This document shows, piece after piece, positions 1 through 64,000 of a stretch of DNA of 64,000 nucleotides. The notes beneath the pieces were generated by a model, which saw only the letters and a program-made list of their open reading frames with translations, searched no databases and was not told the origin of the DNA. This stretch comes from Acinetobacter phage EAb13: sequence record OQ717042.1. One strand, 5' to 3'. The position numbers and the translations under genes are program-made. Numbering within the stretch: the stretch's first letter is position 1; each line of letters opens with the position of its first letter.

Positions 1-329
1 AGCGTAAGATTATTGAAAAAGTTTTATCAAGTACCGCTAAAGGTGTACTCGACCATGGCGCGAAAGGCAAAACTGGTGAAGTAAACATTAAGATGAAAAT
101 CTCACGTTTATCTGACGATTCAGTTGAACAAGGTGCGGTTAAAATCGTATCGGAAGTTTCATTTGCTACACCAACCCAACGTGGTAAAAAAGCAGAAAAC
201 GAAGTTCGTGAAACTGTGATGTACATGACACGTGAAGGTTTACGTGACACACCACCGAAAAAACTTGACGAAGAACAACATAACCAGTCAGGTATGCCAG
301 CCCAAAAAACGGGAACTTACGCTAGTTAA
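1..329 (+). CDS. hypothetical protein, 5'-truncated at the window edge
   Basis: Open frame from base 3 runs in frame with ORF 93..329 without a stop; ends TAA at 327-329 inside a terminator loop. Confidence 0.5.
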   Translation, partial: RKIIEKVLSSTAKGVLDHGAKGKTGEVNIKMKISRLSDDSVEQGAVKIVSEVSFATPTQRGKKAENEVRETVMYMTREGLRDTPPKKLDEEQHNQSGMPAQKTGTYAS

Positions 330-346
330 TCTAGCGTAGTTTTTTA
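319..346 (+). terminator. rho-independent terminator
   Basis: Hairpin ACGCTAG-ttaat-CTAGCGT followed by TTTTTT. Confidence 0.55.
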
Positions 347-383
347 ACTTAACCTTAACCAAAAATTTAAGAGTAAATATCAC

Positions 384-1253
384 ATGTCTAATCAAGAACA
401 AAACCCAGTAGTTGTAAACCCATATGTATTTGCAGAAGCTTATAAAGACGCTGGCCCTGAAAATACAATCATCTTGCATAAAGATTTTAAACTTGAAAGC
501 CTTCAAGGTTATCAAGACCACGCTCGTCGTTTAAAAGCGCAGTTTGACACGATTGATGCTCAGTCATATTTTGACTATGTGTTATCTCGTAAAGCTGAAA
601 GTTCTAAATTTAAATCACGTACTTTCATCAATGCGAACAATCCAGAGCAGCAATTGATTGCACTTACTGTTTTAAACTTCGGTACTTCTGAAAGTGCTAC
701 CAGCGCGGGTCATCGTGATGACATTGCGGTTCTTAATTTAAGCAAAGAACCAATGCTTGCAGACTTTTTAAGTGAAGTAGCAAAAACTTGGTTTAAGCCA
801 AACAAGTTTGCAGAAGCTTTAGAAGCTTATAATGGTACTTTAGAAATGTACGGTCAAAGTGGTGAAGATATCGTCACTACTGGCACCATCATTAACACGT
901 TCCGTAACTTGAAAATTGAAGCTACTCAAACGTCTGAAACAAAATCGAATAGTGCATACGACAGCGAACAATCAGACATTGAAAAGTTTGAAGCTCAAGC
1001 AACAGGTGGTGTTGTATTACCAGAATACTTCTACATCAAAAACCCGATCTACACTGGCCTTGAAGACCAAACAGTTACTTTTAAAGTAATTATGCGTCAA
1101 GGTAAAAACGAAGAAACTGGCAAGCCTTATGCTGAGTTCCAGTTGAAACCAATCGCTTTGAAATATGCATATCTTAAAGCGGCTGTATCGTTCCAGAACT
1201 TGGTTCGTGAACAGTTAGAAGGCGAAGATACTTATTTGGGTACTATCCGTTAA
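384..1253 (+). CDS. hypothetical protein (289 aa)
   Basis: Long ORF with ATG start in a phage-like + strand operon; no recognisable motif. Confidence 0.6.
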   Translation: MSNQEQNPVVVNPYVFAEAYKDAGPENTIILHKDFKLESLQGYQDHARRLKAQFDTIDAQSYFDYVLSRKAESSKFKSRTFINANNPEQQLIALTVLNFGTSESATSAGHRDDIAVLNLSKEPMLADFLSEVAKTWFKPNKFAEALEAYNGTLEMYGQSGEDIVTTGTIINTFRNLKIEATQTSETKSNSAYDSEQSDIEKFEAQATGGVVLPEYFYIKNPIYTGLEDQTVTFKVIMRQGKNEETGKPYAEFQLKPIALKYAYLKAAVSFQNLVREQLEGEDTYLGTIR

Positions 1254-1275
1254 GTTCTAAGTCATCATCAATAAA

Positions 1276-1305
1276 AACAGCAAACTTCGGTTTGCTGTTT
1301 TTGTT
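1276..1305 (+). terminator. rho-independent terminator
   Basis: AACAGCAAAC-ttcg-GTTTGCTGTT followed by TTTTTG. Confidence 0.6.
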
Positions 1306-1331
1306 ATCCCTTAATTAATTAGAGACATACC

Positions 1332-1745
1332 ATGGTAAATGAAAAAGAAACCGTAGCTTATGTTTGGTACAGATCGTTAAATAACGTTGTGATGGAAATA
1401 CACAATGCTGTTTACAAGGGTAACCGACAGAGCTGCAAGTACAAAATTGGCAGACAGTTAATTGCCACAGTAGAAAATGACAAGGTTAGCAAGATTGCTG
1501 ACTTTAGCAAGGGCCGTGTCATTGTCCCAGACCATGAAAAGAAAACTGTCAGTTACATGGTTATGGCTAAGGAAACAACCTTGGCTGAGGACGTAAGAAA
1601 CCGAATTGAAGCTGCAATAAAGGCAACAGTACCGTCACACATATTCACTGCATATGCAGCCACAGGTATAGACAACTGGATACCTGTAAGAATTGAAAAC
1701 ATCTACAAGTATGGCCTTCGCACAGCCAACCCTGAATTACACTAA
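1332..1745 (+). CDS. hypothetical protein (137 aa)
   Basis: ORF; weak RBS. Confidence 0.5.
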   Translation: MVNEKETVAYVWYRSLNNVVMEIHNAVYKGNRQSCKYKIGRQLIATVENDKVSKIADFSKGRVIVPDHEKKTVSYMVMAKETTLAEDVRNRIEAAIKATVPSHIFTAYAATGIDNWIPVRIENIYKYGLRTANPELH

Positions 1746-1757
1746 GAGGATTCCACC

Positions 1758-2213
1758 ATGGAAATCAAAAACAAAACCGTTGAAGAAGTAGCTGCAGAAA
1801 TCCAGAAGTTGATTGATATTATCAACCCTGACCAACCTTATGGTCCTGATGCAATTAAGGCAGACGTGGATGAGAAGGAACTACAAGCATTGATAAAGCT
1901 GCTTCACATTCGCGGCCAGATCATTGATAAGTTCAAAGCGGTATTCAATGTGGTCGATACTATTGAAGCCAATGTGAAAGCTAAGAAGTTCCCAATTGGC
2001 ACATACGGTATGACCAACCCATTGAAGGTTACACCGTTTGCAACCAGTGTTGTGGACAATGTAAAACTTATGGACATTATCAAGTCCAAGTTTGAAGTTA
2101 TCGACCCTTATGTGATTCCAAATACTAAACACAAAGACGTTGAGGAAATCATTAAGAATAACCCAGCTTTGGTTACTAAAGAGAAAGGTAGTAACCGTCA
2201 CAGCTTCAAATAA
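1758..2213 (+). CDS. hypothetical protein (151 aa)
   Basis: ORF with RBS AAGAGGA 8 nt upstream. Confidence 0.6.
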   Translation: MEIKNKTVEEVAAEIQKLIDIINPDQPYGPDAIKADVDEKELQALIKLLHIRGQIIDKFKAVFNVVDTIEANVKAKKFPIGTYGMTNPLKVTPFATSVVDNVKLMDIIKSKFEVIDPYVIPNTKHKDVEEIIKNNPALVTKEKGSNRHSFK

Positions 2214-2224
2214 GGTCACACGTC

Positions 2225-2446
2225 ATGCCAAAGGAATTAACTATGGATGACGTTAGCAAAATTGACGACGGGCATGTTTATATCGTCGTCAATGATGCAC
2301 CGATTCCAGTAGTCGAGTTAGTAACTCACGACTATAACAAAGCCCGTGGTGTATGTGTCCGTGAGGAAAACAATGTTATGCTTGTCCTCACGCCAGAAAC
2401 CAGAGCTGCAATCCGCAGCGGTGAATACTTGGAGATACAGATTTGA
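2225..2446 (+). CDS. hypothetical small protein (73 aa)
   Basis: ORF; alternative start at ATG 2243 with AAGGA RBS. Confidence 0.45.
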   Translation: MPKELTMDDVSKIDDGHVYIVVNDAPIPVVELVTHDYNKARGVCVREENNVMLVLTPETRAAIRSGEYLEIQI

Positions 2447-2733
2447 GCACTTACACCTTTACATTATCTTTCGACCCTTTGTGGGTAAAATTAATTTGCG
2501 CTTACATCATCTGGTTGGTTCTGCCAGTTGCAGTTCAATGGGATAAGCAAATCAGTTTTGGTTATCGCTACAAAGAACCATTCTGGCAAATATTAACCCT
2601 TATACTTGGTTTAGCATTAGTCTTAACCTTGTTATTTTTAAGACTCATAGCCATTGCGCTTATAAAAATAGCAACATGGATTGATGTTGTAAGTGACCGC
2701 TATGGAAAATATGTTTTCCCAGACAAAAAATAG
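2443..2733 (+). CDS. small membrane protein (two predicted TM helices)
   Basis: TTG start overlapping the upstream stop; two long hydrophobic stretches (LWVKLICAYIIWLVLPVAV, ILTLILGLALVLTLLFLRLIAIALI). Confidence 0.35.
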   Translation: MSTYTFTLSFDPLWVKLICAYIIWLVLPVAVQWDKQISFGYRYKEPFWQILTLILGLALVLTLLFLRLIAIALIKIATWIDVVSDRYGKYVFPDKK

Positions 2734-2741
2734 GTGGGCAA

Positions 2742-3212
2742 GTGAGTATCGAAAAACTTGAAACACTGTTTGCAATTGAATTTGGGCAGCTGCTAGAAAA
2801 CTATCTGTATTCCAACGCACGACGTGAGGAATTAACGGACGTAATCTGCAGCTGTCTGCAGTTGCGAAATAAACAGCAATTGGCCCAGATATACGCTGGG
2901 TATGACATACCTTCTACAGCCAACATATTTGAATTGATCAGAACACTGAATGACGACGAGTTCACCATGCGCTTCTTTAAGCTGCAGACTACGTTGCCAG
3001 ATGTGGCTGTGTCAAAACCTGTGGAAGTGGCTGAACAAACCCCTGTCGTTGAAGTAAGTACGGAACGTAAACCATACTGGATGATCGACGACGAAGAAAA
3101 GCCTGCAGACTATCCAAAGCAAGATGAGAATGACATGCGTAAGAAAGACGAAATGTTTGACGAGTTTGGTGACATGGATATGTTTGGAGACATTGATTTC
3201 AATAATATGTAA
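2742..3212 (+). CDS. hypothetical acidic protein with C-terminal DEFGDMDMFGDIDF tail
   Basis: GTG start after AGGTGGG; very acidic C-terminal third ending in a D/F-rich motif reminiscent of SSB-type protein-interaction tails. Confidence 0.45.
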   Translation: MSIEKLETLFAIEFGQLLENYLYSNARREELTDVICSCLQLRNKQQLAQIYAGYDIPSTANIFELIRTLNDDEFTMRFFKLQTTLPDVAVSKPVEVAEQTPVVEVSTERKPYWMIDDEEKPADYPKQDENDMRKKDEMFDEFGDMDMFGDIDFNNM

Positions 3213-3226
3213 TTAGGAATATAACC

Positions 3227-4801
3227 ATGCAACTGTATGAGAAACAAATTAAAACTTTCCAGAAAGCCTACATGAACAAACGTTTTCTGGACCGCAGCCA
3301 TGCAGGTTCAGGAAAAACGGCACCGATCTGTTGCCTGACTGGTTTTTTGATTGGCTCAAAACCAGTTGACATTCATCCTAGTAAAACTATTAACCAGATT
3401 CCTTTAAGCCTGACTCAAGGCACCCACTCAATTACTCAGGTAACTGGTGGAAAGTACAATTGCCGTGCCATTTGGATTCAGCCAAGTTCTTTGATGGAAA
3501 AGAACCGTGAAGAACTCTTGGCATGGAACCCAACATGGCAACCACACCACGTTAAGGTAATCACTGGGACTGCAGCTAAGAAAAAGAAACTGGCACTTGA
3601 TGAAGATACATTGGTGTGGGTTATGACTGCAGAAGCTTTCAAGTCTTATTACCTAGACATGAAAGCAAAGTTCCCAGATATATTCCAAATTGTATGTGAT
3701 GAACCTCACTTATACTACCGTGGCTTTAGCAGTGCCCGTACCCAGTTCTTTGTCAATAACTTGGAACCACATGCACGTCTGCACTTCATGACAGCAACAC
3801 CAACACCACGTGGCAAGTTAAGCTCAGCGTATATTTACTGTCATATGATTCAGCGTGATTACTATGGCTGTTATGATTGGTTCATTAACACCCATGCCGA
3901 TCTTGATGAATATGGTAATCCTCAGAACTGGAAAAACCATGGCAAGCTGTGGGCATTCTTGGACAACTACTCAATCTGCTGGACCAGCAAAGATATGTAT
4001 GGCGACATTGACGAAATTATTATCCGTGATGTAGTCAAACTAAATCCACCGATTGAGAGTGTTTATCGTGACTTTGAATTGGGTGGTATTGCTGACCTGC
4101 AGGGTTCGGTTCTATCAGCTACAAGTGGCGGTGTTGAAAGCCTACGTTGTCGCCAAATTCTATGCCACCCACATGCTATTCGTATTCCATGTGCTTGGGG
4201 TGATGATGGTAAGCCAACAGAGTATTCAACTGGTAAAGTGTTTGATGAAATTACACCAAAATTAGAACGAATTGTAGAGTATGCAGAAGCTGGTGAACCA
4301 TTGATTATCTTTGGCTCATTCACTGCAGAAATTGAAATGATTGCTGACACGTTACGTCGTAGAAAAGTACGTGTCGGTGTGATTCACGGTGGGGTTATGC
4401 AACTCCAACGTGTAAAAATAGACCAAGACTTCCAAGCGGGTAAATTGGATGTTGTGGTCTGTTCGGCAGCAACAGCTGGCGTTGGCTTCAACTGGGGCCA
4501 TGTCAACACAGTAATTTTCCATTCTCTTAACTATGGTGATGATGAGTTCTTGCAAGCAATTGCCCGTGCTAAACGTGGTGTGCGTACAGAACTACTTAAA
4601 ATCATTTTATTAGAATATGAAAACACTATTGATCAACCAGTCATGTGGGCAGTTCATCACAACTCACGTAACAGCCATTTGACTAATCCTGACAACCCAA
4701 TTATTTACTTCCCACGTGTGGTACAGGACGATCATAATTCGACCTTAACACCTCAAATGGGAATCGAATATAAGGAGAACGGAGAAAAAATGATCGTATA
4801 G
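3227..4801 (+). CDS. SF2 (DEAD/DEAH-like) DNA helicase
   Basis: Walker A AGSGKTA, motif II VCDEPH, motif VI QAIARAKRG; 524 aa. Confidence 0.8.
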   Translation: MQLYEKQIKTFQKAYMNKRFLDRSHAGSGKTAPICCLTGFLIGSKPVDIHPSKTINQIPLSLTQGTHSITQVTGGKYNCRAIWIQPSSLMEKNREELLAWNPTWQPHHVKVITGTAAKKKKLALDEDTLVWVMTAEAFKSYYLDMKAKFPDIFQIVCDEPHLYYRGFSSARTQFFVNNLEPHARLHFMTATPTPRGKLSSAYIYCHMIQRDYYGCYDWFINTHADLDEYGNPQNWKNHGKLWAFLDNYSICWTSKDMYGDIDEIIIRDVVKLNPPIESVYRDFELGGIADLQGSVLSATSGGVESLRCRQILCHPHAIRIPCAWGDDGKPTEYSTGKVFDEITPKLERIVEYAEAGEPLIIFGSFTAEIEMIADTLRRRKVRVGVIHGGVMQLQRVKIDQDFQAGKLDVVVCSAATAGVGFNWGHVNTVIFHSLNYGDDEFLQAIARAKRGVRTELLKIILLEYENTIDQPVMWAVHHNSRNSHLTNPDNPIIYFPRVVQDDHNSTLTPQMGIEYKENGEKMIV

Positions 4802-4847
4802 TGAAAATTACTGTTGACTCTAACCAGATTTTGCAATTATATTAAGT

Positions 4848-4890
4848 CATCACCACAGTTTACACCTCGTTTTCTGTGGTGATATTTTTA
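4848..4890 (+). terminator. rho-independent terminator (long-loop hairpin)
   Basis: TCACCACAG ... CTGTGGTGA inverted repeat followed by TATTTTTAT; the ORF-track ATG at 4876 sits in the T-tract. Confidence 0.45.
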
Positions 4891-4935
4891 TGTTTCAAAA
4901 TCACTTTCAAAATCAAAGTCACAGGAAATTTTATC

Positions 4936-5718
4936 ATGACTCAACAAAACGCATTAACAGACGCATTAGCTCAAGCAGCAGAAGCAGCTCAATCTGATTC
5001 AACAGCAACTGCTCAACCTATCTCTCAGGTAGAACAAGGCACAGTTGTTGGAACAAATACACCTGCAGTAGCTAACCATCAAGTTGCTACAGCACCTGCT
5101 GGCGGTCCGTCGCTATCTATGGATAGTAGCGTTGTCCAATCTCAAAGCAGCATCACAGAATTTTTAAAATTAAGTGATGGTGGCTGTATGGTTGGTGAAG
5201 TAAAGTTTGACCCGATCAAAGTTCGCATCCGTCTTGAAGATGCTCAAAACGGTGGTGGTTTTAAACCAGCATACATGATGAACTATGAAGGGCCACAAGG
5301 CATGGTTTACACTAAGTCATATGACGGTGTAACTACTACGAGTAATAACCCAGCACATGGTGGCTTATCATGGGCAGACAATAAAGCTCGTATCTTACAG
5401 ATTGCACCAAAAGCATATGATTTCTTAGGTTATGATATTGCTTTCGTTGTGGCTGAAACAGTGGTTGGTAAAGACAAGAAAACTGAACTTAAAGCAGGTA
5501 CAGTCCTTGGCTTCACTACTCCATACACTGCAGCTAAAATGCTGAAAAAAGTATGGGACTCAGGTATTGGTGCAAACCAACGTGGTAATGATGCAATTCT
5601 TATGATTTCTGGTGAAGAAATTTCTAAGAATGGCCGTCAGTACAAGCAATTGGTAGTTGAGCATGTAGGTTACGCAGCTCCAACTGACCTTGCAGAACCT
5701 GAACATGAAGGTGAGTAA
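4936..5718 (+). CDS. hypothetical protein; Ala/Gln-rich N-terminus plus globular C-terminal domain (possible DNA-binding/SSB-like, speculative)
   Basis: ATG 4936 preceded by AGGA; the track start 4876 lies inside the upstream terminator. Positioned between helicase and flap nuclease. Confidence 0.5.
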   Translation: MTQQNALTDALAQAAEAAQSDSTATAQPISQVEQGTVVGTNTPAVANHQVATAPAGGPSLSMDSSVVQSQSSITEFLKLSDGGCMVGEVKFDPIKVRIRLEDAQNGGGFKPAYMMNYEGPQGMVYTKSYDGVTTTSNNPAHGGLSWADNKARILQIAPKAYDFLGYDIAFVVAETVVGKDKKTELKAGTVLGFTTPYTAAKMLKKVWDSGIGANQRGNDAILMISGEEISKNGRQYKQLVVEHVGYAAPTDLAEPEHEGE

Positions 5719-5731
5719 TCACTTTTAATTC

Positions 5732-5762
5732 AAATGCCCCTTAATTGGGGCATTTGTCTATT
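5732..5762 (+). terminator. rho-independent terminator
   Basis: AAATGCCCC-ttaatt-GGGGCATTT followed by GTCTATTT. Confidence 0.5.
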
Positions 5763-5772
5763 TGGAGATAAC

Positions 5773-5949
5773 ATGTTAGTCCTTCCAGATTTAAAACCAG
5801 AAACCTTACTGGCTTTAGCTATTTTTGTTCTCATGTTTTGTATAGCTTGTTGGCACGAAGATTATACGGAGAAAAAGAATATAGAAAAAGCAGAAAAGTT
5901 AAGGAAAAAATTGAACAAAAACAAAGGGGTAGATGAATGCAACGAATAA
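5773..5949 (+). CDS. small membrane protein (58 aa)
   Basis: ATG preceded by GGAGATAAC; hydrophobic core LLALAIFVLMFCIACW; the track start 5734 lies within the terminator hairpin. Confidence 0.4.
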   Translation: MLVLPDLKPETLLALAIFVLMFCIACWHEDYTEKKNIEKAEKLRKKLNKNKGVDECNE

Positions 5950-6755
5950 ATATCATTGATGGAAACAACCAGTTCTTCATCAATATGAGCCGTGCGTTGA
6001 ATGCTCAAGACTTAGCTCGTCGCTGTTTTGAACTACACCGTGGCTATGACATTGTATACTGGACCTTTGACGGACTAGACTCACGAAAACCTCGTCGTGA
6101 CTTATATGCTGGATATAAAGACACAGTATCCCGTCAAAAAGCCAAGACTGATACTAACCGATACGAGCTGCTAAAGAATTTTAAGCATCGTGATTTACCT
6201 GCAGAGGGCGGTGTCATTGTCCTAGAAATACCATTTTTTGAAGCCGATGACGTGATTCGTAAATTAGTCATGCATCACGCCAATGGTGACAACCTCATCA
6301 CCATATCTTCAAATGATGCCGATTTACTGAACCTGACACAGTACAAAGGTGTGACACAGCCACAAGCTAAGCTACCTGCAGTGTGCCCACACCCGCACTT
6401 AATACCAATCTACAAAACACTGGTTGGTGATACTGGGGATAACATCAAGGGCCTAAAAGGTTTTGGTGAGAGTGCTTGGGCCAAACTGTCGGAAGGTGAC
6501 CTACGTTTAATTACGTCCTGTCTGATAAATAAGATACCTATCAATGAAGATAGCGTAATGGATGATGAAAAGCTGAAAGCTAAGTTAATAGAACATTGGG
6601 ATTCTGTTGCGTTATGGTATAAGCTAGTTGACTATATTGACATTCCAGACGATGCTATCCAAGCTAACTTGAGAATACATCCACGGAAAACTCCAAAAAA
6701 CCCTGTGGCGTTTACTGATGTAAAACGACCAAGCATTTCAATGGATAAGCTATGA
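5937..6755 (+). CDS. 5'-3' exonuclease / flap endonuclease (FEN, Pol I 5'-exo family)
   Basis: Motifs IIDGNN, FEADDV, SSNDADL and the helix-hairpin-helix GDTGDNIKGLKGFG typical of the T4 RNase H/T5 D15/Pol I 5'-nuclease family. Confidence 0.8.
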   Translation: MQRINIIDGNNQFFINMSRALNAQDLARRCFELHRGYDIVYWTFDGLDSRKPRRDLYAGYKDTVSRQKAKTDTNRYELLKNFKHRDLPAEGGVIVLEIPFFEADDVIRKLVMHHANGDNLITISSNDADLLNLTQYKGVTQPQAKLPAVCPHPHLIPIYKTLVGDTGDNIKGLKGFGESAWAKLSEGDLRLITSCLINKIPINEDSVMDDEKLKAKLIEHWDSVALWYKLVDYIDIPDDAIQANLRIHPRKTPKNPVAFTDVKRPSISMDKL

Positions 6756-7297
6756 GCACATACACGTTGAACCGTAATAATCCTGATGTGATGAATATTT
6801 CAGGTAAACCAGCCATTCAAGCCGCTAGTCCAGATGGTAAATCTATCTTGCTGGCACTGATTGCCTTCGCTAAAGAGGAATCAGACAAAGGTACTTACTT
6901 ACGTTATGTACCAGATAGCAAAGCATGGACCGATGTTAATGGTCGAATTGTTCTATTTAACGTAGCTGAAACAGAAACCACTTCTGCAGAAGCAATCCAG
7001 TTGGTAAAAGAGTTCTCTAAAAAAACTGGATATGAACCTCCTGTCAAAACTCAGGTTTCAGAAGGTGGCACCCTCGCAACCGATAACGGTGAGCCTATCG
7101 CAATTAGCACCCGTGCTATTGAAGAAAGCTCAAGCGACCAAGACGACGTATCTGCAGTAAATGCAGAAGTCATCGGTGTTGACCATGAAAGCAAAAAAGT
7201 AGAACAAGAACCAGTAGTAGAAAAAGAAACGGTTGCCAAACGTGCTGCCAAGGCTACAAAACCAGCTACAGATTCAGCCACTGAATCACAGCAATAA
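6752..7297 (+). CDS. hypothetical acidic protein (181 aa)
   Basis: ATGA start/stop overlap with upstream gene; E/D-rich C-terminus. Confidence 0.55.
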   Translation: MSTYTLNRNNPDVMNISGKPAIQAASPDGKSILLALIAFAKEESDKGTYLRYVPDSKAWTDVNGRIVLFNVAETETTSAEAIQLVKEFSKKTGYEPPVKTQVSEGGTLATDNGEPIAISTRAIEESSSDQDDVSAVNAEVIGVDHESKKVEQEPVVEKETVAKRAAKATKPATDSATESQQ

Positions 7298-7322
7298 ATA
7301 GAAACGGCCCTTATCAAGTGAT

Positions 7323-7352
7323 AAACTCTCGTCATCTGACGAGAGTTTTTTA
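7323..7352 (+). terminator. rho-independent terminator
   Basis: AAACTCTCGTCA-tc-TGACGAGAGTTT followed by TTTTATT. Confidence 0.7.
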
Positions 7353-7354
7353 TT

Positions 7355-9454
7355 ATGGCTAATGTTATTGACCTTTTTACCAGAAAGATTAAAGACCTTC
7401 TGGTGGGTTCAGACCTTGGTGCTAACCCACACGTTTTTAAAGATGTAAAGATTCCAGTAGGTAACTTACCTTCCAACTATCGTGACATTGAAGCTCTTAC
7501 ATTAGAACAAATTTCAGAGCTGGCACTTGGTATGAACCCTAACGGTGGTAACTATTCAGAGGAACCACCGATTGTTTATGAAAATCTGGTGGAACGTTTC
7601 CCTGCAGACTGCTGGACCGTAGATGGTGTACGCAGTATGTCATTCTGTGTGGTCGGTGAAAAGGATGATGGCTTCGATGTTTACTGGACTTCACGTCGTA
7701 AAAATGACTTTGCTGCAGTCATCTGGTTTAGTGAAGACTTAAACATGCACCCATACCTAGCGTATGAAACTAAGCGTGACTACCGTGGCTGTACCTTATC
7801 ATTTTCCATTGACCTAGAAGGTCAAGTACCAAGTATCTCAGACGAGAAGCTAGGCTTGGTTATGACTGTCATGACTGTAAACAGTTATGGTCAGTTCATC
7901 CCTCAATATCTACGCCTTGCCAACTTCGCAGACCCAGCTACATTGACTGACACCCATGCTGACATTACGATCAACTGGGACACGGCCAAGGCTGGGTTCT
8001 ATGCCGACACTAATTTCCCCAAAACAAACATCCAACGTATCTTTATTGGGTGCTTAACCAATGGCTTTGACATTGATAGCACTCAACCATTGCCTGCAGC
8101 AGAAACTGCAGCTATGAAAATCACAAATATGCGCTGCACTGGTGAACAGAGTAAGTTTATCCGTCGGACAATGGCTGTGCCACAGCACACGATTGGCATG
8201 TGTACCAGTTATGATGATAGCTATAACGTAAACCCTTACCGTATCATCAAGAACTGCTTCATGCTTGGCTATCGCGGCCACGTGAACCATTACTGTGGTA
8301 TGTCTCATTACTACAACCAGAAATGGGATGAGTCACAGCTTCGCTTTGTGGTAACCAAGGTTGAGGACCGACCACAATACAGTCTCATCAATAAAGAGAC
8401 TACTTTGTGGCATAAGTACATGGCTAAAGCCTGCAAGAAAATGTACATGCTGCCAATTTTTTCTGTGTCTTATGAAATGTTTTCGGAAGCTGCAGAATTA
8501 TCTTGGACTCAACGTGACTGGAACGATAACTATGGCCGTACAGGTTATGAGCCACCAAGTTATTTATTAAGCCCATGTATCCCAGAAGCCATGAACTGGT
8601 TACAGCAAGTATTTATTGAGTTTGCAGCTATTTCTGCGGGTGAAGGGTTAGTACCGCACCTGCAGGTAGGTGAACCATGGTGGTGGATTAATAGTGACGG
8701 TAAACCTTGTATTTATGATTACCCTACACGGGTTAAATTTAATGCTGAGACAGGGTTATTTGCGCCAGAAATCCCTAACCGTATGGACACACACTTACTT
8801 GAACAATCACCTTACAAAGAATTTGCTGCATTCTTGCGTAAGGAATTGGGTAATTCTGTTGTGGCCGTGCGTACAGCAGTGAAACAGGTTTATCCAGAAG
8901 CATTGGTTACAACACTATTTTTCTTACCTTCCATCTTGGATGAAGAAACCAGTGGTATTGCTTCAACGATTAACTATCCAGTAGAGCAGTACAAGTACCC
9001 TAACCTTGACTTTATCCAGACTGAAACCTATGACTGGTTGATTATTGGTAAATTTAACAAGGCTTTACGTGGTTTTACTTCTGCCATTGATGAGTTAGGA
9101 TACCCACCAGACTTGGTACACTACCTGCTTGGCTTTGTCCCAGATGATTTCTTGGGCAAGCTAATTATCCCTAACTATGATCTTAAAAAGGACGGGGTAA
9201 AGGTCTGGCAGTCTATCATGGGTAATGCTTACCTTGGTAAAGAATACAATGTGGCTAAGCAGTATATCTGGGCATACAACCAAGTTATGCGTGATGGTCT
9301 GGTTATCCAGCCAGAGCTGTTCTTGCGTAAGTTCTGGATATTGAATAGCCTGTATTTGAGTCAGGTCCGTGAAGGTGAAGTGTTGGGCACACCAATTGAT
9401 AACCTCCCTTGGAACCCTGTGCGTCCACCACAGCCAGAAACTCCAAATGTATAA
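7355..9454 (+). CDS. putative tail fibre/receptor-binding protein, paralogue 1 (699 aa)
   Basis: N-terminal ~60 aa (DLLVGSDLGANPHVFKDVKIPVGNLPSNYRDIEALTLEQISELAL) is recognisably homologous to the N-termini of ORFs 10467 and 11575; large W/Y-rich C-terminal region. Confidence 0.4.
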   Translation: MANVIDLFTRKIKDLLVGSDLGANPHVFKDVKIPVGNLPSNYRDIEALTLEQISELALGMNPNGGNYSEEPPIVYENLVERFPADCWTVDGVRSMSFCVVGEKDDGFDVYWTSRRKNDFAAVIWFSEDLNMHPYLAYETKRDYRGCTLSFSIDLEGQVPSISDEKLGLVMTVMTVNSYGQFIPQYLRLANFADPATLTDTHADITINWDTAKAGFYADTNFPKTNIQRIFIGCLTNGFDIDSTQPLPAAETAAMKITNMRCTGEQSKFIRRTMAVPQHTIGMCTSYDDSYNVNPYRIIKNCFMLGYRGHVNHYCGMSHYYNQKWDESQLRFVVTKVEDRPQYSLINKETTLWHKYMAKACKKMYMLPIFSVSYEMFSEAAELSWTQRDWNDNYGRTGYEPPSYLLSPCIPEAMNWLQQVFIEFAAISAGEGLVPHLQVGEPWWWINSDGKPCIYDYPTRVKFNAETGLFAPEIPNRMDTHLLEQSPYKEFAAFLRKELGNSVVAVRTAVKQVYPEALVTTLFFLPSILDEETSGIASTINYPVEQYKYPNLDFIQTETYDWLIIGKFNKALRGFTSAIDELGYPPDLVHYLLGFVPDDFLGKLIIPNYDLKKDGVKVWQSIMGNAYLGKEYNVAKQYIWAYNQVMRDGLVIQPELFLRKFWILNSLYLSQVREGEVLGTPIDNLPWNPVRPPQPETPNV

Positions 9455-9463
9455 GAGAATGCC

Positions 9464-10465
9464 ATGCCTGAATATACCTTAACACCTATCCCAGATATGG
9501 CTTTATATGTGGATGGAATCCCAGCGATTGCCCCAGCCAGTAACATTGGGGCTGCAGTCTTAAATGACTTTTACCATTATTTATTGAACCCCAGCACTGG
9601 TAATAGTGTTGGGGTAACCTTACGTTATGTTCATCCGAGTTCATCTTGGATTCTACCAAATGGTGAACCAGCGCTTTTTAATTTAGGCATGGCAGATGAT
9701 GTGTTCTTTGAGATCATGACTCAGATTAAAGCGTATGCTAAAGCCAATTACTTGGTCACACCTTTAGGTTCTTTATGGGGTTATCTTGCCACAGATGCAG
9801 GTAATTATATTGAAGTGACTGAGGATGAGCTGATTGAGCTTAAACCTCAACTGGCTGTAGGCGCTGGCCGTGAAGTTTATTATCAGTCAAATCTGGATGA
9901 AGATTTTTCTGTGAGTAGTATCTATTCTGAGAAGGGTAAATTTTTATTGCCTGACAGAAAAGATGTATTTCAGGATTATGCTTTTGGTTCTTTAGAGTTG
10001 AATGTTGCGCCAACCACATTAGAATTTAAAATGTGGAAATTGTTGTATGCTATTGATACGGAAGAATTTTTTGTTAAAAGAACAGATCGTTTTGATCTTG
10101 CAAACATTCTTTTTGAAAACAATGTCACTAGAGTATCCTTGGCATTGGACCCACAGAACCGTCCACAAGTAGCCTACACTGCAAATGATAAAGTTTACCT
10201 GTACTGGTACAGTGAAAATGAATCTCGATACCTGAATATGGAAATTCCAAATGCTAAAAATGCTTACTTGGCTCAAATCAATCCAGCCAACTATGCAGAT
10301 GTAATTTTGGCATATCAGAAAGGTCCAACCTTAGCTTTTCTAAAATATACAGAAAGCTATGAATTTGAAAGGGTTGTGATGAATACTTTGGATGAAAATT
10401 TAGAGCTGTACCAAGCTGGTCTAACCAATACTGGTAAGTTTCAGTGGAAATTTTTAGGAAAATAG
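9464..10465 (+). CDS. hypothetical protein in the fibre cluster (333 aa)
   Basis: ORF with AAGAGA RBS; sits between the paralogous fibre-like genes. Confidence 0.5.
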   Translation: MPEYTLTPIPDMALYVDGIPAIAPASNIGAAVLNDFYHYLLNPSTGNSVGVTLRYVHPSSSWILPNGEPALFNLGMADDVFFEIMTQIKAYAKANYLVTPLGSLWGYLATDAGNYIEVTEDELIELKPQLAVGAGREVYYQSNLDEDFSVSSIYSEKGKFLLPDRKDVFQDYAFGSLELNVAPTTLEFKMWKLLYAIDTEEFFVKRTDRFDLANILFENNVTRVSLALDPQNRPQVAYTANDKVYLYWYSENESRYLNMEIPNAKNAYLAQINPANYADVILAYQKGPTLAFLKYTESYEFERVVMNTLDENLELYQAGLTNTGKFQWKFLGK

Positions 10466-10466
10466 C

Positions 10467-11567
10467 ATGGATAATATCCCAGAAAAAACCACGATTAAGT
10501 CAAGAACATACGAGTTTTTTAAACTCGTTTTGACTATGAACAAAACAAACCCTGCTTGGGGTGATGTGAAAATCCCTGCAGGTAATTTCCCAAAGGGATT
10601 AGAACATTGTGAAGCCTTAACCATTGCTCAAATTGCCCAGATTCTACAAATTACAGTGAAGAAAAAGCTGCAAGATATTGTAGATAACATGCATGGTGGC
10701 GGTGGCAGCACTGGTGGCGGTGACGATGGTGGTGAAGGCTCAGTGACTGAACCAGTAGGTTGCGCTGGGTCCATTAACACTTTTAAAGCTGCTTATATGA
10801 CCGATGGTGGTATGTATCAGATGTTTGTAAATGATGAGGAATTTACAGGCAGTCATTGGTTATATAGAAACAACCTGTTCAAAGAATATTTAGCCCAGCG
10901 TGGTGTTGACTTTAATGCTTACGATGAAAATGGAAACCCAGTACAAATGGATTCCAATGGTCGTTATGACGCAGCCCGTATTGGTGAATTTGTTAATACC
11001 TCAAATCAGTATGTGAAAATACGAATAGCGGTAATTGATGCTGGTTCCATTAGTGAATTTAAAGCCCCAATTAACCCTGCAGCCATGTGGAATAATGAAT
11101 CATATGAATTAACAGTTTGTTTGGCACCGCAAAAAACAGTTGCTGCAGATGCTCATTGTGCTGTGATACCTCAAGATCAAATCAATGCGCTAGACCCAAA
11201 TGGTGTTTATACTCAGTATTTAGACAAGGCTGATAACCCATATGGAATTGAATTGCTCAACCCATATCAATTCTACATTACTGCAAATGGTGAGCCAGTC
11301 CTTCCATACAGAGGTGGCGGTGACGCTCTTTGGGGTACTGAACAAGACCCTAACTTACTCATTGGTGCTGAACCAGATGGAACTATAAAAATTATCAATC
11401 TAAAAGAAGTACCAATGGTTGTAAGAATCTGTTCAAGAACGGCAATACCGCCAATGATTCAGCCTATTTATAAACCAGCATTGAGTTCTAGCATATCAAA
11501 TATGTTGATTCATACAGATGAGTATGGCTATCAAACTTGTATAATCAAGCTAGGACCAATTAATTGA
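10467..11567 (+). CDS. putative tail fibre/receptor-binding protein, paralogue 2 (366 aa)
   Basis: N-term WGDVKIPAGNFPKGLEHCEALTIAQIAQIL matches the shared module; followed by a Gly-rich linker HGGGGSTGGGDDGGEGS and a distinct C-terminal domain. Confidence 0.4.
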   Translation: MDNIPEKTTIKSRTYEFFKLVLTMNKTNPAWGDVKIPAGNFPKGLEHCEALTIAQIAQILQITVKKKLQDIVDNMHGGGGSTGGGDDGGEGSVTEPVGCAGSINTFKAAYMTDGGMYQMFVNDEEFTGSHWLYRNNLFKEYLAQRGVDFNAYDENGNPVQMDSNGRYDAARIGEFVNTSNQYVKIRIAVIDAGSISEFKAPINPAAMWNNESYELTVCLAPQKTVAADAHCAVIPQDQINALDPNGVYTQYLDKADNPYGIELLNPYQFYITANGEPVLPYRGGGDALWGTEQDPNLLIGAEPDGTIKIINLKEVPMVVRICSRTAIPPMIQPIYKPALSSSISNMLIHTDEYGYQTCIIKLGPIN

Positions 11568-11574
11568 GATCAAT

Positions 11575-12444
11575 ATGAGCACAACCAAAATCATGACAAG
11601 ACGAGTGGCTGATCTAATCACCCCGTCTGATTTAGGTGAAAACCTATTAAAATTCAATCAAGTAATTTTACCTTGTGGGCGTATGCCTGCAGGGTATGAG
11701 ATCGTTGAGGGTATGACGTTGAGCCAGATTGCAGATGTAATTATTGAACATTTAGATGTTGCTGGCCTTATCCCAGACCTAAGTGGTGGCGGTACTCCAA
11801 GTGAAGGCACACCGACAGATTCTGTCACCTTCAATTACACCTTCAATGATGGGGCCACTATTCCTTTAGATGATGTTGAAATTCTAATGTTTGATGGTTC
11901 TGACACTATGCGTGTAAATGATACCTTCGAGTTAGATCATAACCCATCACAACCTAACTATTTTATGGGTATTACTACTGGACCAAAATGGGTGTTCTAT
12001 AACTTCCATCCAAGTAATGCACCAATTAAGATTGCCATTCGTCTGATTCCTGAAAATCAGAACATGTTACAAAATCTTCAATTGACTGGAAATACTACTT
12101 TCAAATGGAAAGAGGAAAACAAAGCCTATGTAGGAACCTTACTTCCATTCCCTAAACCACAGCTTTCAGATGTAACTTATGACCCTTCATCTGGTGTTCA
12201 TGTACTGATTGAAGGTACTGCTTTGAACCTCAAAGATGGGGCAGAATATGAAGCATATGTCACATTTATGAGAACAGATATTAACCAGATGGTGGTTTTA
12301 CGATCTGCAGACACCATTACTTCTGCAAATAAAAACTTCACTATTGGTGGAGATATCCCAGTAGATATGGGGCCATACTATGTTTCTTTACAGCTTAAAG
12401 ATACCACTGGTTGGCGTGATGTTGTAGAAGCTGAACTACTCTAA
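11575..12444 (+). CDS. putative tail fibre/receptor-binding protein, paralogue 3 (289 aa)
   Basis: N-term DLITPSDLGENLLKFNQVILPCGRMPAGYEIVEGMTLSQIADVI matches the shared module; linker SGGGTPSEGTPTDS; distinct C-terminus. Confidence 0.4.
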   Translation: MSTTKIMTRRVADLITPSDLGENLLKFNQVILPCGRMPAGYEIVEGMTLSQIADVIIEHLDVAGLIPDLSGGGTPSEGTPTDSVTFNYTFNDGATIPLDDVEILMFDGSDTMRVNDTFELDHNPSQPNYFMGITTGPKWVFYNFHPSNAPIKIAIRLIPENQNMLQNLQLTGNTTFKWKEENKAYVGTLLPFPKPQLSDVTYDPSSGVHVLIEGTALNLKDGAEYEAYVTFMRTDINQMVVLRSADTITSANKNFTIGGDIPVDMGPYYVSLQLKDTTGWRDVVEAELL

Positions 12445-12529
12445 ACTTACATGTTCATTTAGCAGAAAGTATTAAAAGTATACAGCCTAGTATGATATTA
12501 TCAGCACATCAACTCAGGATGTGCTGAAA

Positions 12530-12955
12530 ATGTTTTTAAAATACATTGCAATCAGTTTTCTGTTGAGTGTCTTGAGCATAAATGCAACAGTAATGGCTCA
12601 AACTAAAAACGACAGTCCAGCAACTACTTTCGTTCTTACCTATGGTAACGAATTTACGTTTGCATTGTGTGTTTTAGTATTGATATTGTCTAGTTGGCTT
12701 AGCATTAAGCTACCATCCGACGAGACAGTAAAGCCAGAAATGTCCAGTCAAGCTAAGATACTTGCAGCTCTAACTGGCGGAATTTTAGCGTTTATTTATT
12801 CGCTACATAAAGATCAGGGCCTAACCCTTATGAATCCAATCTGGATTGCTGTTGCTGCTATTGTGCTTCCCGTTACAATTCTAACTTTACGCAGCAAATT
12901 TAAAGGCTACACTGATATTGTAGACTTAAATAAAACGCAAAATAAGGGTGACTAG
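12530..12955 (+). CDS. multi-pass membrane protein, holin candidate
   Basis: 3 hydrophobic segments; ATG 12530 with AGGA RBS; an in-frame GTG at 12521 lies in a hairpin. Immediately upstream of a second membrane protein and the endolysin. Confidence 0.45.
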   Translation: MFLKYIAISFLLSVLSINATVMAQTKNDSPATTFVLTYGNEFTFALCVLVLILSSWLSIKLPSDETVKPEMSSQAKILAALTGGILAFIYSLHKDQGLTLMNPIWIAVAAIVLPVTILTLRSKFKGYTDIVDLNKTQNKGD

Positions 12956-13259
12956 GATGCCAATTAACCTTTACACCATGTTTTGGGCCGCTGTAGGTAT
13001 ACTAAGTCTTATCGGCCTTTACATGTTCAACTCAAAACCAAGCTTCCTGAACTTTATTACAAAGCGGGAATATTTGGTTGCTTTCCTTATTGCAGCAGTT
13101 TTTGGTATGCGTGAGACTTTTCCAGTCGCATGGATAATCGTAGGGGTAACCCTTGTGGCTATGTTTCGTCAATACCCGCAATACCTAAAAACATGTTTCA
13201 TGCATAAGCAACAAGAACACCATGGGCAGGGGCATAATTACCAGCATAGAAAGTCATAA
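12948..13259 (+). CDS. membrane protein (3 predicted TM), holin/antiholin candidate
   Basis: Overlaps upstream stop; hydrophobic segments AAVGILSLIGLYMF, VAFLIAAVFG, AWIIVGVTLVAMF; His-rich C-terminus. Confidence 0.45.
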   Translation: MTRMPINLYTMFWAAVGILSLIGLYMFNSKPSFLNFITKREYLVAFLIAAVFGMRETFPVAWIIVGVTLVAMFRQYPQYLKTCFMHKQQEHHGQGHNYQHRKS

Positions 13260-13280
13260 ACATATCTCATATGTTATATT

Positions 13281-13310
13281 ACCCTCATCACTTGATGAGG
13301 GTTTTATTTT
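13281..13310 (+). terminator. hairpin plus T-tract between membrane-protein gene and endolysin (attenuator/terminator)
   Basis: ACCCTCATC-actt-GATGAGGGT followed by TTTATTTT; it overlaps the TTG start chosen for the endolysin. Confidence 0.35.
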
Positions 13311-14040
13311 GTCTAAGCAAACACGTGAACATTTTCAGGAATTTCTGAAAGCTAAAGGTTTTTATACTGGAAATATTGATGGCATCATTGGTTTAAGGAC
13401 TAAAAGCGCTATTCTAAATTGCTTCCAGTGTAAAACTGCAACTCCAATTACTGACGTTGAATTATTCCAGTTTGCCAAGCAACTTGGTGATACCAACACA
13501 GTACGCATCCGTACTGTTGCCAAGGTTGAATCAGATGGCTCAGGCTGGTTCAATGATGGTCGCCCAAAAATTTTGTATGAACGTCACAAGTTCTGGAAGT
13601 ATAACGATGATGCCACAGCACCAAAGTCTACGTTCTTTAACTACCCAGATGCTGGTAATTACACCATTGATGCTGATAAAAATGGTGTCAATGACTCATA
13701 CGACAAACTTTTAAAAGCTTGTGAGTATGACCCAATGGGTGCTTTCATGTCAGTCTCAATGGGTGCCTTCCAAGTTATGGGTTTCTATTTCAAGGAAATG
13801 GGCTATGCCACACCTTGGGAAATGCTCTATGACTGTGCCCGTTCTGAAAAAGCCCAGTACCAGTTGCTGGTCAACTACATCGTAATGAATAAATTGCAGA
13901 AAGCTTTCTTGGCTATTTCTGGAAAACCAGACACTTGCCGTATGTTTGCGTCAGGATACAATGGTAAAAATTACGCTAAGTATAATTACCATGGCAACTT
14001 GGCTTCTGCTTATTTATACTATTTGAACAAGGTTAGATAA
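13309..14040 (+). CDS. endolysin: N-terminal peptidoglycan-binding domain plus C-terminal N-acetylmuramidase-like domain
   Basis: FLKAKGFYTGNIDGIIGLRTKSAILNCFQ resembles PG_binding_1; VAKVESDGSGWFNDGRPKILYERHKFW resembles the phage muramidase family motif (kVESgG..F..dgrp.ILFErH). Start uncertain: TTG 13309 after GAGGG, or ATG 13222 overlapping the upstream gene. Confidence 0.65.
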   Translation: MSKQTREHFQEFLKAKGFYTGNIDGIIGLRTKSAILNCFQCKTATPITDVELFQFAKQLGDTNTVRIRTVAKVESDGSGWFNDGRPKILYERHKFWKYNDDATAPKSTFFNYPDAGNYTIDADKNGVNDSYDKLLKACEYDPMGAFMSVSMGAFQVMGFYFKEMGYATPWEMLYDCARSEKAQYQLLVNYIVMNKLQKAFLAISGKPDTCRMFASGYNGKNYAKYNYHGNLASAYLYYLNKVR

Positions 14041-14055
14041 ATGGGCGGTTAAAAT

Positions 14056-14205
14056 ATGAGCAAACGTGAAGTTGCTGTTGTCATCGTCAAAGCCATTATT
14101 TTAGGGACGTTGCGCTATCTTGAGGATAAAGCCAAGGATAAAAAACAACCTAAAAATAAAATTATTTTTAAAGATGGTGTTGACGAAGGAATCGGCCTTG
14201 GCTAA
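14056..14205 (+). CDS. small single-TM protein (49 aa), possible lysis accessory
   Basis: ATG 14056; sequence MSKREVAVVIVKAIILGTLRYLEDKAKDKKQ...; directly downstream of the endolysin. Confidence 0.3.
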   Translation: MSKREVAVVIVKAIILGTLRYLEDKAKDKKQPKNKIIFKDGVDEGIGLG

Positions 14206-14290
14206 TATTGGTTTCAAGACGAGGGGCAGCAGTTAAACAGTAGTTCTAGCTTAGCTTGAAACAACAGTTGTATGCAAAGTCCCAAGTATA

Positions 14291-14315
14291 AAAAACCCCT
14301 TTCGGGGGTTTTTTA
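14291..14315 (+). terminator. rho-independent terminator
   Basis: AAAAACCCC-tttcg-GGGGTTTTTT. Confidence 0.8.
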
Positions 14316-14493
14316 ATCGCTTTAGAAAGCAGTAAATTTTAAAGCTAAATCAATTTATTTTGGATTAGTCTTTTTGATTTCAATATTTAGATACTATTGT
14401 TGCTTTCTAAACGATTAACCAATGTGGCTACGAACTTAGCCAATGAAGTTGAAAGACGGATTGAACAACCCCTTAGTGTTGATGTTCATTTTC

Positions 14494-14569
14494 TGCTATG
14501 TAGCTCAGTAGGTAGAGCAGCGGATTGTTAATCCGTAGGTCATTGGTTCGAGTCCAGTCTTAGCAGCCA
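14494..14569 (+). tRNA. tRNA-Asn (anticodon GTT), CCA encoded
   Basis: Hand-folded cloverleaf: acceptor TGCTATG/CTTAGCA (one mismatch), D-arm GCTC-AGTAGGTA-GAGC, anticodon arm GCGGA-TTGTTAA-TCCGT, variable loop AGGTC, T-arm ATTGG-TTCGAGT-CCAGT, discriminator G, CCA. Confidence 0.85.
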
Positions 14570-14734
14570 TTATGTCTGACATTGTTGGCTTAGCACACTT
14601 GGTTCTGCAGATAACCGCTTAGTGCAAGTAGAGTGGTTCTAACAACAGAATTGTTTTAGAAGTTGATAGTAGCTATAGTAATGCTTGATACAGATAAAAA
14701 CAGTTGGGGTTCGACTCCCTGTGTCAGACCCAAT

Positions 14735-14810
14735 ATTTACGGTTGATAACTTTGGACGATTTTACAACAAAGGTCGCAACTTTGAAGGACACAAGTTATC
14801 AACCGTAAAT
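14735..14810. repeat. 16-bp perfect inverted repeat ATTTACGGTTGATAAC / GTTATCAACCGTAAAT with 44-nt spacer
   Basis: Exact reverse complements at 14735-14750 and 14795-14810; the left arm directly follows a CCCAATATTTA motif that recurs at 14957-14967. Confidence 0.6.
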
Positions 14811-15902
14811 GTTGGAAACAATGTTTATTGGGTTAGCTATCAAACTGATGTGAACGAAAGCGCGTAAGTAGTTTACTGAAAGTTACTGGTGTAGGTAGAT
14901 GTGCTGTGTTACTTCTAGGGTCAAAGGCACATTTTGGTTCGATTCCATAATAACCCACCCAATATTTAGTGAAGCATTCTTGACGAACCGCATGATATGT
15001 AAGGGGTAATGGAGACTGTGATAAGTCTGTGAAGTTACCAGATAAGTTGAAGCGAATGTGGCCCTTTTCAAAGGTTGTGGGCCAAAGCTAAGCTGTCGAT
15101 CAACAGATTTAGCATCAACCAAGGTGTTGCTAGTCACTTCACTGAGAATGCTTCCCTAAATGTTGGATTACTCAGGCAAAGGGTAAACCTCTGTAGACAG
15201 GCCGCAAGGTACAGATAACCTTGGTCGGGGCCGATAAGTTTTTGGGTTATGCAGCTCAAATCCAACATTTCCAAATTTGAGGACTGCCGATTTAACGGTT
15301 GTGCAAGCTCAAAGGGTTATGGAATTACCGCACGACTCTCTTGCAGAGAAGGTATGAACATAAGGGTGTCACCTACCAGCAGGTCAACTAAGTACACGTT
15401 GATTAATCCTAGTGGTGAGATTTCAGGGAACCTAGCTAAGGTTCCTAACAATATTTATGGAAACAAACTCATGACTGTGACCTCTTTGAAAAGATAAACA
15501 GTTGGTTGTTGGTTAGTTTGGGTATGTGAGGTAACCATTCAAGCGGACAACCCCTCCCTCACGATGGTTGAGTTTGGTTCCATAAGTGTTGTAAATGAGA
15601 GAAACAGCCCGTATCCCTGTATGGTTAAGACTGCTTTCAATAGTCTGTGGATTGAAACCTAGCTGGTAACAGCATGAGTCGGATGCCACGCCTTGTATGG
15701 CAACAAACCAGCGAGTGAGTGGAAAGCTCACAACCAACACTTACCATGTTTACTGTCAGACTCAGGACATAAGCGAGGAACATAGCAGAGAAATTGCTCT
15801 AAGAAGTATAAGCCTGCTTGACCGACAAGAATGTTGAGTCAGCACCCCGACCATTAAATTGGTTGGGGTGTTATTTTATCCACGCAATAAAAGGAAATAA
15901 CT

Positions 15903-16193
15903 ATGACCGACGACAATAAAATGTTTGATGGAATGTTCCCAGCCCCTGCAGCAATTTGGGAATCTCAAGGTATCACTGATTCAGAAGTGTACCAGCAAGC
16001 TGCTATGATTTATGCTAAGTTAGTTTCTGTGCCACGCACTTTGCAACATGAACAGCTACTGGAATTAGCATTCCAAGAACAAGGTTATTCTGGTGCAACC
16101 GAAGCATATATTCATGGAGCAGCACAAGCAGCTCTTAAATTGAAAGAATTGGTTGAAAAAGGTCTAGATAAAAATGACGGAAGTAAACCATAA
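15903..16193 (+). CDS. hypothetical protein (96 aa)
   Basis: ATG with AAAGGAAATAACT RBS; first gene after the RNA region. Confidence 0.6.
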   Translation: MTDDNKMFDGMFPAPAAIWESQGITDSEVYQQAAMIYAKLVSVPRTLQHEQLLELAFQEQGYSGATEAYIHGAAQAALKLKELVEKGLDKNDGSKP

Positions 16194-16407
16194 GCAAGAA
16201 GCACAAGAATTTTTTGACAAGCATGGCTATGAAGTTCTAAAGCCATATATGGAATCCACACAGTGCTGGCTAATTTGTTTTTATTATGGTTGGCGCTTCT
16301 GGGATGAGTTAAAAATTATCTATTATCAGTGGGAAAAAGATCATGATATTAGTAATAATTGTGACCGCAATCATGATACTGGCAACATTAATACAAATCT
16401 ACACTAA
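16174..16407 (+). CDS. hypothetical protein (77 aa)
   Basis: ORF overlapping the upstream gene end. Confidence 0.4.
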   Translation: MTEVNHKQEAQEFFDKHGYEVLKPYMESTQCWLICFYYGWRFWDELKIIYYQWEKDHDISNNCDRNHDTGNINTNLH

Positions 16408-16528
16408 CATTCGTTATGCTGATTTGTACACGCAAAAAGTCTGGTATTTAAATAACCTTGCTAGTGTTTTGTTTATATGCTTAACCGCTTATTTAGCATA
16501 TTTATTAATCATAACCAAAGGAATATGA
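16343..16528 (+). CDS. small membrane protein (61 aa)
   Basis: Two hydrophobic helices (ILVIIVTAIMILATLIQI, LASVLFICLTAYLAYLLII). Confidence 0.3.
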   Translation: MILVIIVTAIMILATLIQIYTNIRYADLYTQKVWYLNNLASVLFICLTAYLAYLLIITKGI

Positions 16529-16530
16529 AT

Positions 16531-16722
16531 ATGTTTAAGTCACTTTTAAAAGCAACAGTAGCTATTGCTGCTACACCAGTAACTGTTGTGGTAGATGCCA
16601 CAGCAAATGTTAAAGATTGTATTGTGGGCGATACCCCAAGAGGATTGAAAAATACCAAAGCTATCACAGATTTAGCTGCAGATAATTTTAAGAATGCGGT
16701 TGAGCCTGAAACAAAAAAGTAG
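16531..16722 (+). CDS. hypothetical small protein (63 aa)
   Basis: ATG 16531 with AAGGA 8 nt upstream; the track ORF 16477 would start within the upstream gene. Confidence 0.4.
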   Translation: MFKSLLKATVAIAATPVTVVVDATANVKDCIVGDTPRGLKNTKAITDLAADNFKNAVEPETKK

Positions 16723-17009
16723 TAAATTAACACTTGAAATACCATGTTAGTGGTGTGTCTAAAAGCTGATTAATGCCGACCTCCTTTGCTCAAAACAGTC
16801 GGTATATGGACATTGTTAGAAGTCAGTGCAAACTTACCTCTCTCCGTTGGTAAGTGTAAAAGTTAAACACACAAGCAACCCTTAATCTTGGCCTGAGCAT
16901 CCAGTTGGTTAGGAGAGCGATTAGACGAACTGCCAATTCTTTTAATCCTCACCAACACTAGATTAAATCTGAACGTGGTAAACACAGCCACAGTTGCGTA
17001 AACGGTAGT

Positions 17010-17043
17010 AACCCCCAACGTAGGAGTTTGGGGGTTTACTTTT
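17010..17043 (+). terminator. rho-independent terminator
   Basis: AACCCCCAA-cgtaggagt-TTGGGGGTT followed by TACTTTT. Confidence 0.65.
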
Positions 17044-17136
17044 AACCCAAGATAAGCTACTGTGGATTTATAACTGGACAGCGTGATTAGAAATAATTGC
17101 CTGTCCTTTTTCTGTACTTAACAAAAAGGATAACCC

Positions 17137-19716
17137 ATGTCATTTTCATATGATTGCCCTGTAGAGCGTATCTTGGTTGACCGCCATAATATTGCTGTCT
17201 GGGACCCATTCATCACAGAACACCTAAGTAAACCATCAAACTTTGTGGGCTTCGATATTGAAACATCACAACGTGATGCTCACGAAGGTATCAAAAAATT
17301 GATGAAGACTGACGATGAAGGTTACAGCAAGGGCAAGAAATTAATTTTTGACTTTAAGCGAACCAAAATTGTCGGGGCTTCATTTTATTTTGGGCACACT
17401 GCAGGGACTAAAGCTTTCTATGTGAACTTTGACCATGCTGACAAAGAGAACACAATCAATATTGGTTACCTACTCCGCTGGATGGATTTAGCCAAAGCCA
17501 ATAATGTCAACAACATTATCCACAACGTACAATATGAATATGCTGTTTTCCGTGGTTCATACAATTACGTGCTGCCACCAACGTTATGTTCTATGCAGCT
17601 ATGCGTAACAGCTTATGGTCCAGATGAATATAAGAAAGCTGATTTAGCCATGGCTGTGTCCAATGGTGTGAAGTCGCTTATTCCTGAGATCGAACGTGCT
17701 TTCACTAACTATGAACATGGCAACCTGACATTCCAACAACAGGAAGTGCTGGGCAAGTTCTGTGCAAAGTCTGGTGGTGCAGCCCATTCTTATGAAGGTA
17801 TCATTAAAGGTATCTCTTATGGCTACGGTTTAAAGAAGGCTGTTAAGACGTGGTTCGGTTACCAGATGGAGGAATTTAAGGACACTTTAGGTGATTCTGC
17901 AGACATGGAAAGCCTAACGGGTCAACAGGTTCTGGCATATGGTGCCGATGATGCTATCTGGGCATATCGTTTATTTTTCCGTGTATATTCTTACCTGCAG
18001 CAAATTAACCCAGATGTTATTGCAACATACCTTGGCACAGAAAATCCTATTACCCGTGTGTTTGCTGAAACCACCATTGGTGGTATGAAGGTAAACCATA
18101 AAGAGATTATCGCTAAGCGTGACGAAATGCGTCATTCTGTGGCCGAGAAATTGGTTGAGTTCAAGCAATTGCTACGCCAACACATGCCGACTGAACTACC
18201 GCCAATGCATGAAAAATTGGCTAAGTATGAGAAATGGTATAAGCCAGAATCGCACCAGAAGTATTTCAACTACATCTGGGATTGGTTAAATATGTCTGAC
18301 CAAGTGTCTGACTATGAGCTGTGCACACAGATTAAATGTGCCACGGGCAATGCATGGATTGAGGATGTGAAAGGGGTTGGGGCTAAGCCAAAAGCTGTGC
18401 TGTCAATTAACCATTACATGGCTCAACGCTACATCATGTTTACCATTTTTGATCTACCATGTTCTGCTGCAGGCGGTAAAATCAACAGCGACAAACTGGC
18501 ACGTGCAGAAATGGCTGAGAAGCTGGGTGGTCATCCCCTGTTAGATATCTATGAAAAATTAAGTTCTGCAGAACAGGCATTCAAGCTGTACATCACACCA
18601 TATTTATGTCTGGTGGACCCTGAAACTGGATTAATGCATCCACAGCTTTCGTCAATGTTGGCTACACGTCGTACCAGTTGTTCTAACCCGAATGGTCAAC
18701 AGTTGGCTAAACGTGGTGACTCTGTGTTTGTCCGTGGCTTTTTCCAAGCGGATGACCCAGACTCAGTGATTGTCTCAGCCGACTGGTCCGCTATTGAATT
18801 GGTTGGGGTAGCTGCAAACAGTCAGGACCCAGAGTTCTTGGCAGCTTATGGTCAACGACCACATAAAGATTTACATACGGCTGCAGCAATGGGTGTACTT
18901 GGATTAAGTGTTGATGAGTTCAAGGAATTACCGAACAAGAAAGATATGCGTACAGTCTTGGGTAAAGGCTCTAACTTTGAATACTGGTATTCTGGTTGGT
19001 TAATGAACACAGCTAAGAAAATGGGTTGGGACCTTGAACAGACTGCAGAAGCGGTACGTGGTTATACCAGCAAATTCCCTGTTGCCGAGAACTGGCGCTT
19101 AGCCTTGATTGAAGAATTGAAACGCAATGGCTTTGTTAAGATTGCCGATCATCATATTCGTACACGTTTTGAAGCTACCCAAGATTGGGCAGACATTATG
19201 TGGCAGGTATTTGATAGTTATGGCAGTTCGGCTATCTTGGACTTTGCACGTGAAGCCATTAAACGTATTCAACGTCGTGCTTGCAACCAAGGTGTGAACT
19301 TTGCCATTCAAGGTTTATGTGCTGCATTGGCTAAACAAACTATCTTACGTGTTATTGACCACGCTAAGAAAGAAAACTATGCTGCACGATTCATGTTATT
19401 AATTCACGATGAATTGTTATTCTCTGTGCCACGTAAAGAAGCTGCTAAGTTCTGTGACTTCTTATACAACGAAATGATTCAGGATTCACCGATGTTCCCT
19501 AACGTGAAGATCGACAGCTCTGTGGCCGTAGGTTATACCTTCCAGCCATTTGACAAAGTGAATGCACCATTTGGGCAGATTGAATTGCATGAAATGCAGA
19601 AAGGTGTACCAGTAATACCAGAGGACCGTTGGGAAGCTAAAGCAACAGCCGAAGAACGTGACTTGATCATTGATTATTTAACAATAGGTAGAGCATCGGG
19701 AGTAGCATATGCTTGA
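17137..19716 (+). CDS. DNA polymerase I-like (family A) with 3'-5' exonuclease domain
   Basis: Exo I FVGFDIETS; Pol motif A ADWSAIELVGVA; motif B RTVLGKGSNFEYWYSG; motif C LLIHDELLF; RBS AAAGGATAACCC. Confidence 0.9.
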   Translation: MSFSYDCPVERILVDRHNIAVWDPFITEHLSKPSNFVGFDIETSQRDAHEGIKKLMKTDDEGYSKGKKLIFDFKRTKIVGASFYFGHTAGTKAFYVNFDHADKENTINIGYLLRWMDLAKANNVNNIIHNVQYEYAVFRGSYNYVLPPTLCSMQLCVTAYGPDEYKKADLAMAVSNGVKSLIPEIERAFTNYEHGNLTFQQQEVLGKFCAKSGGAAHSYEGIIKGISYGYGLKKAVKTWFGYQMEEFKDTLGDSADMESLTGQQVLAYGADDAIWAYRLFFRVYSYLQQINPDVIATYLGTENPITRVFAETTIGGMKVNHKEIIAKRDEMRHSVAEKLVEFKQLLRQHMPTELPPMHEKLAKYEKWYKPESHQKYFNYIWDWLNMSDQVSDYELCTQIKCATGNAWIEDVKGVGAKPKAVLSINHYMAQRYIMFTIFDLPCSAAGGKINSDKLARAEMAEKLGGHPLLDIYEKLSSAEQAFKLYITPYLCLVDPETGLMHPQLSSMLATRRTSCSNPNGQQLAKRGDSVFVRGFFQADDPDSVIVSADWSAIELVGVAANSQDPEFLAAYGQRPHKDLHTAAAMGVLGLSVDEFKELPNKKDMRTVLGKGSNFEYWYSGWLMNTAKKMGWDLEQTAEAVRGYTSKFPVAENWRLALIEELKRNGFVKIADHHIRTRFEATQDWADIMWQVFDSYGSSAILDFAREAIKRIQRRACNQGVNFAIQGLCAALAKQTILRVIDHAKKENYAARFMLLIHDELLFSVPRKEAAKFCDFLYNEMIQDSPMFPNVKIDSSVAVGYTFQPFDKVNAPFGQIELHEMQKGVPVIPEDRWEAKATAEERDLIIDYLTIGRASGVAYA

Positions 19717-20440
19717 AGTAAATAAATTAGATAGTTTGGAAGTACCACAACCAGACAGTAGACAAGAACTTTCAATTCACCAGATGCAGTTTTATAAAAC
19801 TCAAGCAAAAGGTTACATTGATAAATCTAATGAACTTATGAAGGGTATAGCTACAGACTATATCCCTAAAGAAATCGAGATTGGTAAAATATATACGTGT
19901 ATCAAACACCCTACAGATATAGCATCTGTGTTCCCACACGCGCCTGCTATGTATGCTAAGTTATTGAAAGATAACAAATTATGTTTACATTATGCCAATG
20001 CTGATTTTGAAAATCGTGAGTGTAAAGTTATTAGTATATCCCTGTACCAGATCAGCCTTGAGTTAGGTTTGTTACGCTGGGAAATTACAGTAGAAAACCC
20101 AGAGCGTAAATTATTTACAGCTCTCTACGCAACCAAGATATCGCCAAGCCCATACCCTAAACTAACCATGGATGATGTTTTTATATTGTTAGCCATGAGT
20201 GGCCTAGAAGCAGGCAACATCGGTGATAATACTATTTATATTGCCAAAAACGTTAATGGTGCAGTATGTACTTTCGTAGGTAGTGTGCCTGCTGACTGGG
20301 TTGTTAAGGGTACTCCTGTCATTCCAGAAGGGGTTACTACTTGGGTGCAATTCATGAGCAACCCTAACAGCCACATGGTAAATCTTGACGATAAACTTTT
20401 TTCGTTAGATGAATGGCTCAGCTATTGCAATGCAACCTAA
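19709..20440 (+). CDS. hypothetical protein (243 aa)
   Basis: ORF overlapping the polymerase stop by 8 nt. Confidence 0.55.
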   Translation: MLEVNKLDSLEVPQPDSRQELSIHQMQFYKTQAKGYIDKSNELMKGIATDYIPKEIEIGKIYTCIKHPTDIASVFPHAPAMYAKLLKDNKLCLHYANADFENRECKVISISLYQISLELGLLRWEITVENPERKLFTALYATKISPSPYPKLTMDDVFILLAMSGLEAGNIGDNTIYIAKNVNGAVCTFVGSVPADWVVKGTPVIPEGVTTWVQFMSNPNSHMVNLDDKLFSLDEWLSYCNAT

Positions 20441-20534
20441 GACTCAGTAGTATTACTTAAAACTACTCTTTGGTTAAGCCCTTATCAGTTTATCTGGTAA
20501 GGGATTTTTACAGGTTAAATTTATTGAGATACAT

Positions 20535-20753
20535 ATGTCTGAAAAAACAGATGAGCTTGAATACCAAGCAATACAGCTTCATTTTAATGAAGCCATGCAT
20601 AAAGCACAGCAAGCTGGAAAGCACGACTTGAAGCCAAAAGGGACCTGCCATAACTGTGAAGAAACAGTTGAAGATGGTAAGCTTTTTTGCGACCAAGATT
20701 GCACCGAAGATTATGAAAAACGCAAGTTCGCACGGTCACAAAGGTTGTATTAA
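20535..20753 (+). CDS. small zinc-ribbon protein (C-x2-C-x11-C-x3-C)
   Basis: CHNCEETVEDGKLFCDQDC near the C-terminus. Confidence 0.5.
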   Translation: MSEKTDELEYQAIQLHFNEAMHKAQQAGKHDLKPKGTCHNCEETVEDGKLFCDQDCTEDYEKRKFARSQRLY

Positions 20754-20755
20754 GT

Positions 20756-21283
20756 ATGATTAAAAAACACGGGATTAAATCTAATTCTAGTGGGGAATCA
20801 GCTACCAAAGCCAGAAGCGTCAAGTCAAATGGTAAAGCTACGGAGAAAACCGTAGCTTATCTTTTGCGCCAAGCTTATGCGACACAGGTAGAAATTCTTC
20901 GCTTACCAGATAAGTATGATACTGGCCGACATGAAGATACACGACCTAGTGACTTCGTTGTCATATTAAATCCAAATGATCGTGGCCTAGTCGGTGTCTC
21001 AAACACTTTCTATGTTGAAGCCAAGGAAACTGGTGCTGACAAGAACACTTGGTCGTTACTGTCAACATTCCGAAATGGTCAGCTTCAAGCCATGATACGT
21101 GCAAATAAATTGAGCATTCCATACTTTGTAGTGTTTCATTATTTGCATAACAAAAAGATTTACTTGGTCCCAAGTACAGTTATTTTGGACCTTTACATGA
21201 ATGGTAAAAAATCCATCCCGAAAGATGTTATTGCTCAATATCCTTGGGAAGATGGACGACTTTACAACTACTTTAGAAAATAA
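20756..21283 (+). CDS. PD-(D/E)xK-family nuclease (possible Holliday-junction resolvase/VRR-NUC-like)
   Basis: PSDFVVIL ... FYVEAKE gives a D...E-x-K arrangement; 175 aa. Confidence 0.45.
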   Translation: MIKKHGIKSNSSGESATKARSVKSNGKATEKTVAYLLRQAYATQVEILRLPDKYDTGRHEDTRPSDFVVILNPNDRGLVGVSNTFYVEAKETGADKNTWSLLSTFRNGQLQAMIRANKLSIPYFVVFHYLHNKKIYLVPSTVILDLYMNGKKSIPKDVIAQYPWEDGRLYNYFRK

Positions 21284-21311
21284 TTTTTAACCGACTCTTG
21301 GAGAACTAACC

Positions 21312-21998
21312 ATGGCTAAGAAAGAAACTACACGCAAGCACGAACGCTACCACCATTTCATGGTTGACTGTGAAACTTTAGGGGTGCTTCCAAACACTCA
21401 CCCTGTATTGCAGATCGCAATCGTGGAATTTGACCCAGTTACATTCACGGCCACTGGTAAAGAACTAACCATGTTCTTACCATTGGTTGAACAGTTAAAA
21501 GCTGGTGCTAAGCCAGATCAAGGTACTGTGAAATGGTGGAGTGAACCTTCTAAGGCTAAGGTATTAGAGGAAGTAATGGCTGGCGTAAATGCTGCAGATA
21601 CCATGGAAAAAACACTATTAAAAATTTACCATTGGTTATCGGATGCTTGCACAATTGAAGGTAGCACCGAACTTGGTAAAACCATGTTCTGGGCAAAACC
21701 TGCAGCGTTTGACTTTCCATTCATTGATGGTTTGTTTGCAAAGTTTGGTGTACCTAGTCCATTCATGTACCGTAATGTGATTGATGTGCACAGCTTCATT
21801 ATTTCTAATTTTATCAATACACATCGTGCTACCCAGTATTATGAAATCGACTACTGGCAAGCTCAGCAAATGTATTGGGAAGCCATGAAAGATATTGAAG
21901 CCAATGAAGAAGATGCCCACAACGCGACGCACGACTGTCATTTCCAGATTGATTGGTTGCGTAACGCTGTATTAAACACTCAAAAATATTTCGATTAA
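21312..21998 (+). CDS. DEDDh 3'-5' exonuclease (DnaQ-like)
   Basis: Exo I FMVDCETLG, Exo III HNATHDCHF (H-x4-D); RBS GGAGAACTAACC. Confidence 0.65.
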   Translation: MAKKETTRKHERYHHFMVDCETLGVLPNTHPVLQIAIVEFDPVTFTATGKELTMFLPLVEQLKAGAKPDQGTVKWWSEPSKAKVLEEVMAGVNAADTMEKTLLKIYHWLSDACTIEGSTELGKTMFWAKPAAFDFPFIDGLFAKFGVPSPFMYRNVIDVHSFIISNFINTHRATQYYEIDYWQAQQMYWEAMKDIEANEEDAHNATHDCHFQIDWLRNAVLNTQKYFD

Positions 21999-22036
21999 TT
22001 ATTGACATGGCATATTGATTTATTCATTATGACTAA

Positions 22037-22063
22037 AGACTGACCGCAAGGTCAGTCTTTTTA
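22037..22063 (+). terminator. rho-independent terminator
   Basis: AGACTGACC-gcaa-GGTCAGTCT followed by TTTTTAT. Confidence 0.7.
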
Positions 22064-22087
22064 TCACCTAAATAAAAGGAAACAGGC

Positions 22088-22351
22088 ATGGGTCCATTTT
22101 TTACACCACCACCTTACGCTATCCCAATGGCTAAATTTACTATACGAGATCACTTCGCTGGTCTGGCAATGCAAGGTATGTTGGCTAGTATTGAAGATCA
22201 AACTCAATTAGACCGCTTACGCGACTGGGCAAGAAAGAACAACCAAACTCTTGCTGAATTTATAGCGTCAGACAGCTATAAACAAGCTGACGCTATGATT
22301 GCAGCACGAACTCAACCAGCGGCTTACGGCCCAGCAAAAGAGAGCAAATAA
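22088..22351 (+). CDS. hypothetical protein (87 aa)
   Basis: ATG with AAGGAAACAGGC RBS. Confidence 0.55.
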   Translation: MGPFFTPPPYAIPMAKFTIRDHFAGLAMQGMLASIEDQTQLDRLRDWARKNNQTLAEFIASDSYKQADAMIAARTQPAAYGPAKESK

Positions 22352-22352
22352 C

Positions 22353-22781
22353 ATGAATATATTCCCAACCGAAGCACAAGCTGAATTACCTGAATCACCA
22401 TACACACCAGTTCAGCAAGCATTCATGGAAGCTGTGGCTGCAGGTGTATTCCCACAAATTAATTATTATTTTTCCATTAATGATTACTTTAGTTTAAATA
22501 GCAGCGGTGATTTTGAAAACACTGATACTTATGTTGCTTTTAAAATTTTTGAAGCTGGCTACATCTACCGCAATACTCAAGATGAGCTTGTAAAAGCTAC
22601 ACTTGCAGATGAACAGTTTGAAGATGAAGTATTGGCTGCAGTATCTGGTCACGAACCTAGTAAGCCTTTGATTTCTAAGAAATTAAAAGATTTCATCATG
22701 ATTATGGCTGTGTTATTTATTGGTGCCGTGATTGGTTATTTTACAAACTTTGCTCACTTAAATAGCAAAATTCATTTCTGA
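22353..22781 (+). CDS. hypothetical protein with C-terminal TM helix
   Basis: ATG 22353, 1 nt after the upstream stop; C-terminal FIMIMAVLFIGAVIGYF. Confidence 0.5.
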   Translation: MNIFPTEAQAELPESPYTPVQQAFMEAVAAGVFPQINYYFSINDYFSLNSSGDFENTDTYVAFKIFEAGYIYRNTQDELVKATLADEQFEDEVLAAVSGHEPSKPLISKKLKDFIMIMAVLFIGAVIGYFTNFAHLNSKIHF

Positions 22782-22788
22782 GAAGCTT

Positions 22789-23877
22789 ATGCCACAGCCT
22801 AACAATAAACAACGTAACCCTTTTATCATTACCCCAATGGGTAATTGTTTACAGGGTATCGGTGACACCCACTTTGGCCGTGTATTCAAAAACGACGTTC
22901 GCTTAGAACGTCGTGGTGAATATGAAGCTATGCAATGGGCCAAAGCACAGCAGCTTTTAAATGCTAAACATGATCAAGTTGAAACAGTAAAGGTCCAAGC
23001 TGGCGATTGGTTTGATAAACCAACGGTTGCTTTGAGTGTGATTAAAAAATCAATTGACACTTTGGAAAATTATGCTGAGGACCCTCAGCAGGTTGAACCT
23101 TTATTCATTATTTCTGGCAACCATGATGATGCCAAAAATACATCAGATGTAACAGCTTGGGACCTATTAGCTGATACCATGAAAAACAGTGCCAAGAATA
23201 AACTTGGTAAAGTACGCTTTGTTAAGGACTACGAGGTACATACTTATGCGAATGGTGAACAAATCTTATTTATTGGTTGGAATATTGCCAATACTGCTTG
23301 TGATGCTTTACTTCGCGCTATTGAAGAAGGCCATAATGCTATAACCACTGTGGTCTGTCACTTAGATAAAATCAGCTATGGGAATGATGAAAATGTCATT
23401 CCCTATGAATTTTTCGCTCACCATGGAATCAAAATGGTTGTGAGTGGTCATGAACATAAACCTTATCATTTCTTTGACAACGGCATGGAAATTATCGGGA
23501 CTGGTTCATTACTACCATATAGCCATGCTGAGGACGACGGTGAAGAAATCTATGTGACCTTCCACTCCATTAATGAGTTTGAAGAATACTCTTTAGATAA
23601 CAACATTTGCGATAAACATGTTCGTCTGATTCTGGATGAAAATGATCAAGAGCGTTTAGACGAGCTGGCAAATGTTTATACCCTCAGCTTGAAGATTGTC
23701 AAGAAAGGTGTGGATGTAGAAGTTCTGGACATGGACAACGCAGGTGTAAACCAAGTTACCTTGCAAGCCTATGATGCTAAAAGTGTCTGGGAAAGTGCCG
23801 TGGCTGAGACTGGGTTAGAGCCAGTTACTGGTCAATTGGTATGGCATGAAATTCAAGCGAAAGGGGTAGAGGAATGA
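22789..23877 (+). CDS. sbcD: SbcD/Mre11-family nuclease
   Basis: Calcineurin-like phosphoesterase motifs GDTHFG, GDWFD, GNHDD, GHEH; followed by SbcC-like ATPase with ATGA overlap. Confidence 0.8.
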   Translation: MPQPNNKQRNPFIITPMGNCLQGIGDTHFGRVFKNDVRLERRGEYEAMQWAKAQQLLNAKHDQVETVKVQAGDWFDKPTVALSVIKKSIDTLENYAEDPQQVEPLFIISGNHDDAKNTSDVTAWDLLADTMKNSAKNKLGKVRFVKDYEVHTYANGEQILFIGWNIANTACDALLRAIEEGHNAITTVVCHLDKISYGNDENVIPYEFFAHHGIKMVVSGHEHKPYHFFDNGMEIIGTGSLLPYSHAEDDGEEIYVTFHSINEFEEYSLDNNICDKHVRLILDENDQERLDELANVYTLSLKIVKKGVDVEVLDMDNAGVNQVTLQAYDAKSVWESAVAETGLEPVTGQLVWHEIQAKGVEE

Positions 23878-26045
23878 TTCATACATTAACTATGAAAAAT
23901 TGGGCCAAACATCACGAACGGACCTTCTATTTTGAGGAAGGTCTGAACATGATTCGTGGTTTAAATGAGGGTGGAAAATCCCTCATTTTTGAAGCCATTG
24001 ATTATGCACTGCACGGTTCGGTGGCCCTTCGTCTGCCTGTGTCAATGTACCCGAATAACTTATCGTCAGAGCTGGAACTTACTATCCGTGGCAATCGCTA
24101 TCGTATTCAGCGTTCCCCTAAAATGGCGATACTCACAGACGTAGCCACGGACACGATACTTGCCAAAGGCACAAAGCCAGTTGATCAAGAGATTCGTAAA
24201 ATTCTTGGTTACAGCCGCAGTGTCTTTATGGTTTCTAATTACAGCTCTCAGGGTGCCATTCACCAGTTGTCGAACTTGAAACCTGCAGAACGTAAAAAAG
24301 TTATTGACAACGTGGTTGGCTTGACTGCTGTAGAGGAAGTTATTGCTGACCATAAGCTTGAACTGTCAGCTCTCAATAAAGTGCTTGCTGGTTATAAAGC
24401 ACGTATTCCTGAGACTGTACCAGTTAAGCCTGAGCGTGAACTACCAGATAATGTGTCGTCTCAGAAAATGTACCTTCGTGAAGAAATGACTCGCGTAAAT
24501 GGTTTCATTTCACGTCAGGAAAACATTAGTGTTACCCGTGCACGTTTATTGGCTAATAAACCAGAGCAGCTTCATTTTGATGAAGTGCGTTTGCAGAAAA
24601 TGTTAATCCCTGCAGGTGTTGACCGTGCTGCAGCAGCTTATCATGATGCTACTTTAGCCAGTAAGAAAGAAACACTGGCTAATCAACAGGCTCAAATTGA
24701 AAAGGAAAAGGCACCTGCTGTTTATCCTGAACCTAACCGTCAATATTTGGTGGAAGGTTTGACTGCTGAAATAGTGTTAAATTACAAACAGAAGCGTAAA
24801 AGTCTGACTGAAAAAATTGAGTCAGCAATGGAAGCTCGTAATGCTTTAGACACTAAAAAGCAAGGGATGAAATACTACCCTCAGTCAGAACTTGATGAAC
24901 TGTATGTGGCTGAAAGACTGTACAACGATTGGCTGAAAGTACAGGATTTAAAGTCTAAAGGGTCATTGACTTGTGATAATTGTGGTTCAGAAATTCATTT
25001 GATGAAAGACCATCTAGCGCATTATGAACATGTACCAGATCAGGTTACTAAACCACATGTTGAGTATCATGAAGCAGTTAGAGCCAATGAAGCTTACGAC
25101 AAAATCTCAAATGATTTTGCAGAAGCTTGCGAGAACGTTATAGGTTTAATGGCTGATCGTGATGAATTGGACTTGCAGTGGAACTATTCTGACTACCAGT
25201 TGGAAATGCACTTCCAAACTGTAAAAGCTCTCGAAGACTGGCAACGTAGCTTAAAAGAATATGAAGACTACAAATTCCGTGTAGGCTCATTAAAAGATAG
25301 CTGTGAAAAATTAAAAGCTGAAATCACCGAACTGGAAACCAACTGGTACGATGAAAAAACCTTGGCAGACAATTTCTATGCTATTGATGAGTTCGCCAAG
25401 CTGGAAAAACAAAATGCCAGTTTGCTTATATGGCAACAGAACTTTGACACCTTACCAGAATACGCTGGTGATGAAGCTGTAGCTTTAGCCAAGCAAGAGC
25501 TTAAAGAAATCAATGAAAAGGAAGATGAACTACTGGCCTTGGAATATGAGTGGGATATCTATAAGCGTGATAAAGCTGCTTATGATGATGTTTATTCTGA
25601 GTATGAAACGGCCAAGACTCAAGTAGATGCTGAAAAGGATGTGATTGATACATTGCAGCTTTATAAAGCCAAGATCAAATCAACCATTCTGCCTAGCGTA
25701 AATTCTGTGGCATCTTCATGGATTCAGCGCATGTCTCTTGGTAAACATGCGAGTGTGACCCTGACTGACGACATGGAAATTTTGGTGAACGATGAACCAA
25801 TTGAAGCACTTTCTATTTCGGGTCGTGCTTTGGGCCATTTAAGCTTACGCATGGCTTTGGGTCAGGTGTTGACGAATAGTATTTTCCCAGTGTTCATGGC
25901 TGACGAAGTGGATGATTCTATGCGTAATGAAAGAGCACAGGCTGTGCTTGACAGCTTGGTAAAAATGCTGGATGGCTCAGTGAAACAGATCATCATGATC
26001 TCACACCGAGAGCTGGAAAATATTCAAAATATTATTGAGGTGTAA
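23874..26045 (+). CDS. sbcC: SbcC/Rad50-family ATPase
   Basis: N-terminal Walker A GLNEGGKSLIF, long coiled-coil middle with a CxxC zinc hook (CDNCGSE), C-terminal signature/Walker B LSISGRALGHLS...VFMADEVDD. Confidence 0.8.
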   Translation: MIHTLTMKNWAKHHERTFYFEEGLNMIRGLNEGGKSLIFEAIDYALHGSVALRLPVSMYPNNLSSELELTIRGNRYRIQRSPKMAILTDVATDTILAKGTKPVDQEIRKILGYSRSVFMVSNYSSQGAIHQLSNLKPAERKKVIDNVVGLTAVEEVIADHKLELSALNKVLAGYKARIPETVPVKPERELPDNVSSQKMYLREEMTRVNGFISRQENISVTRARLLANKPEQLHFDEVRLQKMLIPAGVDRAAAAYHDATLASKKETLANQQAQIEKEKAPAVYPEPNRQYLVEGLTAEIVLNYKQKRKSLTEKIESAMEARNALDTKKQGMKYYPQSELDELYVAERLYNDWLKVQDLKSKGSLTCDNCGSEIHLMKDHLAHYEHVPDQVTKPHVEYHEAVRANEAYDKISNDFAEACENVIGLMADRDELDLQWNYSDYQLEMHFQTVKALEDWQRSLKEYEDYKFRVGSLKDSCEKLKAEITELETNWYDEKTLADNFYAIDEFAKLEKQNASLLIWQQNFDTLPEYAGDEAVALAKQELKEINEKEDELLALEYEWDIYKRDKAAYDDVYSEYETAKTQVDAEKDVIDTLQLYKAKIKSTILPSVNSVASSWIQRMSLGKHASVTLTDDMEILVNDEPIEALSISGRALGHLSLRMALGQVLTNSIFPVFMADEVDDSMRNERAQAVLDSLVKMLDGSVKQIIMISHRELENIQNIIEV

Positions 26046-26046
26046 T

Positions 26047-26313
26047 GTGGCTGTAGATGTTGAAAGACTACTGGCTGAGTTTGACGTTATTACACAGAAC
26101 ACAGCATCCAAAGATAGAGTCTTGTTTTTACTTTTAAAAGAAATTCAAGATGAGTTACCCAACACAGATGAAGGCTCAGAATGGTTTCATGCAGCTTTCA
26201 GAAAAATAGACGTATCTGGTAGTGGTTATCGTGATATGGCAATTTATATTTTACTTGGTGATACTTCCGCTTTTTGGGAACTTTACCACAGACTAGATGG
26301 AGAACAGGCATGA
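26047..26313 (+). CDS. hypothetical protein (~88 aa)
   Basis: GTG 26047 after GAGG and the sbcC stop; the track TTG 26035 start is inside sbcC. Confidence 0.4.
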   Translation: MAVDVERLLAEFDVITQNTASKDRVLFLLLKEIQDELPNTDEGSEWFHAAFRKIDVSGSGYRDMAIYILLGDTSAFWELYHRLDGEQA

Positions 26314-26594
26314 GCAAATCAGACCGCATTAGTTTATCAGAAATATTAGCTGAAATTGGTGACGACAATTATAAGTTGCAACCACTGAGCAATTGCATAA
26401 AAGGCTTTAAGCAAAATAAACGGGATACAACCATTGAGTTTTATACAGGACATGAAAATACTCCTGAACTTGTGGCTGGACCTACCTTAACAATTGACAC
26501 ACCTAAGATTGGTGTAATTCTTTGGATTGATCGTGAAGATTATGACAAAGCATACAAAGCACTTTTGGAAAAACAAAAAGGTAAAACTGAATGA
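26310..26594 (+). CDS. hypothetical protein (94 aa)
   Basis: ATG 26310 with GGAGAACAGGC RBS and ATGA overlap; the track start 26274 is less likely. Confidence 0.5.
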   Translation: MSKSDRISLSEILAEIGDDNYKLQPLSNCIKGFKQNKRDTTIEFYTGHENTPELVAGPTLTIDTPKIGVILWIDREDYDKAYKALLEKQKGKTE

Positions 26595-27031
26595 AAACAA
26601 TCCACGAACTGGTTAAAGACCAAGAGAAGTTATCTCTAAAAATTAAAGAGCATCAAAACGAAATTCGTCTGCTTCAACAAGGTATTGTAGATAGTTGTAA
26701 TGAAATTAAAGAACGTTTTGGACCAAAAGAGTTATTAGGTCATGTTTTTACCATTAAAGCTTATTCCAATGTGGCTACAGCCAATGAAGAAATACAAGCT
26801 TTTGAAGCTCTGAATGACCGTATCTTTATGGTTAAAAAATATGGTACTGGTTATAAGAAAATCATGGAAGGTCGCTTATGCAAAGTGATTGCCATTGACC
26901 TTATGAACATCATGGCTGATAAAAGAGAAATCCGCTGGATGATTACAGCTATACCAGCCAACGCCAACGGTCAATTTGGTAATTTAATTATTCGTACCAA
27001 CGTTATTGACAAAGTATCACTAAGTGATTAA
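26591..27031 (+). CDS. hypothetical protein (146 aa)
   Basis: ATGA overlap with the upstream gene. Confidence 0.55.
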   Translation: MKTIHELVKDQEKLSLKIKEHQNEIRLLQQGIVDSCNEIKERFGPKELLGHVFTIKAYSNVATANEEIQAFEALNDRIFMVKKYGTGYKKIMEGRLCKVIAIDLMNIMADKREIRWMITAIPANANGQFGNLIIRTNVIDKVSLSD

Positions 27032-27126
27032 TGTGTAATAGCTTACTCGACAAAGCGAACACTCCAACTTGATTGGGGTGTTTTCTTTAACCTAAAATTT
27101 TTTAACCTACCATTATGGTGAACTAA

Positions 27127-27840
27127 ATGACTGATCAACAAGCACTTCCAGCAAACGTACAAGAAAATTATCGTGAGCTTTCACACTTGGGTTTCGGGGC
27201 CATTTCTCGTTTAATCAATCTCCGTGCTGGCCGTACCCCTGCAACATCTGTAGAAGCTTCAACTGTTATCCAACAATTCAACCTCATTGAATCAGAATTA
27301 CTTGAAGGTAAACGTGCTGCTGCAGAAGGTAACGTTGAGCAAGTTCGTGATGCCATTGCTGATATTATTCTGTTAGCTGCTGGTCAAGAAGGCCACATCC
27401 AAGAATTAGATGTTGCCGAAGACTTTAAACGTATGTGTGCGTTTAACATGACTCGCATTCCTACATCACGTGATGAAGCTGCAGCTACTGTAGAGAAATA
27501 TGCAGCCATTGGTGTTGAAGCAGTTATGCTTGACCCTATCACTGTTGGTGGTACTGATTTATTCCCAGTAGTTACTGCAGATAAAGAGCAATGGGATACT
27601 CAGAAAAACGAACACTACCCACCACGGAAGTTCTTGAAATCAATAAATTTTGTTGATGTAACGTATGAGCCTTTGATGCTTACTGAAATCGTAGGCGGTG
27701 GTGTTGATGTAGAACACTTGGTAGGTACACAATTCACATCTAATCATTTGGACATGATCAAAACTGAACTTGAGCAAGAAAACTTGTTAAGTGAGGAAGT
27801 GGTTGAAGTTCTTGAACGTCTTGTAGGAAAACGCGCTTAA
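27127..27840 (+). CDS. MazG-like nucleoside triphosphate pyrophosphohydrolase (all-alpha NTP-PPase)
   Basis: IESELLEGKRAAAEGNVEQVRDAIADIILLAAG fits the MazG/HisE E-x2-E ... D-x3-D helix pair. Confidence 0.5.
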   Translation: MTDQQALPANVQENYRELSHLGFGAISRLINLRAGRTPATSVEASTVIQQFNLIESELLEGKRAAAEGNVEQVRDAIADIILLAAGQEGHIQELDVAEDFKRMCAFNMTRIPTSRDEAAATVEKYAAIGVEAVMLDPITVGGTDLFPVVTADKEQWDTQKNEHYPPRKFLKSINFVDVTYEPLMLTEIVGGGVDVEHLVGTQFTSNHLDMIKTELEQENLLSEEVVEVLERLVGKRA

Positions 27841-28829
27841 TGAGCTTTAAAAAAATAGCATCGTCCCTGAAAAAATTTCTGAATAATCAAGCAGATACAA
27901 TTAATGTTTTGACTATTCAGGACATGGTAGACAACAACTCGCACGGTACACCCACCTATGCAAAAATCATTGAAGCTTCAAAATGTAAGCAAACTGGAAA
28001 AGAGCTTATTACTTTTGAGTTATTTTTTCCTCGCTGTATTTTGGCCGAGAAAAACACACACCGTAAGCATTCAAAGAATACTGGCTCTAGCCGTGCTATT
28101 CCTGTATTGCGTGTTCTTAAAGATATTATGCGTTCACCCTTTAAACCTTTGTTCTGGGGTGCCAATAAGTCAGGTATGCAGTCAGCCACCACACTTCCAT
28201 TTTGGAAACGGGCTATCTGTAGCTTTATCTGGTCTACTCATCGTTATTATACTTATTTCACGGTTCGCTTATTAACCAAGCTTGGATTACATAAGCAGTG
28301 GACTAACCGATTGATGGAACCACACAGCTATGTTCGCCAAGTGGAAACCAGTGATAGCTTTGAAAACTTCTTTGACCTTCGCTACCATGATGATGCTCAA
28401 CCAGAGATCATTTTATTGGCTGCATTAATGTTAAAAGCAGTTGAAGAACTTCGCAGAAACAACAACTGGCGTAAGCTGGATGCAAATAAAATCGAAGATG
28501 CGCTTAACTGGCACCTTCCATATATTTTGTATGATGAGCGCATGAAGTACCGCGCTTATCCAAATTTCTTAGCCAAGTTATCTGCAGCTCGTACAGCGCG
28601 GACCAGTTACTTGACACAGGAAGGGGTTGAGCCTAAGCCAGAGAAGGAAATTGAAACCTTCAAGAAACTGGCCGAGTCTGTACCAATTCATGCGTCACCG
28701 CTTGAACATATCGCTTACCCACTGAAAGACGCTAAAGCACGGTCACGTAATTTTGAGGGGTTCATGCAGTATCGAGAGCTGTATGAGACAAAAGAATTTG
28801 GAAGCCCTATTGTAATTCCAAAAGTTTAA
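27840..28829 (+). CDS. ThyX-like protein (flavin-dependent thymidylate synthase family), divergent
   Basis: FPRCILAEKNTHRKHSKNTGSSRA aligns with the ThyX signature [21 protein letters not shown] (xHR-x7-S-x-R); at 329 aa it is longer than typical ThyX. Confidence 0.45.
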   Translation: MSFKKIASSLKKFLNNQADTINVLTIQDMVDNNSHGTPTYAKIIEASKCKQTGKELITFELFFPRCILAEKNTHRKHSKNTGSSRAIPVLRVLKDIMRSPFKPLFWGANKSGMQSATTLPFWKRAICSFIWSTHRYYTYFTVRLLTKLGLHKQWTNRLMEPHSYVRQVETSDSFENFFDLRYHDDAQPEIILLAALMLKAVEELRRNNNWRKLDANKIEDALNWHLPYILYDERMKYRAYPNFLAKLSAARTARTSYLTQEGVEPKPEKEIETFKKLAESVPIHASPLEHIAYPLKDAKARSRNFEGFMQYRELYETKEFGSPIVIPKV

Positions 28830-28847
28830 CATTATAGTGAATACATC

Positions 28848-28877
28848 AACGACACCCCTTTTCTGGTGTCGTTTTTG
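28848..28877 (+). terminator. rho-independent terminator
   Basis: AACGACACC-ccttttct-GGTGTCGTT followed by TTTTG. Confidence 0.65.
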
Positions 28878-28896
28878 TTACCTAAAGGAAAATAAC

Positions 28897-29937
28897 ATGT
28901 CAATTCCAAATGAATTTTTTAGAGAACTCCGTGGAGCCTTGAACTTTACACATTCAGAAGCTGGGTCACCACCACCAGAATTTTCTGCAGAACAAGCTGC
29001 AGCTATTCGTGAATTATTGTACCCAAAAGCAGCTTTATATATTTCACGTAAAAGCATTGAAGATTTAATCAAAGAAGGCAGACCAGTTGTTATTCAAGGT
29101 AAAGAATGGCGACCAGCTCGTATCTACATTACCCAAGGTTTGATGTATGACCAAGAGTTACCACCAGAAGCTGCACAAGATGAAACTTTTGAAGCCTTAA
29201 AACGTAAGCAATACTTAAAACACTATTTTGGCATTAGTGTTGAAGATTTTGAAGCAGGCGCTAAAAAAGCTGCAGAAGCTTTCAAAGCAATGGCTACTGC
29301 TGCACAAATGAAAACGAATCAATGTGAAGACCCTTGTTCGGGTAAATGTGGAGATATTAAAGTGACTCAAAACCGTAACCTTTCAAATGACCATGCTGGT
29401 GCTGTTTCTAAAGCTCATGCTGAACAGGTAAGCCAAGCTTCTGGTTTCCGTGAAGGTGGAATCCTATATGGTGCAGTAAAACGTTCAGATGATGCTTTCC
29501 ATACAAAAAGCCAAGATGGTTCGGCTATTGCAGAAGTTCCAAAAGATGCTGAACAACGTCGTATTCAAGAAAATCATGCTCAATCTGTAGCAATGGCTGC
29601 TGGTGGTCCATACAAAGGTGGCTTTGTTATTGAGCCAGCTAAAATGACCAATGTACGCCTTGGTTATACTGAACTTGCTAACGTTCTGGCTCTTGCACTT
29701 GAACAGGCACAGAACGGTAAAGGGAATGCTCGTCACCAAGTGGGGGCTACACCATTTCTTTCTCAACCGATTTGTGAACTTGCGCGTCTATATGGTGTAG
29801 GTTACAACTTTGGTCAGGCTGCTAAAAAAGCTCATGAAACTCAACAGCTTGATTCAAAACAAGCAAAATTAAATGAACTCCTTGGAGCTATTAACTACCT
29901 AGCTGCAGCATATCTTGTGATTGCTGAACAAGAATAA
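28897..29937 (+). CDS. hypothetical protein, possibly nucleotide-metabolism related (two-domain, Cys cluster CEDPCSGKCGD)
   Basis: ATG 28897 with AAAGGAAAATAAC RBS; the track start 28837 lies in the terminator. Placed between ThyX-like and RNR genes. Confidence 0.45.
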   Translation: MSIPNEFFRELRGALNFTHSEAGSPPPEFSAEQAAAIRELLYPKAALYISRKSIEDLIKEGRPVVIQGKEWRPARIYITQGLMYDQELPPEAAQDETFEALKRKQYLKHYFGISVEDFEAGAKKAAEAFKAMATAAQMKTNQCEDPCSGKCGDIKVTQNRNLSNDHAGAVSKAHAEQVSQASGFREGGILYGAVKRSDDAFHTKSQDGSAIAEVPKDAEQRRIQENHAQSVAMAAGGPYKGGFVIEPAKMTNVRLGYTELANVLALALEQAQNGKGNARHQVGATPFLSQPICELARLYGVGYNFGQAAKKAHETQQLDSKQAKLNELLGAINYLAAAYLVIAEQE

Positions 29938-30006
29938 GCACAATATCTAGTTGTCAAGACTATTTTTTAATACATTTTTGCAGTAAATTACTACCATCAC
30001 CACCAT

Positions 30007-30034
30007 AAAGGGCACGTCACGTGCCCTTTATTTT
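30007..30034 (+). terminator. rho-independent terminator
   Basis: AAAGGGCACG-tcac-GTGCCCTTT followed by ATTTT. Confidence 0.7.
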
Positions 30035-30053
30035 CGACTCTACAGGTAGAAAT

Positions 30054-32003
30054 ATGTTATTAAAAGACCATGTTGATTATTCGCGTGATCAACTCTTGTC
30101 AGCCTTTGGTATGGCAACGCTAAAAGACCGCTATCTAAAACCATTTGAATCATCACCACAAGAATTGTATATGAGAGCTGCAACTGCTTGGGGAAGTAAT
30201 AAAGCTCACTCTCTCAGACTATATGAATATGCCAGTAAAGGCTGGTTCGGTTTTGCAAGTCCAACTATTTCAAATGCCCCAATTCGTACAAATTACCTTT
30301 CAGACTCCGTAGCAAATTTCACACGCGAATGCTTTGAATCTGTAGAAGGTGCCTTACCTATCTCTTGTTTTACTGGTTATGTAGGCGACAACCGTGAAGG
30401 AATTGGTAACCATTACTATGAATCAGTTTGGTTAGCATCAAACGGTGGCGGTTACAAAGCTGCATGGTCAGCGTTACGCCCTATCAATTCAACTACTTCA
30501 ACTGGTTCTAAAACTGGTGGCCTTATCCCATTCTTTCACGTTATGGATGGCCTTATCATTGCTACTCACCAAGGCAATAACCGTCGCGGTGTTTATGGTG
30601 GTGCCTGTGACGTTAGCCATGTTGAAATCATTGAATTTATCAGCAGCCGTAAAATGTCTGGTGATAATAACAAGCGCTCTCGTAACATTTTCCAAACTGT
30701 CAATATCCCAGATATTTTCATGTACGCTGTACTTGAAGATGCTATGTGGGGATTATTGGACCACCATGGTAACGTTGTAAAAGAAATTAAAGCACGTGTA
30801 CTTTGGGAAATGATCATGGACATGCCATTTGAAACTGGTTGCCCATTCATCATGTGGTCTGACAGTGCTAACGACGGTTTACCAGCAACTCAAAAAGCAC
30901 TTGGCCTTAAAGTTCACAACCCTAACATCTGTACTGAAATCACATTGGCTACCAATAAAGATCGTACTGCTGTTTGCTGCTTGTGTTCACCAAATGCTGC
31001 TAAGTACGACGAATGGAAAGACCACCCGCACTTTATTTCTGACCTTACAGAAATGTTGGATAACATCCTTGAATACTTTATTCAAAATGCTATCTACACA
31101 TGTACTAAGGATTATGACTGGGATAAGTTGAAAGACACCATTCGTACTACTTTAGGTGAAATGGAAATCTACTTGACCGAAGATCAAGTTGCAAACATGG
31201 CTAAGTCTATCGTTGAAAAGAACATCATGGGCTATAAAAAAGCTGTGTATTCTGCTAAACGTGAACGTGCTATCGGTATTGGTTTAATGGGCTTAGACAC
31301 GTACTTCATGTCTAAAGAAATTGCTTATGAATCAAACGAAGCCTTGGCTCTTACCCAAGAAATCACTGAAAATATCAAAGCCAATTTTGTCAAAGCTTCT
31401 AAGCGTTTAGCCATTGAACGTGGTGAACCAGAGGACATGAAAGGCACTGGTATGCGTAACTCACATGGTTTAGCTATTGCACCAACTGCAACTAACTCAA
31501 TCATCGTGAATGTGACTGCAGCATTAGAAAAATGCTACGAGAACATTTATACGCAAAAAACTAAGTCTGGTACTTTTGAAGTAATCAACCCAGCACTGGT
31601 TAAATTACTTGACAAGTATGGAATCAATACTCCTGAAACTCGCAAGTCAATTGCAGACCAGAATGGTTCGGTCCAACACATTGAACAATTCACAGATCAT
31701 GAACGTAAATATTTACGCACATCATTTGAAATTGACCAGCGTTGGGTAGTTGAACATGCAGCGGTAGCACAAAAATCTGTGTGTCAAGCTATATCTGTGA
31801 ACCTGTTCTTTAAACCAGAAACGCCACGTAAATATGTAAACAACGTTCACTTGCTTATGTGGAAACGTGGTTTGAAAACTCGCTACTATGTTCGTACTAA
31901 AGCAGTCAATACTGCAGATGCTTTTGCTGACGAATTAATTAAAAATTACCAAACTATTGATTATTCTGCAGATTTCAATGGTTGTGTAGCTTGTGAAGCA
32001 TAA
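30054..32003 (+). CDS. nrdA: ribonucleotide reductase class I large subunit
   Basis: ~650 aa; followed with overlap by a ferritin-like small subunit; conserved cysteines near the C-terminus (NGCVACEA). ATG 30054 preferred over the GTG 30021 inside the terminator. Confidence 0.85.
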   Translation: MLLKDHVDYSRDQLLSAFGMATLKDRYLKPFESSPQELYMRAATAWGSNKAHSLRLYEYASKGWFGFASPTISNAPIRTNYLSDSVANFTRECFESVEGALPISCFTGYVGDNREGIGNHYYESVWLASNGGGYKAAWSALRPINSTTSTGSKTGGLIPFFHVMDGLIIATHQGNNRRGVYGGACDVSHVEIIEFISSRKMSGDNNKRSRNIFQTVNIPDIFMYAVLEDAMWGLLDHHGNVVKEIKARVLWEMIMDMPFETGCPFIMWSDSANDGLPATQKALGLKVHNPNICTEITLATNKDRTAVCCLCSPNAAKYDEWKDHPHFISDLTEMLDNILEYFIQNAIYTCTKDYDWDKLKDTIRTTLGEMEIYLTEDQVANMAKSIVEKNIMGYKKAVYSAKRERAIGIGLMGLDTYFMSKEIAYESNEALALTQEITENIKANFVKASKRLAIERGEPEDMKGTGMRNSHGLAIAPTATNSIIVNVTAALEKCYENIYTQKTKSGTFEVINPALVKLLDKYGINTPETRKSIADQNGSVQHIEQFTDHERKYLRTSFEIDQRWVVEHAAVAQKSVCQAISVNLFFKPETPRKYVNNVHLLMWKRGLKTRYYVRTKAVNTADAFADELIKNYQTIDYSADFNGCVACEA

Positions 32004-32013
32004 GGAAAATAAC

Positions 32014-33054
32014 GTGGAAAATCAAGAAGTTAGCACTTTTAAATTAACCGACAAACGCCCATACTATAAGCCATTTACATACCCATGGGCTTATCAGTAT
32101 GCCGAAGAACACCGTCGTATGAACTGGACTAAAGAGGAAGTTCGGTCATTACACGAAGACATTATGGACTGGCACTCTCTTTCTGAGGAACGTCGTAAAC
32201 CATTAGAACTGTTGCTTTTATATTTCACTCAAGCAGACTGGGATATTGGTGACTCATACGTTGAAAACCTGTTCCGCTGGTATAAAATGCCAGAGCTTCG
32301 CATGGGCCTTATCCGTACTGTTGACCGTGAAGCAACACACGTTGATAACTATGACTTGCTACCAGACCAGTTTGGTATCCCACATCGTAACTATAAAGCT
32401 TTGATGGATATTGATGCTATCTATGACCAGCATGAATTTATGGTTGCTAAAACTGAGGGTGATACTGTTGAAGATCGCTTGATGATTTTAACCAAGCATA
32501 TCTGTGGTGAAGGTATTTCTATTTACGGTATTTTCTTAATGCTGTTAAATGAATCACGCTTCGGCCGCATGAAGTGTTTAGGTCAGGAAATTGTATCTTG
32601 GTCAGCACGTGATGAAAACCAACACGTAGCTTTCCTTACTAAAATTTTCCGTACCGAACTTGAAGAAAACCCAGAGGTTGATTTAGAGCATGTTCGCCAA
32701 GTTGTGATTGCTTTAATTCGCTTAGCTGTTGAACGTGCCATTGCAATGGCTAAGACAGTGTTAAGCTATGGGCCACTTGAAGATTTGGACCTTGACCAGA
32801 TTGCATACTTCTTAATGCAGTTAGCCAATGTACGTGTTAAACGTATGGGCCTTGGCATTGAATCTATCTATGACGTAGACGCTATCGTTCGTCTTGATTG
32901 GGCAGGTGCTTTGTTCCGTGGTTCATTGGATAACTTCTTTGAAACTGCAGGTACTAACTACCAGATTGGTGCACTTGTAGGTGATTGGGAATACCCAGAA
33001 GCTGGCACTTATTTCAAAGATACAGACTACGAAAAAATGCTAATGAATGGTTAA
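32014..33054 (+). CDS. nrdB: ribonucleotide reductase class I small subunit
   Basis: Ferritin-like di-iron protein with paired E..H motifs (DREATHVDNYD; ARDENQHVAF); start GTG 32014 after AAGGA, or GTG 31993 overlapping nrdA. Confidence 0.8.
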   Translation: MENQEVSTFKLTDKRPYYKPFTYPWAYQYAEEHRRMNWTKEEVRSLHEDIMDWHSLSEERRKPLELLLLYFTQADWDIGDSYVENLFRWYKMPELRMGLIRTVDREATHVDNYDLLPDQFGIPHRNYKALMDIDAIYDQHEFMVAKTEGDTVEDRLMILTKHICGEGISIYGIFLMLLNESRFGRMKCLGQEIVSWSARDENQHVAFLTKIFRTELEENPEVDLEHVRQVVIALIRLAVERAIAMAKTVLSYGPLEDLDLDQIAYFLMQLANVRVKRMGLGIESIYDVDAIVRLDWAGALFRGSLDNFFETAGTNYQIGALVGDWEYPEAGTYFKDTDYEKMLMNG

Positions 33055-33060
33055 AACCTA

Positions 33061-33094
33061 AAATAAAAATACCGCCAGCTGGCGGTATTTTTTA
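33061..33094. terminator. bidirectional rho-independent terminator at the convergent junction
   Basis: AAATAAAAAT-ACCGCCAGCTGGCGGT-ATTTTTTAT: perfect palindrome flanked by an A-run and a T-run; the fibre gene stop lies in the T-tract. Confidence 0.85.
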
Positions 33095-34087
33095 TGAAAC
33101 AAATTCACTTGGATTATAGTTGCCAGCGATTTGGCTCACGACACGTTCAATCATTAAACCTTCAATATGAAATTGGTTACCTGCTTCATTATCACCATTT
33201 GGATAGAAACCAATAACAGCACCGCCACTTGTATTTGCAATGAAGCTGATAGAGTATCGAGTCATTGTTCCAGTCAAAACCAATGGGTGAGGTGTAGTCA
33301 CAGCAAAGTTACCATCTGCTAATCGGATGACACAACGCATTTTTTTACCTGCAGTTGCAGCCATGGCGTAGAAGCTGTAAATATATTGAACCCCAGCTAC
33401 CAGTTGAATGTTCTCGTAGGTGTCTGGTGTATCGTCAAAATAAATATAAGCATCTGGGTTAGCAGCATTGGTACATTCAATTGTTAAGCGTTTGCCACGG
33501 ACATGTTTTAATAAACCATCACTGACTGTGGCCGTAACATCCGCTTTGGCCCAGCTTGCAACACCCACAAAGTCTTGGATATATTTTGAGAGCAGGTTAA
33601 TACCCGCGCCAGCTTTACTAAGTAAGCCATACATCAAACCACGAACCTGTGACACAGCACCGATGGTTGCAGCTACACTATGTTCATTTTCAGCAGAATA
33701 AATATCCCCACTCAAGGCCACAATACCTGTCTGACCAACTGCAGCAGCGCGAATATTATTCATCGTGATATTGGTAATTAAACCTTGGGCATTGACGGTG
33801 ATCGAAGGTGTTTGGATGGTGGACATATATGTTCCAGCAACCACCCCAGAATTTGCCAAGGTTAATATTGCAGACTTATTCCCAGAACCATCAAAGCTGA
33901 CAGAACCTGTGACCGAACCAGAAAAGGAAAGGGTTATAGGTGCGGCCCACTTACTGGCAGATACAGCGTTGTCTGTAGAATTTAATTTATTTTGGTTCAG
34001 GTTTTTAATATCTTCACCGACTTTGGCAGCAAGCTGGTTTACACCTACTGCTACCTGTTCGGCCGTTAATGCTTCAATTGTCTCAGC
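33092..34087 (-). CDS. distal tail fibre protein
   Basis: Immediately downstream of the J-like gene; Gly/Ser-rich repeats SGSVTGSVSFDGSGN; ATG 34087 (MAETIE) preferred because the track start 34117 lies inside a terminator hairpin. Confidence 0.5.
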   Translation of the reverse strand, partial: AETIEALTAEQVAVGVNQLAAKVGEDIKNLNQNKLNSTDNAVSASKWAAPITLSFSGSVTGSVSFDGSGNKSAILTLANSGVVAGTYMSTIQTPSITVNAQGLITNITMNNIRAAAVGQTGIVALSGDIYSAENEHSVAATIGAVSQVRGLMYGLLSKAGAGINLLSKYIQDFVGVASWAKADVTATVSDGLLKHVRGKRLTIECTNAANPDAYIYFDDTPDTYENIQLVAGVQYIYSFYAMAATAGKKMRCVIRLADGNFAVTTPHPLVLTGTMTRYSISFIANTSGGAVIGFYPNGDNEAGNQFHIEGLMIERVVSQIAGNYNPSEFVS

Positions 34088-34103
34088 CATAAGTTGGACC
34101 CAT

Positions 34104-34129
34104 AAAAATACACCCATATTAATGGGTGT
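34104..34129 (-). terminator. rho-independent terminator between J-like gene and fibre gene
   Basis: On the minus strand ACACCCAT-taat-ATGGGTGT followed by ATTTTTAT. Confidence 0.6.
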
Positions 34130-34142
34130 ATTCTATCAGAGA

Positions 34143-37100
34143 TTAAGTGGAGCTGTTGTTATAAACAGCAGTTGGGTCAAAACCGTTGGCTGATACCGCT
34201 GGTACAATCACCTCAGCCCATTCAGAATCTAAAGCATTGTATTCATAATCTGGTGGGTCGCCAATCACACCACTCTTATCTGAGACACGAATCTTGATCT
34301 TGGCACCAACAAAGGTTTCATCTGGTGCAAACAATACGCCACCAATACTGTTATCCACTTCATAATAAATATCAAAGATACCTGAATTAGCTGGTGTACT
34401 TGCTGCCTTGCTAGGTAATGTAATATATCCATAAACACGATAATCACCGTCATTATGATCTGAAATAATCGCAAAGAATGGTGACCAAGCATATTGCTCT
34501 CTAAAAGCCTGCTCAAACTGTGGGTACTGACTATAATTTGGAATCTGTACAACCATGTGAACAAATACCATACCTTCTGGTGCAGTACGAAGATTCCAGC
34601 TCTGTTTAGCGCGAGTATATGACTCAATACCAAGGATTACTGGTTTAGGATATTTAGCAACTGGTAAGCCGCCAGAATCATCACCGTAATAAGTCCAAAT
34701 ATCAGTTTTTTGAGTATCCACAAAGCCAGAGTTTGCAGCGCTTGTAGCTTCATAACGTAAGCCCATTTTGTAAGTACCAGCACCAACATATGGAATATCG
34801 AAGTAAGTGGCACTTACACTGATAGGTTGGTTAGCGCTTGATCTATTTGGAGCTGAGTGATTGACATAAGCTTCGTTATAAATCAAACCAGTGTATGGTT
34901 GGAAGTTAGCTTGCGTAAACGCAAAACGAATACTTTTAGTTGGTGCGTAATATTCAGCAGAAATAAACTTAGGTAAACCATTTTCCTGAGCTTTACCAAG
35001 CTGGACGTTATCCATAATCAATGGCTCACCAGCTTCACCAGCTTTGTTGAAAGGTGTAATTTTCAATTTCAAACTGGTTGTCTCAGGGAAGGCTGGGGCC
35101 AAGACACCTTCTGTGTCAAACAAAATGGTTTCTCGCGCTTCACCAGATTCTTTGTTTACCCAAGTTACTTTGTATTTGTATGCTGGGTCAATGATATTGA
35201 ACTTAATACCGTAGGTTACTTGGCCTAAAGCATTTGACAAATCACGGAGCCACAGCTGCACATCAAACGGTGTGCTTGGGATACGGTCACGCTTATAGGT
35301 TAAATCCAAGCTGTTGTACTTGAAGTTTACCAAGGTTGGGTCATTAATATTGTCAATAGCTTGGTACTTAATCGGTGCAACCAAAGCACCTTTAAAAGTA
35401 AACAATTCGCCTTGGGCAACATCTGACGAGTCAGCTTGTTCAATACTTAGGACACGGAAAATTTTAGGTTCCCCGTACACGCCACCCGCTAGGCCAATAG
35501 GTGTTTCTGAAATTGTATTCAGGTACTGATTCACCTCATCGACTTTTGTATTGTCTGTCATAACCAGTTGATGTGGGTTCAGGCTCATAACAGGCACACT
35601 TAAAATACCATCTAAGGTATGCATGTACATGGTATAAGTCTCTTGGGTTCCCATTTCAACCAAAGCATCACGAAGGGTAACTGTACGAGTTTCACTATCG
35701 TAGCTGGAAATACGAGTCCCTAAACCCCAGTCCATTTCCTTGTCGAAAATGTAGAAATTGTCATATAAATCAACAACATGACCTAAACGCGGTTGAGAGA
35801 AAGTTACAAACGTATTTTCCTCTTTATTTGTGTACATCAAGTAAACTGCTTGACGAATAGCTTCACTCAGATTGGTTGCACCAACTGATTGGAAAGCGTA
35901 AGGAATAATACCGTTCACCGCTTGGCTTTCTTCATCCAATAAAACACGACGGTCCTCTTGGTAATCATTTGCAGCATTGGCAAAAATCACACGGATGAAG
36001 TTGTATCGTGATGAAAGGTCAGAACGGTAATAATTCAAGCCAGTTTGGAATGCAGTTTCTGTACTCACAAAAAACTTAGGTGCTTTTGGCTTATCAATGA
36101 AGAAACGATATACCCCGAACATTTCACGGCTAGTTGCATGGAATGAACCAAGAACGTACTTTAAGTATTCGTCAATGTCACGTTCAGCGCCAATGGCTTC
36201 ATTAAAAGTATGACGAGGTTTCATATCACCATTAAGGTCTGGTACTTTCTCATCACAATACTGTATAGCTTCCATCAGGCTGGCGTTATCAACACGTAGC
36301 TGTGGCTCACTAGCTCTTTTACCCCAATCGCGGTTCATGATGATCTCACGCGCAATCAGAGCATTGTTATCTGTCCATGCACGTTTAAAACGACCATCCC
36401 AGACACCAGCCCAAGTTTTTGTGATTGGATTGTAGTTGACTGGCACTTCACACATGAAACCCATGATCTCAGCAGCAAAGTCAGGCACGTCGTCAAAACG
36501 GTCTGTATGCTGGGCCACAACTTGACACATAGCTGTTTTTGGATAAGCCTTTTCTGCAGCAGTGATTACACTCATACTTTCAAGGCTGATTGTCTTAGCT
36601 GAGTATTTCTTTTCCTCAGAAGTCAATTCTTTACTTTTACGAACTACCTGAATTTCCCAATCCTGATTAGTTTCACTATCATCAAAAATTGGAATGCTCA
36701 GTTCATAAATATAACCAGCGGTGGTTTTACCACTCACTACGATCATTTCATTTTGAATCTGAGCTGTAGTTGTTCCAGTTGGAAGCTGAGATAAATACTT
36801 TTCATAAAGGTCTACAGAATAGGCACGACGAATTAAACGACCATAACCGCCATTCTGGTATTGGATTTCAGTTTCTGCAGGAGTGTCTAAGTTACCCAAA
36901 TCTTCGGAAACAATGTTCTTGAGTTCTTTTAATGTCTTTAACTCAAATTCATATTGTTGAGCTTTAGACATAGCATCAAAGTCAAGACCTTGATCTTTGG
37001 CCGCTTGGCGAAGGGTAGCAACCTTACGCTTATATTGAATTAACGTTTCTGTAGTTTCATTCACATAGCGCCAGTTAGTTTCACCAACACGACGATATCG

Positions 37101-37532
37101 AATTTGGAAAATCACAGATGATTCATACGAGTTTTGACCATCACCAGCATACAATTGGTTAATCAAAATACGCACATCAATACTGGTAATAGCCCCACGA
37201 TATTCTGCAGGTGTAACAACAGTACGAACAACATCAGCAGGTAAAGATAACCCCAACGTAGAGTTAATAACCGAAGATTCACCACCTGAAAAATAGCGAA
37301 TAGGTTGGTCATCCATATAACCATGGCGAATGTTTACAGCCACATCTTGGAAGTTGTATTCCCCAGTCTCTGACACCAAAGCAATATTATTGATAAAGAA
37401 AGATTTTAAACCATCTTTTAATCCAAAAATGGTTCCTTCACACATACCAAATGCCAGCTCTACAATATCTTGGCTATATAAGTTATCGGCCGCAATCGTA
37501 GGGCTAGGCGGTTGTTTTTTCTTACCACCCAT
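34143..37532 (-). CDS. tail tip/host specificity protein J-like (1129 aa)
   Basis: N-terminus MGGKKKQPP...DNLYSQDIVELAFGMCEGTIFGLKDGLKSFFINN matches the lambda gpJ N-terminal pattern; follows gpI-like gene. Confidence 0.8.
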   Translation of the reverse strand: MGGKKKQPPSPTIAADNLYSQDIVELAFGMCEGTIFGLKDGLKSFFINNIALVSETGEYNFQDVAVNIRHGYMDDQPIRYFSGGESSVINSTLGLSLPADVVRTVVTPAEYRGAITSIDVRILINQLYAGDGQNSYESSVIFQIRYRRVGETNWRYVNETTETLIQYKRKVATLRQAAKDQGLDFDAMSKAQQYEFELKTLKELKNIVSEDLGNLDTPAETEIQYQNGGYGRLIRRAYSVDLYEKYLSQLPTGTTTAQIQNEMIVVSGKTTAGYIYELSIPIFDDSETNQDWEIQVVRKSKELTSEEKKYSAKTISLESMSVITAAEKAYPKTAMCQVVAQHTDRFDDVPDFAAEIMGFMCEVPVNYNPITKTWAGVWDGRFKRAWTDNNALIAREIIMNRDWGKRASEPQLRVDNASLMEAIQYCDEKVPDLNGDMKPRHTFNEAIGAERDIDEYLKYVLGSFHATSREMFGVYRFFIDKPKAPKFFVSTETAFQTGLNYYRSDLSSRYNFIRVIFANAANDYQEDRRVLLDEESQAVNGIIPYAFQSVGATNLSEAIRQAVYLMYTNKEENTFVTFSQPRLGHVVDLYDNFYIFDKEMDWGLGTRISSYDSETRTVTLRDALVEMGTQETYTMYMHTLDGILSVPVMSLNPHQLVMTDNTKVDEVNQYLNTISETPIGLAGGVYGEPKIFRVLSIEQADSSDVAQGELFTFKGALVAPIKYQAIDNINDPTLVNFKYNSLDLTYKRDRIPSTPFDVQLWLRDLSNALGQVTYGIKFNIIDPAYKYKVTWVNKESGEARETILFDTEGVLAPAFPETTSLKLKITPFNKAGEAGEPLIMDNVQLGKAQENGLPKFISAEYYAPTKSIRFAFTQANFQPYTGLIYNEAYVNHSAPNRSSANQPISVSATYFDIPYVGAGTYKMGLRYEATSAANSGFVDTQKTDIWTYYGDDSGGLPVAKYPKPVILGIESYTRAKQSWNLRTAPEGMVFVHMVVQIPNYSQYPQFEQAFREQYAWSPFFAIISDHNDGDYRVYGYITLPSKAASTPANSGIFDIYYEVDNSIGGVLFAPDETFVGAKIKIRVSDKSGVIGDPPDYEYNALDSEWAEVIVPAVSANGFDPTAVYNNSST

Positions 37533-37544
37533 AAGGGTACTCCA

Positions 37545-38315
37545 TTAAAATTCTGAACCAGTTCGGTACATACCGTTGTCAACTTGATTTAACATTGCCT
37601 TATCACCAGCTTGGATAAAGCCGTAATACTTATTCAGGTTTTGCGTTGGTAAATTTTCATCCACTTTACCTTTAAAATATGGTGAATTGATTGGGTCATC
37701 AATACCACTATACTTGCGGGATTCAACGTTAAAGCTGAATAAATGGAAACCAATTTTATATGTACCAAAAACAATCTGAATTGGAGTACCAATTTCACTG
37801 GTAGTTCGTGCACCAAAGGTACGGGAACTAAGGTTACCATCTTTATTTTCATTGACTTTTGGTGTTGGTGCCAATAACTGCATGATACCTGAGATCATCA
37901 TACCAAAACCCATACTCATTACCATGGTTGTGGCAGCACCAGCAATGGAAGCATAGGCACCTGTATACAAGGCTGGGGCCAAGTATGGGGCTACGATTGC
38001 GACAACAACCAAGACAACACCAATGACAATGTTTACCCAACCGCCACCGCCACCTGCACCATGATAGGTTGTTGGACTAACCTCATGTGCAGCAACAGGC
38101 ACGATATCAAACACATGCTTATCGTCAGCATTAGTCGGGTCATTTAATTCTGCCATGGTGTGCAATTGTTTAATTCTGACTGGGACAGGTTTAATTTTCC
38201 CATTCTCAGGATGTTGCACAGCCAATAATTTTAAAGCATCCAACGGAGTAGATGCTTCAACATTTACACTTGCAGGGAATAAATGCTGCAAGTCTTCATG
38301 AAATCTTAGAATCAT
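37545..38315 (-). CDS. tail assembly protein I-like
   Basis: Gly-rich GAGGGGGW followed by long hydrophobic stretch; position between K-like and J-like genes. Confidence 0.65.
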   Translation of the reverse strand: MILRFHEDLQHLFPASVNVEASTPLDALKLLAVQHPENGKIKPVPVRIKQLHTMAELNDPTNADDKHVFDIVPVAAHEVSPTTYHGAGGGGGWVNIVIGVVLVVVAIVAPYLAPALYTGAYASIAGAATTMVMSMGFGMMISGIMQLLAPTPKVNENKDGNLSSRTFGARTTSEIGTPIQIVFGTYKIGFHLFSFNVESRKYSGIDDPINSPYFKGKVDENLPTQNLNKYYGFIQAGDKAMLNQVDNGMYRTGSEF

Positions 38316-38626
38316 TTAAGTTCTCTCATAACAAAGCCACGTCGGATGTAATATTCTGCGAACTCATCTTTGCTATTATAGATTCTATGTCTATGATCTG
38401 GATACGCTAAAAAAGATAAATAATCATCCAGACTCAAATTAATATCGTTACTTGGATGAGAATGCCAGAAGTAAGCTATCTGGTCCTTGTACTTTTCAAT
38501 TTCAGCTTCATCAATAGCAAAGAAATTTTGTGGCTCTTTATGAACGTTCGGCACTTCAACTTGAGTGCCGTCCTTCAAAATAAATCCACAGCGTTCAACC
38601 TCTGGACTCCAAAACTTACTCAACAT
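38312..38626 (-). CDS. JAMM/MPN metalloprotease domain protein (lambda gpK N-terminal half equivalent)
   Basis: Perfect JAMM motif E...HSHPSNDINLSLDD (H-x-H-x7-S-x2-D). Confidence 0.7.
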   Translation of the reverse strand: MLSKFWSPEVERCGFILKDGTQVEVPNVHKEPQNFFAIDEAEIEKYKDQIAYFWHSHPSNDINLSLDDYLSFLAYPDHRHRIYNSKDEFAEYYIRRGFVMRELK

Positions 38627-39095
38627 ATTTAGCCACCTTTTGGTAATTTGGCATTAAATCAATTATGTTAAACCGTGGCACAGCTTGTTCAACATCACGG
38701 TGACGGGAAACCATTTGGATTCTACGCAACCATGCTGGTGTCAAAGAATCCTCTCGCGGCTCACGATCAATCAGTTGATGTAAAAATAACTGATTGCCAA
38801 GATAAATACCAACATGATTAATCACGCTATCATGGACAGCCATACTTAAAACATCACCAGCTCTCATATCTTTGATATCAACACTTGGTAAATGTTCCCA
38901 GTAATCTTCGCTATAAATTTTAGCAAATAAATCTAAGCGAGGGTCATAGAAATGTCTTGGGCGGGCGTAGTTCGGCAGGGCTACGCCACAGGCGCGTTCA
39001 AGCACAGTGGCTACAACTGAATAGCAATCAGATTCACCTTGAATATAAGGAAGCCCAAGCAAATCCTTATACACCTCATATGGGATGTAGTCCAT
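38616..39095 (-). CDS. NlpC/P60 cysteine peptidase domain protein (lambda gpK C-terminal half equivalent)
   Basis: Catalytic Cys in QGESDCYS and His in VINHVGIYLG. Confidence 0.7.
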   Translation of the reverse strand: MDYIPYEVYKDLLGLPYIQGESDCYSVVATVLERACGVALPNYARPRHFYDPRLDLFAKIYSEDYWEHLPSVDIKDMRAGDVLSMAVHDSVINHVGIYLGNQLFLHQLIDREPREDSLTPAWLRRIQMVSRHRDVEQAVPRFNIIDLMPNYQKVAKYVE

Positions 39096-39111
39096 AAAAA
39101 ATTCCTATAAA

Positions 39112-39594
39112 TCAAATATTTACGTGGAAGAACTCAGGTGGGTAATAGCCACGTGGCGGGAATCGTTGTGCCAAGTTGTCACCTAAACGACGTAAGGTTA
39201 AAGACACCTTGGTACTGATCATAGGAATCTGGTAAACCTTCCAAACGTCAGTCCGTACCACTTTACCTGTAGTTTCTGAATTAAACTCAGCTTCAATTTG
39301 ATAGCGAGTAACCAAAGCGCCTTCCAATTTCCCAGACACGGCCAGTTTGTTGAACATGGAGTCAGGGTTTGCAAGGTCCACGGTTGGTCGGCTTTTCTCA
39401 TCTGTTTGAGTCATCAAATCACCAGAGATAGCAAAATCTTGGTAAAGGTATGATTCATTTTGATATTTAAAATCAAAAGAGTCACAGATAAAAATATGCT
39501 GACCGTTGATCAGCTTAATTTTTAGCAAGTTAATTGTCGTTTTTTGTTGGAGGGAGTTTACCTCCAACAAATTCAATTCACTATTTTCACTCAT
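39112..39594 (-). CDS. minor tail protein (gpL/gpM-like position)
   Basis: ATG 39594 overlaps upstream stop as ATGAGTGA; lies between the tape measure and the K-like genes. Confidence 0.45.
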   Translation of the reverse strand: MSENSELNLLEVNSLQQKTTINLLKIKLINGQHIFICDSFDFKYQNESYLYQDFAISGDLMTQTDEKSRPTVDLANPDSMFNKLAVSGKLEGALVTRYQIEAEFNSETTGKVVRTDVWKVYQIPMISTKVSLTLRRLGDNLAQRFPPRGYYPPEFFHVNI

Positions 39595-40489
39595 TAATAT
39601 CACCCTTAGATAACTGTTGAAATGGGGTTTCAACTAATGTTAGTTCAATTGTTGGAAGGATACCAGAGTTAGCCATTGGCTTGGTCAACGTTAATGGTTC
39701 CTTGAAACGTACTGGGATTATTTCCCCAGCATATTCCCAATCAAATACTTTCTTCAAGCGATTTTGAATATAAAAAACTTCAAGTAATGCAGCATTACGC
39801 TCAGGCCAATAGCTGAAACTAAGTTCATCATTAGGTGTAGTGAAATACTGCAAACCATCTACAGAAACCTTAATGGTTCTTAAAGGTGGTTTATTGTCCT
39901 TGAAGATCATATTGTAGTTGCCACCCAAAGGTGCCACCAAAGTATCTTCACGATACTCCATTTCTACATCATAAAAACCACATGGGAAAGGTATAAGACC
40001 TTCCAAGTTTTCAGTAGGGTCAAAATAGAAATCAGTGTCAATAATTTCAATTAAGGAAATAGTAAATCCCTGAACACTAAAACCATTTGGGTTCTTTTTA
40101 GGCAAGCTAATTGGCTGTCCAAATCGTACCTTCACATCACCATAAACTGGATGAGGATAAACAAACGGTTTGTACATACCATGTTCTAAATAAAAAGCCT
40201 GCAGCTTAGCGTAGTTATACTCGTCAGGACAGTCAGTCAGGCCACCACCATTGTAAAACAAGGTAGAAAATTCTAACTCGAAGCTACGCATTGGCTTTAC
40301 TGTTTGAGAGAAAACATATTCCTGTGAACTGTTATTTTTCACGTTCGCATGAACGAATGGTTCCCTATAAGCAGTACCGAAATTGTGATTGGCCCAGATA
40401 AACCGCTTTAAGGTAGGGTCATCAATGACCCTACCTTTAAGGTTTTGACTGAAATCAAAAGTTTTAATTGGCATATTATTCGTTCGCAA
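39587..40489 (-). CDS. minor tail protein (distal tail, gpM/gpL-like position)
   Basis: 300-aa ORF overlapping the tape measure gene end by 14 nt. Confidence 0.45.
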   Translation of the reverse strand: MRTNNMPIKTFDFSQNLKGRVIDDPTLKRFIWANHNFGTAYREPFVHANVKNNSSQEYVFSQTVKPMRSFELEFSTLFYNGGGLTDCPDEYNYAKLQAFYLEHGMYKPFVYPHPVYGDVKVRFGQPISLPKKNPNGFSVQGFTISLIEIIDTDFYFDPTENLEGLIPFPCGFYDVEMEYREDTLVAPLGGNYNMIFKDNKPPLRTIKVSVDGLQYFTTPNDELSFSYWPERNAALLEVFYIQNRLKKVFDWEYAGEIIPVRFKEPLTLTKPMANSGILPTIELTLVETPFQQLSKGDINE

Positions 40490-43400
40490 TCTGCTTGATT
40501 AATGTTTTCAGCTCACCGCTTCGAGTTAAGTTATCAGAAATGGTCACAATCACATCCTGTTTAGATAATGATTTAGGCACATTACTTTGACTTACCACAT
40601 ACACGTTAGTATTGCTTGGTGGTTTAGCAGGGGCAGCGGCTGGCATAGTGACATTATACTTACTATTCACAACACCAGCAGGGTCTGCACGTAAATTTTC
40701 CAAGAAACCCATACCTACGGTATCTGTTACATCTTTCGGTAAAACATACTCATCAGGTGCCAACATAGCTGGGATGGTATCAACGTTCGGTGCACCATAA
40801 CCTTTTACCAGACCGCCTGTACTATAGTGACCCCACGAACCACCAGATGGTAAGTTATAGTTCATGGTAGCAGAAGGTGTAGCTGCAGATCGGCTTAAAG
40901 CATCTGCCGATGACACGGAACCCATACCTGCCATACCGCCACCAAAATATGCAGAAGCCATACTTGCACCAATTTGAAGAACTGGTTGTAACCATGACCA
41001 TTTACTTTCTTGCATCTGTGGTGCACTGTACGCTGCTTGACCATAGCGAGTTGCTGACGCTGTACCCAACGCTTGTGCAATACCTCTACCAATTCCTGTG
41101 CCACCGATTAGGCCACCAGTTCCATCTTCACCAAACATAGCGCCAGTAAAGATTTGCATGAACTGTTGAACAATACGGTCTTGGATTACCTTCAACATTG
41201 TTTGAAGGATACTATAACCGAAAGCCTTAAATGCATCTTTTGATTCACGGGAACCGCCAATCAGGATTTTAAAGAAGTCATCAAAGCTGTCGGAAGCTTC
41301 CCAAGCTGTACTGATCAACTGGTTGAATGCACCCTGAACACCGCCCAGTACATTTTCAACGTCAGCATATTTCTGGTTCTCAGAATCCATCTGACGCTGA
41401 TTTTTGTTTACAATGGCACGAACAGTTTCACCGATACCAAACTGGCTTGGTTTAAAGTTACCATCAAGCTCTTTCAAGCGTTGCTCAGTTTCACGAAGCT
41501 TAGTTTTCCATTCAATCAGATCGCTACCTTGTTTAGTGAAATCTTCGGTCAGCTTAGTTTGCTGCTTTTTGATTTCAGTAACAGTAGCGTCGCTGATTTC
41601 TTTATCACTAATAGCTTTCGCATTTTCGATCATCTGTGCAGAGATAGCATCTTGCTGCTTTTGTGCTTCCTCAATTTTAGCTGTGATCTCAGCAATGGCA
41701 TCGTTATAAACTATACGACGAACTTCTAGGTCATTCGTCTCAACTTGGTTTTGAGCTTCCAGCCCAAGCTGGCTGATTTTATAGCTCAAATCTTCACGTT
41801 GAATATCAGAATATTTATCTTTATAACGTGGGTCATCCATTAAAGTACGTTTGGCTTGTAAATCACCGATACCTGCTTGGTCCTGTACTTCCCAAGTATT
41901 AAGCTGCTTTTGGAAATCCAAAGCTTGCAAGCTATCTTTAACACGGTTACTGGTTTCAGCAATTGAGTTGTTGATGTTATCAATGAACTCTTTATTTTGC
42001 TTCTTAATGATCTCAGCATATGCATTAGCTGCATCTTTCAACCATTTCTTTCTACGTGTGTCGATATCAAGCTTTAAGTTCTCAGTATCAGTTTTGAGTT
42101 TCAAGTCTGCAGACATAACCACGTAGTTGCCCAATACCTTGTTTTGTGCGCTGTAAGTTACAGCATCAAATTTGGTAAGATCATTGGTCATCTTAATTTC
42201 TTGTTCTTTCAAGTCTTTCAACTGATCAAACAATTTTGCAGCTTCTACAGTTTGCTTGTAGTCATCACCGTTACGGATATCTTTAACGTTTTTCATCTGT
42301 TGTTCAACAGACGCAATTTGAGCCTTGATTTCATCTAGGCCATATTGTTTAGCTTCACGCTCACGCTTACGTTCTTCGGTATCTTTAGCTTGGGCAGACT
42401 GAATTGCATTGTTAGTCTGACTTTGTAAAGAATCCATTTCACGTTGGAAAGCTTGAACACGGGTAGTTAAAGTATCGTACTCGCGCTTTTCAGCAGGTGA
42501 CAGTTTGCTTACATCTTTGTTGCCATACTTGGTTTCTAACAAGTTTGCATCGTTTTCCTGTAAACCTTTTAAACGTTCCAAGATAGCCAAATCAGTCTTG
42601 ATATTGTCAGGAACTTCAATTTCACCAGCTACTTGGAATCGACCACCAGTTTTGCTGACATTAGAGAAGTTAGCCATGATCTTAGAAACGTACTGGCTTG
42701 ACTCAGCATAACGAGCTTTGGCACCACCTTTGTTCTTGTAATTTTTTAAATCACCAGAACCCATGTAGTAAGCACGGTAAGCATCTTCATAGTTACCAAA
42801 TTCTTTGAACTTCTGAGCAATGTACTTGGCACCAGCCATGATGTTGTTTTCATCATTGCCGACAATGCTGTTGTAATTAAAACCAGCGTCTTGAGCTGCA
42901 GCACGGGTAACCTGCATTACACCTACTGCAGATGTAGTGATTGGTTTACCGTTTGCATCATATTTACCAGTTTTACCAAGCACGGTGCTTGAACCCAAGC
43001 TTGACTCAGTAATACTTTGGGCCACTAACAATTCCACTGGTACACCAGTAGCTGCAGAAGCTTTCTTGAAAGCTGGCATTAATGCTTTCAAGCGTTTTTG
43101 CTGGTCCAAGGTCAATGCCTGAGCTTTACCACCAGTCATATTCAACATATTACCGAAGCTGGCATTTGCTGGGATACGACCTGTACGACGCATGTTCAAA
43201 ATGTCAGCTTGAACACTGTTCTGTGCTGATTGAACATTACGTTGATTCTCAGTCATATCTTGTTGACTGAGGGTAGAGCTAAAATGATTGATAAGGTTTG
43301 TGTATTCCTTAAAGCCATTCATCATGTTATTGATACTGGCAATCGTTGTACGTGCATTGGCTTTTTGTTCTGGCGTAGTTTTACTATCAGAAACACGGTT

Positions 43401-46400
43401 CTGGTATTGTTTACGTGCACCATTAATAATGGTGTTGAACTCATTGACTTTAGCTTTAATTTTTGGTAAAGATTCACGCGCTTCATCTGGTGTCATATCA
43501 TTCAGGGTCATTGCAGCCTGAGTAATACTATTCGCCAAGTTCTGGATGGCTTGAGCACTTCCTGTACCACCATTTGCACGGTTGGCTTGAGAAATTGCTG
43601 TGAAGAACTCCATGCCAGTTGCTGGTGGAGCTGAACCATAACCACCACCGACGATACCACGGTTGCTTACACCAAACTTAGCATATGGGTTATTTGGTGT
43701 TACAGCTTGGCCTAAGTTGTTGAAATCATAGACTTTTCCGAAGTTATTCTTACTGACACTGTTAGGGCCAAAGAAGTCGCCACGGTCTTTTAATTCATTA
43801 CCTTTCAACTGAGCTGTGATGTACGCTAAGTTTTGGAGTTCAGCAATCTGGTTATCCAGATTCATTACCAATTCTTTACCTAAAGCTAAGCGTAATTCTT
43901 CCCAACCTAAACGGACCGACTCAATGTTATTTTTTAAGTCTGTGCCAAGGGTAACACCAAGTTCAGATGCACGGTCTTTCAGCTTAGCCATTTCTACAGC
44001 TACGGCTGCAGGGTCATCTTTCAATGCTTCAAAACGTGACTCAAGAGAAACGATTTTCTTATCCGTCTCTTGGATTTCATTTTGGGTATTAGAAATCGCA
44101 TCGTTCAAGTTATTGACCGATGTTTTTGTAGCTTCCATGCTGATTTTCAGATCATCGTTTGAATCACTGAATGCTTTGAACGCTAAGATACCCGCTGAAA
44201 CCAGAGCTGTGATAATTGCAAGTTGTGGGGCAGTCAACATCATGGCTGCGCGTAAAGCAGTCATTGCTGTGGTTGCGCCACCTGCTGCTACACCACTGGC
44301 TGTTGTGGCCGCTGTCATCACTGCAGAAGCTGCCGCTGCTTTACGGTAAATGTCGGCTAAAGCAACTACGGCAGCGATTGAACTACGGATAACCAAAATA
44401 CCTGCAGTCAAGGCACCAGCCATTACGACTACTTGGGTTGTGTAGCGAACTACACCATTATCGGTCAATTCACGGAAACCAATAAGCATGTCACCGATGG
44501 TACGGACCACATCAGTAAGCGTGTCACGTAAACCAGCGCCTGCAACTTCGGCCAGACCTTTGAACTGGTTTGTCATACGATCAGTTTGAGCTGCCAATGA
44601 GTTCATTTGAACTTCGTTAGCATCCATGGCTGCAGTGTTGTTGTCCAAATTTGCAGACAAATCATCGTACATTTGCAAGTTGTTAGATAATGCTGTATAG
44701 AACGCTACCGAACGAACCTCAAATGATTGATATGCATCTGCAGTGGTGAACCCTGCTTCACGTAAAGTTTTTAAAGCACCAACCAGACCTTTTGTACGAA
44801 TATCAACGTCTGCAGCACTCAAACCTAGACGGGTAAGAATGTCTGAGAATTTTTGACTTGGTGCTATGAGGTCTGTCAATAATTGACGGAAACCAGTACC
44901 TAGTGTTGAACCTGAACGCACACCAGCATTGGCAACAGTAGAGACAGATGCCAAGAGTTCTTCAAAGTCTAGGCCAGCATCGGATGCAGCGTTACCCGCA
45001 TATTGAACAGCAAGCTGGAATTTTTGAATATCCAACTTAGATAAGTTCATTGCTTGGGTAATTTGGTTCACAATGGTTGGCATATTTTCAGCGGAGAGCT
45101 GGAAAGCACCAAGTGAAGATGTAGCAATATCCACTGTCTCTTTTAATGACGAACCAGTTGCTGTCGCAAGCAAAGTAACCGATTCCAAAGTCTTTTCAAT
45201 TTCAGACATTGAGAAACCAGCTTGTGCGAGTGACGTTGCCGCATCTGTAATTTCAACTGCAGAGAAACGTGAGTTTTCAGCTACCTTTAAAATTGAGCCA
45301 CTGAGTGATTGCATCTGGGTATCAGTTGCTTGCGAAATTGCCTGAGTTTGCTTCAAGGCATTTTCAAACTCACGTAAGAACTGGTAGCTGCCAGTAATGG
45401 CACCAATACCAGCACCCAACATGGCAAAGTCACGAAGGAAGCTAATACGGTTCGCTAAACGTGAACCAGAAATTTCAGACTCAGACTTTTGCTCAGCTTG
45501 GGACTCTTTAAGCGCACGGGTACGCGCCTTGATAGCATCTACCTCTTGCTGGTATTTAACCACAAGGTCGGTTGCATCTTTTTTGGCTTGGGTATTGCCC
45601 AATTTCTCAGCTTCATATAAAGCTGACTTTGCCTGAGATAAACGCTTGGTCATTGTTACTTGACGAGCGATTAAATCATCTGGGGCAAGCTGTGCAATTT
45701 TGTCTGCAGATAATGTGTCTGTACGCAAGCCACCTTTCAAGGTGTCTTGTAATTTTAAATTACGTTGCTGTTCATCTGCAGTTTTGCGGATAGCTTTTAA
45801 TTCATCATCCGTTTGCTTGAGGTTGGTACGCTTCAAGTTTGAAATGGCTTGAAGTTTTACACGCTCAGCATCTAGGTTATCCAAAATCTTGCTAAGTGAT
45901 GCCAATTCCTTGTCACGGGTTTTGCTATCATCTTGCAAATATGTTTGGGCCATTAAACGGTTAGCTGCAGCAATTTTTTGAGTGTTTGTTGCCAAAGCCT
46001 GTTGAGTGCTACCGCCTGCAAGCGGGTCCTTTGATGGTTGTAAGTTTGCCTTACTAGCCATGAACTGACGAATCGCTTTTTCATCTGCAGCAGTCGTATA
46101 GTTACGATTCAAACGTGATGAAGCAGCAGCCTGAGTTGCATACTCAGACATTGGTTGACGAAGGAATTGTACTGCAGCTTCGTCTTGAAGACGACGCATA
46201 GTTGCCAAGCCTTTCATCTTCACATTCAGATCAGACATTGTTTTTTGGTACTGATCTAATGCTTTGCTGGCTTCCTCAGCTTTCTTAATGTCACCCTGCA
46301 GACGTGCAGTATTTAAACGGGTATCGAGAACATTACGAATAACCTTCGGGTCGTATTCCTTGAACAATGAGTTCATTGTATTTGGATTTGAGAAACGACG

Positions 46401-46766
46401 ACGACTTTCCATCAATTGAACAAACTGATTATCCAATGATGCTTGGTTAGTATTTCGGTATGCTTGACGTTGAATTGTGGCAGGTGTAGTCGTAAGCAAA
46501 TCAATTTGCTGACGCAACCGTTTGAGAGTTTGTGCATTAAGCGGAGAGTCTGCACCCCCAACACCTTTCTGCATTTTTTGAATGTCTTCGTTGATTGATT
46601 TTAATACTGCACCTACGCCAGCAGCGGTCTGGCGTAGTTGTAGCATTCTTTCAGTCAACTGTGTAATTGAACCTAACGCATTACCTGTTAGGTTAAACCC
46701 CACGTCAATGTTGTCGTTCGGAGTATCGTTAGCCATTTCTTTGGTTCTCGAAAAACTGCTTAACAC
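40476..46766 (-). CDS. tail tape measure protein with internal lytic transglycosylase (SLT) domain, 2096 aa
   Basis: Extensive coiled-coil and Ala/Gly-rich TM segments; SLT signature AQSITESSLG ... VGVMQVTRAAA; follows G/GT chaperone genes. Confidence 0.8.
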   Translation of the reverse strand: MLSSFSRTKEMANDTPNDNIDVGFNLTGNALGSITQLTERMLQLRQTAAGVGAVLKSINEDIQKMQKGVGGADSPLNAQTLKRLRQQIDLLTTTPATIQRQAYRNTNQASLDNQFVQLMESRRRFSNPNTMNSLFKEYDPKVIRNVLDTRLNTARLQGDIKKAEEASKALDQYQKTMSDLNVKMKGLATMRRLQDEAAVQFLRQPMSEYATQAAASSRLNRNYTTAADEKAIRQFMASKANLQPSKDPLAGGSTQQALATNTQKIAAANRLMAQTYLQDDSKTRDKELASLSKILDNLDAERVKLQAISNLKRTNLKQTDDELKAIRKTADEQQRNLKLQDTLKGGLRTDTLSADKIAQLAPDDLIARQVTMTKRLSQAKSALYEAEKLGNTQAKKDATDLVVKYQQEVDAIKARTRALKESQAEQKSESEISGSRLANRISFLRDFAMLGAGIGAITGSYQFLREFENALKQTQAISQATDTQMQSLSGSILKVAENSRFSAVEITDAATSLAQAGFSMSEIEKTLESVTLLATATGSSLKETVDIATSSLGAFQLSAENMPTIVNQITQAMNLSKLDIQKFQLAVQYAGNAASDAGLDFEELLASVSTVANAGVRSGSTLGTGFRQLLTDLIAPSQKFSDILTRLGLSAADVDIRTKGLVGALKTLREAGFTTADAYQSFEVRSVAFYTALSNNLQMYDDLSANLDNNTAAMDANEVQMNSLAAQTDRMTNQFKGLAEVAGAGLRDTLTDVVRTIGDMLIGFRELTDNGVVRYTTQVVVMAGALTAGILVIRSSIAAVVALADIYRKAAAASAVMTAATTASGVAAGGATTAMTALRAAMMLTAPQLAIITALVSAGILAFKAFSDSNDDLKISMEATKTSVNNLNDAISNTQNEIQETDKKIVSLESRFEALKDDPAAVAVEMAKLKDRASELGVTLGTDLKNNIESVRLGWEELRLALGKELVMNLDNQIAELQNLAYITAQLKGNELKDRGDFFGPNSVSKNNFGKVYDFNNLGQAVTPNNPYAKFGVSNRGIVGGGYGSAPPATGMEFFTAISQANRANGGTGSAQAIQNLANSITQAAMTLNDMTPDEARESLPKIKAKVNEFNTIINGARKQYQNRVSDSKTTPEQKANARTTIASINNMMNGFKEYTNLINHFSSTLSQQDMTENQRNVQSAQNSVQADILNMRRTGRIPANASFGNMLNMTGGKAQALTLDQQKRLKALMPAFKKASAATGVPVELLVAQSITESSLGSSTVLGKTGKYDANGKPITTSAVGVMQVTRAAAQDAGFNYNSIVGNDENNIMAGAKYIAQKFKEFGNYEDAYRAYYMGSGDLKNYKNKGGAKARYAESSQYVSKIMANFSNVSKTGGRFQVAGEIEVPDNIKTDLAILERLKGLQENDANLLETKYGNKDVSKLSPAEKREYDTLTTRVQAFQREMDSLQSQTNNAIQSAQAKDTEERKREREAKQYGLDEIKAQIASVEQQMKNVKDIRNGDDYKQTVEAAKLFDQLKDLKEQEIKMTNDLTKFDAVTYSAQNKVLGNYVVMSADLKLKTDTENLKLDIDTRRKKWLKDAANAYAEIIKKQNKEFIDNINNSIAETSNRVKDSLQALDFQKQLNTWEVQDQAGIGDLQAKRTLMDDPRYKDKYSDIQREDLSYKISQLGLEAQNQVETNDLEVRRIVYNDAIAEITAKIEEAQKQQDAISAQMIENAKAISDKEISDATVTEIKKQQTKLTEDFTKQGSDLIEWKTKLRETEQRLKELDGNFKPSQFGIGETVRAIVNKNQRQMDSENQKYADVENVLGGVQGAFNQLISTAWEASDSFDDFFKILIGGSRESKDAFKAFGYSILQTMLKVIQDRIVQQFMQIFTGAMFGEDGTGGLIGGTGIGRGIAQALGTASATRYGQAAYSAPQMQESKWSWLQPVLQIGASMASAYFGGGMAGMGSVSSADALSRSAATPSATMNYNLPSGGSWGHYSTGGLVKGYGAPNVDTIPAMLAPDEYVLPKDVTDTVGMGFLENLRADPAGVVNSKYNVTMPAAAPAKPPSNTNVYVVSQSNVPKSLSKQDVIVTISDNLTRSGELKTLIKQIANE

Positions 46767-47145
46767 TTTCTACAGTGTTTAAAACAGGTAGTGACTTAAT
46801 CTTTTCATGGATTATAGCACTACCTTGCGGTTTTTCAGTTCCACCAAAGGCATTTTTTAACAATAGGCCCATTACTTCATATTGTTGTTGATATTCAACT
46901 TGTTTAGTTTGCAAATGAAGCTGTAGCTTCATTTCAATATCTTCGTAGGTTACAGTCCAAAAGAAACTTTGGAGATCAGACGGGTTTATGCCAAAACATA
47001 AACAAACCGCCTGTGGAAAATTTAAGCCTGAGAAGTATTCAAGGTATTGCTTAATTCGTTCACTTGTGGAATCGCTTGGCGAATTTGGTTCGCTGCGGCT
47101 TCGGCTTCTCTCAGCATAAAATTTATTGTTCTTTGAAGCACCCAC
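46729..47145 (-). CDS. tail assembly chaperone T-frame (expressed as G-T fusion by -1 frameshift)
   Basis: Open in the -1 frame relative to the upstream 133-aa ORF with 124-nt overlap; no own RBS or ATG (starts GTG only by ORF-caller convention). Confidence 0.45.
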   Translation of the reverse strand: MGASKNNKFYAERSRSRSEPNSPSDSTSERIKQYLEYFSGLNFPQAVCLCFGINPSDLQSFFWTVTYEDIEMKLQLHLQTKQVEYQQQYEVMGLLLKNAFGGTEKPQGSAIIHEKIKSLPVLNTVESVKQFFENQRNG

Positions 47146-47423
47146 TCATAGATATCCATCATTTCGCTATCTAAAAGACCGAGATTTTCAAGCTCATCTA
47201 AAATCACTTCAACAGTTTTACCCATTGATTCTTTACCTAAAAGCAATAAAGCAGTTGCCTGCATTTTAAATGCTTCGGTAGTTACATACCCCTGAATTTC
47301 CTCAATCGGCATATCCTTGAATAAACGGAAGCGAGTAGCTGCCGTAAATTTAACTTCCATTGGTTCGCCACCAACCATAAAGGTTTTTACACCATAATCA
47401 GTAACTTGATCTTTCTCTGACAT
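47022..47423 (-). CDS. tail assembly chaperone G-like
   Basis: 133-aa ORF directly upstream of the tape measure with an overlapping -1 frame ORF, the canonical G/GT arrangement. Confidence 0.5.
   Translation of the reverse strand: MSEKDQVTDYGVKTFMVGGEPMEVKFTAATRFRLFKDMPIEEIQGYVTTEAFKMQATALLLLGKESMGKTVEVILDELENLGLLDSEMMDIYEWVLQRTINFMLREAEAAANQIRQAIPQVNELSNTLNTSQA
47118..47124 (-). promoter_or_regulatory. candidate -1 programmed frameshift heptamer A_AAT_TTT
   Basis: In the G frame codons ATA AAT TTT; slipping -1 gives AAA TTT in the T frame; located 32 codons before the G stop. Confidence 0.4.
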
Positions 47424-47433
47424 TTTTAAACTC

Positions 47434-47463
47434 CAAAAAATAAACCCTGCTAGGGGCAGGGTT
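47434..47463 (-). terminator. rho-independent terminator after the major tail gene
   Basis: Minus strand: AACCCTGC-ccctagc-GCAGGGTT followed by TATTTTTTGG. Confidence 0.65.
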
Positions 47464-47478
47464 TATTATGTCACAGGA

Positions 47479-48273
47479 TTAAGTCAATAAGAATACCTTT
47501 GACTTACCATGTTGAACATATAAGTCATAACCAGCATCTTTCTTGGTTAATGCCATTGCTTTCATTTGGTAAGCAATGTTCGCGTAATCGGTAGCACCAA
47601 ACGCTAAGTTAAGACCAGAAGTGATCTGAACTTTAGGCACGATAACCACGATTGGGTTACAGTTTACGTCAGCAGAAACGATTTTTGCTGAGAAGTATTC
47701 TGCACCAGAACAAGAGTTCGGGTTGTTAGTGTTGATCAAAGTTGATTTGATTAATTCATCACCAACAGCAACAGGAGCAACAAGGTCACGGTCTAACGTA
47801 ATAGTGTTAGTCGCAATAGCATCAATTTTGTATGCTAAACCGTTGTTGTCACCAAGTTTGTTGTACAGAATTACCCAGTCGCCAACTGCTAAACCAGTAG
47901 CAGATTGAACACTGATTTCTGAAACACCAACAGCAGCAGGTGCAGAAACAACAGCGCGAGTACGTGCAGCAGTAGGGTCAGCAGTAAAACCAGCTTGGCC
48001 TAAAGCATACATAATGGTACGTGGGTTATATTCATAACCGTTACCAGAAATTGTCCAGTTGTCACCAGTTTTTTGACTGTGAACTGTGTCTTGAGTAACG
48101 CCTTGGTTTAAGTCTTGGAATGTTTTATCGTTAGCAATCGCTAAGTTTTTAAACAAACCAACACTGTGTTCTTCTTCGGTTAAATCTAAAGCAGAACCCA
48201 AAGCACCGATCATTAGTGTTGCTTCGTTTAAAACGAAACCATCACCAAGAGCTGAACCAAAATTTTGTTGCAT
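47479..48273 (-). CDS. major tail (tube) protein, gpV-like position
   Basis: 264 aa; immediately upstream of the chaperone pair and followed by a terminator. Confidence 0.5.
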   Translation of the reverse strand: MQQNFGSALGDGFVLNEATLMIGALGSALDLTEEEHSVGLFKNLAIANDKTFQDLNQGVTQDTVHSQKTGDNWTISGNGYEYNPRTIMYALGQAGFTADPTAARTRAVVSAPAAVGVSEISVQSATGLAVGDWVILYNKLGDNNGLAYKIDAIATNTITLDRDLVAPVAVGDELIKSTLINTNNPNSCSGAEYFSAKIVSADVNCNPIVVIVPKVQITSGLNLAFGATDYANIAYQMKAMALTKKDAGYDLYVQHGKSKVFLLT

Positions 48274-48331
48274 AGCGACCTCAAATTTGTTATGTAACTG
48301 TCTAAGTCTGAGCAGATTATACTTGTATTTT

Positions 48332-48835
48332 TTAGACTGTGCTAGTTTCTATTTGAAGTCGTTGTGGACTTAACATAGTAACAGTAACACTTCTGAAAGT
48401 ACGAGAATCATCTACACGGGGTGAATTGGTGAAGTAACTTGGTGCATACACTAATGTTCCGATAACTTCATTACCAGTTTCAGAGTATATACCAATTCTG
48501 GTATGTTTTTTAGAATCTCTATTGGCAATTTCCAGCATAAGCTGGTTCATGTATAGTTCCTCTAATTTCCCACCATTGATATCGTTGACTACAGCAAATC
48601 CCAAAAGCATATTATGCTTATCGCCATACTCATGACCGTCCACATCCATGGTCCAGTCTGATAAGAAAATTAAATCACCTTCTGGTAATTTTGCAAAGTC
48701 TGCGTAGCTGTCTAAATAAACAACTGTCGGACGTGGAATGTCTGGGCGCTTTGCATGAATACGATCAGCAACATCACCCAGATATTTTAGCAAACTGGCA
48801 AATACCTCTTTGTACTGGTATCCTCGTATTTTCAT
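48332..48835 (-). CDS. head-tail joining/tail terminator-like protein (positional)
   Basis: 167-aa ORF between head genes and major tail gene. Confidence 0.4.
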   Translation of the reverse strand: MKIRGYQYKEVFASLLKYLGDVADRIHAKRPDIPRPTVVYLDSYADFAKLPEGDLIFLSDWTMDVDGHEYGDKHNMLLGFAVVNDINGGKLEELYMNQLMLEIANRDSKKHTRIGIYSETGNEVIGTLVYAPSYFTNSPRVDDSRTFRSVTVTMLSPQRLQIETSTV

Positions 48836-49797
48836 TTTTTCATTCCGCGAATAGTGTTTCTGGCTAATGGGACCATTACGCGCTTGAAAAAGTAGCGCAT
48901 GTATGGCTGAATAAGGTCACGTTGTTTTAGTTTCCCGTCCCGTCGATAGTGAAGTTTATATCCTAAATTCAATCTACGTTCAAACTGACCAGTGGTTTTA
49001 TTGAAATAAACATCTGGATTAGCTATGACCGTTCTAGGGTTCTTGATAATTTGAGTGCCAGAGGTGACCGACTTTAAGTAATCTTCGGGACTGGTACTTA
49101 CTGTACCCTGCAGCATATCAGACACAAATTTTGCATATCCATTGAACACGTTAAATTCCACGGTGCGTCGCATCTGCTTAACGTATTTCTCAGGCACGGC
49201 CCCAGCTTTTTTAGAAGCTTCCGAGTAGTTAATTTTTGGTGCCTTTTCTGCAGCATCGTATATGAAGTCGTAATTTTTACCACGTGTACCCACGTTACGG
49301 CCATAAGCTGGAATAGTTTTTTGTGGTGTAAACAAAGGGTCAGTATTTTTAGCTGAAAAACGACTCGCATAACCTTGGGGATTATTGGCTGCAGCATATC
49401 TTAAAGTGTTGTTTGACATGCGGGCCATACGTTCACTTTGGGTCCTGAACGTTTTAATCATGGCACCTGTGTACAACCAATAATTTCGATTGCCATTCCT
49501 TTTCTTTTTCTGCTTTTCATACTTGGGGGTTAATTTTTCCCAAGGGGTTGCACCCTCTTGAAGTAGAAAGCTTGGAGTATTAGCATGGGAACCCATCACG
49601 CGACGAGCAACAATCCCACCAATTTGAACATCCTTTCCCATAGCTTCAAATACACGTGAAGCAGCTCTGTCCATTTGTTTAACAAAGCTGCCTTGAATAT
49701 TTAAAACACGTCGGTCAAGTGCAGATGAAAATTTACCCTCAATACGAATGAGGGCATTATCTAAACCTGTAATAGTAACTGTCGGTTGATCAGCCAT
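48832..49797 (-). CDS. hypothetical virion morphogenesis protein (321 aa)
   Basis: Basic protein in the head-tail connector block. Confidence 0.4.
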   Translation of the reverse strand: MADQPTVTITGLDNALIRIEGKFSSALDRRVLNIQGSFVKQMDRAASRVFEAMGKDVQIGGIVARRVMGSHANTPSFLLQEGATPWEKLTPKYEKQKKKRNGNRNYWLYTGAMIKTFRTQSERMARMSNNTLRYAAANNPQGYASRFSAKNTDPLFTPQKTIPAYGRNVGTRGKNYDFIYDAAEKAPKINYSEASKKAGAVPEKYVKQMRRTVEFNVFNGYAKFVSDMLQGTVSTSPEDYLKSVTSGTQIIKNPRTVIANPDVYFNKTTGQFERRLNLGYKLHYRRDGKLKQRDLIQPYMRYFFKRVMVPLARNTIRGMKK

Positions 49798-50350
49798 TTG
49801 GTTTTACCGTTTTGTATTCTGCTCTTGCACAGTATAAACCATACTCAAGCTTTACATCACGTATTAAAAAATCACCGACAATATCACCAGCTTGAACTTC
49901 TGCAGTTGTGCGAATGGTTGCATACTGGGTAGGGTTATCATCATAACGAACAGGGGACAGGTCGAACATCATAGAAATATTAATATTATCAATGACTTGG
50001 TAATACATTTCAGTGGTATCTAAACCAGTTACTGGGTGCTTTTTACGCACCTGACGAGTCCATTGTTGATCGTAATGTGTCACTTCAAAAGCCCGATACG
50101 TGAGTGAATCACGTCGAGCTGAAAAGGAACCGACCAAGTAACATGCACCAGCTAGGCCAGTGCTCTTGATTTGCTTACCTTGAATGGCAATGGTTTTCAC
50201 ACTGACTTCCAAAAGACGAACTACGTTATTATTTGAATAACGAATGTCCTCTGGTGGTTCGGCAAGCAACCCCAAAAAGGCAATTTTCTGATTATCAACT
50301 AATCGGAACTTTTCCTTATGGGGGTTTTTATTCGTAAGGGAAATTGCCAT
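49790..50350 (-). CDS. hypothetical head-tail connector protein (186 aa)
   Basis: Position; overlapping start/stop with neighbours. Confidence 0.4.
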   Translation of the reverse strand: MAISLTNKNPHKEKFRLVDNQKIAFLGLLAEPPEDIRYSNNNVVRLLEVSVKTIAIQGKQIKSTGLAGACYLVGSFSARRDSLTYRAFEVTHYDQQWTRQVRKKHPVTGLDTTEMYYQVIDNINISMMFDLSPVRYDDNPTQYATIRTTAEVQAGDIVGDFLIRDVKLEYGLYCARAEYKTVKPNG

Positions 50351-51057
50351 TATGCATTAATACTCCACTGACGGACGTTCACAAATTCAAAGATGGAAAC
50401 AGTCACAGCATCTGGAATAACAAGGAAATCAGCTAAGTCATCTTTCAGTCTTGCTAAAGTATCTTGTAAATTGTTCAAGAAATCTTGGAAATATTTTGGG
50501 TCCATTAAGCGCTGAACTTGACCGTTTTCTGTTTTACGGCTCTTATCCAGACGGATTAGCATGGATGGTCCCAAAGAAATTGCAGCAATAATGGCAATTA
50601 AATCACCAAAACGCTTAGTTAAAAATGGGTCATTTTGACGTAACGTATGGAAGTTATTAATCATCCAACGATAAACTTCAACATAGTGAGATTCAATGTT
50701 GATTGTTTCATCTGAAAGTTCGTCTGGGGTAACACCAAGCAGGGTGCGTACAGCTTCCGCATCGGTTGGGATATCTAAACTATCAACTACACCAAACATT
50801 TCACGGTAGGTGAACATACCAAGTTCAGTTGGAGCTGACAATTGAACACCAATTAAATGAAGCTCACCTGCAGCAACATTTGGTGTAAGGATATCAAAAG
50901 TAATATCAGTTGATTCTGATACTTGAACTTCTGAATTGACAGTAACACCTGACTGGCGAACGCTAAGTTTAGCGTCGCCAGTTGGTAATGTATATTCAGC
51001 ACCGACAATCACAGGCACTGTAATTGGATGCTGTTCATTCGGTGCTAAAAACTTCAT
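50350..51057 (-). CDS. hypothetical head completion protein (235 aa)
   Basis: Position after the major capsid gene. Confidence 0.4.
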   Translation of the reverse strand: MKFLAPNEQHPITVPVIVGAEYTLPTGDAKLSVRQSGVTVNSEVQVSESTDITFDILTPNVAAGELHLIGVQLSAPTELGMFTYREMFGVVDSLDIPTDAEAVRTLLGVTPDELSDETINIESHYVEVYRWMINNFHTLRQNDPFLTKRFGDLIAIIAAISLGPSMLIRLDKSRKTENGQVQRLMDPKYFQDFLNNLQDTLARLKDDLADFLVIPDAVTVSIFEFVNVRQWSINA

Positions 51058-51062
51058 TTACA

Positions 51063-51503
51063 TTACTCAGCAGGTTTATTTTCAGCGGCAGCAGCAGCTT
51101 CTTTAGCAGCAAGTGCACGTTTTTGAGCAGCAGTTAAAGGTTTTTCTGTACCTTCACCTTCGCCTTCTTTTTCTTCATTCGCTTCTAATTCAGAAGCGTA
51201 TGCTTCCATGGCAAAACGATATGTATTAGCTACATAATCTTCGTATGATTCTTCCTCTGGATTCCATGGAGTGCTTGTTGCTTTCTCTGTATAGATAGCA
51301 CGTAAGTCCTCTTGGTTAGCAGAGTCTGGTAGTTTAATCGGAGCACCTTTATCATTTACTAAAGGTGTTAATTTTTCTCGCGCCACTAAGTTGTTGACGA
51401 AAGAATCATTTTCACTGACAAGAACATAATCGCGGCCACCTGTTAGAGCAAAGCCACCTAAAGAATAAGTCAGTCCAAGGACTGGGGTTAATAAACGTTT
51501 CAT
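51063..51503 (-). CDS. hypothetical head protein with E-rich C-terminus (146 aa)
   Basis: Position directly downstream of the major capsid terminator. Confidence 0.4.
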   Translation of the reverse strand: MKRLLTPVLGLTYSLGGFALTGGRDYVLVSENDSFVNNLVAREKLTPLVNDKGAPIKLPDSANQEDLRAIYTEKATSTPWNPEEESYEDYVANTYRFAMEAYASELEANEEKEGEGEGTEKPLTAAQKRALAAKEAAAAAENKPAE

Positions 51504-51540
51504 ACGTTATCCTCTGTTAATTTCCTGAATTATAGCAAAT

Positions 51541-51570
51541 AAAAACCCTCTTAAAAGAGGGTTTTTATTT
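51541..51570. terminator. rho-independent terminator after major capsid gene (palindromic, flanked by A-run and T-run)
   Basis: AAAAACCCTCTT-aaa-AGAGGGTTTTTATTTT. Confidence 0.7.
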
Positions 51571-51590
51571 TATTCATCACTATTGATGAA

Positions 51591-52793
51591 TTAGGTCCAT
51601 TTCAACAGTGTACGAGTATCACCGTAAGCTAAAGTGAAACCAGAGATAATTGTATTTGTATACAAGATCGTTTGGTTACCAATGTTACGTTCAGTTTCAG
51701 CAAGCTGAGAGTTTGCTTTGATTAAACGTTCGATTGTTTCAGCTTTACGGAAACCGATTAACTTGTTGCCTTGCAATTGTGATGTAACCACAAGAGTAAG
51801 GTTGAAGTTCACACCGTTTGCTACTTTAACTGCTAAGTTAGCAATTTGAGTACCAGTGCCAGTTACACCACCAACACCTACCGCTGGGGTATTGTTCGCG
51901 TTAGTAACAGGGAACATCAATTGAAGTTCCATTAAAGTGTCCCAGCCAACAAGCAAGGTATCAAACTGTAAACCTTTACGGCTTTGTTCGATAATCCACT
52001 TTAAGAAACCTTCCGCACGGTTACGCAAAGGAGTACCAGCCTTGTTATCAAGGGTATCAAGGTTTACTTCTTTAATCGCACCATTGATTGAGTTCGGGTC
52101 GTTCGATTCACCGTTGATCAGAACAGAAACCGCTAAAGCGTGTTCGTCTTGGCTACGTTCAAACTCGATACGTGCAGCGTAAGGAACTAAAACGTCAGGA
52201 GTTACAGTTGATGCAAACTCGTAAGACATTTCAATCGCGTGACCAGTCTTGAAGAAATTAACAGCAGTTTGACTTGCTTTTAATTCACGACGTGGAATGT
52301 TCGCGCCTTCTGCGATACGGTGAGTTTTGAACGAATCGTTAGTGTTACGGTCCCAAGAAATTTCTTTCTGTAGAACGTTGTTTTTAACGATACGAGTACC
52401 GAAGATTAAATCTTCAACACGCTCAATGATCGGTGCACGTTCAACCGCACGAAGCAAGTTGTTGATCAATGCAGGTAACAATACACGCATACCTTCATTT
52501 GTCATGAAAGTACCAGTTGCTGCAGCAAAACATGCCATTGCAACTTCGTTACCTTGGTGGTTTACAGGAATGTTCATAGCTTGGAAAGTAGCTTCCAAAC
52601 CGTTAAGCCCGTTTGAACCTTCAACGTACATTGCTAAAGCCGCTTCTACTGTACAGCCTAAAAGAGCTGCATCTTGAAGCAAGTTAGATGCTTGTTGGCG
52701 TTGGGCAGTTACGTCGCCTTGAGTTAAAGCAGCTACAAGTTCAGTAGGCTTTAACTTAGGACCAGTATTTTTCAATAATTGAAGTGCGCTCAT
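51591..52793 (-). CDS. major capsid protein (HK97-fold inferred from position and size)
   Basis: 400 aa; located after portal, protease/scaffold and decoration-like genes; followed by a strong terminator. Confidence 0.6.
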   Translation of the reverse strand: MSALQLLKNTGPKLKPTELVAALTQGDVTAQRQQASNLLQDAALLGCTVEAALAMYVEGSNGLNGLEATFQAMNIPVNHQGNEVAMACFAAATGTFMTNEGMRVLLPALINNLLRAVERAPIIERVEDLIFGTRIVKNNVLQKEISWDRNTNDSFKTHRIAEGANIPRRELKASQTAVNFFKTGHAIEMSYEFASTVTPDVLVPYAARIEFERSQDEHALAVSVLINGESNDPNSINGAIKEVNLDTLDNKAGTPLRNRAEGFLKWIIEQSRKGLQFDTLLVGWDTLMELQLMFPVTNANNTPAVGVGGVTGTGTQIANLAVKVANGVNFNLTLVVTSQLQGNKLIGFRKAETIERLIKANSQLAETERNIGNQTILYTNTIISGFTLAYGDTRTLLKWT

Positions 52794-52808
52794 CTTTATC
52801 CAACCAAA

Positions 52809-53231
52809 TTAAAGTTTAAGTACGCCTACAGAACCATCAGCGATAGCGCCCAATTCTGTAACTACGAAACGGAAGTCTGCAGCAGTAGCTGGTGCAGTGC
52901 CTTTTTTAACAAGACCATCACCCGCGCCAACAACGGTATCACCGATAGCAAATGGTGCATTAACAGCACACGCTAAACGATAACCACCCATGATAGTAAC
53001 CTGTGCAACACCACGGTCATTCGGGTTAGTTGGGATTTCTACTACAGTGATCTGACCAAATACTGGGTCATCATCACCAGCCAATTTTACTACTGCTTCT
53101 GTACCACCAGTAACCAGCGTACAAGCGCGGCCTACATGTTCTGCTTTAATGCTAGAATCAATGTAAAAAGTGTGGCGTGATTCCTGTACAGGAATCGTAG
53201 AAGTGCTTGGTTTAAAACCTGCCATTTTCAT
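52809..53231 (-). CDS. head decoration protein, gpD-like position
   Basis: 140 aa Gly/Val-rich protein between scaffold and capsid genes, as in the lambda order B-C/Nu3-D-E. Confidence 0.35.
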   Translation of the reverse strand: MKMAGFKPSTSTIPVQESRHTFYIDSSIKAEHVGRACTLVTGGTEAVVKLAGDDDPVFGQITVVEIPTNPNDRGVAQVTIMGGYRLACAVNAPFAIGDTVVGAGDGLVKKGTAPATAADFRFVVTELGAIADGSVGVLKL

Positions 53232-53253
53232 CTACTCCGAAAAAATGTTTTTA

Positions 53254-54426
53254 TTAACGTTTAGGTGCAGAGTAGAACTCATTGCCTAAAACTGGTTGAG
53301 AGAAATTAGCATTGCCTTCACCACCAGCACCGCCTGCGCCTTCTGAGCTACCTTCTGGTTTTCCACCAGCTTCGTAGATCGCAAGTTTTGCATTCGCTGC
53401 AGTAAGGTCAGCTTCCGCTTTTTCCTTAGCTGTAGTTTCAGCAGCAAGTTCAGCTTCTTTAGCAGCTAAGTCAGCTTCTGCTTTTTGTTTATCTGCTTCT
53501 GCTTGAGCTTTTGCTTGTTCAGCGGCAGTGACTTTACCAGTTTCAGCAGTAAGTTGAGCTGTCAATAAATCAACTTTAGCTTCTGCTTTCACTAGGTTGT
53601 CATACTTTTCTTGAGAAAGAGTAATATCCATCTTGGCACCTGTGTTTGGAATCTTCGGTGTGCCGCTGTCGTTTTTAGGTTTTTGATCGTCTAAAAAGAG
53701 CGCACCCTCTGTTGTTGACAGAAGTATATCAGCGGAAAAATCCCCTGACAAATTAATTTCATTAGTTTCTGCAGCTAACAGCGCATTTTCAGCTTTAATA
53801 GCCTGAGCATTAGGGGCAGCACCACGTGGGACTACACTAATTTCACGCCACTGCTTCACACCATCAAGGCGTAAATGGTTGCCGTTCATTCCCCATTGAT
53901 GACCATTATCACAAAGAGGGGTGTAATCTTTACCTGCCCATAATTTACGACGGTTATCTGCAGATGCCATAAAGTCAAAATCACAAGCTGAACATTTCAC
54001 CGAACTTGGTGTAGTACCAGTTGAAACTTCGTTGATAATACCTGAGTCAATTTTTGCCGCATGTGGATGATCAGCTTGAAGGTATACAAGTACACGAAGT
54101 TCTTTCTCATTGAAATTAGCTTCATTGTCGTAAACCTTGGCATCCAAAGTACGACCAATTGGCAAGCGTGAATGGGTATCATGTAATTCAATCAGAGGTA
54201 CATAATTACCAGCGTTAATGTGCTCAGCCATTTGGGTTAAATATGTGCTGGTCATACGTGCATTTGCTAAACTACCCCCTGCGCGAGTGATCGGCAGGGT
54301 ATCGTTGGCACGTAATTCAAACACAGCAAATTGACTCAAATCTGTTTTTTCGCCTACCTGTGCCTGCAAAAGTTTTTTGGCACGTGGGGCTTTTTCAAGA
54401 TCAATTCTATACATGGTTTGTCTCAC
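53254..54426 (-). CDS. prohead protease/scaffolding protein (lambda C/Nu3-like arrangement)
   Basis: N-terminal globular domain followed by long Ala/Glu/Lys coiled-coil (AEADKQKAEADLAAKEAELAAE) and Gly-rich tail. Confidence 0.45.
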   Translation of the reverse strand: MRQTMYRIDLEKAPRAKKLLQAQVGEKTDLSQFAVFELRANDTLPITRAGGSLANARMTSTYLTQMAEHINAGNYVPLIELHDTHSRLPIGRTLDAKVYDNEANFNEKELRVLVYLQADHPHAAKIDSGIINEVSTGTTPSSVKCSACDFDFMASADNRRKLWAGKDYTPLCDNGHQWGMNGNHLRLDGVKQWREISVVPRGAAPNAQAIKAENALLAAETNEINLSGDFSADILLSTTEGALFLDDQKPKNDSGTPKIPNTGAKMDITLSQEKYDNLVKAEAKVDLLTAQLTAETGKVTAAEQAKAQAEADKQKAEADLAAKEAELAAETTAKEKAEADLTAANAKLAIYEAGGKPEGSSEGAGGAGGEGNANFSQPVLGNEFYSAPKR

Positions 54427-55934
54427 TACTTGACAGCATTGCTTTTCGCACTAGCGTCAGACTTTCGGGTTTGTGCTCGTTGACGAGAATCAGGTTGATC
54501 TTTCTGCGGTGTATTTGTCTTTGCGTTTTGCGCTTGACTCGTCGCATCATTTCCATTACCTGCCGCTTGCTGAGCTTCTAAAAATCCTGTACCTGATAAT
54601 GTAGGTGCATTAGGTGGTTTTGGTCGATTATACATAGCTAAATGGTACTCATCATCTGAAATAATTCCAAGTGATAAGTCTTTTTGCAATCGAGCCTGTT
54701 TTTGTACCCACGCTGGTTCAAGTTCATTTGGTGGGCGCATTTCTGGCTTGTCAAAATAAACTTCAACATAACTTTGTGAACCACTCACGCGCATAGCGAA
54801 AGTCAAAAATTGACTCCATACTTCTGCTAATGGTTCATTCAGTTCTGCAGCTTGCATACTGAAAACTTGTGCTTCAACAGATGCAGTATTCACACCAGAA
54901 GCGCCACGGCCTAAAACTGTTGCTACAGATTTTAAAGCAGCTTGGTTTTGACCATTTAGAACATCAATGACAGGTTGAATGTCAATTGCTGAACCTGCGC
55001 CACCGCCACCACTTACATCTAAAGTGCTTACTTCGAGAGAGTCAGTGTGAACAATCGGTTGGGTAGGGCGAATCGTACCAAACTTACGAGTTACGTCATT
55101 CAAAACACTATTTACGAAAGTGAGTCGTTTCTTATCGTCACGACGGTCAACTTCACTCATGTTTCTGACAATAACGTCTTCAAGTAATTTAATGGTCATC
55201 CGTGGATAGCCATTAATTTGCATAATGTCATAAAGGTCGCCAATAATTTGGAGACGGGCATAGACAGTATTAATAACCGAAATAAAGTTACTCTTACTGT
55301 AAAGTTTGCTTGGGTCCTGACGATGGGCAGCGTAGTACACAGTTGGAAGGTTTAGATCAATTGAATCATTACCTTTTTTCTGTACTGGTGTAGGTCGGCC
55401 AACTTTCTTTTCGTACCACTCAAAACTGTTGGTATCAATAAGACGTGCATCTTGTAGGCCAAACTTCTGGTCCATAATCATTTCAAGCGCAATAGAACCA
55501 CGCTTTAAAACCATGAAACGTAATTGCTCATTTCGGGTTTTCATGCTTCGCGGCATAGAAAAACCTTGTGAATAATCAGTAACATAGGTTAATTGTGAAA
55601 TGATTTGGGCTACTTGTGCCATACCTTGAGAATCAATTTGATTATCAATGGTTTTCACCACATAACGCATTTCTGTATTACTAAGAGTCAGGTAGGCAGC
55701 GACTGCAGCACTTACGTCTGGGTCATAAGTCATTAATTTTTCAATTAAATCATCGTCTGCATCTGTGGTCCGTTCATTCAGAAGGTCACGCAAATGGTTG
55801 TCAGTATCGGGTGCACCTACCGCTTGGGTAGATTGCTGGGGGTCGAAGTTCGGGGTGAGCGAAGCTCCCCCGTTCTTAAACCCCTTGGGTAAGATTACTT
55901 CACCGATCTTACCTAAAATATCGAAGCCTGCCAT
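54426..55934 (-). CDS. portal protein (lambda gpB-like position)
   Basis: 502 aa directly downstream of terminase with ATGA-type overlap. Confidence 0.65.
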   Translation of the reverse strand: MAGFDILGKIGEVILPKGFKNGGASLTPNFDPQQSTQAVGAPDTDNHLRDLLNERTTDADDDLIEKLMTYDPDVSAAVAAYLTLSNTEMRYVVKTIDNQIDSQGMAQVAQIISQLTYVTDYSQGFSMPRSMKTRNEQLRFMVLKRGSIALEMIMDQKFGLQDARLIDTNSFEWYEKKVGRPTPVQKKGNDSIDLNLPTVYYAAHRQDPSKLYSKSNFISVINTVYARLQIIGDLYDIMQINGYPRMTIKLLEDVIVRNMSEVDRRDDKKRLTFVNSVLNDVTRKFGTIRPTQPIVHTDSLEVSTLDVSGGGGAGSAIDIQPVIDVLNGQNQAALKSVATVLGRGASGVNTASVEAQVFSMQAAELNEPLAEVWSQFLTFAMRVSGSQSYVEVYFDKPEMRPPNELEPAWVQKQARLQKDLSLGIISDDEYHLAMYNRPKPPNAPTLSGTGFLEAQQAAGNGNDATSQAQNAKTNTPQKDQPDSRQRAQTRKSDASAKSNAVK

Positions 55935-57694
55935 TAACGACTACCTAGAAAGCTAAAGGAATTGTTGGGTACTAATAAGTTTGTGTCCATGGTTCCCAAC
56001 AAAATCACTGAGTTGGTTGAACCATTAGAAGTGTCATATGCATAACCCTGATAATACTGTAAAACTGCTTGGTAATTATAGGCGCAAGAGTGGAAATAGT
56101 GATCATTTTTATCAATCTTTTTCCAGATAGGTAATTTTTCCATACCTTCCTTGCTTTCCACCATGACACGGACCATACCACGAAGATGCTTAATAATCGT
56201 CTCTTTCTGGGTCCCGAAACCACCGAAAGTCATGTAGCCTGCACGAAGTGCGTCAGCAAAACAGTCCAGATGGTAAGTACGGTTTACAGCCAAGTAACTC
56301 AATATTCCGTACTCATCATTTTTAGCAACAATTGGTGCACCCTTTTGTTGTTCGTACTGGATTGGCATAATTTGTTTAGCAGACCAGTCGCGGACTTTTT
56401 CAGCATCAGAAATTAAAGGTAGTCGGTCAATGTGGCCCCCGACAATGTTAAATTTTTCAAATAAAAATTTAACCTTGCTCAACAGCAAATCTTTTTTGAC
56501 CGTTTCAAAGGTCACATATTCAACACGGTTTACTGCAGTGGCTTTGCTGACTGTAATGTGACAGACAGCACCCATGTCGATGCCAATAAAATGTGGTACT
56601 TCGTTGGTTGGGTTCTCATAATCAATTTCACGCTTATGATTCATGAACAATGTACGAAGTAACGAGTCAGAAATACGTTCATCCGACGTTTCATGCGTCA
56701 AGCCCAGTACCGTGTTCTTGAAACCTTTCATGTTGTCTAAAGAAACATACTTAATCAAACTTTCCAAGATGTATTGAGCATCAAGGCTACGGGTTGAAAA
56801 AGGGCTAATGCGATAGCCACGAATCTGACGATGTGGATGCGCTGGCACCCAACTATGGTTTTCTTTATCACCATAGGTAACTTTCTTACCGCACTTCACA
56901 CAAATTGAATATGCTTCTGAAAAATTGATACGGTACTTATCAATCCATACTGGGTCGAAGTTCGACAAATCATCATCAGCTTCCATTGGTAAATTTGGAA
57001 TGCGAATATATTTGGTTGTGAACTCAGGCATCTGGTAATGCGTACAGTGTGGGCACTTAAATAAATATTCGTGCTGGTCCGATGTTTCAAATAATGCTGA
57101 AATCCCCATACCTTCATAGGTCGGGGTTGAATAGTTGTGGTTGATCTTTAAATCAGAACCCTGTAAACGCGAGTTGAACAAGGCAATAATCTGTGGGTCC
57201 GATAAATCAATCTCATCGTTGAACACTACGTCGGCTGGCTGTGATGTTGCAGCTTTTTCATTGGCTGGGAACATCAACATTTGTGAAGTACCAACTTCGG
57301 TCACCTCAATCGAACGAATTGGTTTTTTACCTTCGGCATTTAAGCCATGGAAAATCTCATCGTTGGTCAAAATGGGCAATACACGGTTTTGGTACACACG
57401 TTTACGCATGTCCTTATCAGGCATGGTGTAAATTAAGTTGCGATAGGGGTTACGTGTGACAAATGCCAATGCTTTTCGTAGCTGCACTTCGGTCAAACCA
57501 ATTTGGGATGGTTTGATAACGTGCATTTCACGGGCCATATCATTCAAGATGGCTTCCTGAAAAGGGTATCGGTCACAGGTAAATGGAATACCTTGCAATG
57601 TGGTATTCTTATTTACCCATTCCATGTACGTCATTGGGTTGATCATTTCACCCAAAAACGATGCCATGCGGGTTTTATACGTGCCTTTGCTCAT
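55934..57694 (-). CDS. terminase large subunit, GpA-like
   Basis: 586 aa with internal zinc-ribbon CPHCTHYQ ... CVKCGKK typical of lambda gpA-family terminases; first gene of the minus-strand morphogenesis operon. Confidence 0.75.
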   Translation of the reverse strand: MSKGTYKTRMASFLGEMINPMTYMEWVNKNTTLQGIPFTCDRYPFQEAILNDMAREMHVIKPSQIGLTEVQLRKALAFVTRNPYRNLIYTMPDKDMRKRVYQNRVLPILTNDEIFHGLNAEGKKPIRSIEVTEVGTSQMLMFPANEKAATSQPADVVFNDEIDLSDPQIIALFNSRLQGSDLKINHNYSTPTYEGMGISALFETSDQHEYLFKCPHCTHYQMPEFTTKYIRIPNLPMEADDDLSNFDPVWIDKYRINFSEAYSICVKCGKKVTYGDKENHSWVPAHPHRQIRGYRISPFSTRSLDAQYILESLIKYVSLDNMKGFKNTVLGLTHETSDERISDSLLRTLFMNHKREIDYENPTNEVPHFIGIDMGAVCHITVSKATAVNRVEYVTFETVKKDLLLSKVKFLFEKFNIVGGHIDRLPLISDAEKVRDWSAKQIMPIQYEQQKGAPIVAKNDEYGILSYLAVNRTYHLDCFADALRAGYMTFGGFGTQKETIIKHLRGMVRVMVESKEGMEKLPIWKKIDKNDHYFHSCAYNYQAVLQYYQGYAYDTSNGSTNSVILLGTMDTNLLVPNNSFSFLGSR

Positions 57695-58023
57695 TATTTG
57701 TCCAAAATTGGGGTTTTCACTGCTAATTAGTGTATCTCAAACCTCAAATAATCGAAAATTTTTGTTGTTTACAAAAAGGTGAAAATGGACTTTTAAAACA
57801 GTTACATACGCACGTTAATCGGTTTTTTAAATACATATGTGTAAGTATTTGATTAAAAATAAGAAAAAACAGCAAATTTTTTAATAAATTTTTCTAATAA
57901 TCTATATAATCGTTTCTACTGTTATTTCATGTATTGAGATTCACCCCCAACCCAAGCAATATACCTTCAACAAATGCACTTTTACTCTTAATTGGGTAAA
58001 AGTTTTCTTTTTCGGGAAAAATT
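57695..58023. promoter_or_regulatory. divergent AT-rich intergenic region; candidate promoters and possible packaging (cos) site
   Basis: 329 bp, ~25% GC, between divergent operons; sigma70-like TTGAGA-17-CAATAT at 57934-57962 facing gene 58024. Confidence 0.3.
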
Positions 58024-58776
58024 ATGTTAAGCAACGATACGTCAAAGCATCCGAAAGTGACGCAAGAACAGATTCTAATGGTCAGTAAAATTCTATTGGG
58101 CACCCTGAAAGACCCAAAATATTTAGATGACTCACCATATAGTGTAATGATGCGTCGTACTATCCATGATCAAGTGGACCATGTAAAGAAACTGTTTGAA
58201 CAAGGAAAAGCTGCTACCAGCCAGATAGAAAAACCAAAACTTGTTGCTCCTGAGCCAATTCCAAAGCAACAGGTTGAATTACAGCCACGGCCACAGACAT
58301 TAAGCCGAGCTGATATTGTTCGTATCGAACGTGAAGAAAAGGAAAAAGTAGAAGCTGAATATCGTGAACAAGCACGAATTAAAGCTGAACGTGAAGCCAA
58401 GATGCAAGCCGAAGCAGAAGCTGCCCGTGAGGAAGCGGAAATTCAGGCAGCATTTTCAACCATATCGGAAGGTATTGAAGAACGCTCTCAGGAATATCGA
58501 GATCAGTTCGGCATCCTTATCCGTATGGAAAGATTGATTCGCTCAGTAACTAAAATTGCTGATACCAGTACAACAGATTCAAGCCGTTTATCTGCAGTAA
58601 GTAAAGCCATGGAGTACCAAGACAAACAAGTGGTTGTTCTGCAGCAGCTTTTAAACATTGAAAAAGTTGACAAGATTGAAAAAACAACACGTAAGTTCTT
58701 CACTGAATTGAGAAAACATCCAGACCTCAATGTAATTGCTGAACGCTACTTAACCCTATTAGATAATATTGAGTAA
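58024..58776 (+). CDS. hypothetical coiled-coil protein, E/K/A-rich (250 aa)
   Basis: First gene of the + strand operon after the divergent region. Confidence 0.55.
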   Translation: MLSNDTSKHPKVTQEQILMVSKILLGTLKDPKYLDDSPYSVMMRRTIHDQVDHVKKLFEQGKAATSQIEKPKLVAPEPIPKQQVELQPRPQTLSRADIVRIEREEKEKVEAEYREQARIKAEREAKMQAEAEAAREEAEIQAAFSTISEGIEERSQEYRDQFGILIRMERLIRSVTKIADTSTTDSSRLSAVSKAMEYQDKQVVVLQQLLNIEKVDKIEKTTRKFFTELRKHPDLNVIAERYLTLLDNIE

Positions 58777-58780
58777 TACA

Positions 58781-61462
58781 ATGTCAGAAAATATTTTCCG
58801 CGACCACGCACCGTTTTACTATGCAAAAGGGATAAACGTTATCCCTTTATATTGTGAATCAAAAAGACCACTGATCAATGCGTGGTCTGATTATTCTGAC
58901 TTTCCAATTACACCCGAAGTGCAAAACGTTTGGCTGCAGCTCCCAGATAATCACAACATTGGTGTGGTACTGGGTAAACAGTCTAACCTTGGTATGCTTG
59001 ATATCGACTATGCGGATGATGCGTTAATCGCTGAAATCCGTAAAATTTTGCCCGAAGGTTATGATAAGTGGACCCGTGTTGGTAAAAAAGGGATGGTGTT
59101 TGCATTCCGTTTTAACCCAAATGTGCCACGTGCTTTTAAATTAATCTCAAAAGAACACGGTACGATCTGTGAATATTTATGTACAGGTCAGCAGGTAGTA
59201 TTACCACCTTCGATTCACCCTGAGACTAAACAACCATACACGGCCAATAGTAATCTATGGGAAATCGTTGACCAATTACCGATGATTCCAGATGATCTTG
59301 AGGAAAAATTACGAAGCCTTATTGAACTCAAGGGTATCAGCTTGAGCAGTAAAGGTGTGGGTTCTTTAATTGAACACATACCTGCAGGTTTCCGTGACTC
59401 AAACCTCACACAAAAAGCTGGTTATCTTGCCAATGAAGTAATCCGTGGTCGTATTACTTTGCAGCAAGCTATCGACGGTCTATATGTAATTAACGAAGCT
59501 TTCACTGAAAAAGTGGAAGGTGACTTAATGGATATGGACAAGCACATCACCAACTTGATCAAATTTTTGAAGAAATCATTAATTTCTCAAAAAACTATGT
59601 TGCCTGCAGGTTGGGATGACAAGCTTGATTCAAAATTAAAAGCACAGCTGACAAATGATGATGCTTTTGTCACCGAAGAAAGTTATGAAGAAATTTTTGC
59701 TTGGTACACAGTAGAAGCTGACAATGCGTCGGACGAAAGTGCTCAACTGAATTTACTTGATGACGCTGTATTTAAAATCGCCCAAGTAAAGCAAGAGGAT
59801 AATATCCGTGAGACTTTCATCATCAATAAAATTGTTGAAAAGTCTGGCTTGCCAATTAAAGCTGGTGATGTAAAAGCACGTATCAGAAGCAAGCGTAATG
59901 AACTTCAAAAAATCATGATGGTTGGCACTGACGACAATGGTGAGAACGGGGTTGAAATTACCTTGAACACTCACACAGAAGTTGCCGCTGCAGCTCTCGA
60001 TTTTCTTGGAATGATGAACCCGATTCGTGTGGATGCTGGTGCACTTTACCGCTTCATGGGTAGTCATTGGGTTCTTTATCCACCAGAACAGGTCAAGCAA
60101 TTTATTGCCAAAAACTATATCAGTCTGGATGTGATGAAGCGTAACTCAGATATTGATGGTGTCTATAAGCAAATGCTTATCTTGGCAGAGTCTGGTTTAG
60201 AGCGTGAATCTAGCAGCTATGTAAACGTAGCCAACGGTATGATCGTGGAAAATAACACGGCTCGTATCACCAAAGATTCACCAGAAATGGAAACCAAGAT
60301 TCAGCAGGTTCGTGACAATGTTCTGCAGTCGCCACAAGTAAAAATGGGCATGTGGACTGACGAGCAAATTAATGAAGCTCAAGAAAATGCTGTCAAGCGT
60401 TTTATTGATGGTATGAACACACCATTGCACTTTATCAACCATACTGAAACTTATGGTGCAACGTATGTTTTACCATATCGCTATTTACCAGAAGCTGCAG
60501 GGAAAATGCCTTTATTTGAACAGTTTCTCAAAGACTGTTGGGGCCATAGACCAGATTACGCAGAAACTGTAGCTGCACTACAGGAAGCACTTTATGTGTC
60601 GTTCATGGGTTGTGCAACCAAGTACCAACGTGCTTTCTTGCTTTATGGTGTAGCAAATTCTGGTAAATCAGTATTGCTTAAAATCGTGGCTTCGTTATTC
60701 CCAGATGAAACTAAGGCCAGTGTTAGCTTTGACCGTATGCATGAAAACCGCTACTTTGTTTCATTGCATCGTAAAAACATCAATATCATTGGCGAATTAA
60801 GTGAACGTAAACGTATCGAAGGTGACATTTTCAAGTCAATCATTGACGGTACGCCTATGTCAGCTTATCACCTGTATCGTGAGTCATTTATGTTGAACCC
60901 GATGACAGCACATTGGGCAGCTTCAAATCACTTGCCAAAAACTTATGACAGTTCCGAGGGCTTCACACGTCGCTGGTTATTTTTTTGGTTTGATCAACAG
61001 GTTGCACAGGATAAAGTGGATGTGGACTTGGCTAAGAAAATTATCAGCCAAGAACGTGAAGCTATCTTTGCTTGGGCTTTAGAAGCTGGTCAGCGCCTGA
61101 TTAAAAATCAAGGTTATACGCTGCCGAAAAGTCATAAACAGTTGCTGTCAGTATTGGCTTGTCAAACTAACCCAGCATTGTTTTTCTTGATCAAGGACCC
61201 AAGCATTGAAATCCAGAAATATATGCCTGAAAACAAGCAGAAGGAAGTGTATGAATGTACGGAACTTGACTTACATTTGCAATTCCGTCAGTTTATGAGA
61301 CTAGGGGTTGGTTCTAATAAGAATGTTGAAATGCAAGATTTCCGTCATATGCTTGATGAAATTATCAAGTCGCGTGGCATTGAGCGTTTCACACGTGAAG
61401 GCGATATCAATCAATGGTATCGTGGCATTAGAATCAAAAACATGAACATGAAGATGAAGTAA
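58781..61462 (+). CDS. bifunctional primase-polymerase (Prim-Pol) / SF3 (D5/P4-type) helicase
   Basis: N-terminal YYAKGINVIPLYCESKRPLINAWSDY Prim-Pol-like region; C-terminal Walker A GVANSGKS and Walker B region; ATG 58781 preferred over TTG 58769. Confidence 0.8.
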   Translation: MSENIFRDHAPFYYAKGINVIPLYCESKRPLINAWSDYSDFPITPEVQNVWLQLPDNHNIGVVLGKQSNLGMLDIDYADDALIAEIRKILPEGYDKWTRVGKKGMVFAFRFNPNVPRAFKLISKEHGTICEYLCTGQQVVLPPSIHPETKQPYTANSNLWEIVDQLPMIPDDLEEKLRSLIELKGISLSSKGVGSLIEHIPAGFRDSNLTQKAGYLANEVIRGRITLQQAIDGLYVINEAFTEKVEGDLMDMDKHITNLIKFLKKSLISQKTMLPAGWDDKLDSKLKAQLTNDDAFVTEESYEEIFAWYTVEADNASDESAQLNLLDDAVFKIAQVKQEDNIRETFIINKIVEKSGLPIKAGDVKARIRSKRNELQKIMMVGTDDNGENGVEITLNTHTEVAAAALDFLGMMNPIRVDAGALYRFMGSHWVLYPPEQVKQFIAKNYISLDVMKRNSDIDGVYKQMLILAESGLERESSSYVNVANGMIVENNTARITKDSPEMETKIQQVRDNVLQSPQVKMGMWTDEQINEAQENAVKRFIDGMNTPLHFINHTETYGATYVLPYRYLPEAAGKMPLFEQFLKDCWGHRPDYAETVAALQEALYVSFMGCATKYQRAFLLYGVANSGKSVLLKIVASLFPDETKASVSFDRMHENRYFVSLHRKNINIIGELSERKRIEGDIFKSIIDGTPMSAYHLYRESFMLNPMTAHWAASNHLPKTYDSSEGFTRRWLFFWFDQQVAQDKVDVDLAKKIISQEREAIFAWALEAGQRLIKNQGYTLPKSHKQLLSVLACQTNPALFFLIKDPSIEIQKYMPENKQKEVYECTELDLHLQFRQFMRLGVGSNKNVEMQDFRHMLDEIIKSRGIERFTREGDINQWYRGIRIKNMNMKMK

Positions 61463-61481
61463 TGCTAACGAGATAATTGCT

Positions 61482-61643
61482 ATGCCACAACGTGAACTTA
61501 CGCAACAGGAAAAGGCTGAGCAGGCAGAACGCGAACGGTTATGTCGTCGTTTCCTGAACACCTTTGAGGGAATCGGGTGGTTCCTATTGGTCATGGTCTG
61601 TGTGTTTATCGCGCACAGCAAAGGGCTGTTGCCCTTCCCGTAA
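61482..61643 (+). CDS. small protein with C-terminal TM helix (53 aa), not in ORF track
   Basis: ATG 61482; GIGWFLLVMVCVFIAH hydrophobic segment; followed by terminator. Confidence 0.3.
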   Translation: MPQRELTQQEKAEQAERERLCRRFLNTFEGIGWFLLVMVCVFIAHSKGLLPFP

Positions 61644-61671
61644 CACTAACACAAACACTAATACAAGTAAT

Positions 61672-61694
61672 GGCCCCGTTTGGGGCCTTTTGTT
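61672..61694 (+). terminator. rho-independent terminator
   Basis: GGCCCC-gttt-GGGGCC followed by TTTTGTT. Confidence 0.75.
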
Positions 61695-62236
61695 CGGCCG
61701 TGGCTTTGGCACAGGCTGGGGCTAAGGCACAGGCACCGTCACATTCTGGGTCTGGGCCACGTAGTAGGTCACGTACTACTGAAAAATGAGACGAAAATTT
61801 TTAGAACGGAGATACTGAACACTGTCGCACCCCACCAGCCTTCTTGTAGCAGAAAAAGCTACCTACCCTTCTGGGTGGCCGTGGCTAAGTCATTGAAAAT
61901 GAAATAGAAATAAAATATTTTAATTATTTTTATTAGTAGTGTTGTACTACAAATCATGTAGGGATATCATGAGCACATACCAAGCAGACAACGCTTAGTA
62001 TAGCGATAAGAACGCCACTTATTCGTGCGACTGGATAGTATACCTTTAACCGTAACTATTCGCTAGTCCAAACCATTATTTAAAAACTTGATAAGGTCGT
62101 TATCTATATATCTATAGTAATGTCTTATATTCGAGAATCGGACTTAACCACAGTACCGACGGTATAAACATTATGTATATAGTTAATTACCAAAAAAACG
62201 GTTTTATACTAGGCTAAGCACTCAACACTCAACAAT

Positions 62237-62301
62237 GGCCGTGGCCGTGGCAATGTCTGACTCATTAACACATTATCAGACAATGCCACTGACACGGCCA
62301 C
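62237..62301. promoter_or_regulatory. extended imperfect palindrome upstream of gene 62356
   Basis: GGCCGTGGCCGTGGCAATGTCTGA-15 nt-TCAGACAATGCCACTGACACGGCCAC; inner 12-bp arms (62249-62260 / 62276-62287) are perfect reverse complements. Confidence 0.6.
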
Positions 62302-62355
62302 AACTAACATTTAAATGTTATAACCAAGCCTAACGGCTTTTAGGAGTACACACTC

Positions 62356-62943
62356 ATGACTACAATCAATGACAAAGTATTAACTACTTTAAACACTCTT
62401 TCCAATACTGGAAAGAATGCAACAATCCTTTTAACCATTGCTAAAGCAATCAATGCAGATAAAGCATTACCCGCATGGGCAGAGGATACACTAGGGCAAC
62501 AGTTCTTTATTAACGTACTTACATCATCGGAGCGTACCATTGCTAAGGTATGTAAAGATGATTCATACCATGATTTACGCTCTATTGTGAATACATGGAA
62601 TAAAGCACAACGCTTGACAGTGGCACAGTATGAGACACTTAAAACGCTTATGACTATCAAAGTATTTCAAAATAATGAAGTATTGAAAGACATTAAAGCA
62701 CAAGCGGAAATGGTAGCAGCTTTGGCGGTTACTAAAGCCTTAATAGGTTGTCATGATGTAACAATCACGGGCAATGAAGTACAAAAGAAACAAGCCAAAG
62801 CAACGGATTATTTCTCTAACCTTGAAGCATTCAAGGCGGGCATTGATTCAGTAGAAAATGCGGACGATTTAGCGTTAATGATGGAAATCATCCAAGCGCG
62901 TTTAAATGCACAAGCACAAGCACAACACAAGAAAGTGGCATAA
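62356..62943 (+). CDS. hypothetical protein (195 aa) flanked by GGCCGTGGC motifs
   Basis: ATG with AGGAG RBS; helical, K/A-rich. Confidence 0.55.
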   Translation: MTTINDKVLTTLNTLSNTGKNATILLTIAKAINADKALPAWAEDTLGQQFFINVLTSSERTIAKVCKDDSYHDLRSIVNTWNKAQRLTVAQYETLKTLMTIKVFQNNEVLKDIKAQAEMVAALAVTKALIGCHDVTITGNEVQKKQAKATDYFSNLEAFKAGIDSVENADDLALMMEIIQARLNAQAQAQHKKVA

Positions 62944-62975
62944 TCAAGGCCACTTTCACGGCCACAAGGTTTTTT

Positions 62976-63101
62976 ATGAAATACGTCCTTTATGTAACCT
63001 TGGCAGTAGCTATAGGCTACTGCCTTTTTCACAACGCTGCCCAGCAAATCCAGCAACGCGACGAGCAAACGCAACGCCAAATATTGAACATTGACCAATA
63101 A
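62976..63101 (+). CDS. possible small membrane peptide (41 aa)
   Basis: ATG after AAGG; but contains a strong hairpin plus T-tract (63003-63031) internally, so it may be non-coding. Confidence 0.2.
   Translation: MKYVLYVTLAVAIGYCLFHNAAQQIQQRDEQTQRQILNIDQ
63003..63031 (+). terminator. rho-independent terminator
   Basis: GGCAGTAGC-tatag-GCTACTGCC followed by TTTTTC. Confidence 0.6.
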
Positions 63102-63104
63102 GAA

Positions 63105-63132
63105 AAGCAAACAAACCAGTTTGCTTTTTTTA
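63105..63132 (+). terminator. rho-independent terminator
   Basis: AAGCAAAC-aaacca-GTTTGCTT followed by TTTTTTATT. Confidence 0.65.
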
Positions 63133-63202
63133 TTGGTCGCGCATTTGGCGGGGCCGTGGCAGTGGCAAAACCCATATAACTGATTTTTTAAGGAATTTTG
63201 AA

Positions 63203-63598
63203 ATGACGCACAAAATTTTTGACAAATTGCCTGATTGTGATTTACCACAATATCGCACTTACACAAGTCCAGATTTTAATATGAACGCATACATTGCCAA
63301 GGTGTTTGACAATAGTCGAGCATACCGAGAAGCTTTTAACTTGCCGTATGATATGAAAGGCAGTTTGGAAAAAATAGCGATTGGAAATGTACGAGTTATA
63401 GACTTGCTAAGGATGAACACACGACCATTTCTTGATGCTAAATTTTTAAAAGAAAAGGCTAGAGAATTTAAAGCTCAATTAGATGAAGCATGGACTGATC
63501 TTGCGAATAATGAAGCTTATAGTTTTTATTATATAAATCGTGATTCTGCATTAACTCATGATATTTATTTTATTTTAAATACTATTTTAGAGTATTAA
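63203..63598 (+). CDS. hypothetical protein (131 aa)
   Basis: ATG with AAGGAATTTTGAA RBS. Confidence 0.55.
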   Translation: MTHKIFDKLPDCDLPQYRTYTSPDFNMNAYIAKVFDNSRAYREAFNLPYDMKGSLEKIAIGNVRVIDLLRMNTRPFLDAKFLKEKAREFKAQLDEAWTDLANNEAYSFYYINRDSALTHDIYFILNTILEY

Positions 63599-63653
63599 TT
63601 ATAAGGTAAATATTTAGAATAAATTTTGAGCATTTATTAACTTTTATTTTAAA

Positions 63654-63843
63654 TTGACACGACTAGAACAAGTTACGTTCGCCGTGTCAAGGACTTTTTA
63701 AAAGTTGATCAAAATTTGTACCGAAAAAATGTGATTTTTCTGTCATTTCGGTCAATTTGGTTAAAAAAGCGTCAAAGTTTATAAAAATGTATTTTGATCG
63801 AAATTTGCACGATTTCGGCCAAAAGTTAGGTTTCGGCCAAAAG
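63654..63843. repeat. iteron-like repeat cluster in AT-rich non-coding DNA
   Basis: Palindrome TTGACACG (63654-63661) ... CGTGTCAA (63683-63690). Three copies of TTTCGG(T/C)CAA at 63746-63755, 63814-63823 and 63831-63840, the last two inside the 13-mer TTTCGGCCAAAAG. Near-repeat AAATTTG(T/C)ACCGA at 63710 and AAATTTGCACGA at 63797. Confidence 0.55.
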
Positions 63844-64000
63844 CTGAAATTTTAAGAAGTACCATTTTGCTTGGGTGTAACTTTCTAGGATAACAATTTA
63901 AATTTTATTTTTTCATGTGAGAGAGAAATGAAAAATATAGAATAATAGTATAGCAAATATATAAATGTAACAGAGTATGTAAAATATATGTCTCTTACAC

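Follow-up and report, generated by a model that had tools for sequence, protein, structure and literature searches.

Between the replication genes and the lysis cassette of Acinetobacter phage EAb13 (OQ717042.1; the window is the whole stretch analyzed, 64,000 nucleotides) lie three plus-strand genes, ORFs 7355, 10467, and 11575, whose products share their N-terminal ends and little else. Are these proteins interchangeable receptor-binding proteins (RBPs), what would fix them to the virion, and what do they recognize? The genes belong to a cassette (6752-12444) that follows a helicase and 5'-3' exonuclease block and precedes a holin-like/muramidase lysis block on the same strand. The J-type tail-tip operon is located about 20 kb away on the minus strand (33092-46766), a layout that agrees with the original prediction. 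We consider it probable that the region is a host-recognition cassette, in which a lineage-specific N-terminal anchor, here called module A, carries swappable RBPs and ORF 7355 acts as the primary RBP, likely for the PGR exopolysaccharide. Through module A, receptor-binding or glycan-acting domains that are otherwise unrelated would be attached to the tail, with a Gly-rich linker or a coiled coil spacing the cargo away from it. The anchor would remain constant, and the C-terminal parts would be exchangeable, differing among relatives in one genomic slot. The cassette genes lie outside the structural operon, an observation that goes against this reading.

Module A comprises about 65 amino acids, aligned in register in the three proteins. 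In BLASTP comparisons, the N-termini of ORFs 7355 and 11575 match with E=1e-10 (36% identity over 75 aa), those of 7355 and 10467 with E=1e-5, and those of 10467 and 11575 with E=2e-5. Pairwise local alignments of the first ~65 aa score 62-111, as compared to a mean of ~21 for shuffles (sd ~4, maximum 49), corresponding to z values of 11.4-20.6. When a module-A HMM was run on the six-frame translation of the whole window, only these three ORFs were matched (E 1e-32 to 1e-34); no fourth copy was found, the next best match being at E=0.19. Outside the module, BLASTP revealed no significant similarity among the three proteins. These data substantiate the proposal of a shared N-terminal module (z of 11-21 over shuffles), absent from the other ORFs of the window and followed by mutually unrelated C-terminal domains.

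A profile search against 1.84 billion representatives retrieved 41 protein clusters. Module A is N-terminal in 40 of them, mostly starting at residue 1, and the proteins of these 40 clusters range in length from 67 to 1007 aa. The cargo behind the module is diverse and includes CotH, BNR sialidase, SASA and DUF4886 esterase, DUF285, and coiled-coil/fiber sequence; in many module-A proteins, long stretches of the latter match annotated tail-fiber genes of other Acinetobacter phages. When 12 sequences of module A were combined into a profile, there was no match in the PDB at E<=10, and none was obtained in Pfam (best 0.027, single member) or PHROGs (best 0.0052, single member). Residues 1-66 could be assigned neither to described anchor families, such as the T7 gp17 N-terminal domain, the P22 head-binding domain, or T4 gp10-like proteins, nor to a solved structure. 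Module A falls into three subtypes, A1, A2, and A3, which are conserved as lineages across phages. Moreover, relatives contain free-standing, anchor-only module-A genes of ~70 aa. These ORFs are intact, show the same end point in divergent pairs, and have dN/dS values of 0.41-0.59. Since such ORFs are complete, cargo on module A is not universal, which weighs against a role purely as an anchor of RBPs. At the level of sequence, the three anchor subtypes, the anchor-only genes, and a second module described below are newly recognized here. Conserved subtypes together with anchor-only mini-genes favor three non-equivalent sockets, or a joint complex, over a single common adaptor. Hence, of the idea that the proteins dock to one common adaptor, the shared anchor is retained and the single adaptor loses ground.

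ORF 7355 (7355-9454, plus strand, 699 aa) starts with an A1 module (residues 1-66; 7355..7552), which alignments, HMM, and profile search mark as the proposed virion anchor. A putative receptor-binding body follows (7589..9298), composed of the Pfam domains NCTSP_N (PF23844; residues 79-266, 108.5 bits versus a cut-off of 27, E=3.1e-31) and TIM-barrel_NCTSP (PF23845; residues 276-648, 298.4 bits versus a cut-off of 27, E=8.8e-89, whole model covered). The same two domains occur in gp65/gp64 of phage N4 (PDB 9LC0, 9YF4, 9YF5). In agreement with this, a PDB search matched ORF 7355 to gp64 (9lc0_M, E=3.8e-40, gp64 residues 113-410) and to gp65 (9lc0_I, E=5.1e-12, gp65 residues 323-416). By these comparisons, ORF 7355 is a member of the N4 gp65/gp64 "non-contractile sheath" family, a predicted TIM-barrel protein. 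In N4, the gp64:gp65 heterodimer constitutes a receptor-binding non-contractile sheath (PMC13434306). The NCTSP domains and the N4 matches led us to reject a fiber assignment for ORF 7355, and the description of all three genes as fiber-like must be revised on this point. Assignment to an enzyme family had been expected to count against the structural interpretation; ORF 7355 does have an enzyme-like TIM barrel, yet its family is itself one of virion RBPs, so this is not a fair test here.

The likeness to N4 has clear bounds. ORF 7355 is one 699-aa chain, unlike the N4 heterodimer of a 1382-aa, ten-domain large subunit and a separate 417-aa small subunit that builds a six-fold sheath, and no second NCTSP gene was found by Pfam or PHROGs among the neighboring genes. 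The C-terminal tail-plug-holding domains of gp65 have no counterpart aligned in ORF 7355, and where N4 has a podovirus stub, the phage of ORF 7355 has a siphovirus tail that is long and ends in a lambda-J-type tip. In Vequintavirinae, phi92-like phages, and Stephanstirmvirinae, for example in MaxBurger bas54_0034, the 'glycan deacetylase' fiber ('lateral tail fiber with glycosidase and deacetylase domains') is 32-35% identical to the body of ORF 7355 (residues ~79-651). In these myophages, the protein is likewise one among several RBPs and is wecB- and nfrB-dependent (PMC8594841, PMC8669472). However, their N-terminal regions are unrelated to that of ORF 7355 and give no match to the module-A HMM, the gene lies inside a baseplate/tail-fiber operon, and ORF 9464 has no homology to the 'short tail fiber' genes downstream of it. 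Module A is thus present on ORF 7355 and absent from its homologues in Vequintavirinae, Stephanstirmvirinae, and N4, and differing N-termini precede the same body in the tail-fiber loci of Vequintavirinae and Stephanstirmvirinae. This pattern suggests that the N-terminus is the phage-specific part.

The relatives of ORF 7355 also bear on its receptor. N4, Vequintavirinae, and phi92-like phages share a 'glycan deacetylase tailspike', and all of them require wecB and nfrB (PMC8594841, PMC8669472). The EAb13-type phage StAb3 does not adsorb when the PGR locus is missing, a locus that includes the NfrB-like PgrC and the WecB-like PgrF; it requires pgrD and pgrF, and susceptibility to EAb13 and Mystique follows an intact PGR locus (PMC12507263). 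Both exopolysaccharides, the NGR of E. coli and the PGR of Acinetobacter, come from an NfrB-type synthase and a WecB epimerase (PMC8669472, PMC12507263). The PGR receptor was found genetically in 2025, and the phage RBP was left unnamed (PMC12507263). Because phages with NCTSP-family proteins need a glycan made by NfrB/WecB and EAb13-type phages need the analogous PGR, ORF 7355, as a conserved protein with an N4 gp65/gp64-type body, is by homology the likely PGR binder. Our literature search found no report of enzymatic or binding activity of the NCTSP TIM-barrel family on NGR or PGR. In the published genetics, a single receptor, the PGR glycan, emerges as essential, and capsule has a modulating role; the multi-receptor host range that three RBPs had seemed to imply is therefore not established.

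A second shared module, B, connects ORFs 6752 and 9464 (BLASTP E=2e-10, 30% identity over 122 aa). ORF 6752 (B1; 6752..7297, plus strand, 181 aa), the last gene of the helicase/exonuclease unit, consists of module B (residues 1-120) and an acidic low-complexity tail, and has no match in Pfam or the PDB. In all the relatives that we examined (L009, L011, L014, L015, L017, L019, L020, and L022), a module-B HMM located a B1-type ORF after the exonuclease gene. ORF 9464 (B2; 9464..10465, plus strand, 333 aa) carries module B at residues 1-125 (9464-9838), followed by a phrog_4950 'tail fiber' domain on the same strand (9962-10459; residues 167-332, HMM E=1e-20, model positions 24-190 of 192). By tblastn, it matches annotated tail-fiber genes in 49 other phage records, mostly of Xanthomonas, Xylella, and Stenotrophomonas. 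Its residues 165-332 are 25-30% identical to the phrog_4950/phrog_4176 tail-fiber proteins of the Xanthomonas/Xylella podophages Prado and XAJ24 and of the N4-like RiverRider. Those phages lack module B, whereas in ORF 9464 the domain is fused behind it. Among the relatives of EAb13, contigs L010 and L015 carry the phrog_4950 domain as a free-standing ORF, forming with phrog_4176 a free-standing pair.

The remaining two module-A proteins are less easily assigned. ORF 10467 (10467..11567, plus strand, 366 aa) bears an A2 module (residues 1-75), a Gly-rich linker (76-92; HGGGGSTGGGDDGGEGS), a domain conserved with TCUP2199 ORF48 (93-222), and an EAb13-type-specific C-terminal part (223-366); phrog_14345, of unknown function, matches residues 92-244. 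ORF 11575 (11575..12444, plus strand, 289 aa) has an A3 module (residues 1-66), a Gly/Pro/Ser/Thr linker (70-83; SGGGTPSEGTPTDS), and a beta-rich C-terminal part. Both linkers are as originally described. The two ORFs are 100% identical to EAb13 CDS0058 and CDS0059. Their AF2 models reach a pLDDT of 37 for ORF 10467, too poor for fold assignment, and of 41 for ORF 11575, in which a beta-sandwich at ~195-289 scores only 55-70. These low-pLDDT models gave no significant fold match, and Foldseek none at E<=1e-3 for ORF 11575. Architecture and neighbors are what mark both proteins as putative RBPs. Together with ORF 9464, which combines module B with a tail-fiber domain, they may serve as accessory RBPs. 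The C-terminal parts of the three proteins vary between close relatives, and their targets are therefore probably variable surface structures, such as capsule.

In every related contig with visible flanks, the slot has the same order: exonuclease, B1, hairpin, A gene(s), holin-like ORFs, muramidase, and DNA polymerase. At identical synteny, the A cargo differs from contig to contig (L009, L010, L011, L014, L015, L017, L019, L020, and L022), which indicates cassette swapping, as had been anticipated. As compared to TCUP2199, the anchors are conserved, the A1 module being 100% identical and the module of B2 86%, whereas the remainder of B2 has 43% identity and the A2 cargo is rearranged. ORF 7355 as a whole is kept at 95-100%, and its conservation next to diverging B2 and A2 cargo fits a conserved receptor and variable accessory targets. 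Altogether, every comparative test that we ran backs interchangeable RBPs with a common docking module, which would make them virion components.

Without exception, the complete cassettes seen contain either one B and one A gene or two B and three A genes. Six cassettes (L009, L011, L014, L019, L020, and L022) have a single A1-type tailspike, and in three-A-gene cassettes (L015, L017, and L018) anchor-only ORFs fill positions. It is possible, although we hold this only tentatively, that module-B proteins form or extend sockets, that A1, A2, and A3 fill them, and that the ~70-aa proteins plug those lacking cargo. B1 occurs in all phages and B2 only in multi-RBP phages. Expression would be gated at the 5' edge of the cassette by a terminator-like hairpin (7323..7348, plus strand) with an 11-bp stem, a 4-nt loop, and a T-run reaching the ATG of ORF 7355. 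The 3' arm of this hairpin holds the GAGAG Shine-Dalgarno-like sequence of ORF 7355, so that it could sequester the ribosome-binding site, and a hairpin with a T-run is found at the equivalent position in ten related loci, with differing stem sequences. If so, host range would be set by which sockets bear cargo, and cassette exchange would move a phage between single-tailspike and multi-RBP states.

The same features, namely three conserved subtypes, several cassettes with exactly three A genes, intact anchor-only ORFs, and the fixed B to A composition, could also mean that A1, A2, and A3 chains or their anchor-only stand-ins join via their N-terminal modules into a hetero-oligomer on the tail, possibly on module-B proteins. 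We consider this unlikely: the six cassettes with a single A1-type tailspike indicate that A2 and A3 are no obligatory partners of A1, and two contigs (L015 and L018) have two A3-type copies and no A1, so that a rule of one of each fails. Compared with swappable, tail-anchored RBPs, there is also very little likelihood that the proteins are soluble, acting on glycans or the cell surface and expressed with the lysis genes, with module A targeting, for example, a host or lysis component. Two observations would suit this idea: the cassette immediately precedes the holin-like and muramidase genes and is distant from the tail operon, and many cargo domains belong to enzyme families. However, homologues of the ORF 7355 body have been resolved in the N4 virion, the long coiled-coil/fiber segments are typical of tailspikes and match annotated Acinetobacter phage tail-fiber genes, and phrog_4950 and phrog_4176 tail-fiber genes occur in the same cassette. 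Moreover, RBPs attached to the virion are typically built from a conserved N-terminal module and C-termini that vary. Least probable is that the A proteins are an N4-like non-contractile sheath or collar at the tail tube or head-tail joint and not tail-tip RBPs: ORF 7355 does fall in a 'non-contractile tail sheath' family, and the N4 sheath encircles the tail tube, suspended from the head-to-tail adaptor (PMC13434306), but that sheath covers a 45-nm stub and no long flexible tail, and the tail of the close relative Mystique, reconstructed helically at 3.2 A, was modeled with the tube protein alone, with no extra layer reported (PMC12013898), points that leave a collar location unaffected. Our literature search yielded neither virion proteomics nor a tail-tip structure for EAb13-type phages.

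A conserved N-terminal anchor with an exchangeable C-terminus is well known from the Klebsiella KP32/KP34-type 'anchor-branch' RBPs, the Acinetobacter Friunavirus tailspikes, CBA120 TSP1-4, and G7C gp63.1/gp66. What those systems and the cassette, as proposed here, have in common is that glycan-active cargo varies and is swapped at one fixed locus and that a virion carries several RBPs; SP6/K1-5-type phages likewise possess anchor-only adaptor proteins. Our results are of value for this family and for the assignment of a receptor, and not for a new mechanism. Module A could not be related by sequence to the anchors of those systems, comprises only ~65 aa, and exists as three paralogous subtypes; in addition, there is a second module family, replication genes and lysis genes flank the slot, and the anchor-only genes are ~70 aa long. 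No Acinetobacter baumannii phages described have a broader host range than EAb13, StAb3, Mystique, and TCUP2199, which lyse ~85-91% of isolates and are candidates for therapy. With ORF 7355 nominated as the PGR binder on the basis of its N4 and Vequintavirinae homologues, the receptor question becomes directly testable. The assignment also connects two receptor systems, one of Acinetobacter and one of E. coli, and spans a siphovirus, a podovirus, and myoviruses. A ~65-aa anchor in a fixed slot also offers a defined engineering junction; natural relatives already bear capsule-type tailspikes, sialidases, esterases, and CotH domains on module A.

Directly downstream of the cassette, the lysis block (12521..14040, plus strand) contains two small ORFs resembling membrane proteins and the gene of a muramidase endolysin, the latter identified by Pfam Muramidase (6e-38) and a phrog endolysin match. 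This block likewise follows the cassette in all relatives.

The original prediction held that three + strand genes, ORF 7355, ORF 10467 and ORF 11575 (699, 366 and 289 aa, named by their start coordinates), share an N-terminal module followed by unrelated C-terminal domains. We found the three ORFs at the predicted positions. Their first ~65 residues, hereafter module A, align in register (BLASTP E = 1e-10, 1e-5 and 2e-5), with local alignment scores 11-21 standard deviations over those of shuffled sequences. In a six-frame translation of all 64 kb, a module A HMM matched these three ORFs only. The C-terminal parts were mutually unrelated by BLASTP, and Gly-rich linkers do follow the module in ORFs 10467 and 11575.

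We built a profile from the three copies and used HMMER to search 1.84 billion representative proteins (E<=1e-3). This search yielded 41 clusters of module A proteins, and the module is N-terminal in 40 of them, starting at residue 1 in most; the shortest of these 40 proteins has 67 aa and the longest 1007 aa. The module is followed by coiled-coil or fibre-like segments matching genes that are annotated as tail fibres in other Acinetobacter phages. Beyond these segments lies the cargo, which is diverse and of glycan type: CotH domains (P0026 and P0027), BNR sialidases (P0032 and P0041), a SASA esterase (P0030), a DUF4886 domain (P0035) and DUF285 domains (P0010 and P0038), while the C-terminal domains of many other members had no Pfam match. 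Module A itself had no match in PDB, Pfam or PHROGs. A word-indexed protein search with the module A alignment retrieved one fragment, and pattern scans of IMG/VR one locus. The pattern was not found in species-representative bacterial genomes, which fits a lytic lineage.

The three proteins had been described as fibre-like. For ORF 7355 this description has to be replaced, as Pfam domains and matches to N4 virion proteins identify it as an N4-type TIM-barrel receptor-binding protein (RBP). Residues 79-266 correspond to NCTSP_N (3e-31) and residues 276-648 to TIM-barrel_NCTSP (9e-89), the domains of the N4 gp65/gp64 non-contractile sheath family. Moreover, residues 345-651 match the sequence of gp64 from the solved N4 virion (4e-40), and residues 229-321 that of gp65 (5e-12). 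The six-fold non-contractile sheath of N4 is made of gp64:gp65 heterodimers, and gp65 is its long-known receptor-binding protein (PMC13434306). The body of ORF 7355 recurs at 32-35% identity over ~570 residues in about 260 phage records, the majority from Vequintavirinae and Stephanstirmvirinae, where the homologues lie inside the tail-fibre operon and are annotated as 'lateral tail fiber with glycosidase and deacetylase domains'. The tblastn alignments to Vequintavirus homologues started from query residue 10, as if module A were shared; the HMM misses these proteins, and the N-terminal alignment is spurious. Because module A is absent from the homologues of its body, ORF 7355 joins a lineage-specific 66-residue N-terminus to a widely shared receptor-binding body, the layout to be expected for a virion-attached RBP.

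The genomic setting also agrees with the original prediction. The cassette is preceded by a helicase and a 5'-3' exonuclease and followed by two small ORFs of membrane type and by a muramidase, and the lambda-like tail genes are far away, at 33-47 kb on the opposite strand. Among the latter are the genes for the tape measure and minor tail proteins, for Dit-like and tail-assembly proteins (37545-40489), for a J-type protein of 1129 aa (34143-37532) and for an Ig/fibre-like protein of 341 aa. The gene for the 341-aa protein (33092-34117, - strand) comes directly after the J-type gene, and its product matches PHROGs of Ig-like, head-decoration and long-tail-fibre-distal type. The protein carries neither module A nor the second module described below, and is a candidate for another host-contact protein and a possible anchor partner.

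We compared this slot among the contigs encoding eleven of the module A proteins, judging gene order wherever the flanks were present. The order was DUF2303, helicase, 5'-3' exonuclease, an ORF of 136-164 aa, the module A gene or genes, holin-like ORFs, muramidase and DNA polymerase A, identical to that of the window. Several of these contigs are genome-sized (70-77 kb), with a GC content of 35-40%. Hence, the cassette swapping sought in relatives is seen, the slot being fixed and the A cargo differing. Cassettes of the window type, L015 and L017 contain three A genes, and six others (L009, L011, L014, L019, L020 and L022) contain one long A1-type tailspike each.

Clustering of the module A sequences gave three groups, A1, A2 and A3, each with members from several phages. 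A1 is the module found on the long tailspikes and is adjoined by ORF 7355, whereas ORF 10467 falls in A2 and ORF 11575 in A3. Thus, the anchors are of three kinds and not of the single kind first proposed. Related cassettes also contain intact ORFs limited to module A (70-72 aa), with other genes on both sides: L010 3067-3282, L015 8781-8999, L017 9910-10125 (the same as L016 1475-1690), and two in L018 (57-275 and 277-495). Ten of the 41 module A clusters are equally short, and some of these may be cut off at contig ends. Divergent pairs of anchor-only ORFs end at the same terminal residue and have dN/dS values of 0.41-0.59. Since intact anchor-only ORFs share an end point and show these dN/dS values, module A is an autonomous unit that is at times kept without cargo. 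Its retention is consistent with a structural role in the tail, and the anchor-only products could possibly serve as plugs or placeholders. The existence of three anchor subtypes and of anchor-only genes would suit a model in which the A chains co-assemble through module A into one complex; however, six cassettes with a single A gene and others holding two A3 copies weaken this model. The reading of these genes as interchangeable RBPs with a shared N-terminal module is supported in its main point by the position of the module, the diverse cargo, the fixed slot and the NCTSP membership of ORF 7355. The set of three genes, on the other hand, has to be widened to two module families and five genes.

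The second family is defined by module B, the N-terminal ~120 residues common to ORF 6752 (B1, 181 aa; module at 6752-7111) and ORF 9464 (B2, 333 aa; module at 9464-9838), with a BLASTP E of 2e-10. The cassette in the window therefore reads B1, hairpin, A1 (NCTSP), B2 (fibre domain), A2 and A3. In ORF 6752, which closes the exonuclease operon, module B is followed by an acidic tail. A B1-type ORF follows the exonuclease in every relative, and B2-type ORFs are confined to the three-A cassettes. The C-terminus of ORF 9464 is a phrog_4950 'tail fiber' domain (9962-10459), which in L010 (3-1236) and L015 (7175-8765) is a separate ORF of 196-197 aa after a phrog_4176 fibre gene. The same domain occurs in Xanthomonas/Xylella podophages and in the N4-like phage RiverRider. 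In the Xanthomonas/Xylella podophages it stands free behind the phrog_4176 gene, whereas in the window it is fused behind module B. Module B corresponds to no known family: searched against PDB and PHROGs, its profile gave nothing but a weak 'virion structural protein' match (E = 0.001). We considered ORF 6752 as an SSB-like replication protein because a ~120-aa domain with an acidic tail ends the exonuclease operon, but the fusion of module B to a tail-fibre domain in ORF 9464 disfavours this reading. A 'short tail fiber' gene lies behind the Vequintavirus/Justusliebigvirus homologue, but ORF 9464 showed no similarity to it. An apparent similarity between ORF 9464 (residues 3-78) and ORF 10467 (residues 214-286), with E = 1e-4 without composition correction, was discarded, as it disappeared with the correction and only just surpassed shuffled sequences (28.9 bits, against a shuffle maximum of 26.2).

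A terminator-like hairpin with an 11-bp stem and a T-run (7323-7348) separates the stop codon of ORF 6752 from the ATG of ORF 7355. Each of the ten related loci checked has a hairpin and T-run at the matching position (L003 at ~2820-2850, L009 at ~9975-10000, L011, L014, L015, L017, L019, L020 and L022 among them), with a varying stem sequence and conserved pairing. The 3' arm always contains GAGG or GGAGG, the would-be ribosome-binding site of the next gene. This arrangement suggests joint termination and translational masking at an early/late boundary. Lying between B1 and ORF 7355, the hairpin would therefore leave B1 to close the replication unit and the RBP cassette to open a new one.

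EAb13 belongs to a group of unclassified siphophages of ~77-82 kb with a very broad A. baumannii host range (PMC10508131, PMC12013898, PMC9228384, PMC12893723). By megablast with window 7000-12600, fJoAci04 was 97% identical over the full length of the query, and Mystique, vB_AbaS_TCUP2199 and fJoAci01 were 88-91% identical over 68% of it. Together with the full identity of ORFs 10467 and 11575 to EAb13 proteins, this marks the window as EAb13 or a near-identical phage. StAb3 shares 96% ANI with EAb13 (PMC12507263). In published work on TCUP2199, Mystique and StAb3 we found neither virion proteomics nor RBP assignments for the cassette genes. Compared with the TCUP2199 type, ORF 7355 scores 100% in the N-terminal module and 95% in the remainder, ORF 6752 87% and 85%, ORF 11575 80% and 86%, and ORF 9464 86% and 43%. 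B2 thus repeats the pattern of a conserved front and a variable back. The module of ORF 10467 scores 72%, and its remaining domains are rearranged. A block of ~130 aa (residues 93-222) is 60% identical to the TCUP2199/Mystique counterpart (window 10743-11564 versus L003 5966-7057), but it is central in ORF 10467 and C-terminal in the counterpart. Each protein has its own unique block: the C-terminal 144 residues of ORF 10467 occur in the EAb13 type only, and the extra block of TCUP2199 lies in front. This comparison shows domain shuffling inside one gene between close relatives. The NCTSP protein is the conserved member of the cassette, and ORFs 9464 and 10467 are the variable ones.

Full-length ORFs 10467 and 11575, identical (100%) to CDS0058 and CDS0059 of EAb13, retrieved only their own close relatives from the searched collections, and are orphans beyond the EAb13 group. 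We assign them no fold because their AlphaFold2 models, built on alignments of five rows, are unusable (pLDDT 37 and 41, respectively). A Foldseek search of PDB with the ORF 11575 model found only generic Ig/FN3-like sandwiches, none of them significant (E>=4e-3).

The N4 homology also bears on the receptor. N4, Vequintavirinae and phi92-like phages have a gp64-type 'glycan deacetylase' tail protein in common, and all lose their infectivity toward wecB and nfrB mutants, hosts devoid of NGR, the glycan receptor of N4 (PMC8594841, PMC8669472). Deletion of pgrD abolishes the adsorption of StAb3, and its escape mutations fall in the locus for PGR, an Acinetobacter surface glycan; PgrC is an NfrB-like synthase and PgrF a WecB-like epimerase, and susceptibility to EAb13 and Mystique follows intact PGR loci (PMC12507263). 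The parallel with the N4 receptor was remarked on in that study, which left the phage binding protein unnamed (PMC12507263). Judged by homology and correlation, ORF 7355 probably binds PGR, and perhaps modifies it, because it is the homologue of the N4-type protein in these phages and no other member of the cassette is as conserved. In the mechanism we propose, module A, and probably module B, would plug into the tail, a linker or coiled coil would present the cargo, and ORF 7355 would mediate adsorption to PGR. ORFs 9464, 10467 and 11575 would engage variable structures such as the capsule, the loss of which reduces infection but does not abolish it (PMC12507263, PMC12013898). An alternative arrangement, in which the A proteins form a sheath or collar, is weakened for the tube, as the tube protein was the only one modelled in the Mystique helical map (PMC12013898); this map bears on the tube and not on a collar. 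The cassette includes fibre segments and fibre genes, and ORF 7355 is homologous to virion proteins of N4; both findings weaken the idea that the A proteins are soluble non-virion enzymes expressed alongside the lysis genes. For interchangeable RBPs, the principle of a conserved anchor with swappable cargo was already known; new here are the anchor family with its slot, the anchor-only genes and the proposed assignment of ORF 7355 to PGR.

Annotations in the EAb13 group also deserve a comment. In the Mystique record PQ438181, the 699-aa NCTSP homologue (L002 2856-4956) is split into two CDS, 'hypothetical protein' and 'putative capsid protein', and the exonuclease/B1 and ORF 10467 homologues are likewise broken. 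The 'capsid protein' label on the NCTSP homologue recurs in several annotations of the group. The broken CDS and the capsid labels are probably assembly frameshift errors and misannotations. Finally, a genome-sized relative of the EAb13 lineage (L020) is contig SMEP01000001.1 (74,096 bp) of GCA_004565705.1, deposited as a bacterial or metagenome assembly, and its single module A tailspike is 858 aa long.

Follow-up and report, generated by a model that had tools for sequence, protein, structure and literature searches.

The segment from about 14490 to 15880 of the window (the whole 64,000-nt stretch of Acinetobacter phage EAb13 DNA analysed here) is best explained, with a probability that we put at roughly 0.7, as a single non-coding transcription unit on the plus strand, with a genuine tRNA-Asn at its start and an intrinsic terminator at its end. 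It would comprise two oversized tRNA-shaped RNAs (units A and B) and a multi-domain structured RNA of about 0.9 kb, all processed by tRNA enzymes and RNase III into products that act in trans. The RNA structures of the locus are under selection, and an RNA family with a 23-nt loop exists and is tied to tRNA genes. The best-kept domain of the 0.9-kb RNA (15593-15731) is a member of this previously uncurated and apparently phage-only family. The original prediction had read the 1.3 kb downstream of the tRNA-Asn as RNA-bearing, which proved correct, but had overlooked that most of the stretch is a separate large structured RNA carrying a widespread family member.

The claim that this 1.3 kb is poor in coding sequence was borne out. 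It holds no open frame, even when read-through of any one stop codon is allowed, three of its four listed ORFs are broken in relatives, and none of its ORFs matched PHROG. Relatives were examined for a conserved protein frame and no reading frame survives; neither was any codon-position bias seen at variable sites among them. Coding by stop-codon recoding, hinted at by an ARAGORN tRNA-Pyl(CUA) call, was rejected: with one stop type read through there was still no frame longer than about 200 codons. The broken frames, together with structures that retain compensatory pairs, support the earlier judgement that RNA is more likely than protein here. Small 'hypothetical protein' CDSs that overlie these RNAs, such as Det7 gp199 and Mystique_059-063, are probably mis-annotations. 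The region goes unmentioned in the Mystique, TCUP2199 and Ackermannviridae papers.

We next consider the limits of the unit (Table 1). A terminator-type hairpin ends the upstream endolysin operon and forms the 5' boundary. Intergenic sequence at 14206-14493 is 93-99.7% identical among relatives, and a scan for a sigma-70 promoter upstream of the tRNA-Asn, expected within 14316-14493, gave no convincing match. Phage TCUP2199 lacks the tRNA-Asn and keeps everything downstream. At the 3' end, the terminator stem shows a compensatory G/A-A/U change among relatives (alignment A1); the next gene follows with an RBS and an ATG at 15903, and the DNA polymerase gene lies 1.2 kb downstream. The plus strand is the working strand, because the long helices hold G.U pairs that would become A.C mismatches on the opposite strand; the U.G closing pair of the family 3' hairpin, present in 15 of 20 members, points to the same strand. 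RNAalifold predicted 271 pairs across 14958-15880 as a whole, 22 of them compensatory, in five close relatives; as for all covariation counts within the window lineage, these derive from only four or five close sequences, the very ones from which the structures were obtained. Rfam searches of the window and about 25 related loci, at gathering thresholds and at E<=10, returned tRNAs and noise only, including a single YrlA match of 17.6 bits (gathering threshold 69 bits) that overlaps the tRNA-Asn. Repeats of 10-11 nt linking the tRNA-Asn or unit A with the 3' domain (I5, D14) were at chance level.

Table 1. Features of the non-coding unit and its borders, in window coordinates.
Feature	Position	Strand	Sequence, structure or evidence
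Terminator-type hairpin	14289..14315	+	TAAAAAACCCC/GGGGTTTTTTA; inverted repeat I11, 11/11 bp
tRNA-Asn(GUU), genuine	14494..14569	+	ARAGORN; Rfam tRNA 69 bits (match 14494-14566)
Unit A, 158-nt tRNA-shaped RNA	14575..14732	+	Four-way junction; covariation, RNAalifold, model R2
Unit A acceptor helix	14575-81/14722-28	+	TCTGACA / TGTCAGA
Unit A arm I	14582-87/14643-48 (closing helix)	+	Inner hairpin GGUU(14601-04)-CUGCAGAU-AACC(14613-16)
Unit A arm II	~14649-14705	+	Long hairpin
Unit A T arm, canonical	14705-21	+	TGGGG(14705-09)-TTCGACT-CCCTG(14717-21)
Unit A 3' end	14729; 14730-32	+	Discriminator C14729; CCA
Hairpin H, 86 nt	14730..14815	+	23-bp arms CCAAUAUUUACGG.../...CCGUAAAUGUUGG; inverted repeat I1, 96% complementary
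Unit B, 133-nt tRNA-shaped RNA	14829..14961	+	Sequence, inverted repeat I9
Unit B acceptor helix	14829-35/14951-57	+	UGGGUUA / UAACCCA
Unit B T arm, weak	14933-49	+	TTTGG(14933-37)-TTCGATT-CCATA(14945-49); loop UUCGAUU
Unit B 3' end	14958; 14959-61	+	Discriminator C14958; CCA
Domain D1	14959..15166	+	Closing 22-bp helix CCAAUAUUUAGUGAAGCAUUCU / AGAAUGCUUCCCUAAAUGUUGG; inverted repeat I3
Domain D2	15167..15447	+	Conserved blocks flanking hypervariable island (~15318-15364); alignment A1, RNAalifold
Domain D3	15448..15592	+	Closing 24-bp helix ACAAUAUUUAUGGAAAC... / ...GUUCCAUAAGUGUUGU; inverted repeat I2
Possible lineage-specific closing helix	15584-91/15735-42	+	
Family member	15593..15731	+	Model R1, 63 bits, E 4.5e-17
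Family module 5' AAUGAG, then P1	15601-07/15631-38 (P1)	+	
Near-invariant 23-nt loop	15608-30	+	Family consensus CCCGWAUCCCUGUAUGGUYAAGA
AAUAG	15639-43	+	
P2	15643-47/15709-12	+	G15643 and C15645-G15647 with C15709-C15712; U15644 bulged
GUAA hairpin (GNRA)	15662-73	+	
Internal hairpin	15685-15701	+	
CAAAC	15704-08	+	
3' hairpin	15715-31	+	Loop UGGAAAG
3' domain	15732..15840	+	Predicted hairpins; nearly invariant in five phages
Intrinsic terminator, 3' end of RNA unit	15841..15872	+	13-bp stem + U run; terminator scan

The T arm, acceptor strand, discriminator, CCA and 5' partner proposed for unit A were all found in place, with the 5' strand lying 5 nt past the tRNA-Asn CCA, and covariation bears out the proposed 158-nt molecule closed by TCTGACA/TGTCAGA. 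On comparative alignment, the acceptor helix and the arms stay paired through compensatory changes (41 pairs, 9 compensatory; RNAalifold, four phages). Overall, 96.3% of cells were paired compared to 34-48% when the partners were slid, and the slid controls yielded 0-2 compensatory pairs among the four sequences in place of 9. Both sides had changed in four of six acceptor pairs. A model built from unit A (R2) scored 164-170 bits in all five phages, and real tRNAs aligned with it end to end at 20-24 bits; the copy in fJoAci04 has a weak T stem.

Both units share with tRNA an acceptor helix of 7 bp, a discriminator plus CCA, and a T arm whose loop fits UUCRANY. Neither of them matched a canonical tRNA (29-bit gathering threshold; 4-bp D arm, 5-bp anticodon stem, 7-nt loop), and the Rfam tRNA model was blank at 14575-14732 and 14829-14961 even at E<=10, in agreement with the earlier view that neither folds as a standard cloverleaf. 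The structures suggested to account for this did not hold. A tRNA with one insertion of about 85 nt is contradicted by the D-arm and anticodon-arm positions, both of which hold larger structured arms at a four-way junction. A tmRNA-like molecule finds no ARAGORN tmRNA call, no Rfam tmRNA match, no tag frame and no G3.U70, the 3-70 pair being U-A in the window, fJoAci01 and fJoAci04 and G-C in Mystique. A permuted or split tRNA is at odds with the normal order of both units, in which each 5' acceptor strand precedes its 3' partner. ARAGORN found no tmRNA, intron-containing tRNA or permuted tRNA.

Unit B had been described as a 3' module lacking its 5' half. Its T arm was placed correctly, but the 5' partner UGGGUUA had been overlooked, and the unit is a closed molecule of 133 nt. 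The 3' end also needed correction: what follows ATAACCC-A is CCCA, not CCA, and UAACCCA followed by C14958 and CCA is the better register. The sequence GGTTCGANTCC occurs exactly three times in the 64 kb, every time on the plus strand within about 400 nt (14545-14946), one copy being that of the true tRNA-Asn; by our own calculation about 0.1 exact matches were expected. Units A and B also have AAGUAG in common, and in unit B as in unit A large structured arms would take the places of the D and anticodon arms. The minimum free energy fold of unit B has closed ends, and model R2 gave weak full-length matches (12-14 bits) to its copies in two loci (L001 and L002). Only the window, fJoAci01 and TCUP2199 carry this unit. 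ARAGORN called a 'tRNA-Pyl(cta)' at 14880-14959, which we reject as a forced fit, as the Rfam tRNA model is blank there at E<=10 and ARAGORN is silent in relatives with nearly identical sequence. A published tRNAscan-SE run on TCUP2199, which carries both units, found no tRNA (PMC9228384).

Hairpin H begins with the CCA of unit A as its first 3 nt, and its helix would be of RNase III size. In fJoAci01 and TCUP2199 it follows unit B, in fJoAci04 it follows unit A, and Mystique has none. The remainder of the locus, 14959-15872, is a densely structured RNA with the terminator at its end. Domain D1, which opens with the 3-nt CCA of unit B, has 57 pairs of which 7 are compensatory (RNAalifold, five phages). 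Compensatory pairs were found in D2 at 15210/15218 and 15384-87/15399-402, and in D3 of Mystique at 15459/15581, 15460/15580 and 15462/15578; the Mystique row of alignment A1 has a gap in place of about 15174-15231 of D2. The 3' domain was not found outside the window lineage using exact words in IMG/VR, where a set of three invariant words, taken from D2 and the 3' domain, met either chance matches in coding sequence or nothing. The family module was the only domain of this RNA found beyond the window lineage.

We then turned to this module, which model R1 detects just once in each locus and once in the 64-kb window. Its loop is closed by an 8-9-bp helix and followed by AAUAG and G(U)NNNN (15594-15650); the 3' strand of P2 after CAAAC (15704-12), the GNRA hairpin and the UGGAAAG 3' hairpin are likewise present. 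Module identity among five Acinetobacter phages is 97-99% compared to 72-97% for flanking genes. Across the family, 87.9% of cells in P1 and the 3' hairpin are paired versus 36-46% on sliding, with compensatory changes at 13 of 15 pairs, a level that 0 of 500 shuffles reached. P2 is paired in 94 of 95 cells with seven distinct strand combinations (reached by 0 of 5000 shuffles), and all 20 members have the GNRA hairpin. The invariance of the loop is partly built in, since most members were gathered by exact loop words; variants derived by BLAST keep 20-21 of the 23 positions, and R1 also recovers diverged loops at 33-45 bits in Taipeivirus, Gamaleyavirus and a Vibrio phage. A hunt for tertiary pairs of the loop gave hints from single lineages, too few to call (e.g. 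C3->U with G12->A in Gamaleyavirus). Antisense pairing between the loop and E. coli 16S, 23S, 5S, tRNA-Glu and rnpB (-20 to -24 kcal/mol) was no better than for shuffled loops, whose mean was -23.2.

The family is new: it is absent from Rfam 15, is annotated in none of the more than 200 GenBank records, and its loop sequence is in no paper that we found. It is present in 218 GenBank phage records, mostly Ackermannviridae-sized together with Schitoviridae, and in many uncultivated phages, the loop word recurring in phage contigs that are otherwise unrelated. It is carried by at least three phage lineages (Ackermannviridae, Schitoviridae and Acinetobacter siphophages), and in most phages it is 134-227 nt long. 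The family looks restricted to phages, because a scan of 185,579 cellular species genomes met no exact copy of the loop word. Among 21 distinct loci, 13 have a tRNA within 1.5 kb, and these tRNAs, 37 in total, share the strand of the RNA without exception. Members usually sit co-oriented within tRNA arrays, several abutting a tRNA by 5-8 nt, and in one locus (L017) the family RNA itself lies within an acceptor-plus-T-arm frame. No ORF cluster within +-5 kb was common to three or more of the 21 loci. A relative with 71% polymerase identity (L005) has no copy, and a 140-aa ORF occupies the place of the RNA block. Ackermannviridae tRNA clusters contain similar acceptor/T-arm/ACCA units of 123-190 nt. 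Phage tRNA clusters are usually taken only as codon-supply or anti-defence tRNA sets; a covarying loop RNA is embedded there.

Units come and go between close relatives, which would also fit decaying tRNA relics: units A, B and unit 0 of fJoAci04 would then be functionless remnants of a former tRNA array that keep T-loop and acceptor fragments by descent. Consistent with this, unit B and unit 0 occur in only some of five close relatives, TCUP2199 has lost its tRNA-Asn, unit A is the fastest-evolving segment (about 79% identity among relatives), unit B and fJoAci04 unit A have imperfect T stems, and the Det7 cluster has an annotated 'pseudo tRNA'. However, unit A has changed mainly within its helices and in a compensatory way, with nine pairs altered on both sides, four acceptor pairs among them, and its loops (e.g. 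CUGCAGA and UUGAUAGNAGCUAUAGUAAU) are invariant in all four sequences. Invariant loops combined with compensatory helix changes indicate purifying selection on the fold, not decay. Furthermore, the non-tRNA arms exceed D and anticodon arms in size and bear no relation to them, and T4 species 1 RNA is an example of such a molecule that is both made and stable (PMC9697503); we regard relics as an unlikely explanation. We give very little credence to a DNA-level role, in which inverted repeats just upstream of the replication genes would act as a replication origin, recombination hot spot or packaging signal. Three 22-24-bp inverted repeats with the common words CAATATTTA and TAAATGTTGG, the location of five of the six CCAAYATTT sites of the window within 14730-15270, the nearby DNA polymerase, and the differing, repeat-flanked placement of hairpin H, which looks like recombination, would all suit such a role. 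Yet the helices need G.U pairs and so form on the plus strand only, the tRNA start and terminator end lie on one strand, and the conserved module turns up again in unrelated phages, always in the same orientation as the tRNAs and showing covariation of an RNA type that includes G.U. The repeats may promote module shuffling, but this leaves the conservation unexplained.

Two further alternatives concern the nature of the structured RNA. The module could be a minimal RNase P-like or tRNA-end-binding RNA, with UGAG - hairpin - AAUAG - G(U)CCGG ... CUCA - AAC - CCGGC copying P2-P3-J3/4-P4 and the adjacent GGUGG docking the CCA end. Family P2 carries the P4 signature of a G-C pair, a bulged U and four covarying pairs (CCGG/CCGG), preceded by an A-rich joiner after the hairpin and with CAAAC on its 3' side; its strands AGUCCGG and AACCCGGC are 7-8-nt words of E. 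coli rnpB CR-I and CR-V, and the RNA lives among pre-tRNAs. Against this, Rfam RNase P models match no member at E<=10, the P2-like UGAG/CUCA pairing is absent in short-type members including that of the window, the other defining helices (P1-P3, P5, P15 and P18) have no equivalents, and the near-invariant loop occupies what is the variable P3 site of RNase P. Since the helix is short and its commonest variant is palindromic (CCGG), chance resemblance is plausible, and we consider this reading quite improbable. It is also extremely doubtful that the 0.9-kb RNA is a divergent ornate RNA of the GOLLD/ROOL type that forms RNA-only multimers. GOLLD and ROOL are large, phage-associated structured RNAs of unknown function, often near tRNAs in phages and prophages and possibly co-transcribed with them (PMC5737381), and they form homo-oligomers (PMC12286853); the window RNA is likewise large, multi-domain and adjacent to tRNAs, and the palindromic loop CUGCAG of unit A could kiss. 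But neither gave a match at gathering threshold or E<=10 in the window or in more than 20 member loci, both also occur in bacterial chromosomes whereas the loop family appears confined to phages and is smaller in most of them, and the other domains of the window RNA were not found beyond its lineage.

For the non-coding unit that we favor, the acceptor/T-arm/CCA frames would serve as handles for the host tRNA-maturation machinery, with RNase P cutting the 5' ends and 3' trimming stopping at the CCA. The 22-24-bp helices begin precisely where units A and B end in CCA. Being of a size for RNase III, they may allow that enzyme to cut the domains apart, so that the precursor would be diced into several stable RNAs, as is known of T4 species 1 and 2 RNAs. 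During infection the mature RNAs would then work in trans, their target being some highly conserved part of the host's tRNA or translation metabolism; our preferred guess is a decoy or protective role for the phage translation supply. A bolder idea, to which we assign only a small chance, is that the 23-nt-loop module is a new phage-only functional RNA acting directly on tRNA biology, either as a small ribozyme or by docking tRNAs or CCA ends on a core that resembles P4 of RNase P. Phages from several families would bear it within their tRNA arrays so as to process, protect or regulate their own tRNAs, the T4-type 'species' RNAs and the oversized units belonging to the same toolkit.

Processing handles of this kind have precedents. 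In the tRNA-miRNA units of gammaherpesvirus MHV68, MALAT1 mascRNA and engineered tRNA scaffolds, an acceptor/T-arm module lets tRNA enzymes excise a non-tRNA RNA that is joined to it and make that RNA stable, and by analogy the frames of units A, B and L017 may play the same role, although these systems are eukaryotic or synthetic and without homology. The units also resemble tmRNA in having ends paired as an acceptor helix beside a T arm, a CCA and a large insert between; the helix that comes next to the acceptor of unit A, however, serves to close a local arm rather than to span the molecule, and there is no resume codon.

The closest known analogue of units A and B is T4 species 1 RNA (rnaC). 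In T4, tRNA-Arg is followed by species 2 (rnaD, 120 nt) and species 1 (rnaC, 137 nt), and the window shows the same layout of a 120-160-nt unit directly downstream of a tRNA, with a T arm and an end-pairing strand. As in unit A, the T arm of species 1 is canonical (CCGGG-UUCGAAU-CCCGG), the next 7 nt pair with the 5' end of the molecule, and a long arm and a hairpin take the places of the D and anticodon arms; the last letters of species 2 are CACCA. The likeness is one of layout, with no detectable homology in sequence: model R2 matched T4 tRNAs but neither species 1 (L044 3002-3138, E<=10) nor species 2, and a search of T4 with R1 did not turn up the family loop. The CCA is encoded in units A and B, whereas in X03016 no CCA follows the annotated species 1 end, and T4, unlike the window, has no 0.9-kb RNA downstream. 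The function of species 1 and 2 RNAs is still unknown (PMC3014915, PMC9697503). The present locus revives this 50-year-old question of their purpose, and Det7- and CBA120-type phages and Mystique offer tractable models.

What lies downstream of tRNA-Asn is an RNA unit on the + strand, made up of structures under selection and linked to tRNA genes. Four Acinetobacter baumannii siphophages (fJoAci01, TCUP2199, fJoAci04 and Mystique) share ~90% identity with the segment, and none of the four has a credible CDS between the small post-endolysin gene and the small gene upstream of DNA polymerase. Records of three of these relatives annotate no CDS in the RNA stretch, and Mystique's pipeline gave five tiny ones. 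The original prediction had favored RNA function over coding, and this was borne out: no frame was open through the region, even with TAG, TGA or TAA read-through, no PHROG matches were found in it, and three of the four listed ORFs were broken in relatives by stops or frameshifts. The remaining one, a minus-strand ORF, stays open solely because that DNA barely varies. Codon-position bias was absent, with variable sites evenly distributed across positions. Both ARAGORN and Rfam (69 bits) identify 14494-14569 as a genuine tRNA-Asn(GUU), the only match to Rfam 15 at the gathering threshold and at E<=10. ARAGORN returned no tmRNA, contrary to the tmRNA-like option raised earlier. Its 'tRNA-Pyl(cta)' call at 14880-14959 was unsupported by the Rfam tRNA model, was not made in relatives whose sequence at this site is nearly identical, and was rejected.

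Both additional T-arm/acceptor/CCA modules were found where they had been predicted, and the proposed 7-nt acceptor partner TCTGACA at 14575-81 is real. The 64-kb window contains exactly three occurrences of GGTTCGANTCC, always on the + strand and within 14545-14946. For the second tRNA-shaped RNA, unit B, the predicted register was off by one base (UAACCCA at 14951-57 is the acceptor 3' strand, C14958 the discriminator and 14959-61 the CCA), and the 5' half described as missing is present, with partner UGGGUUA at 14829-35. RNAalifold on an alignment of four distinct versions of the first, unit A, returned unprompted a predicted four-way junction in which an acceptor helix and a canonical T arm are joined by the arm and long hairpin listed in the table. 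In these sequences, only four in number and the same ones from which the structure was derived, 96.3% of cells were paired compared to 34-48% with partners slid, and the compensatory changes proposed as a check were found in nine pairs changed on both sides, compared to 0-2 in slid controls. Four of the six acceptor-helix pairs changed on both sides. Unit A is only ~79% identical among relatives, the lowest of the locus; selection here keeps fold rather than sequence. R2, a covariance model built from unit A, scored 164-170 bits on unit A in all five phages, gave end-to-end alignments of ordinary tRNAs at 20-24 bits, and matched unit B and a ~194-nt unit found only in fJoAci04 weakly over the full length.

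This extra fJoAci04 unit (L003 1877-2070) lies between tRNA-Asn and unit A and has a good T arm (GGUGG-UUCGAGU-CCAUC) and a further CUGCAGAU motif. The unit A loop CUGCAGAU (14605-14612) is invariant and includes the palindrome CUGCAG, which could mediate loop-loop (kissing) dimerization of unit A or pairing with the motif of the extra unit. As a 7-nt loop, CUGCAGA resembles an anticodon loop (U33, GCA, purine 37); the register of its stem is incompatible with a tRNA. TCUP2199 (L002; columns 1-110 of A1, the alignment of this region with the four relatives) is without tRNA-Asn and retains the large RNA along with units A and B.

Coordinates of RNA features in the window and in other phages, with candidate over-called CDSs
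Feature	Location	Description
Unit A	14575-14732	tRNA-shaped, 158 nt
Unit A arm	14582-87/14643-48 (closing)	contains hairpin with invariant loop CUGCAGA(U)
Unit A long hairpin	~14649-14705	tip invariant
Unit B	14829-14961	tRNA-shaped, 133 nt
Hairpin H	14730-14815	22-24-bp closing helix
Domain D1	14959-15166	22-24-bp closing helix
Domain D2	15167-15447	
Domain D3	15448-15592	22-24-bp closing helix
23-nt-loop family member	15593-15731	
Intrinsic terminator	15841-72	ends RNA unit
tRNA-shaped unit	L041 6828-6952	ends GCCGUU.../...AACGGC-A-CCA
tRNA-shaped unit	L008 7822-8010	ends GUUCCC.../...GGGAAC-A-CCA
Det7 gp199	L043 2440-2634	probable over-call
Mystique_059-063	L004 1969-2870	probable over-calls
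Vibrio phage K469 CDS	L053 426-545	minus strand; probable over-call
Escherichia phage HK2 CDS	L055 429-611	probable over-call

The downstream stretch of ~0.9 kb is the best-conserved DNA in the locus, with 97-99% identity to relatives at 15583-15754 compared to 72-97% for neighboring genes. The closing helices of hairpin H, D1 and D3 have the arm words CAAUAUUUA and UAAAUGUUGG in common, and the CCA of units A and B is the start of the 5' arms of the hairpin H and D1 helices. The long helices contain G.U pairs and are therefore functional on the + strand only. RNAalifold of 14958-15880 in five close sequences predicted 271 pairs, 22 of them with compensatory changes. The 86-nt hairpin H (equivalents in L001, L002 and L003 at A1 columns 712-800) follows unit A in the window and fJoAci04; in fJoAci01 and TCUP2199 it comes after unit B, and Mystique has none. 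Hairpin H is always flanked by (C)CAATATTTA, and five of the six CCAAYATTT sites in the 64-kb window fall in 14730-15270. Because the slots vary and a repeat word flanks it, the mobility of hairpin H looks like recombinational module shuffling at a repeat that also bases three RNA helices. In a more distant relative, an IMG/VR contig whose DNA polymerase is 71% identical (L005 4912-6000), tRNA-Asn and tRNA-Thr are followed by a 140-aa ORF at the position of the RNA block, and the family RNA is absent; the block is thus an accessory insertion at the tRNA locus. The highly conserved interval from the upstream terminator to tRNA-Asn contains a perfect 11-bp inverted repeat, TTTAGAAAGCA/TGCTTTCTAAA (14321-14331/14401-14411), which could act as an operator in a promoter region or form a leader structure. 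Promoters of the sigma-70 type were looked for in that interval and not found.

The finding is real and exceeds its first description in interest; beyond the tRNA-like units, the remainder includes a member of an uncurated phage RNA family. Exact matches to a 24-mer of the best-conserved block (15608-31) were found in unrelated viral contigs of 158-193 kb with nothing else in common with the window. Scans of IMG/VR and metagenomes with overlapping 17-mers and a degenerate 23-mer recovered about 25 distinct members. From the 5' end these comprise (A)AUGAG, helix P1 (8-9 bp) with the 23-nt loop CCCGWAUCCCUGUAUGGUYAAGA, AAUAG, helix P2 (G-(bulged U)-NNNN with NNNN-C located after CAAAC), GGUGG, a GNRA hairpin (mostly GUAA), variable inserts of 20-110 nt and a 3' hairpin with loop UGGAAAG. 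Covariation was strong. For P1 and the 3' hairpin, assessed in mini-constructs that link the 5' block of each of 20 members to its 3' block, 87.9% of cells were paired compared to 36-46% when slid, and 13 of 15 pairs were compensatory (equalled by 0/500 shuffles). P2 was paired in 94/95 cells with seven distinct strand combinations (0/5000 shuffles), and the GNRA hairpin was present in 20/20 members, with a stem of at least 4 bp in 14/20 compared to 6% of shuffled controls. R1, a model of the 5' half of the family, found a single copy in the window (15594-15650; 63 bits, E 4.5e-17) and one in each member locus. The loop invariance is partly circular, since most members were retrieved with loop words; BLAST-derived relatives (Klebsiella Taipeivirus, Gamaleyavirus of the Schitoviridae, and a Vibrio phage) retain 20-21 of 23 loop positions and were confirmed by R1 at 33-45 bits. 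Paired changes, each in one lineage only (C3->U with G12->A in Gamaleyavirus, L054/L055; U11->G with A14->C in Taipeivirus, L052), may mark pairs inside the 'loop'.

Among GenBank phage records, 218 contain the loop by BLAST, the majority from 150-160-kb phages of Salmonella, Klebsiella, Escherichia, Dickeya, Shigella, Serratia and Vibrio; Det7 and 0507-KN2-1 are assigned to the Ackermannviridae. These records never annotate the RNA as such, Rfam has no model for it, and the loop sequence was not found in the literature searched. Exact loop matches were absent from 185,579 bacterial and archaeal species (one genome each). A tRNA lies within 1.5 kb in 13 of 21 distinct loci, all 37 such tRNAs are co-stranded, and several members are a few nt from the adjoining tRNA; no protein gene is a common neighbor. 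In Det7 the RNA is immediately upstream of tRNA-Met, Asn, Tyr and Ser and a 'pseudo-tRNA', and in L017 it is framed by CUGUGGCAG ... GUCGG-UUCUAUU-CCGAC-CUGCCACAG, an acceptor helix and T arm. The 23-nt-loop family is well supported, uncurated and common in phage tRNA arrays. Small 'hypothetical protein' CDSs over or beside the family RNA or tRNA-shaped units are probably over-calls.

Ackermannviridae-type members L008, L009, L011 and L041 form a rearranged subgroup: GUGGAAAGCC directly follows P1, a closing helix CCAACC/GGUUGG spans ~270 nt, and the CAAACCCAGC-plus-hairpin (loop UGAAAAG) block is located 3'-terminally in another, tRNA-like unit ending ACCCCGCCA. In L011 and L041 these two parts are separated by an inserted normal tRNA. 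Immediately 5' of the family RNA in L008, a Salmonella phage contig, 8496-8605 (-) matched the Rfam model STnc100 below threshold, though not trivially (33.7 bits, E 6e-5, model positions 30-148), with weak tmRNA-type matches further upstream. About 1.4 kb upstream of the Det7 RNA is unannotated (L043 785-2220), and Ackermannviridae may also carry a larger RNA region.

That the loop is nearly invariant even where the phages' hosts are distant suggests either a very conserved partner or an intrinsic fold or catalysis. A role for the loop as antisense seed targeting E. coli rRNAs or RNase P RNA was ruled out. Reading the family module as an RNase P-like core centered on P2 draws on the resemblance of P2 and its flanks to the P4 core of RNase P (bulged U, words AGUCCGG and AACCCGGC), but the remaining defining parts are absent from the family and only some members can form the P2-like UGAG/CUCA pairing, so we retain it only as a low-probability explanation.

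As for how the RNA unit of structures tied to tRNA genes is most likely processed, RNase P 5' cutting is established for T4 stable RNAs, and on that model RNase P would cut the precursor at the 5' ends of acceptor helices. The precursor would be trimmed down to the encoded CCA and RNase III may separate the RNAs at long helices, predicting several stable RNAs as the outcome.

The 5' end of T4 species 2 RNA (rnaD; L044 2876-2995), directly after the tRNA-Arg CCA, reads (A)AUGAG, the word before P1 in most family members; its annotation begins at AUGAG, leaving the preceding A unannotated. It includes GGUCGCUACCGGUAAG, similar to the family's GGUGGCUACC...GGUAAC, and in it the 23-nt loop is absent and R1 gave no match. 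T4 rnaD may be a distant, reduced relative of the family, or the likeness may be coincidental.

R2 also matched 123-190-nt non-tRNA units in tRNA clusters of other phages. T4 provides the precedent, with the gene order tRNA-Arg, species 2 RNA (ending CACCA) and species 1 RNA; the functions of species 1 and 2 RNAs are still unknown (PMC3014915; PMC9697503). In the species 1 fold the two ends pair with each other, and there is a long arm as well as a hairpin; the T arm is canonical (CCGGG-UUCGAAU-CCCGG). No sequence homology links unit A to species 1, and the likeness is therefore one of kind, not membership of one family: the tRNA-like units add new examples to the T4 species-1 kind, oversized tRNA-shaped phage RNAs.

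Follow-up and report, generated by a model that had tools for sequence, protein, structure and literature searches.

An inverted repeat in the genome of Acinetobacter phage EAb13 encodes an autonomous 86-nt stem-loop (HP) on the plus-strand RNA of a modular, protein-free operon, the modules of which are gained, lost and reordered between related phages. HP is probably an accessory RNA processing or insulating hairpin, with the spacer shared by the modules of the operon serving as recombination microhomology. The genome that hosts this element is that of an Acinetobacter siphophage, and the 64-kb stretch of EAb13 DNA that was analysed (the window) has 90-95% identity to four Acinetobacter phages.

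From approximately 14316 to 15880, the window contains no conserved ORF, is bounded by terminators at both limits and carries a tRNA-Asn on the plus strand. This protein-free stretch of ~1.6 kb comprises the tRNA-Asn, two tRNA-like RNAs (TLS1 and TLS2), the hairpin and ~0.9 kb of conserved structured RNA, and its modules follow the order terminator, leader, tRNA-Asn, TLS1, HP, TLS2, RNA-A, RNA-B, terminator. The features are the following:

14290..14315, plus strand: terminator-like palindrome AAAAAACCCCTTTCGGGGGTTTTTT, which closes the upstream lysis genes and forms the left limit of the RNA-only stretch
14381..14389, plus strand: first copy of CAATATTTA, in the leader, ~105 nt upstream of tRNA-Asn and at the same relative position in all relatives
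14494..14569, plus strand: tRNA-Asn (GTT) with encoded CCA (ARAGORN; Rfam tRNA, 69 bits)
14575..14732, plus strand: TLS1, a 158-nt tRNA-like RNA with acceptor, T-arm and CCA
14729..14739, plus strand: first CCCAATATTTA, made of the discriminator C73 and CCA of TLS1 and the trailer ATATTTA
14730..14815, plus strand: HP, an 86-nt RNA hairpin of 23 bp with arms 14730-14752 and 14793-14815
14816..14827, plus strand: spacer AAA plus CAATGTTTA, the right-hand direct repeat of the HP cassette
14829..14961, plus strand: TLS2, a 133-nt tRNA-like RNA with acceptor TGGGTTA/TAACCCA, T-arm, discriminator C and CCA
14958..14968, plus strand: second CCCAATATTTA, made of the discriminator and CCA of TLS2 and the trailer; single-stranded, and adjoining the long RNA
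14969..15457, plus strand: RNA-A, the first half of the conserved ORF-free RNA, ending in the motif copy 15449-15457
15458..15880, plus strand: RNA-B, the second half of the conserved RNA, nearly invariant in five phages

The palindrome at the left limit is invariant in five phages. In Rfam searches of 14000-16300 at E values up to 10, several unrelated sRNA models match it as a terminator hairpin, which are generic hairpin matches and not a sign of family identity, and a simple terminator scan does not list it. At the right limit, RNA-B closes with an intrinsic terminator at 15841-15872 and the T run behind it, and terminator scanning found no other site. Comparison of nine ORFs with PHROGs revealed that the stretch is neighboured by an endolysin and a DNA polymerase, which places it at the junction of the lysis and replication modules, and none of these nine ORFs matched a mobility gene, a transposase or an integrase. 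No sigma-70-like promoter scoring at least 9/12 was found between 14316 and 14494. The best candidate by eye is a weak one, TTGATT-16-TATTGT at 14374-14401, and if it is real the first copy of the 9-mer falls in a promoter spacer and not in RNA.

With Rfam 15 at gathering thresholds, tRNA-Asn is the sole match in the whole window, and at E values up to 10 no tmRNA, GOLLD, ROOL or other true family match beyond tRNA-Asn was obtained in 14000-16300. The operon is annotated in none of the four related GenBank records and is not covered by Rfam. In literature searches at the level of titles, abstracts and terms, no account of its RNAs was found in the papers on TCUP2199, Mystique and EAb13 or in surveys of phage structured RNAs.

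The first-pass annotation of this DNA had described two 16-mers (14735-14750 and 14795-14810) as exact reverse complements with 44 nt between them, and this is indeed the case. The inverted repeat is, however, longer than first noted, with arms of 23 nt that lie 40 nt apart and are complementary at 22 of 23 positions, the lone exception being a T:G that becomes U.G in plus-strand RNA. It ranks first among the inverted repeats of the window, and a chance origin is unlikely, as had been argued, given that by a hand estimate only ~0.004 perfect 16-nt inverted repeats within 150 nt are expected in 64 kb at 40% GC. The stem, which is AT-rich, can be extended to 25 bp with a 1-nt bulge. The RNA of segment 14726-14826 folds with a predicted energy of -38 kcal/mol versus -15.6 ± 3.0 kcal/mol for shuffled sequences (z = -7.4; 0 of 200 shuffles as stable), and HP keeps the same fold in a joint prediction over 511 nt. 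HP is 86 nt long wherever it is present (six sequences), and its predicted energies there range from -34 to -37 kcal/mol.

The 23-bp core pairs in each of the four distinct, closely related sequences that were available for the analysis of covariation. Two adjacent stem pairs have changed on both sides (C-G/G-C to U-A/A-U), which may be one single event, and the observed covariation score was equalled by 10 of 500 shuffles. The departures from pairing in the stem comprise three U.G positions and zero A.C, meaning that full pairing exists only in the plus-strand RNA. In slid-arm controls, the paired fraction falls from 97% to 31-43%. The earlier suggestion of a long RNA stem-loop is therefore borne out as far as structure is concerned, given that HP lies on the transcribed strand of an RNA-only operon, has a constant length, shows compensatory changes and departs from pairing only by U.G.

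The 11-mer CCCAATATTTA, which had been reported to recur next to the left arm, does occur twice, although each copy is displaced by one position from the coordinates first given (the actual ones being 14729-14739 and 14958-14968), and both copies directly follow a module of T-arm, acceptor and CCA, as had been observed. Rather than being a transposon scar, it joins the last bases of a tRNA-like RNA (discriminator and 3' CCA) to an AU-rich trailer, AUAUUUA. All of the first copy except its first C is also part of the base of the HP left arm. The 9-mer core of this motif, CAATATTTA, has four exact copies in 64 kb versus 1.5 expected, which is an unremarkable count; all four lie on the plus strand within 14381-15457, a one-strand clustering with a probability by chance of ~1e-5 to 1e-6, calculated by hand. 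A fifth copy with one change, CAATGTTTA, lies at 14819-14827 and reads CAATATTTA in all relatives. Matches with one mismatch fall within 1.1 kb in 6 of 11 cases, two complements (TAAATGTTGG) among them. Every relative has the 9-mer at conserved positions, and each module is closed by CAAUAUUUA as a spacer.

A role at the level of DNA, with the arms forming a cruciform or palindrome (operator, replication origin or recombination site) and the copies of CAATATTTA acting as iterons, would agree with the location at the lysis/replication junction, just upstream of replication genes, and with the repetition of the 9-mer five times in one orientation; the compensatory change also keeps the DNA palindrome. 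This role is nonetheless highly improbable, because the spacing of the copies is irregular (350, 88, 141 and 489 nt) where iterons are regular, two of the copies coincide with CCA ends of tRNA-like RNAs, the copies travel with the cassettes, and the three T:G positions, with no A:C, make a palindrome that is imperfect as DNA and intact as plus-strand RNA. In addition, the cumulative GC skew has no turn at 14-16 kb, with its maximum near 28-30 kb, and two relatives are without the element. An operator, which was one of the roles initially considered, is at odds with arms of 23 bp that are 40 bp apart and formed partly by a CCA end, with wobbles that fit RNA only, and with a hairpin that is dispensable in two relatives.

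Among eight related sequences, the hairpin is present in six and absent from two (Mystique and L206), where the junction reads TLS1-CCAATATTTA followed directly by GTGAAGC. In fJoAci04, L145 and L174, the hairpin lies between two copies of CAATATTTA. TLS2 comes after HP in the window and before it in fJoAci01 and TCUP2199, and in TCUP2199 the tRNA-Asn module is precisely absent. The indels are of 88 nt for the hairpin and 141 nt for TLS2, both flanked by the 9-mer. The comparison with related phage genomes, which had been proposed as a check on mobility, thus revealed a presence/absence polymorphism and a differing order relative to TLS2, and not the invariant segment at a fixed place that was to argue against mobility. 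Given that the hairpin is dispensable in two relatives, it is not essential for the maturation of the neighbouring RNAs.

This polymorphism raises the question of a MITE, with the arms as terminal inverted repeats, a transposase provided in trans and CAATATTTA as a 9-bp target-site duplication. The arms do have the form of terminal inverted repeats (23 nt, 22/23), and the 88-nt presence/absence with a flanking 9-nt direct repeat and the changed position relative to TLS2 are in line with it; small size, inverted arms and presence/absence with a short direct repeat are indeed shared with MITEs, REP elements and palindromic mobile elements in general. A MITE is nonetheless very unlikely, since HP is single-copy in the window and confined to one operon boundary, the left "duplication" lies inside the left arm instead of outside it, and the same 9-mer also flanks TLS2 and is present at two further conserved places of the operon, so that the direct repeat is a pre-existing functional motif overlapping an arm. 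Moreover, no transposase was matched among the nine ORFs around the operon, and the compensatory change and U.G wobbles in the arms indicate selection on RNA pairing. Of the mobile insertion that had been suggested, the presence/absence and the direct repeat stand while the MITE itself falls, and the 11-mer is not a target duplication, being the boundary motif common to the modules and overlapping the left arm.

No second copy of HP was found in the 64-kb window or in the loci of the relatives, either by searching the 16-mer or with a covariance model of the whole element, and this model gave no match in Mystique, L206, T4 or Ackermannviridae loci. A right-arm 18-mer with two degenerate positions produced 76 matches in GTDB (185,579 species genomes) and 114 in metagenomes, approximately the number estimated by chance for 596 Gb, and no Acinetobacter genome was returned by these scans. 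When all of the 18-mer loci were compared with the operon, only two matched contigs, those of the related phages L145 and L174, carried the rest of the hairpin. The apical 17-mer gave three matches in IMG/VR, which are limited to 18-19 nt, are about the chance expectation and are not copies of HP (two fall in what seems to be coding sequence, and the third in an ORF-poor stretch that is unrelated), while a 22-mer across the right boundary gave 0 matches in IMG/VR. The further copies of the 16-mer that had been sought did not materialise: the window has it only once, and, barring the related phages, the short matches elsewhere lack the rest of the hairpin.

In TLS1, the acceptor stem has 7 bp (TCTGACA/TGTCAGA), the T-arm is canonical (GGGGTTCGACTCCC), the discriminator is C and the CCA is encoded. 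Two long arms stand in place of the D and anticodon arms, and one of these long arms has the invariant loop CTGCAGA. Among four phages, covariation is seen at 5 of 6 acceptor pairs of TLS1, and compensatory change at 9 of its 41 pairs. The motif G.RYAAGTAG is common to TLS1 and TLS2. Both have the acceptor stem, T-arm and 3' CCA of a tRNA but not its cloverleaf (~75-90 nt, with a D-arm and a 7-nt anticodon loop), given that the modules measure 133-160 nt and have no Rfam tRNA match at E values up to 10. TLS1 has no Rfam match of any kind and is not called by ARAGORN, and the "tRNA-Pyl(cta)" called by ARAGORN at 14880-14959 is a partial misreading of TLS2. A reading of these modules as tmRNA, suggested by short frames that end before AAGUAG, was discarded because the frames are not conserved and match no tmRNA model; indeed, tmRNA was found neither by ARAGORN nor by Rfam in 14000-16300. 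There are short frames with the ends ..NESA-stop and ..YSNA-stop, which as tags are not conserved between relatives. A reading of the CUGCAGA loop as that of a tRNA-Cys or frameshift suppressor was also discarded, because there is no D-arm, the loop has 8 nt on a stem of 4-5 bp and lies ~85 nt away from the T-arm, and C, G or A can stand at the discriminator.

The left arm of HP is made of the CCA and trailer plus 13 more nucleotides, and the right arm is the complement; since it is built in this way, the hairpin locks the 3' end of the preceding tRNA-like RNA in a duplex of 23-25 bp. In the mechanism that we propose, a single precursor would be made from the whole operon, and RNase P would cut the 5' ends of the tRNA and tRNA-like modules. 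The single-stranded copies of CAAU↓AUUUA would serve to separate the remaining modules, as they fit the RNase E core RN↓WUU, and the HP duplex would be the sole boundary closed to a single-strand-specific nuclease. HP itself would either be a target of RNase III, which is specific for double strands, or persist uncut, capping the 3' end stably or insulating the tRNA-like RNAs from the large RNA. Recombination at the shared 9-mer microhomology would add, delete and reorder modules: given that every module ends in the same 9-mer, recombination there would reshuffle them, which would explain the 88-nt and 141-nt indels.

A double strand of ~20 bp or more is the accepted requirement of RNase III, and HP offers continuous pairing above this limit, with 23 bp in the four distinct sequences and 25 bp when the bulge is included. 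A processing role is plausible. The motif CAAU↓AUUUA contains AU↓AUU, which agrees in sequence with the RNase E core within an AU-rich segment, and in the 511-nt fold the copy at 14960 is unpaired and that at 14731 is paired within the hairpin. RNase E has this core, RN↓WUU, in AU-rich single-stranded RNA and acts in the processing of tRNA precursors (PMC5222698). The specificities used here are those of the enzymes of E. coli and Salmonella, and may not be those of Acinetobacter.

The operon resembles the spacers and 3'ETS of polycistronic tRNA precursors of E. coli and Salmonella (glyW-cysT-leuZ, 3'ETS-leuZ), which are substrates of RNase E and RNase P and also present an AU-rich single strand after an encoded CCA, lie between RNA genes of one transcript and fit the RN↓WUU core (PMC5222698), and from which fragments can be stable RNAs. 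It differs from them in having an identical 9-mer at every boundary, even between RNAs that are not tRNAs, and in having one copy of it locked in a 23-bp duplex; cleavage here is presumed. The RNase III hairpins of T7 early RNA and the stems of 16S/23S rRNA also have dsRNA of at least two helical turns between polycistronic units. T7 sites have an internal loop at the cut and the rRNA stems pair distant sequences, whereas the predicted stem of HP is a local one in which 23 bp pair perfectly and a CCA end takes part.

Lying between two sets of RNA genes, with high stability and alternative pairings in its apical part (CTTTG / CAAAG / CTTTG), HP could also be a transcription terminator or attenuator for read-through from the tRNA-like genes into the large RNA. 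This is extremely unlikely, given that directly 3' of the stem there is GUUGGAAACAAUG and no U tract, and that a long, AT-rich stem topped by 40 nt is not the make-up of an intrinsic terminator. The terminator scan finds 15841-15872 alone, and what follows HP is TLS2 (in the window) or RNA-A (in the others), so that downstream genes would be silenced.

The 40-nt apical part contains a small hairpin, CAAAG-GTCGCAA-CTTTG (14768-14784), which is invariant while the flanking apical bases are variable, and a pure processing role does not account for it. The invariance of the CAAAG/CUUUG hairpin and of its GUCGCAA loop would suit a functional RNA product, such as a protein-binding decoy, a sponge or a dsRNA mimic, for example against host defence. 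HP is, moreover, an optional accessory cassette, and anti-defence or regulatory extras are often optional accessory elements. There is also a precedent in the fragments of tRNA-precursor spacers that act as sRNA sponges, such as 3'ETS-leuZ (PMC5222698). Nonetheless, a product of this kind is possible but rather unlikely, given that the complement of the HP loop is absent from the operon and that of the loop 7-mer, TTGCGAC, occurs only twice in 64 kb versus ~4 expected per strand. The complementarities of 10-12 nt between HP and the rest of the window are at the level of chance, except for those to the operon's own motif, and none of the nine neighbouring ORFs stands out as encoding a protein partner. 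The sub-threshold Rfam matches of HP are to plant microRNA precursor models, and are generic because HP is a long hairpin.

As a tractable system, the locus parallels the stable RNAs C and D of T4. In T4, a tRNA is directly followed by these small stable RNAs (species 1 and 2), which have 119 and 139 nt and had no known roles in a 2010 review (PMC3014915). A canonical T-arm (GGGTTCGAATCCC) is present in one of the T4 RNAs. In EAb13, the two RNAs after tRNA-Asn measure 158 and 133 nt and possess T-arm, acceptor and CCA. No sequence similarity between the T4 RNAs and TLS1/TLS2 is apparent from reading them side by side, the acceptor stem of RNA C is less clean than those of TLS1 and TLS2, and T4 lacks a counterpart of the hairpin, of the common boundary 9-mer and of the neighbouring 0.9-kb RNA. 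A tRNA-like module or tRNA beside a large structured RNA is also found in mascRNA/MALAT1, where the tRNA-like structure defines where a long non-coding RNA ends, and in GOLLD and ROOL, large phage RNAs that lie beside tRNAs, with a phage setting as a further likeness, and since tRNA-like modules adjoin the large RNA, tRNA-maturation enzymes could set the ends of the latter. This locus is set apart from them by matching, tRNA-Asn aside, neither GOLLD, ROOL nor another Rfam family even at E = 10 and by tRNA-like modules that are upstream, not downstream.

Taken alone, the hairpin is a modest finding, that of a conserved and probably processing-related stem-loop. It marks, nonetheless, an unannotated 1.6-kb protein-free operon in phages of Acinetobacter baumannii that are therapeutic candidates, in which new tRNA-like RNAs (two or three) and structured RNA (~0.9 kb) are built from modules that have a boundary motif in common and are shuffled between close relatives. 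If the boundary were truly a maturation signal, the ends of all RNAs of the operon would be predictable and the deletion of single cassettes would be easy; natural variants without the hairpin, TLS2 or the tRNA already exist. A bolder proposal, which we regard as unlikely, is that the locus is a phage "RNA cassette array" whose modules (a tRNA, several new tRNA-like RNAs, a hairpin and two large structured RNAs) are each bounded by one 9-nt CAAUAUUUA and swapped, lost and reordered as units among close relatives. The boundary would then be a signal dedicated to two tasks, the maturation of the RNAs and the exchange of cassettes. HP would mask the CCA end of the tRNA mimic before it, keeping it as an inactive pro-form until cleavage, and the mimics, in which the anticodon-like CUGCAGA loop is invariant, could act as decoys for host defences that target tRNA.

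The large RNA has features of its own. RNA-A contains TAAATGTTGGA (15157-15167), which is identical to the HP right arm and can pair with ATCCAACATTT near 15260. A search with a spaced 18-base pattern for a wider RNA-A family returned one distant relative that was already known and three chance matches. The 5' domain of RNA-A can be aligned in the distant relative L010, where it occupies the syntenic place, and in RNA-B a stretch of 27 nt (15606-15632) is identical to ORF-free DNA beside the tRNA clusters of Ackermannviridae.

The inverted repeat lies within about 1.6 kb that holds no conserved ORFs, in the genome (about 80 kb) of a siphophage of Acinetobacter baumannii, and this region is 90-95% identical to that of phages fJoAci01, fJoAci04, vB_AbaS_TCUP2199 (TCUP2199) and Mystique. 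The source contig of the window is also present in a Logan assembly. The ORF-free stretch, hereafter the operon, is preceded by the endolysin gene and a small ORF and followed by small ORFs and then the DNA polymerase gene; a scan of the neighbouring ORFs found no mobility genes near it. All of its recognisable features are on the + strand. In the GenBank records of the four relatives, the tRNA-Asn is the sole annotation in this region, apart from small hypothetical ORFs in Mystique, which are not conserved.

Features of the ORF-free stretch
14290-14315, terminator-like palindrome, after which the stretch begins
14494-14569, +, tRNA-Asn
14575-14732, +, TLS1, tRNA-like RNA of 158 nt
14730-14815, +, the hairpin formed by the inverted repeat, 86 nt
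14829-14961, +, TLS2, tRNA-like RNA of 133 nt
14969-15880, +, highly conserved sequence of about 0.9 kb (the long RNA)
15841-15872, intrinsic terminator, closing the stretch

The 16-nt arms reported by the first-pass annotation are exactly where it had placed them (14735-14750 and 14795-14810), and the repeat is longer than reported: 14730-14752 matches 14793-14815 in 22 of its 23 positions, the remaining one placing T against G. It is clear that the finding is real, and a ranking of inverted repeats places the one at 14730-14815 as the longest and cleanest of the 64-kb window. As RNA, the segment folds with -38 kcal/mol, 7.4 SD below shuffled controls, and the hairpin persists unaltered in a joint fold of 511 nt of the operon.

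The hairpin is carried by six loci, namely the window, fJoAci01, fJoAci04, TCUP2199 and the metagenome contigs L145 and L174. Each of the six versions measures exactly 86 nt and opens with the CCA that ends the tRNA-like RNA before it, and their predicted stabilities range from -34 to -37 kcal/mol. All four distinct sequences have the 23-bp core paired, and two neighbouring pairs divide them into a group with C-G/G-C and a group with U-A/A-U. All three single-sided stem changes are U.G and none is A.C, indicating that the helix holds only as + strand RNA. Moving the partners by 1-3 columns lowers the pairing from 97% to 31-43%. The covariation is drawn from close relatives, the two compensatory pairs may represent one event, and shuffles attained the observed score in 10 of 500 cases. 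The apical mini-hairpin CAAAG-GUCGCAA-CUUUG is invariant. Of the roles that had been offered for the repeat, the RNA stem-loop is therefore the correct one, given the + strand hairpin with its U.G-only changes and compensatory pairs. An intrinsic terminator is excluded because the stem is not followed by a U tract, and an origin or operator is unlikely, given that the repeats are irregularly spaced and identical with RNA ends, that the stem mismatches are of the RNA type only, and that there is no skew turn.

In both TLS1 and TLS2, the 5' and 3' ends form a 7-bp acceptor stem adjoining a canonical T-arm, the CCA is encoded and preceded by a discriminator base, and the D and anticodon arms are replaced by long arms. 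Five of six pairs of the TLS1 acceptor are altered on both sides yet still paired among four phages. TLS1 bears an invariant CUGCAGA loop, and G.RYAAGTAG is common to the two RNAs. Rfam's models of tRNA and tmRNA match neither of them, even with E raised to 10. The 'tRNA-Pyl(cta)' called by ARAGORN at 14880-14959 is a partial misreading that covers the 3' two-thirds of TLS2, with a predicted 5' end that is not paired with the real acceptor strand; this call is open to confusion with an amber suppressor. A third tRNA-like type of 200 nt (TLSx), with three G.U pairs in its acceptor, is found in fJoAci04 and the Logan contig L206. The tRNA and tRNA-like modules abut closely, with spacers of only 4-5 nt.

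The 11-mer CCCAATATTTA does recur, as the first-pass annotation had noted, at 14729-14739 and 14958-14968, although its placement there was one base off. Both copies consist of the discriminator C and CCA end of a tRNA-like RNA plus the trailer ATATTTA, and the + strand hairpin incorporates the CCA end and trailer of the tRNA-like RNA upstream of it. The 9-nt core, CAATATTTA, has four exact copies in the window, all of them within 14381-15457 of the + strand, and a fifth copy, CAATGTTTA (14819-14827), reads CAATATTTA in every relative. If one mismatch is tolerated, the number of copies across the genome is unremarkable (11 found, 8.8 expected), and six of the 11 matches fall within the 1.1 kb of the operon. 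Two of these six are the complement TAAATGTTGG, one being the hairpin right arm and the other lying at 15157 inside the long RNA. Copies of the motif mark where modules meet: one follows TLS1, one the hairpin and one TLS2 (directly before the long RNA), and another at 15449 divides the long RNA into RNA-A (14969-15457) and RNA-B (15458-15880). This AU-rich boundary motif is confined to the operon, where it accompanies cassette-like variation. Within RNA-A, TAAATGTTGGA (15157-15167, including the TAAATGTTGG copy) has the same sequence as the end of the hairpin right arm and can pair with ATCCAACATTT (15260-15270), about 95 nt downstream; in Mystique, the segment between these strands is mostly deleted. 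Single-stranded CCAAUAUUUA trailers could in principle compete for this pairing.

The comparison with related phage genomes gave a clear outcome: the hairpin is present in some and absent in others, and the order of the modules varies.

Arrangement of modules around the hairpin
Mystique and L206: TLS1-CCAATATTTA joined to GTGAAGC of the long RNA, without the hairpin
fJoAci04, L145 and L174: hairpin at the TLS1/long-RNA junction, as an extra 88 nt between two copies of CAATATTTA
Window: hairpin as in fJoAci04, then TLS2 (141 nt including its trailer), likewise flanked on each side by the 9-mer
fJoAci01 and TCUP2199: TLS2 precedes the hairpin, and the CCA end of TLS2, not TLS1, supplies the left arm

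The module preceding the hairpin varies, with break points at the shared 9-mer, and this cassette variation makes the operon modular. TCUP2199 lacks the tRNA-Asn gene, with a nearly exact gap from first base to CCA (L003, about 1790, versus 14494-14569 in the window) and conserved flanks, and ARAGORN found no tRNA in its locus, so a genuine tRNA, too, can be removed as a module. The contigs L145 (Ga0164292_10147371) and L174 (Ga0164293_10090181), both from JGI metagenomes, start within the TLS1 3' end, where the variable cassette region begins, which suggests assembly breaks from strain-level differences in module content.

The earlier suggestion of a miniature mobile insertion was right about variability, given the differences in presence and order, and fails on mechanism. 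Neither an arm search nor a covariance model of the whole element found a second hairpin copy in the window or the other loci searched, and the supposed left duplication sits within the hairpin arm, with the identical 9-mer also bounding other modules. When 185,579 species genomes, JGI metagenomes and IMG/VR were scanned with patterns, the only matches apart from the two contigs of related phages were short ones at chance level, and no genome of Acinetobacter was among them. Gain as well as loss is accounted for by recombination at the short, identical sequences of the boundaries, with no need of a transposase.

In function, the nearest parallels are the hairpins cut by RNase III in T7 early RNA and in rRNA operons, together with the AU-rich spacers and the external transcribed spacers found in tRNA precursors. 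The closest genomic parallel to the operon is the T4 tRNA cluster, where tRNA-Arg is followed by two stable RNAs, D of 119 nt and C of 139 nt, the latter having a canonical T-arm; their roles are described as unknown (PMC3014915). RNAs C and D, compared with TLS1 and TLS2 by side-by-side reading, showed no sequence similarity to them, and for this reason, together with the lack of an Rfam match, membership of a named family cannot be claimed.

The whole operon would be transcribed as a single precursor, within which RNase P would separate the tRNA and tRNA-like modules, which abut closely. RNase E would act on single-stranded CAAU/AUUUA (slash, cut), in which AU/AUU fits its core motif RN/WUU; this core occurs in AU-rich unstructured RNA, and tRNA precursors are known substrates of the enzyme (PMC5222698). 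In the hairpin, the motif would be double-stranded and therefore shielded from RNase E. RNase III cuts perfect duplexes of this kind in E. coli, T7 and rRNA operons, and the 23-25 bp perfect duplex would be cut by it or, alternatively, would stop 3' exonucleases. On the whole, the hairpin is probably an accessory module for processing or insulation, set between the tRNA-like RNAs and the large RNA, and RNase III can be named as its nuclease only tentatively. That the released hairpin plays a stand-alone role is rather improbable, even with its invariant top, which processing leaves unexplained, and its dispensability in two relatives on the side of such a role. The hairpin is a variant of a familiar kind of element, and its operon is the more interesting object.

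Indels in the long RNA are limited to a few variable stretches, a pattern as expected of a large structured RNA, and 14969-15880 has no Rfam match, GOLLD and ROOL included. The 2-kb bin 14001-16000 has the top GC skew of the window (0.125). RNA-A and RNA-B appear, from the sequence comparisons, to behave independently. In a distant relative (L010, polymerase 71% identical), the RNA-A 5' domain has an alignable counterpart at the syntenic place; BLAST, which also failed to detect this similarity, found no counterpart of RNA-B. The L010 locus (4330-5070, IMGVR_UViG_3300011785_000002) has about 580 ORF-free nt including this counterpart, then tRNA-Asn and tRNA-Thr, without tRNA-like modules or hairpin and in a different module order from the window.

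A 27-nt stretch of RNA-B (15606-15632, CAGCCCGTATCCCTGTATGGTTAAGAC) recurs without a change in 26 phage records, almost all from Ackermannviridae, as well as in two contigs of IMG/VR. In the one record inspected, that of Shigella phage Ag3 (FJ373894.1), its position is L005 2501-2527, within 1.85 kb of unannotated sequence that is free of ORFs and directly precedes the tRNA cluster. In both the window and Ag3, a helix of differing sequence encloses the motif, with GTAAATGAG and GTGGA common nearby, and it looks like an RNA domain common to unrelated phage families. The same Ag3 stretch holds a 67-nt mini tRNA-like module, GGCGAGG...GTGTGGTTCGATTCCACACCCTCGCCA (L005 about 1293-1360), and, about 180 nt downstream, the frame GCAAACGATGATGTAGTTCTGATGGCGGCGTAATAG (1541-1576), which encodes ANDDVVLMAA followed by two stops, typical of a tmRNA tag. 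ARAGORN finds no tmRNA in this stretch, and Rfam weakly matches alpha tmRNA and, with 29.8 bits, permuted tmRNA; module and frame may be an unrecognised phage tmRNA-like gene.
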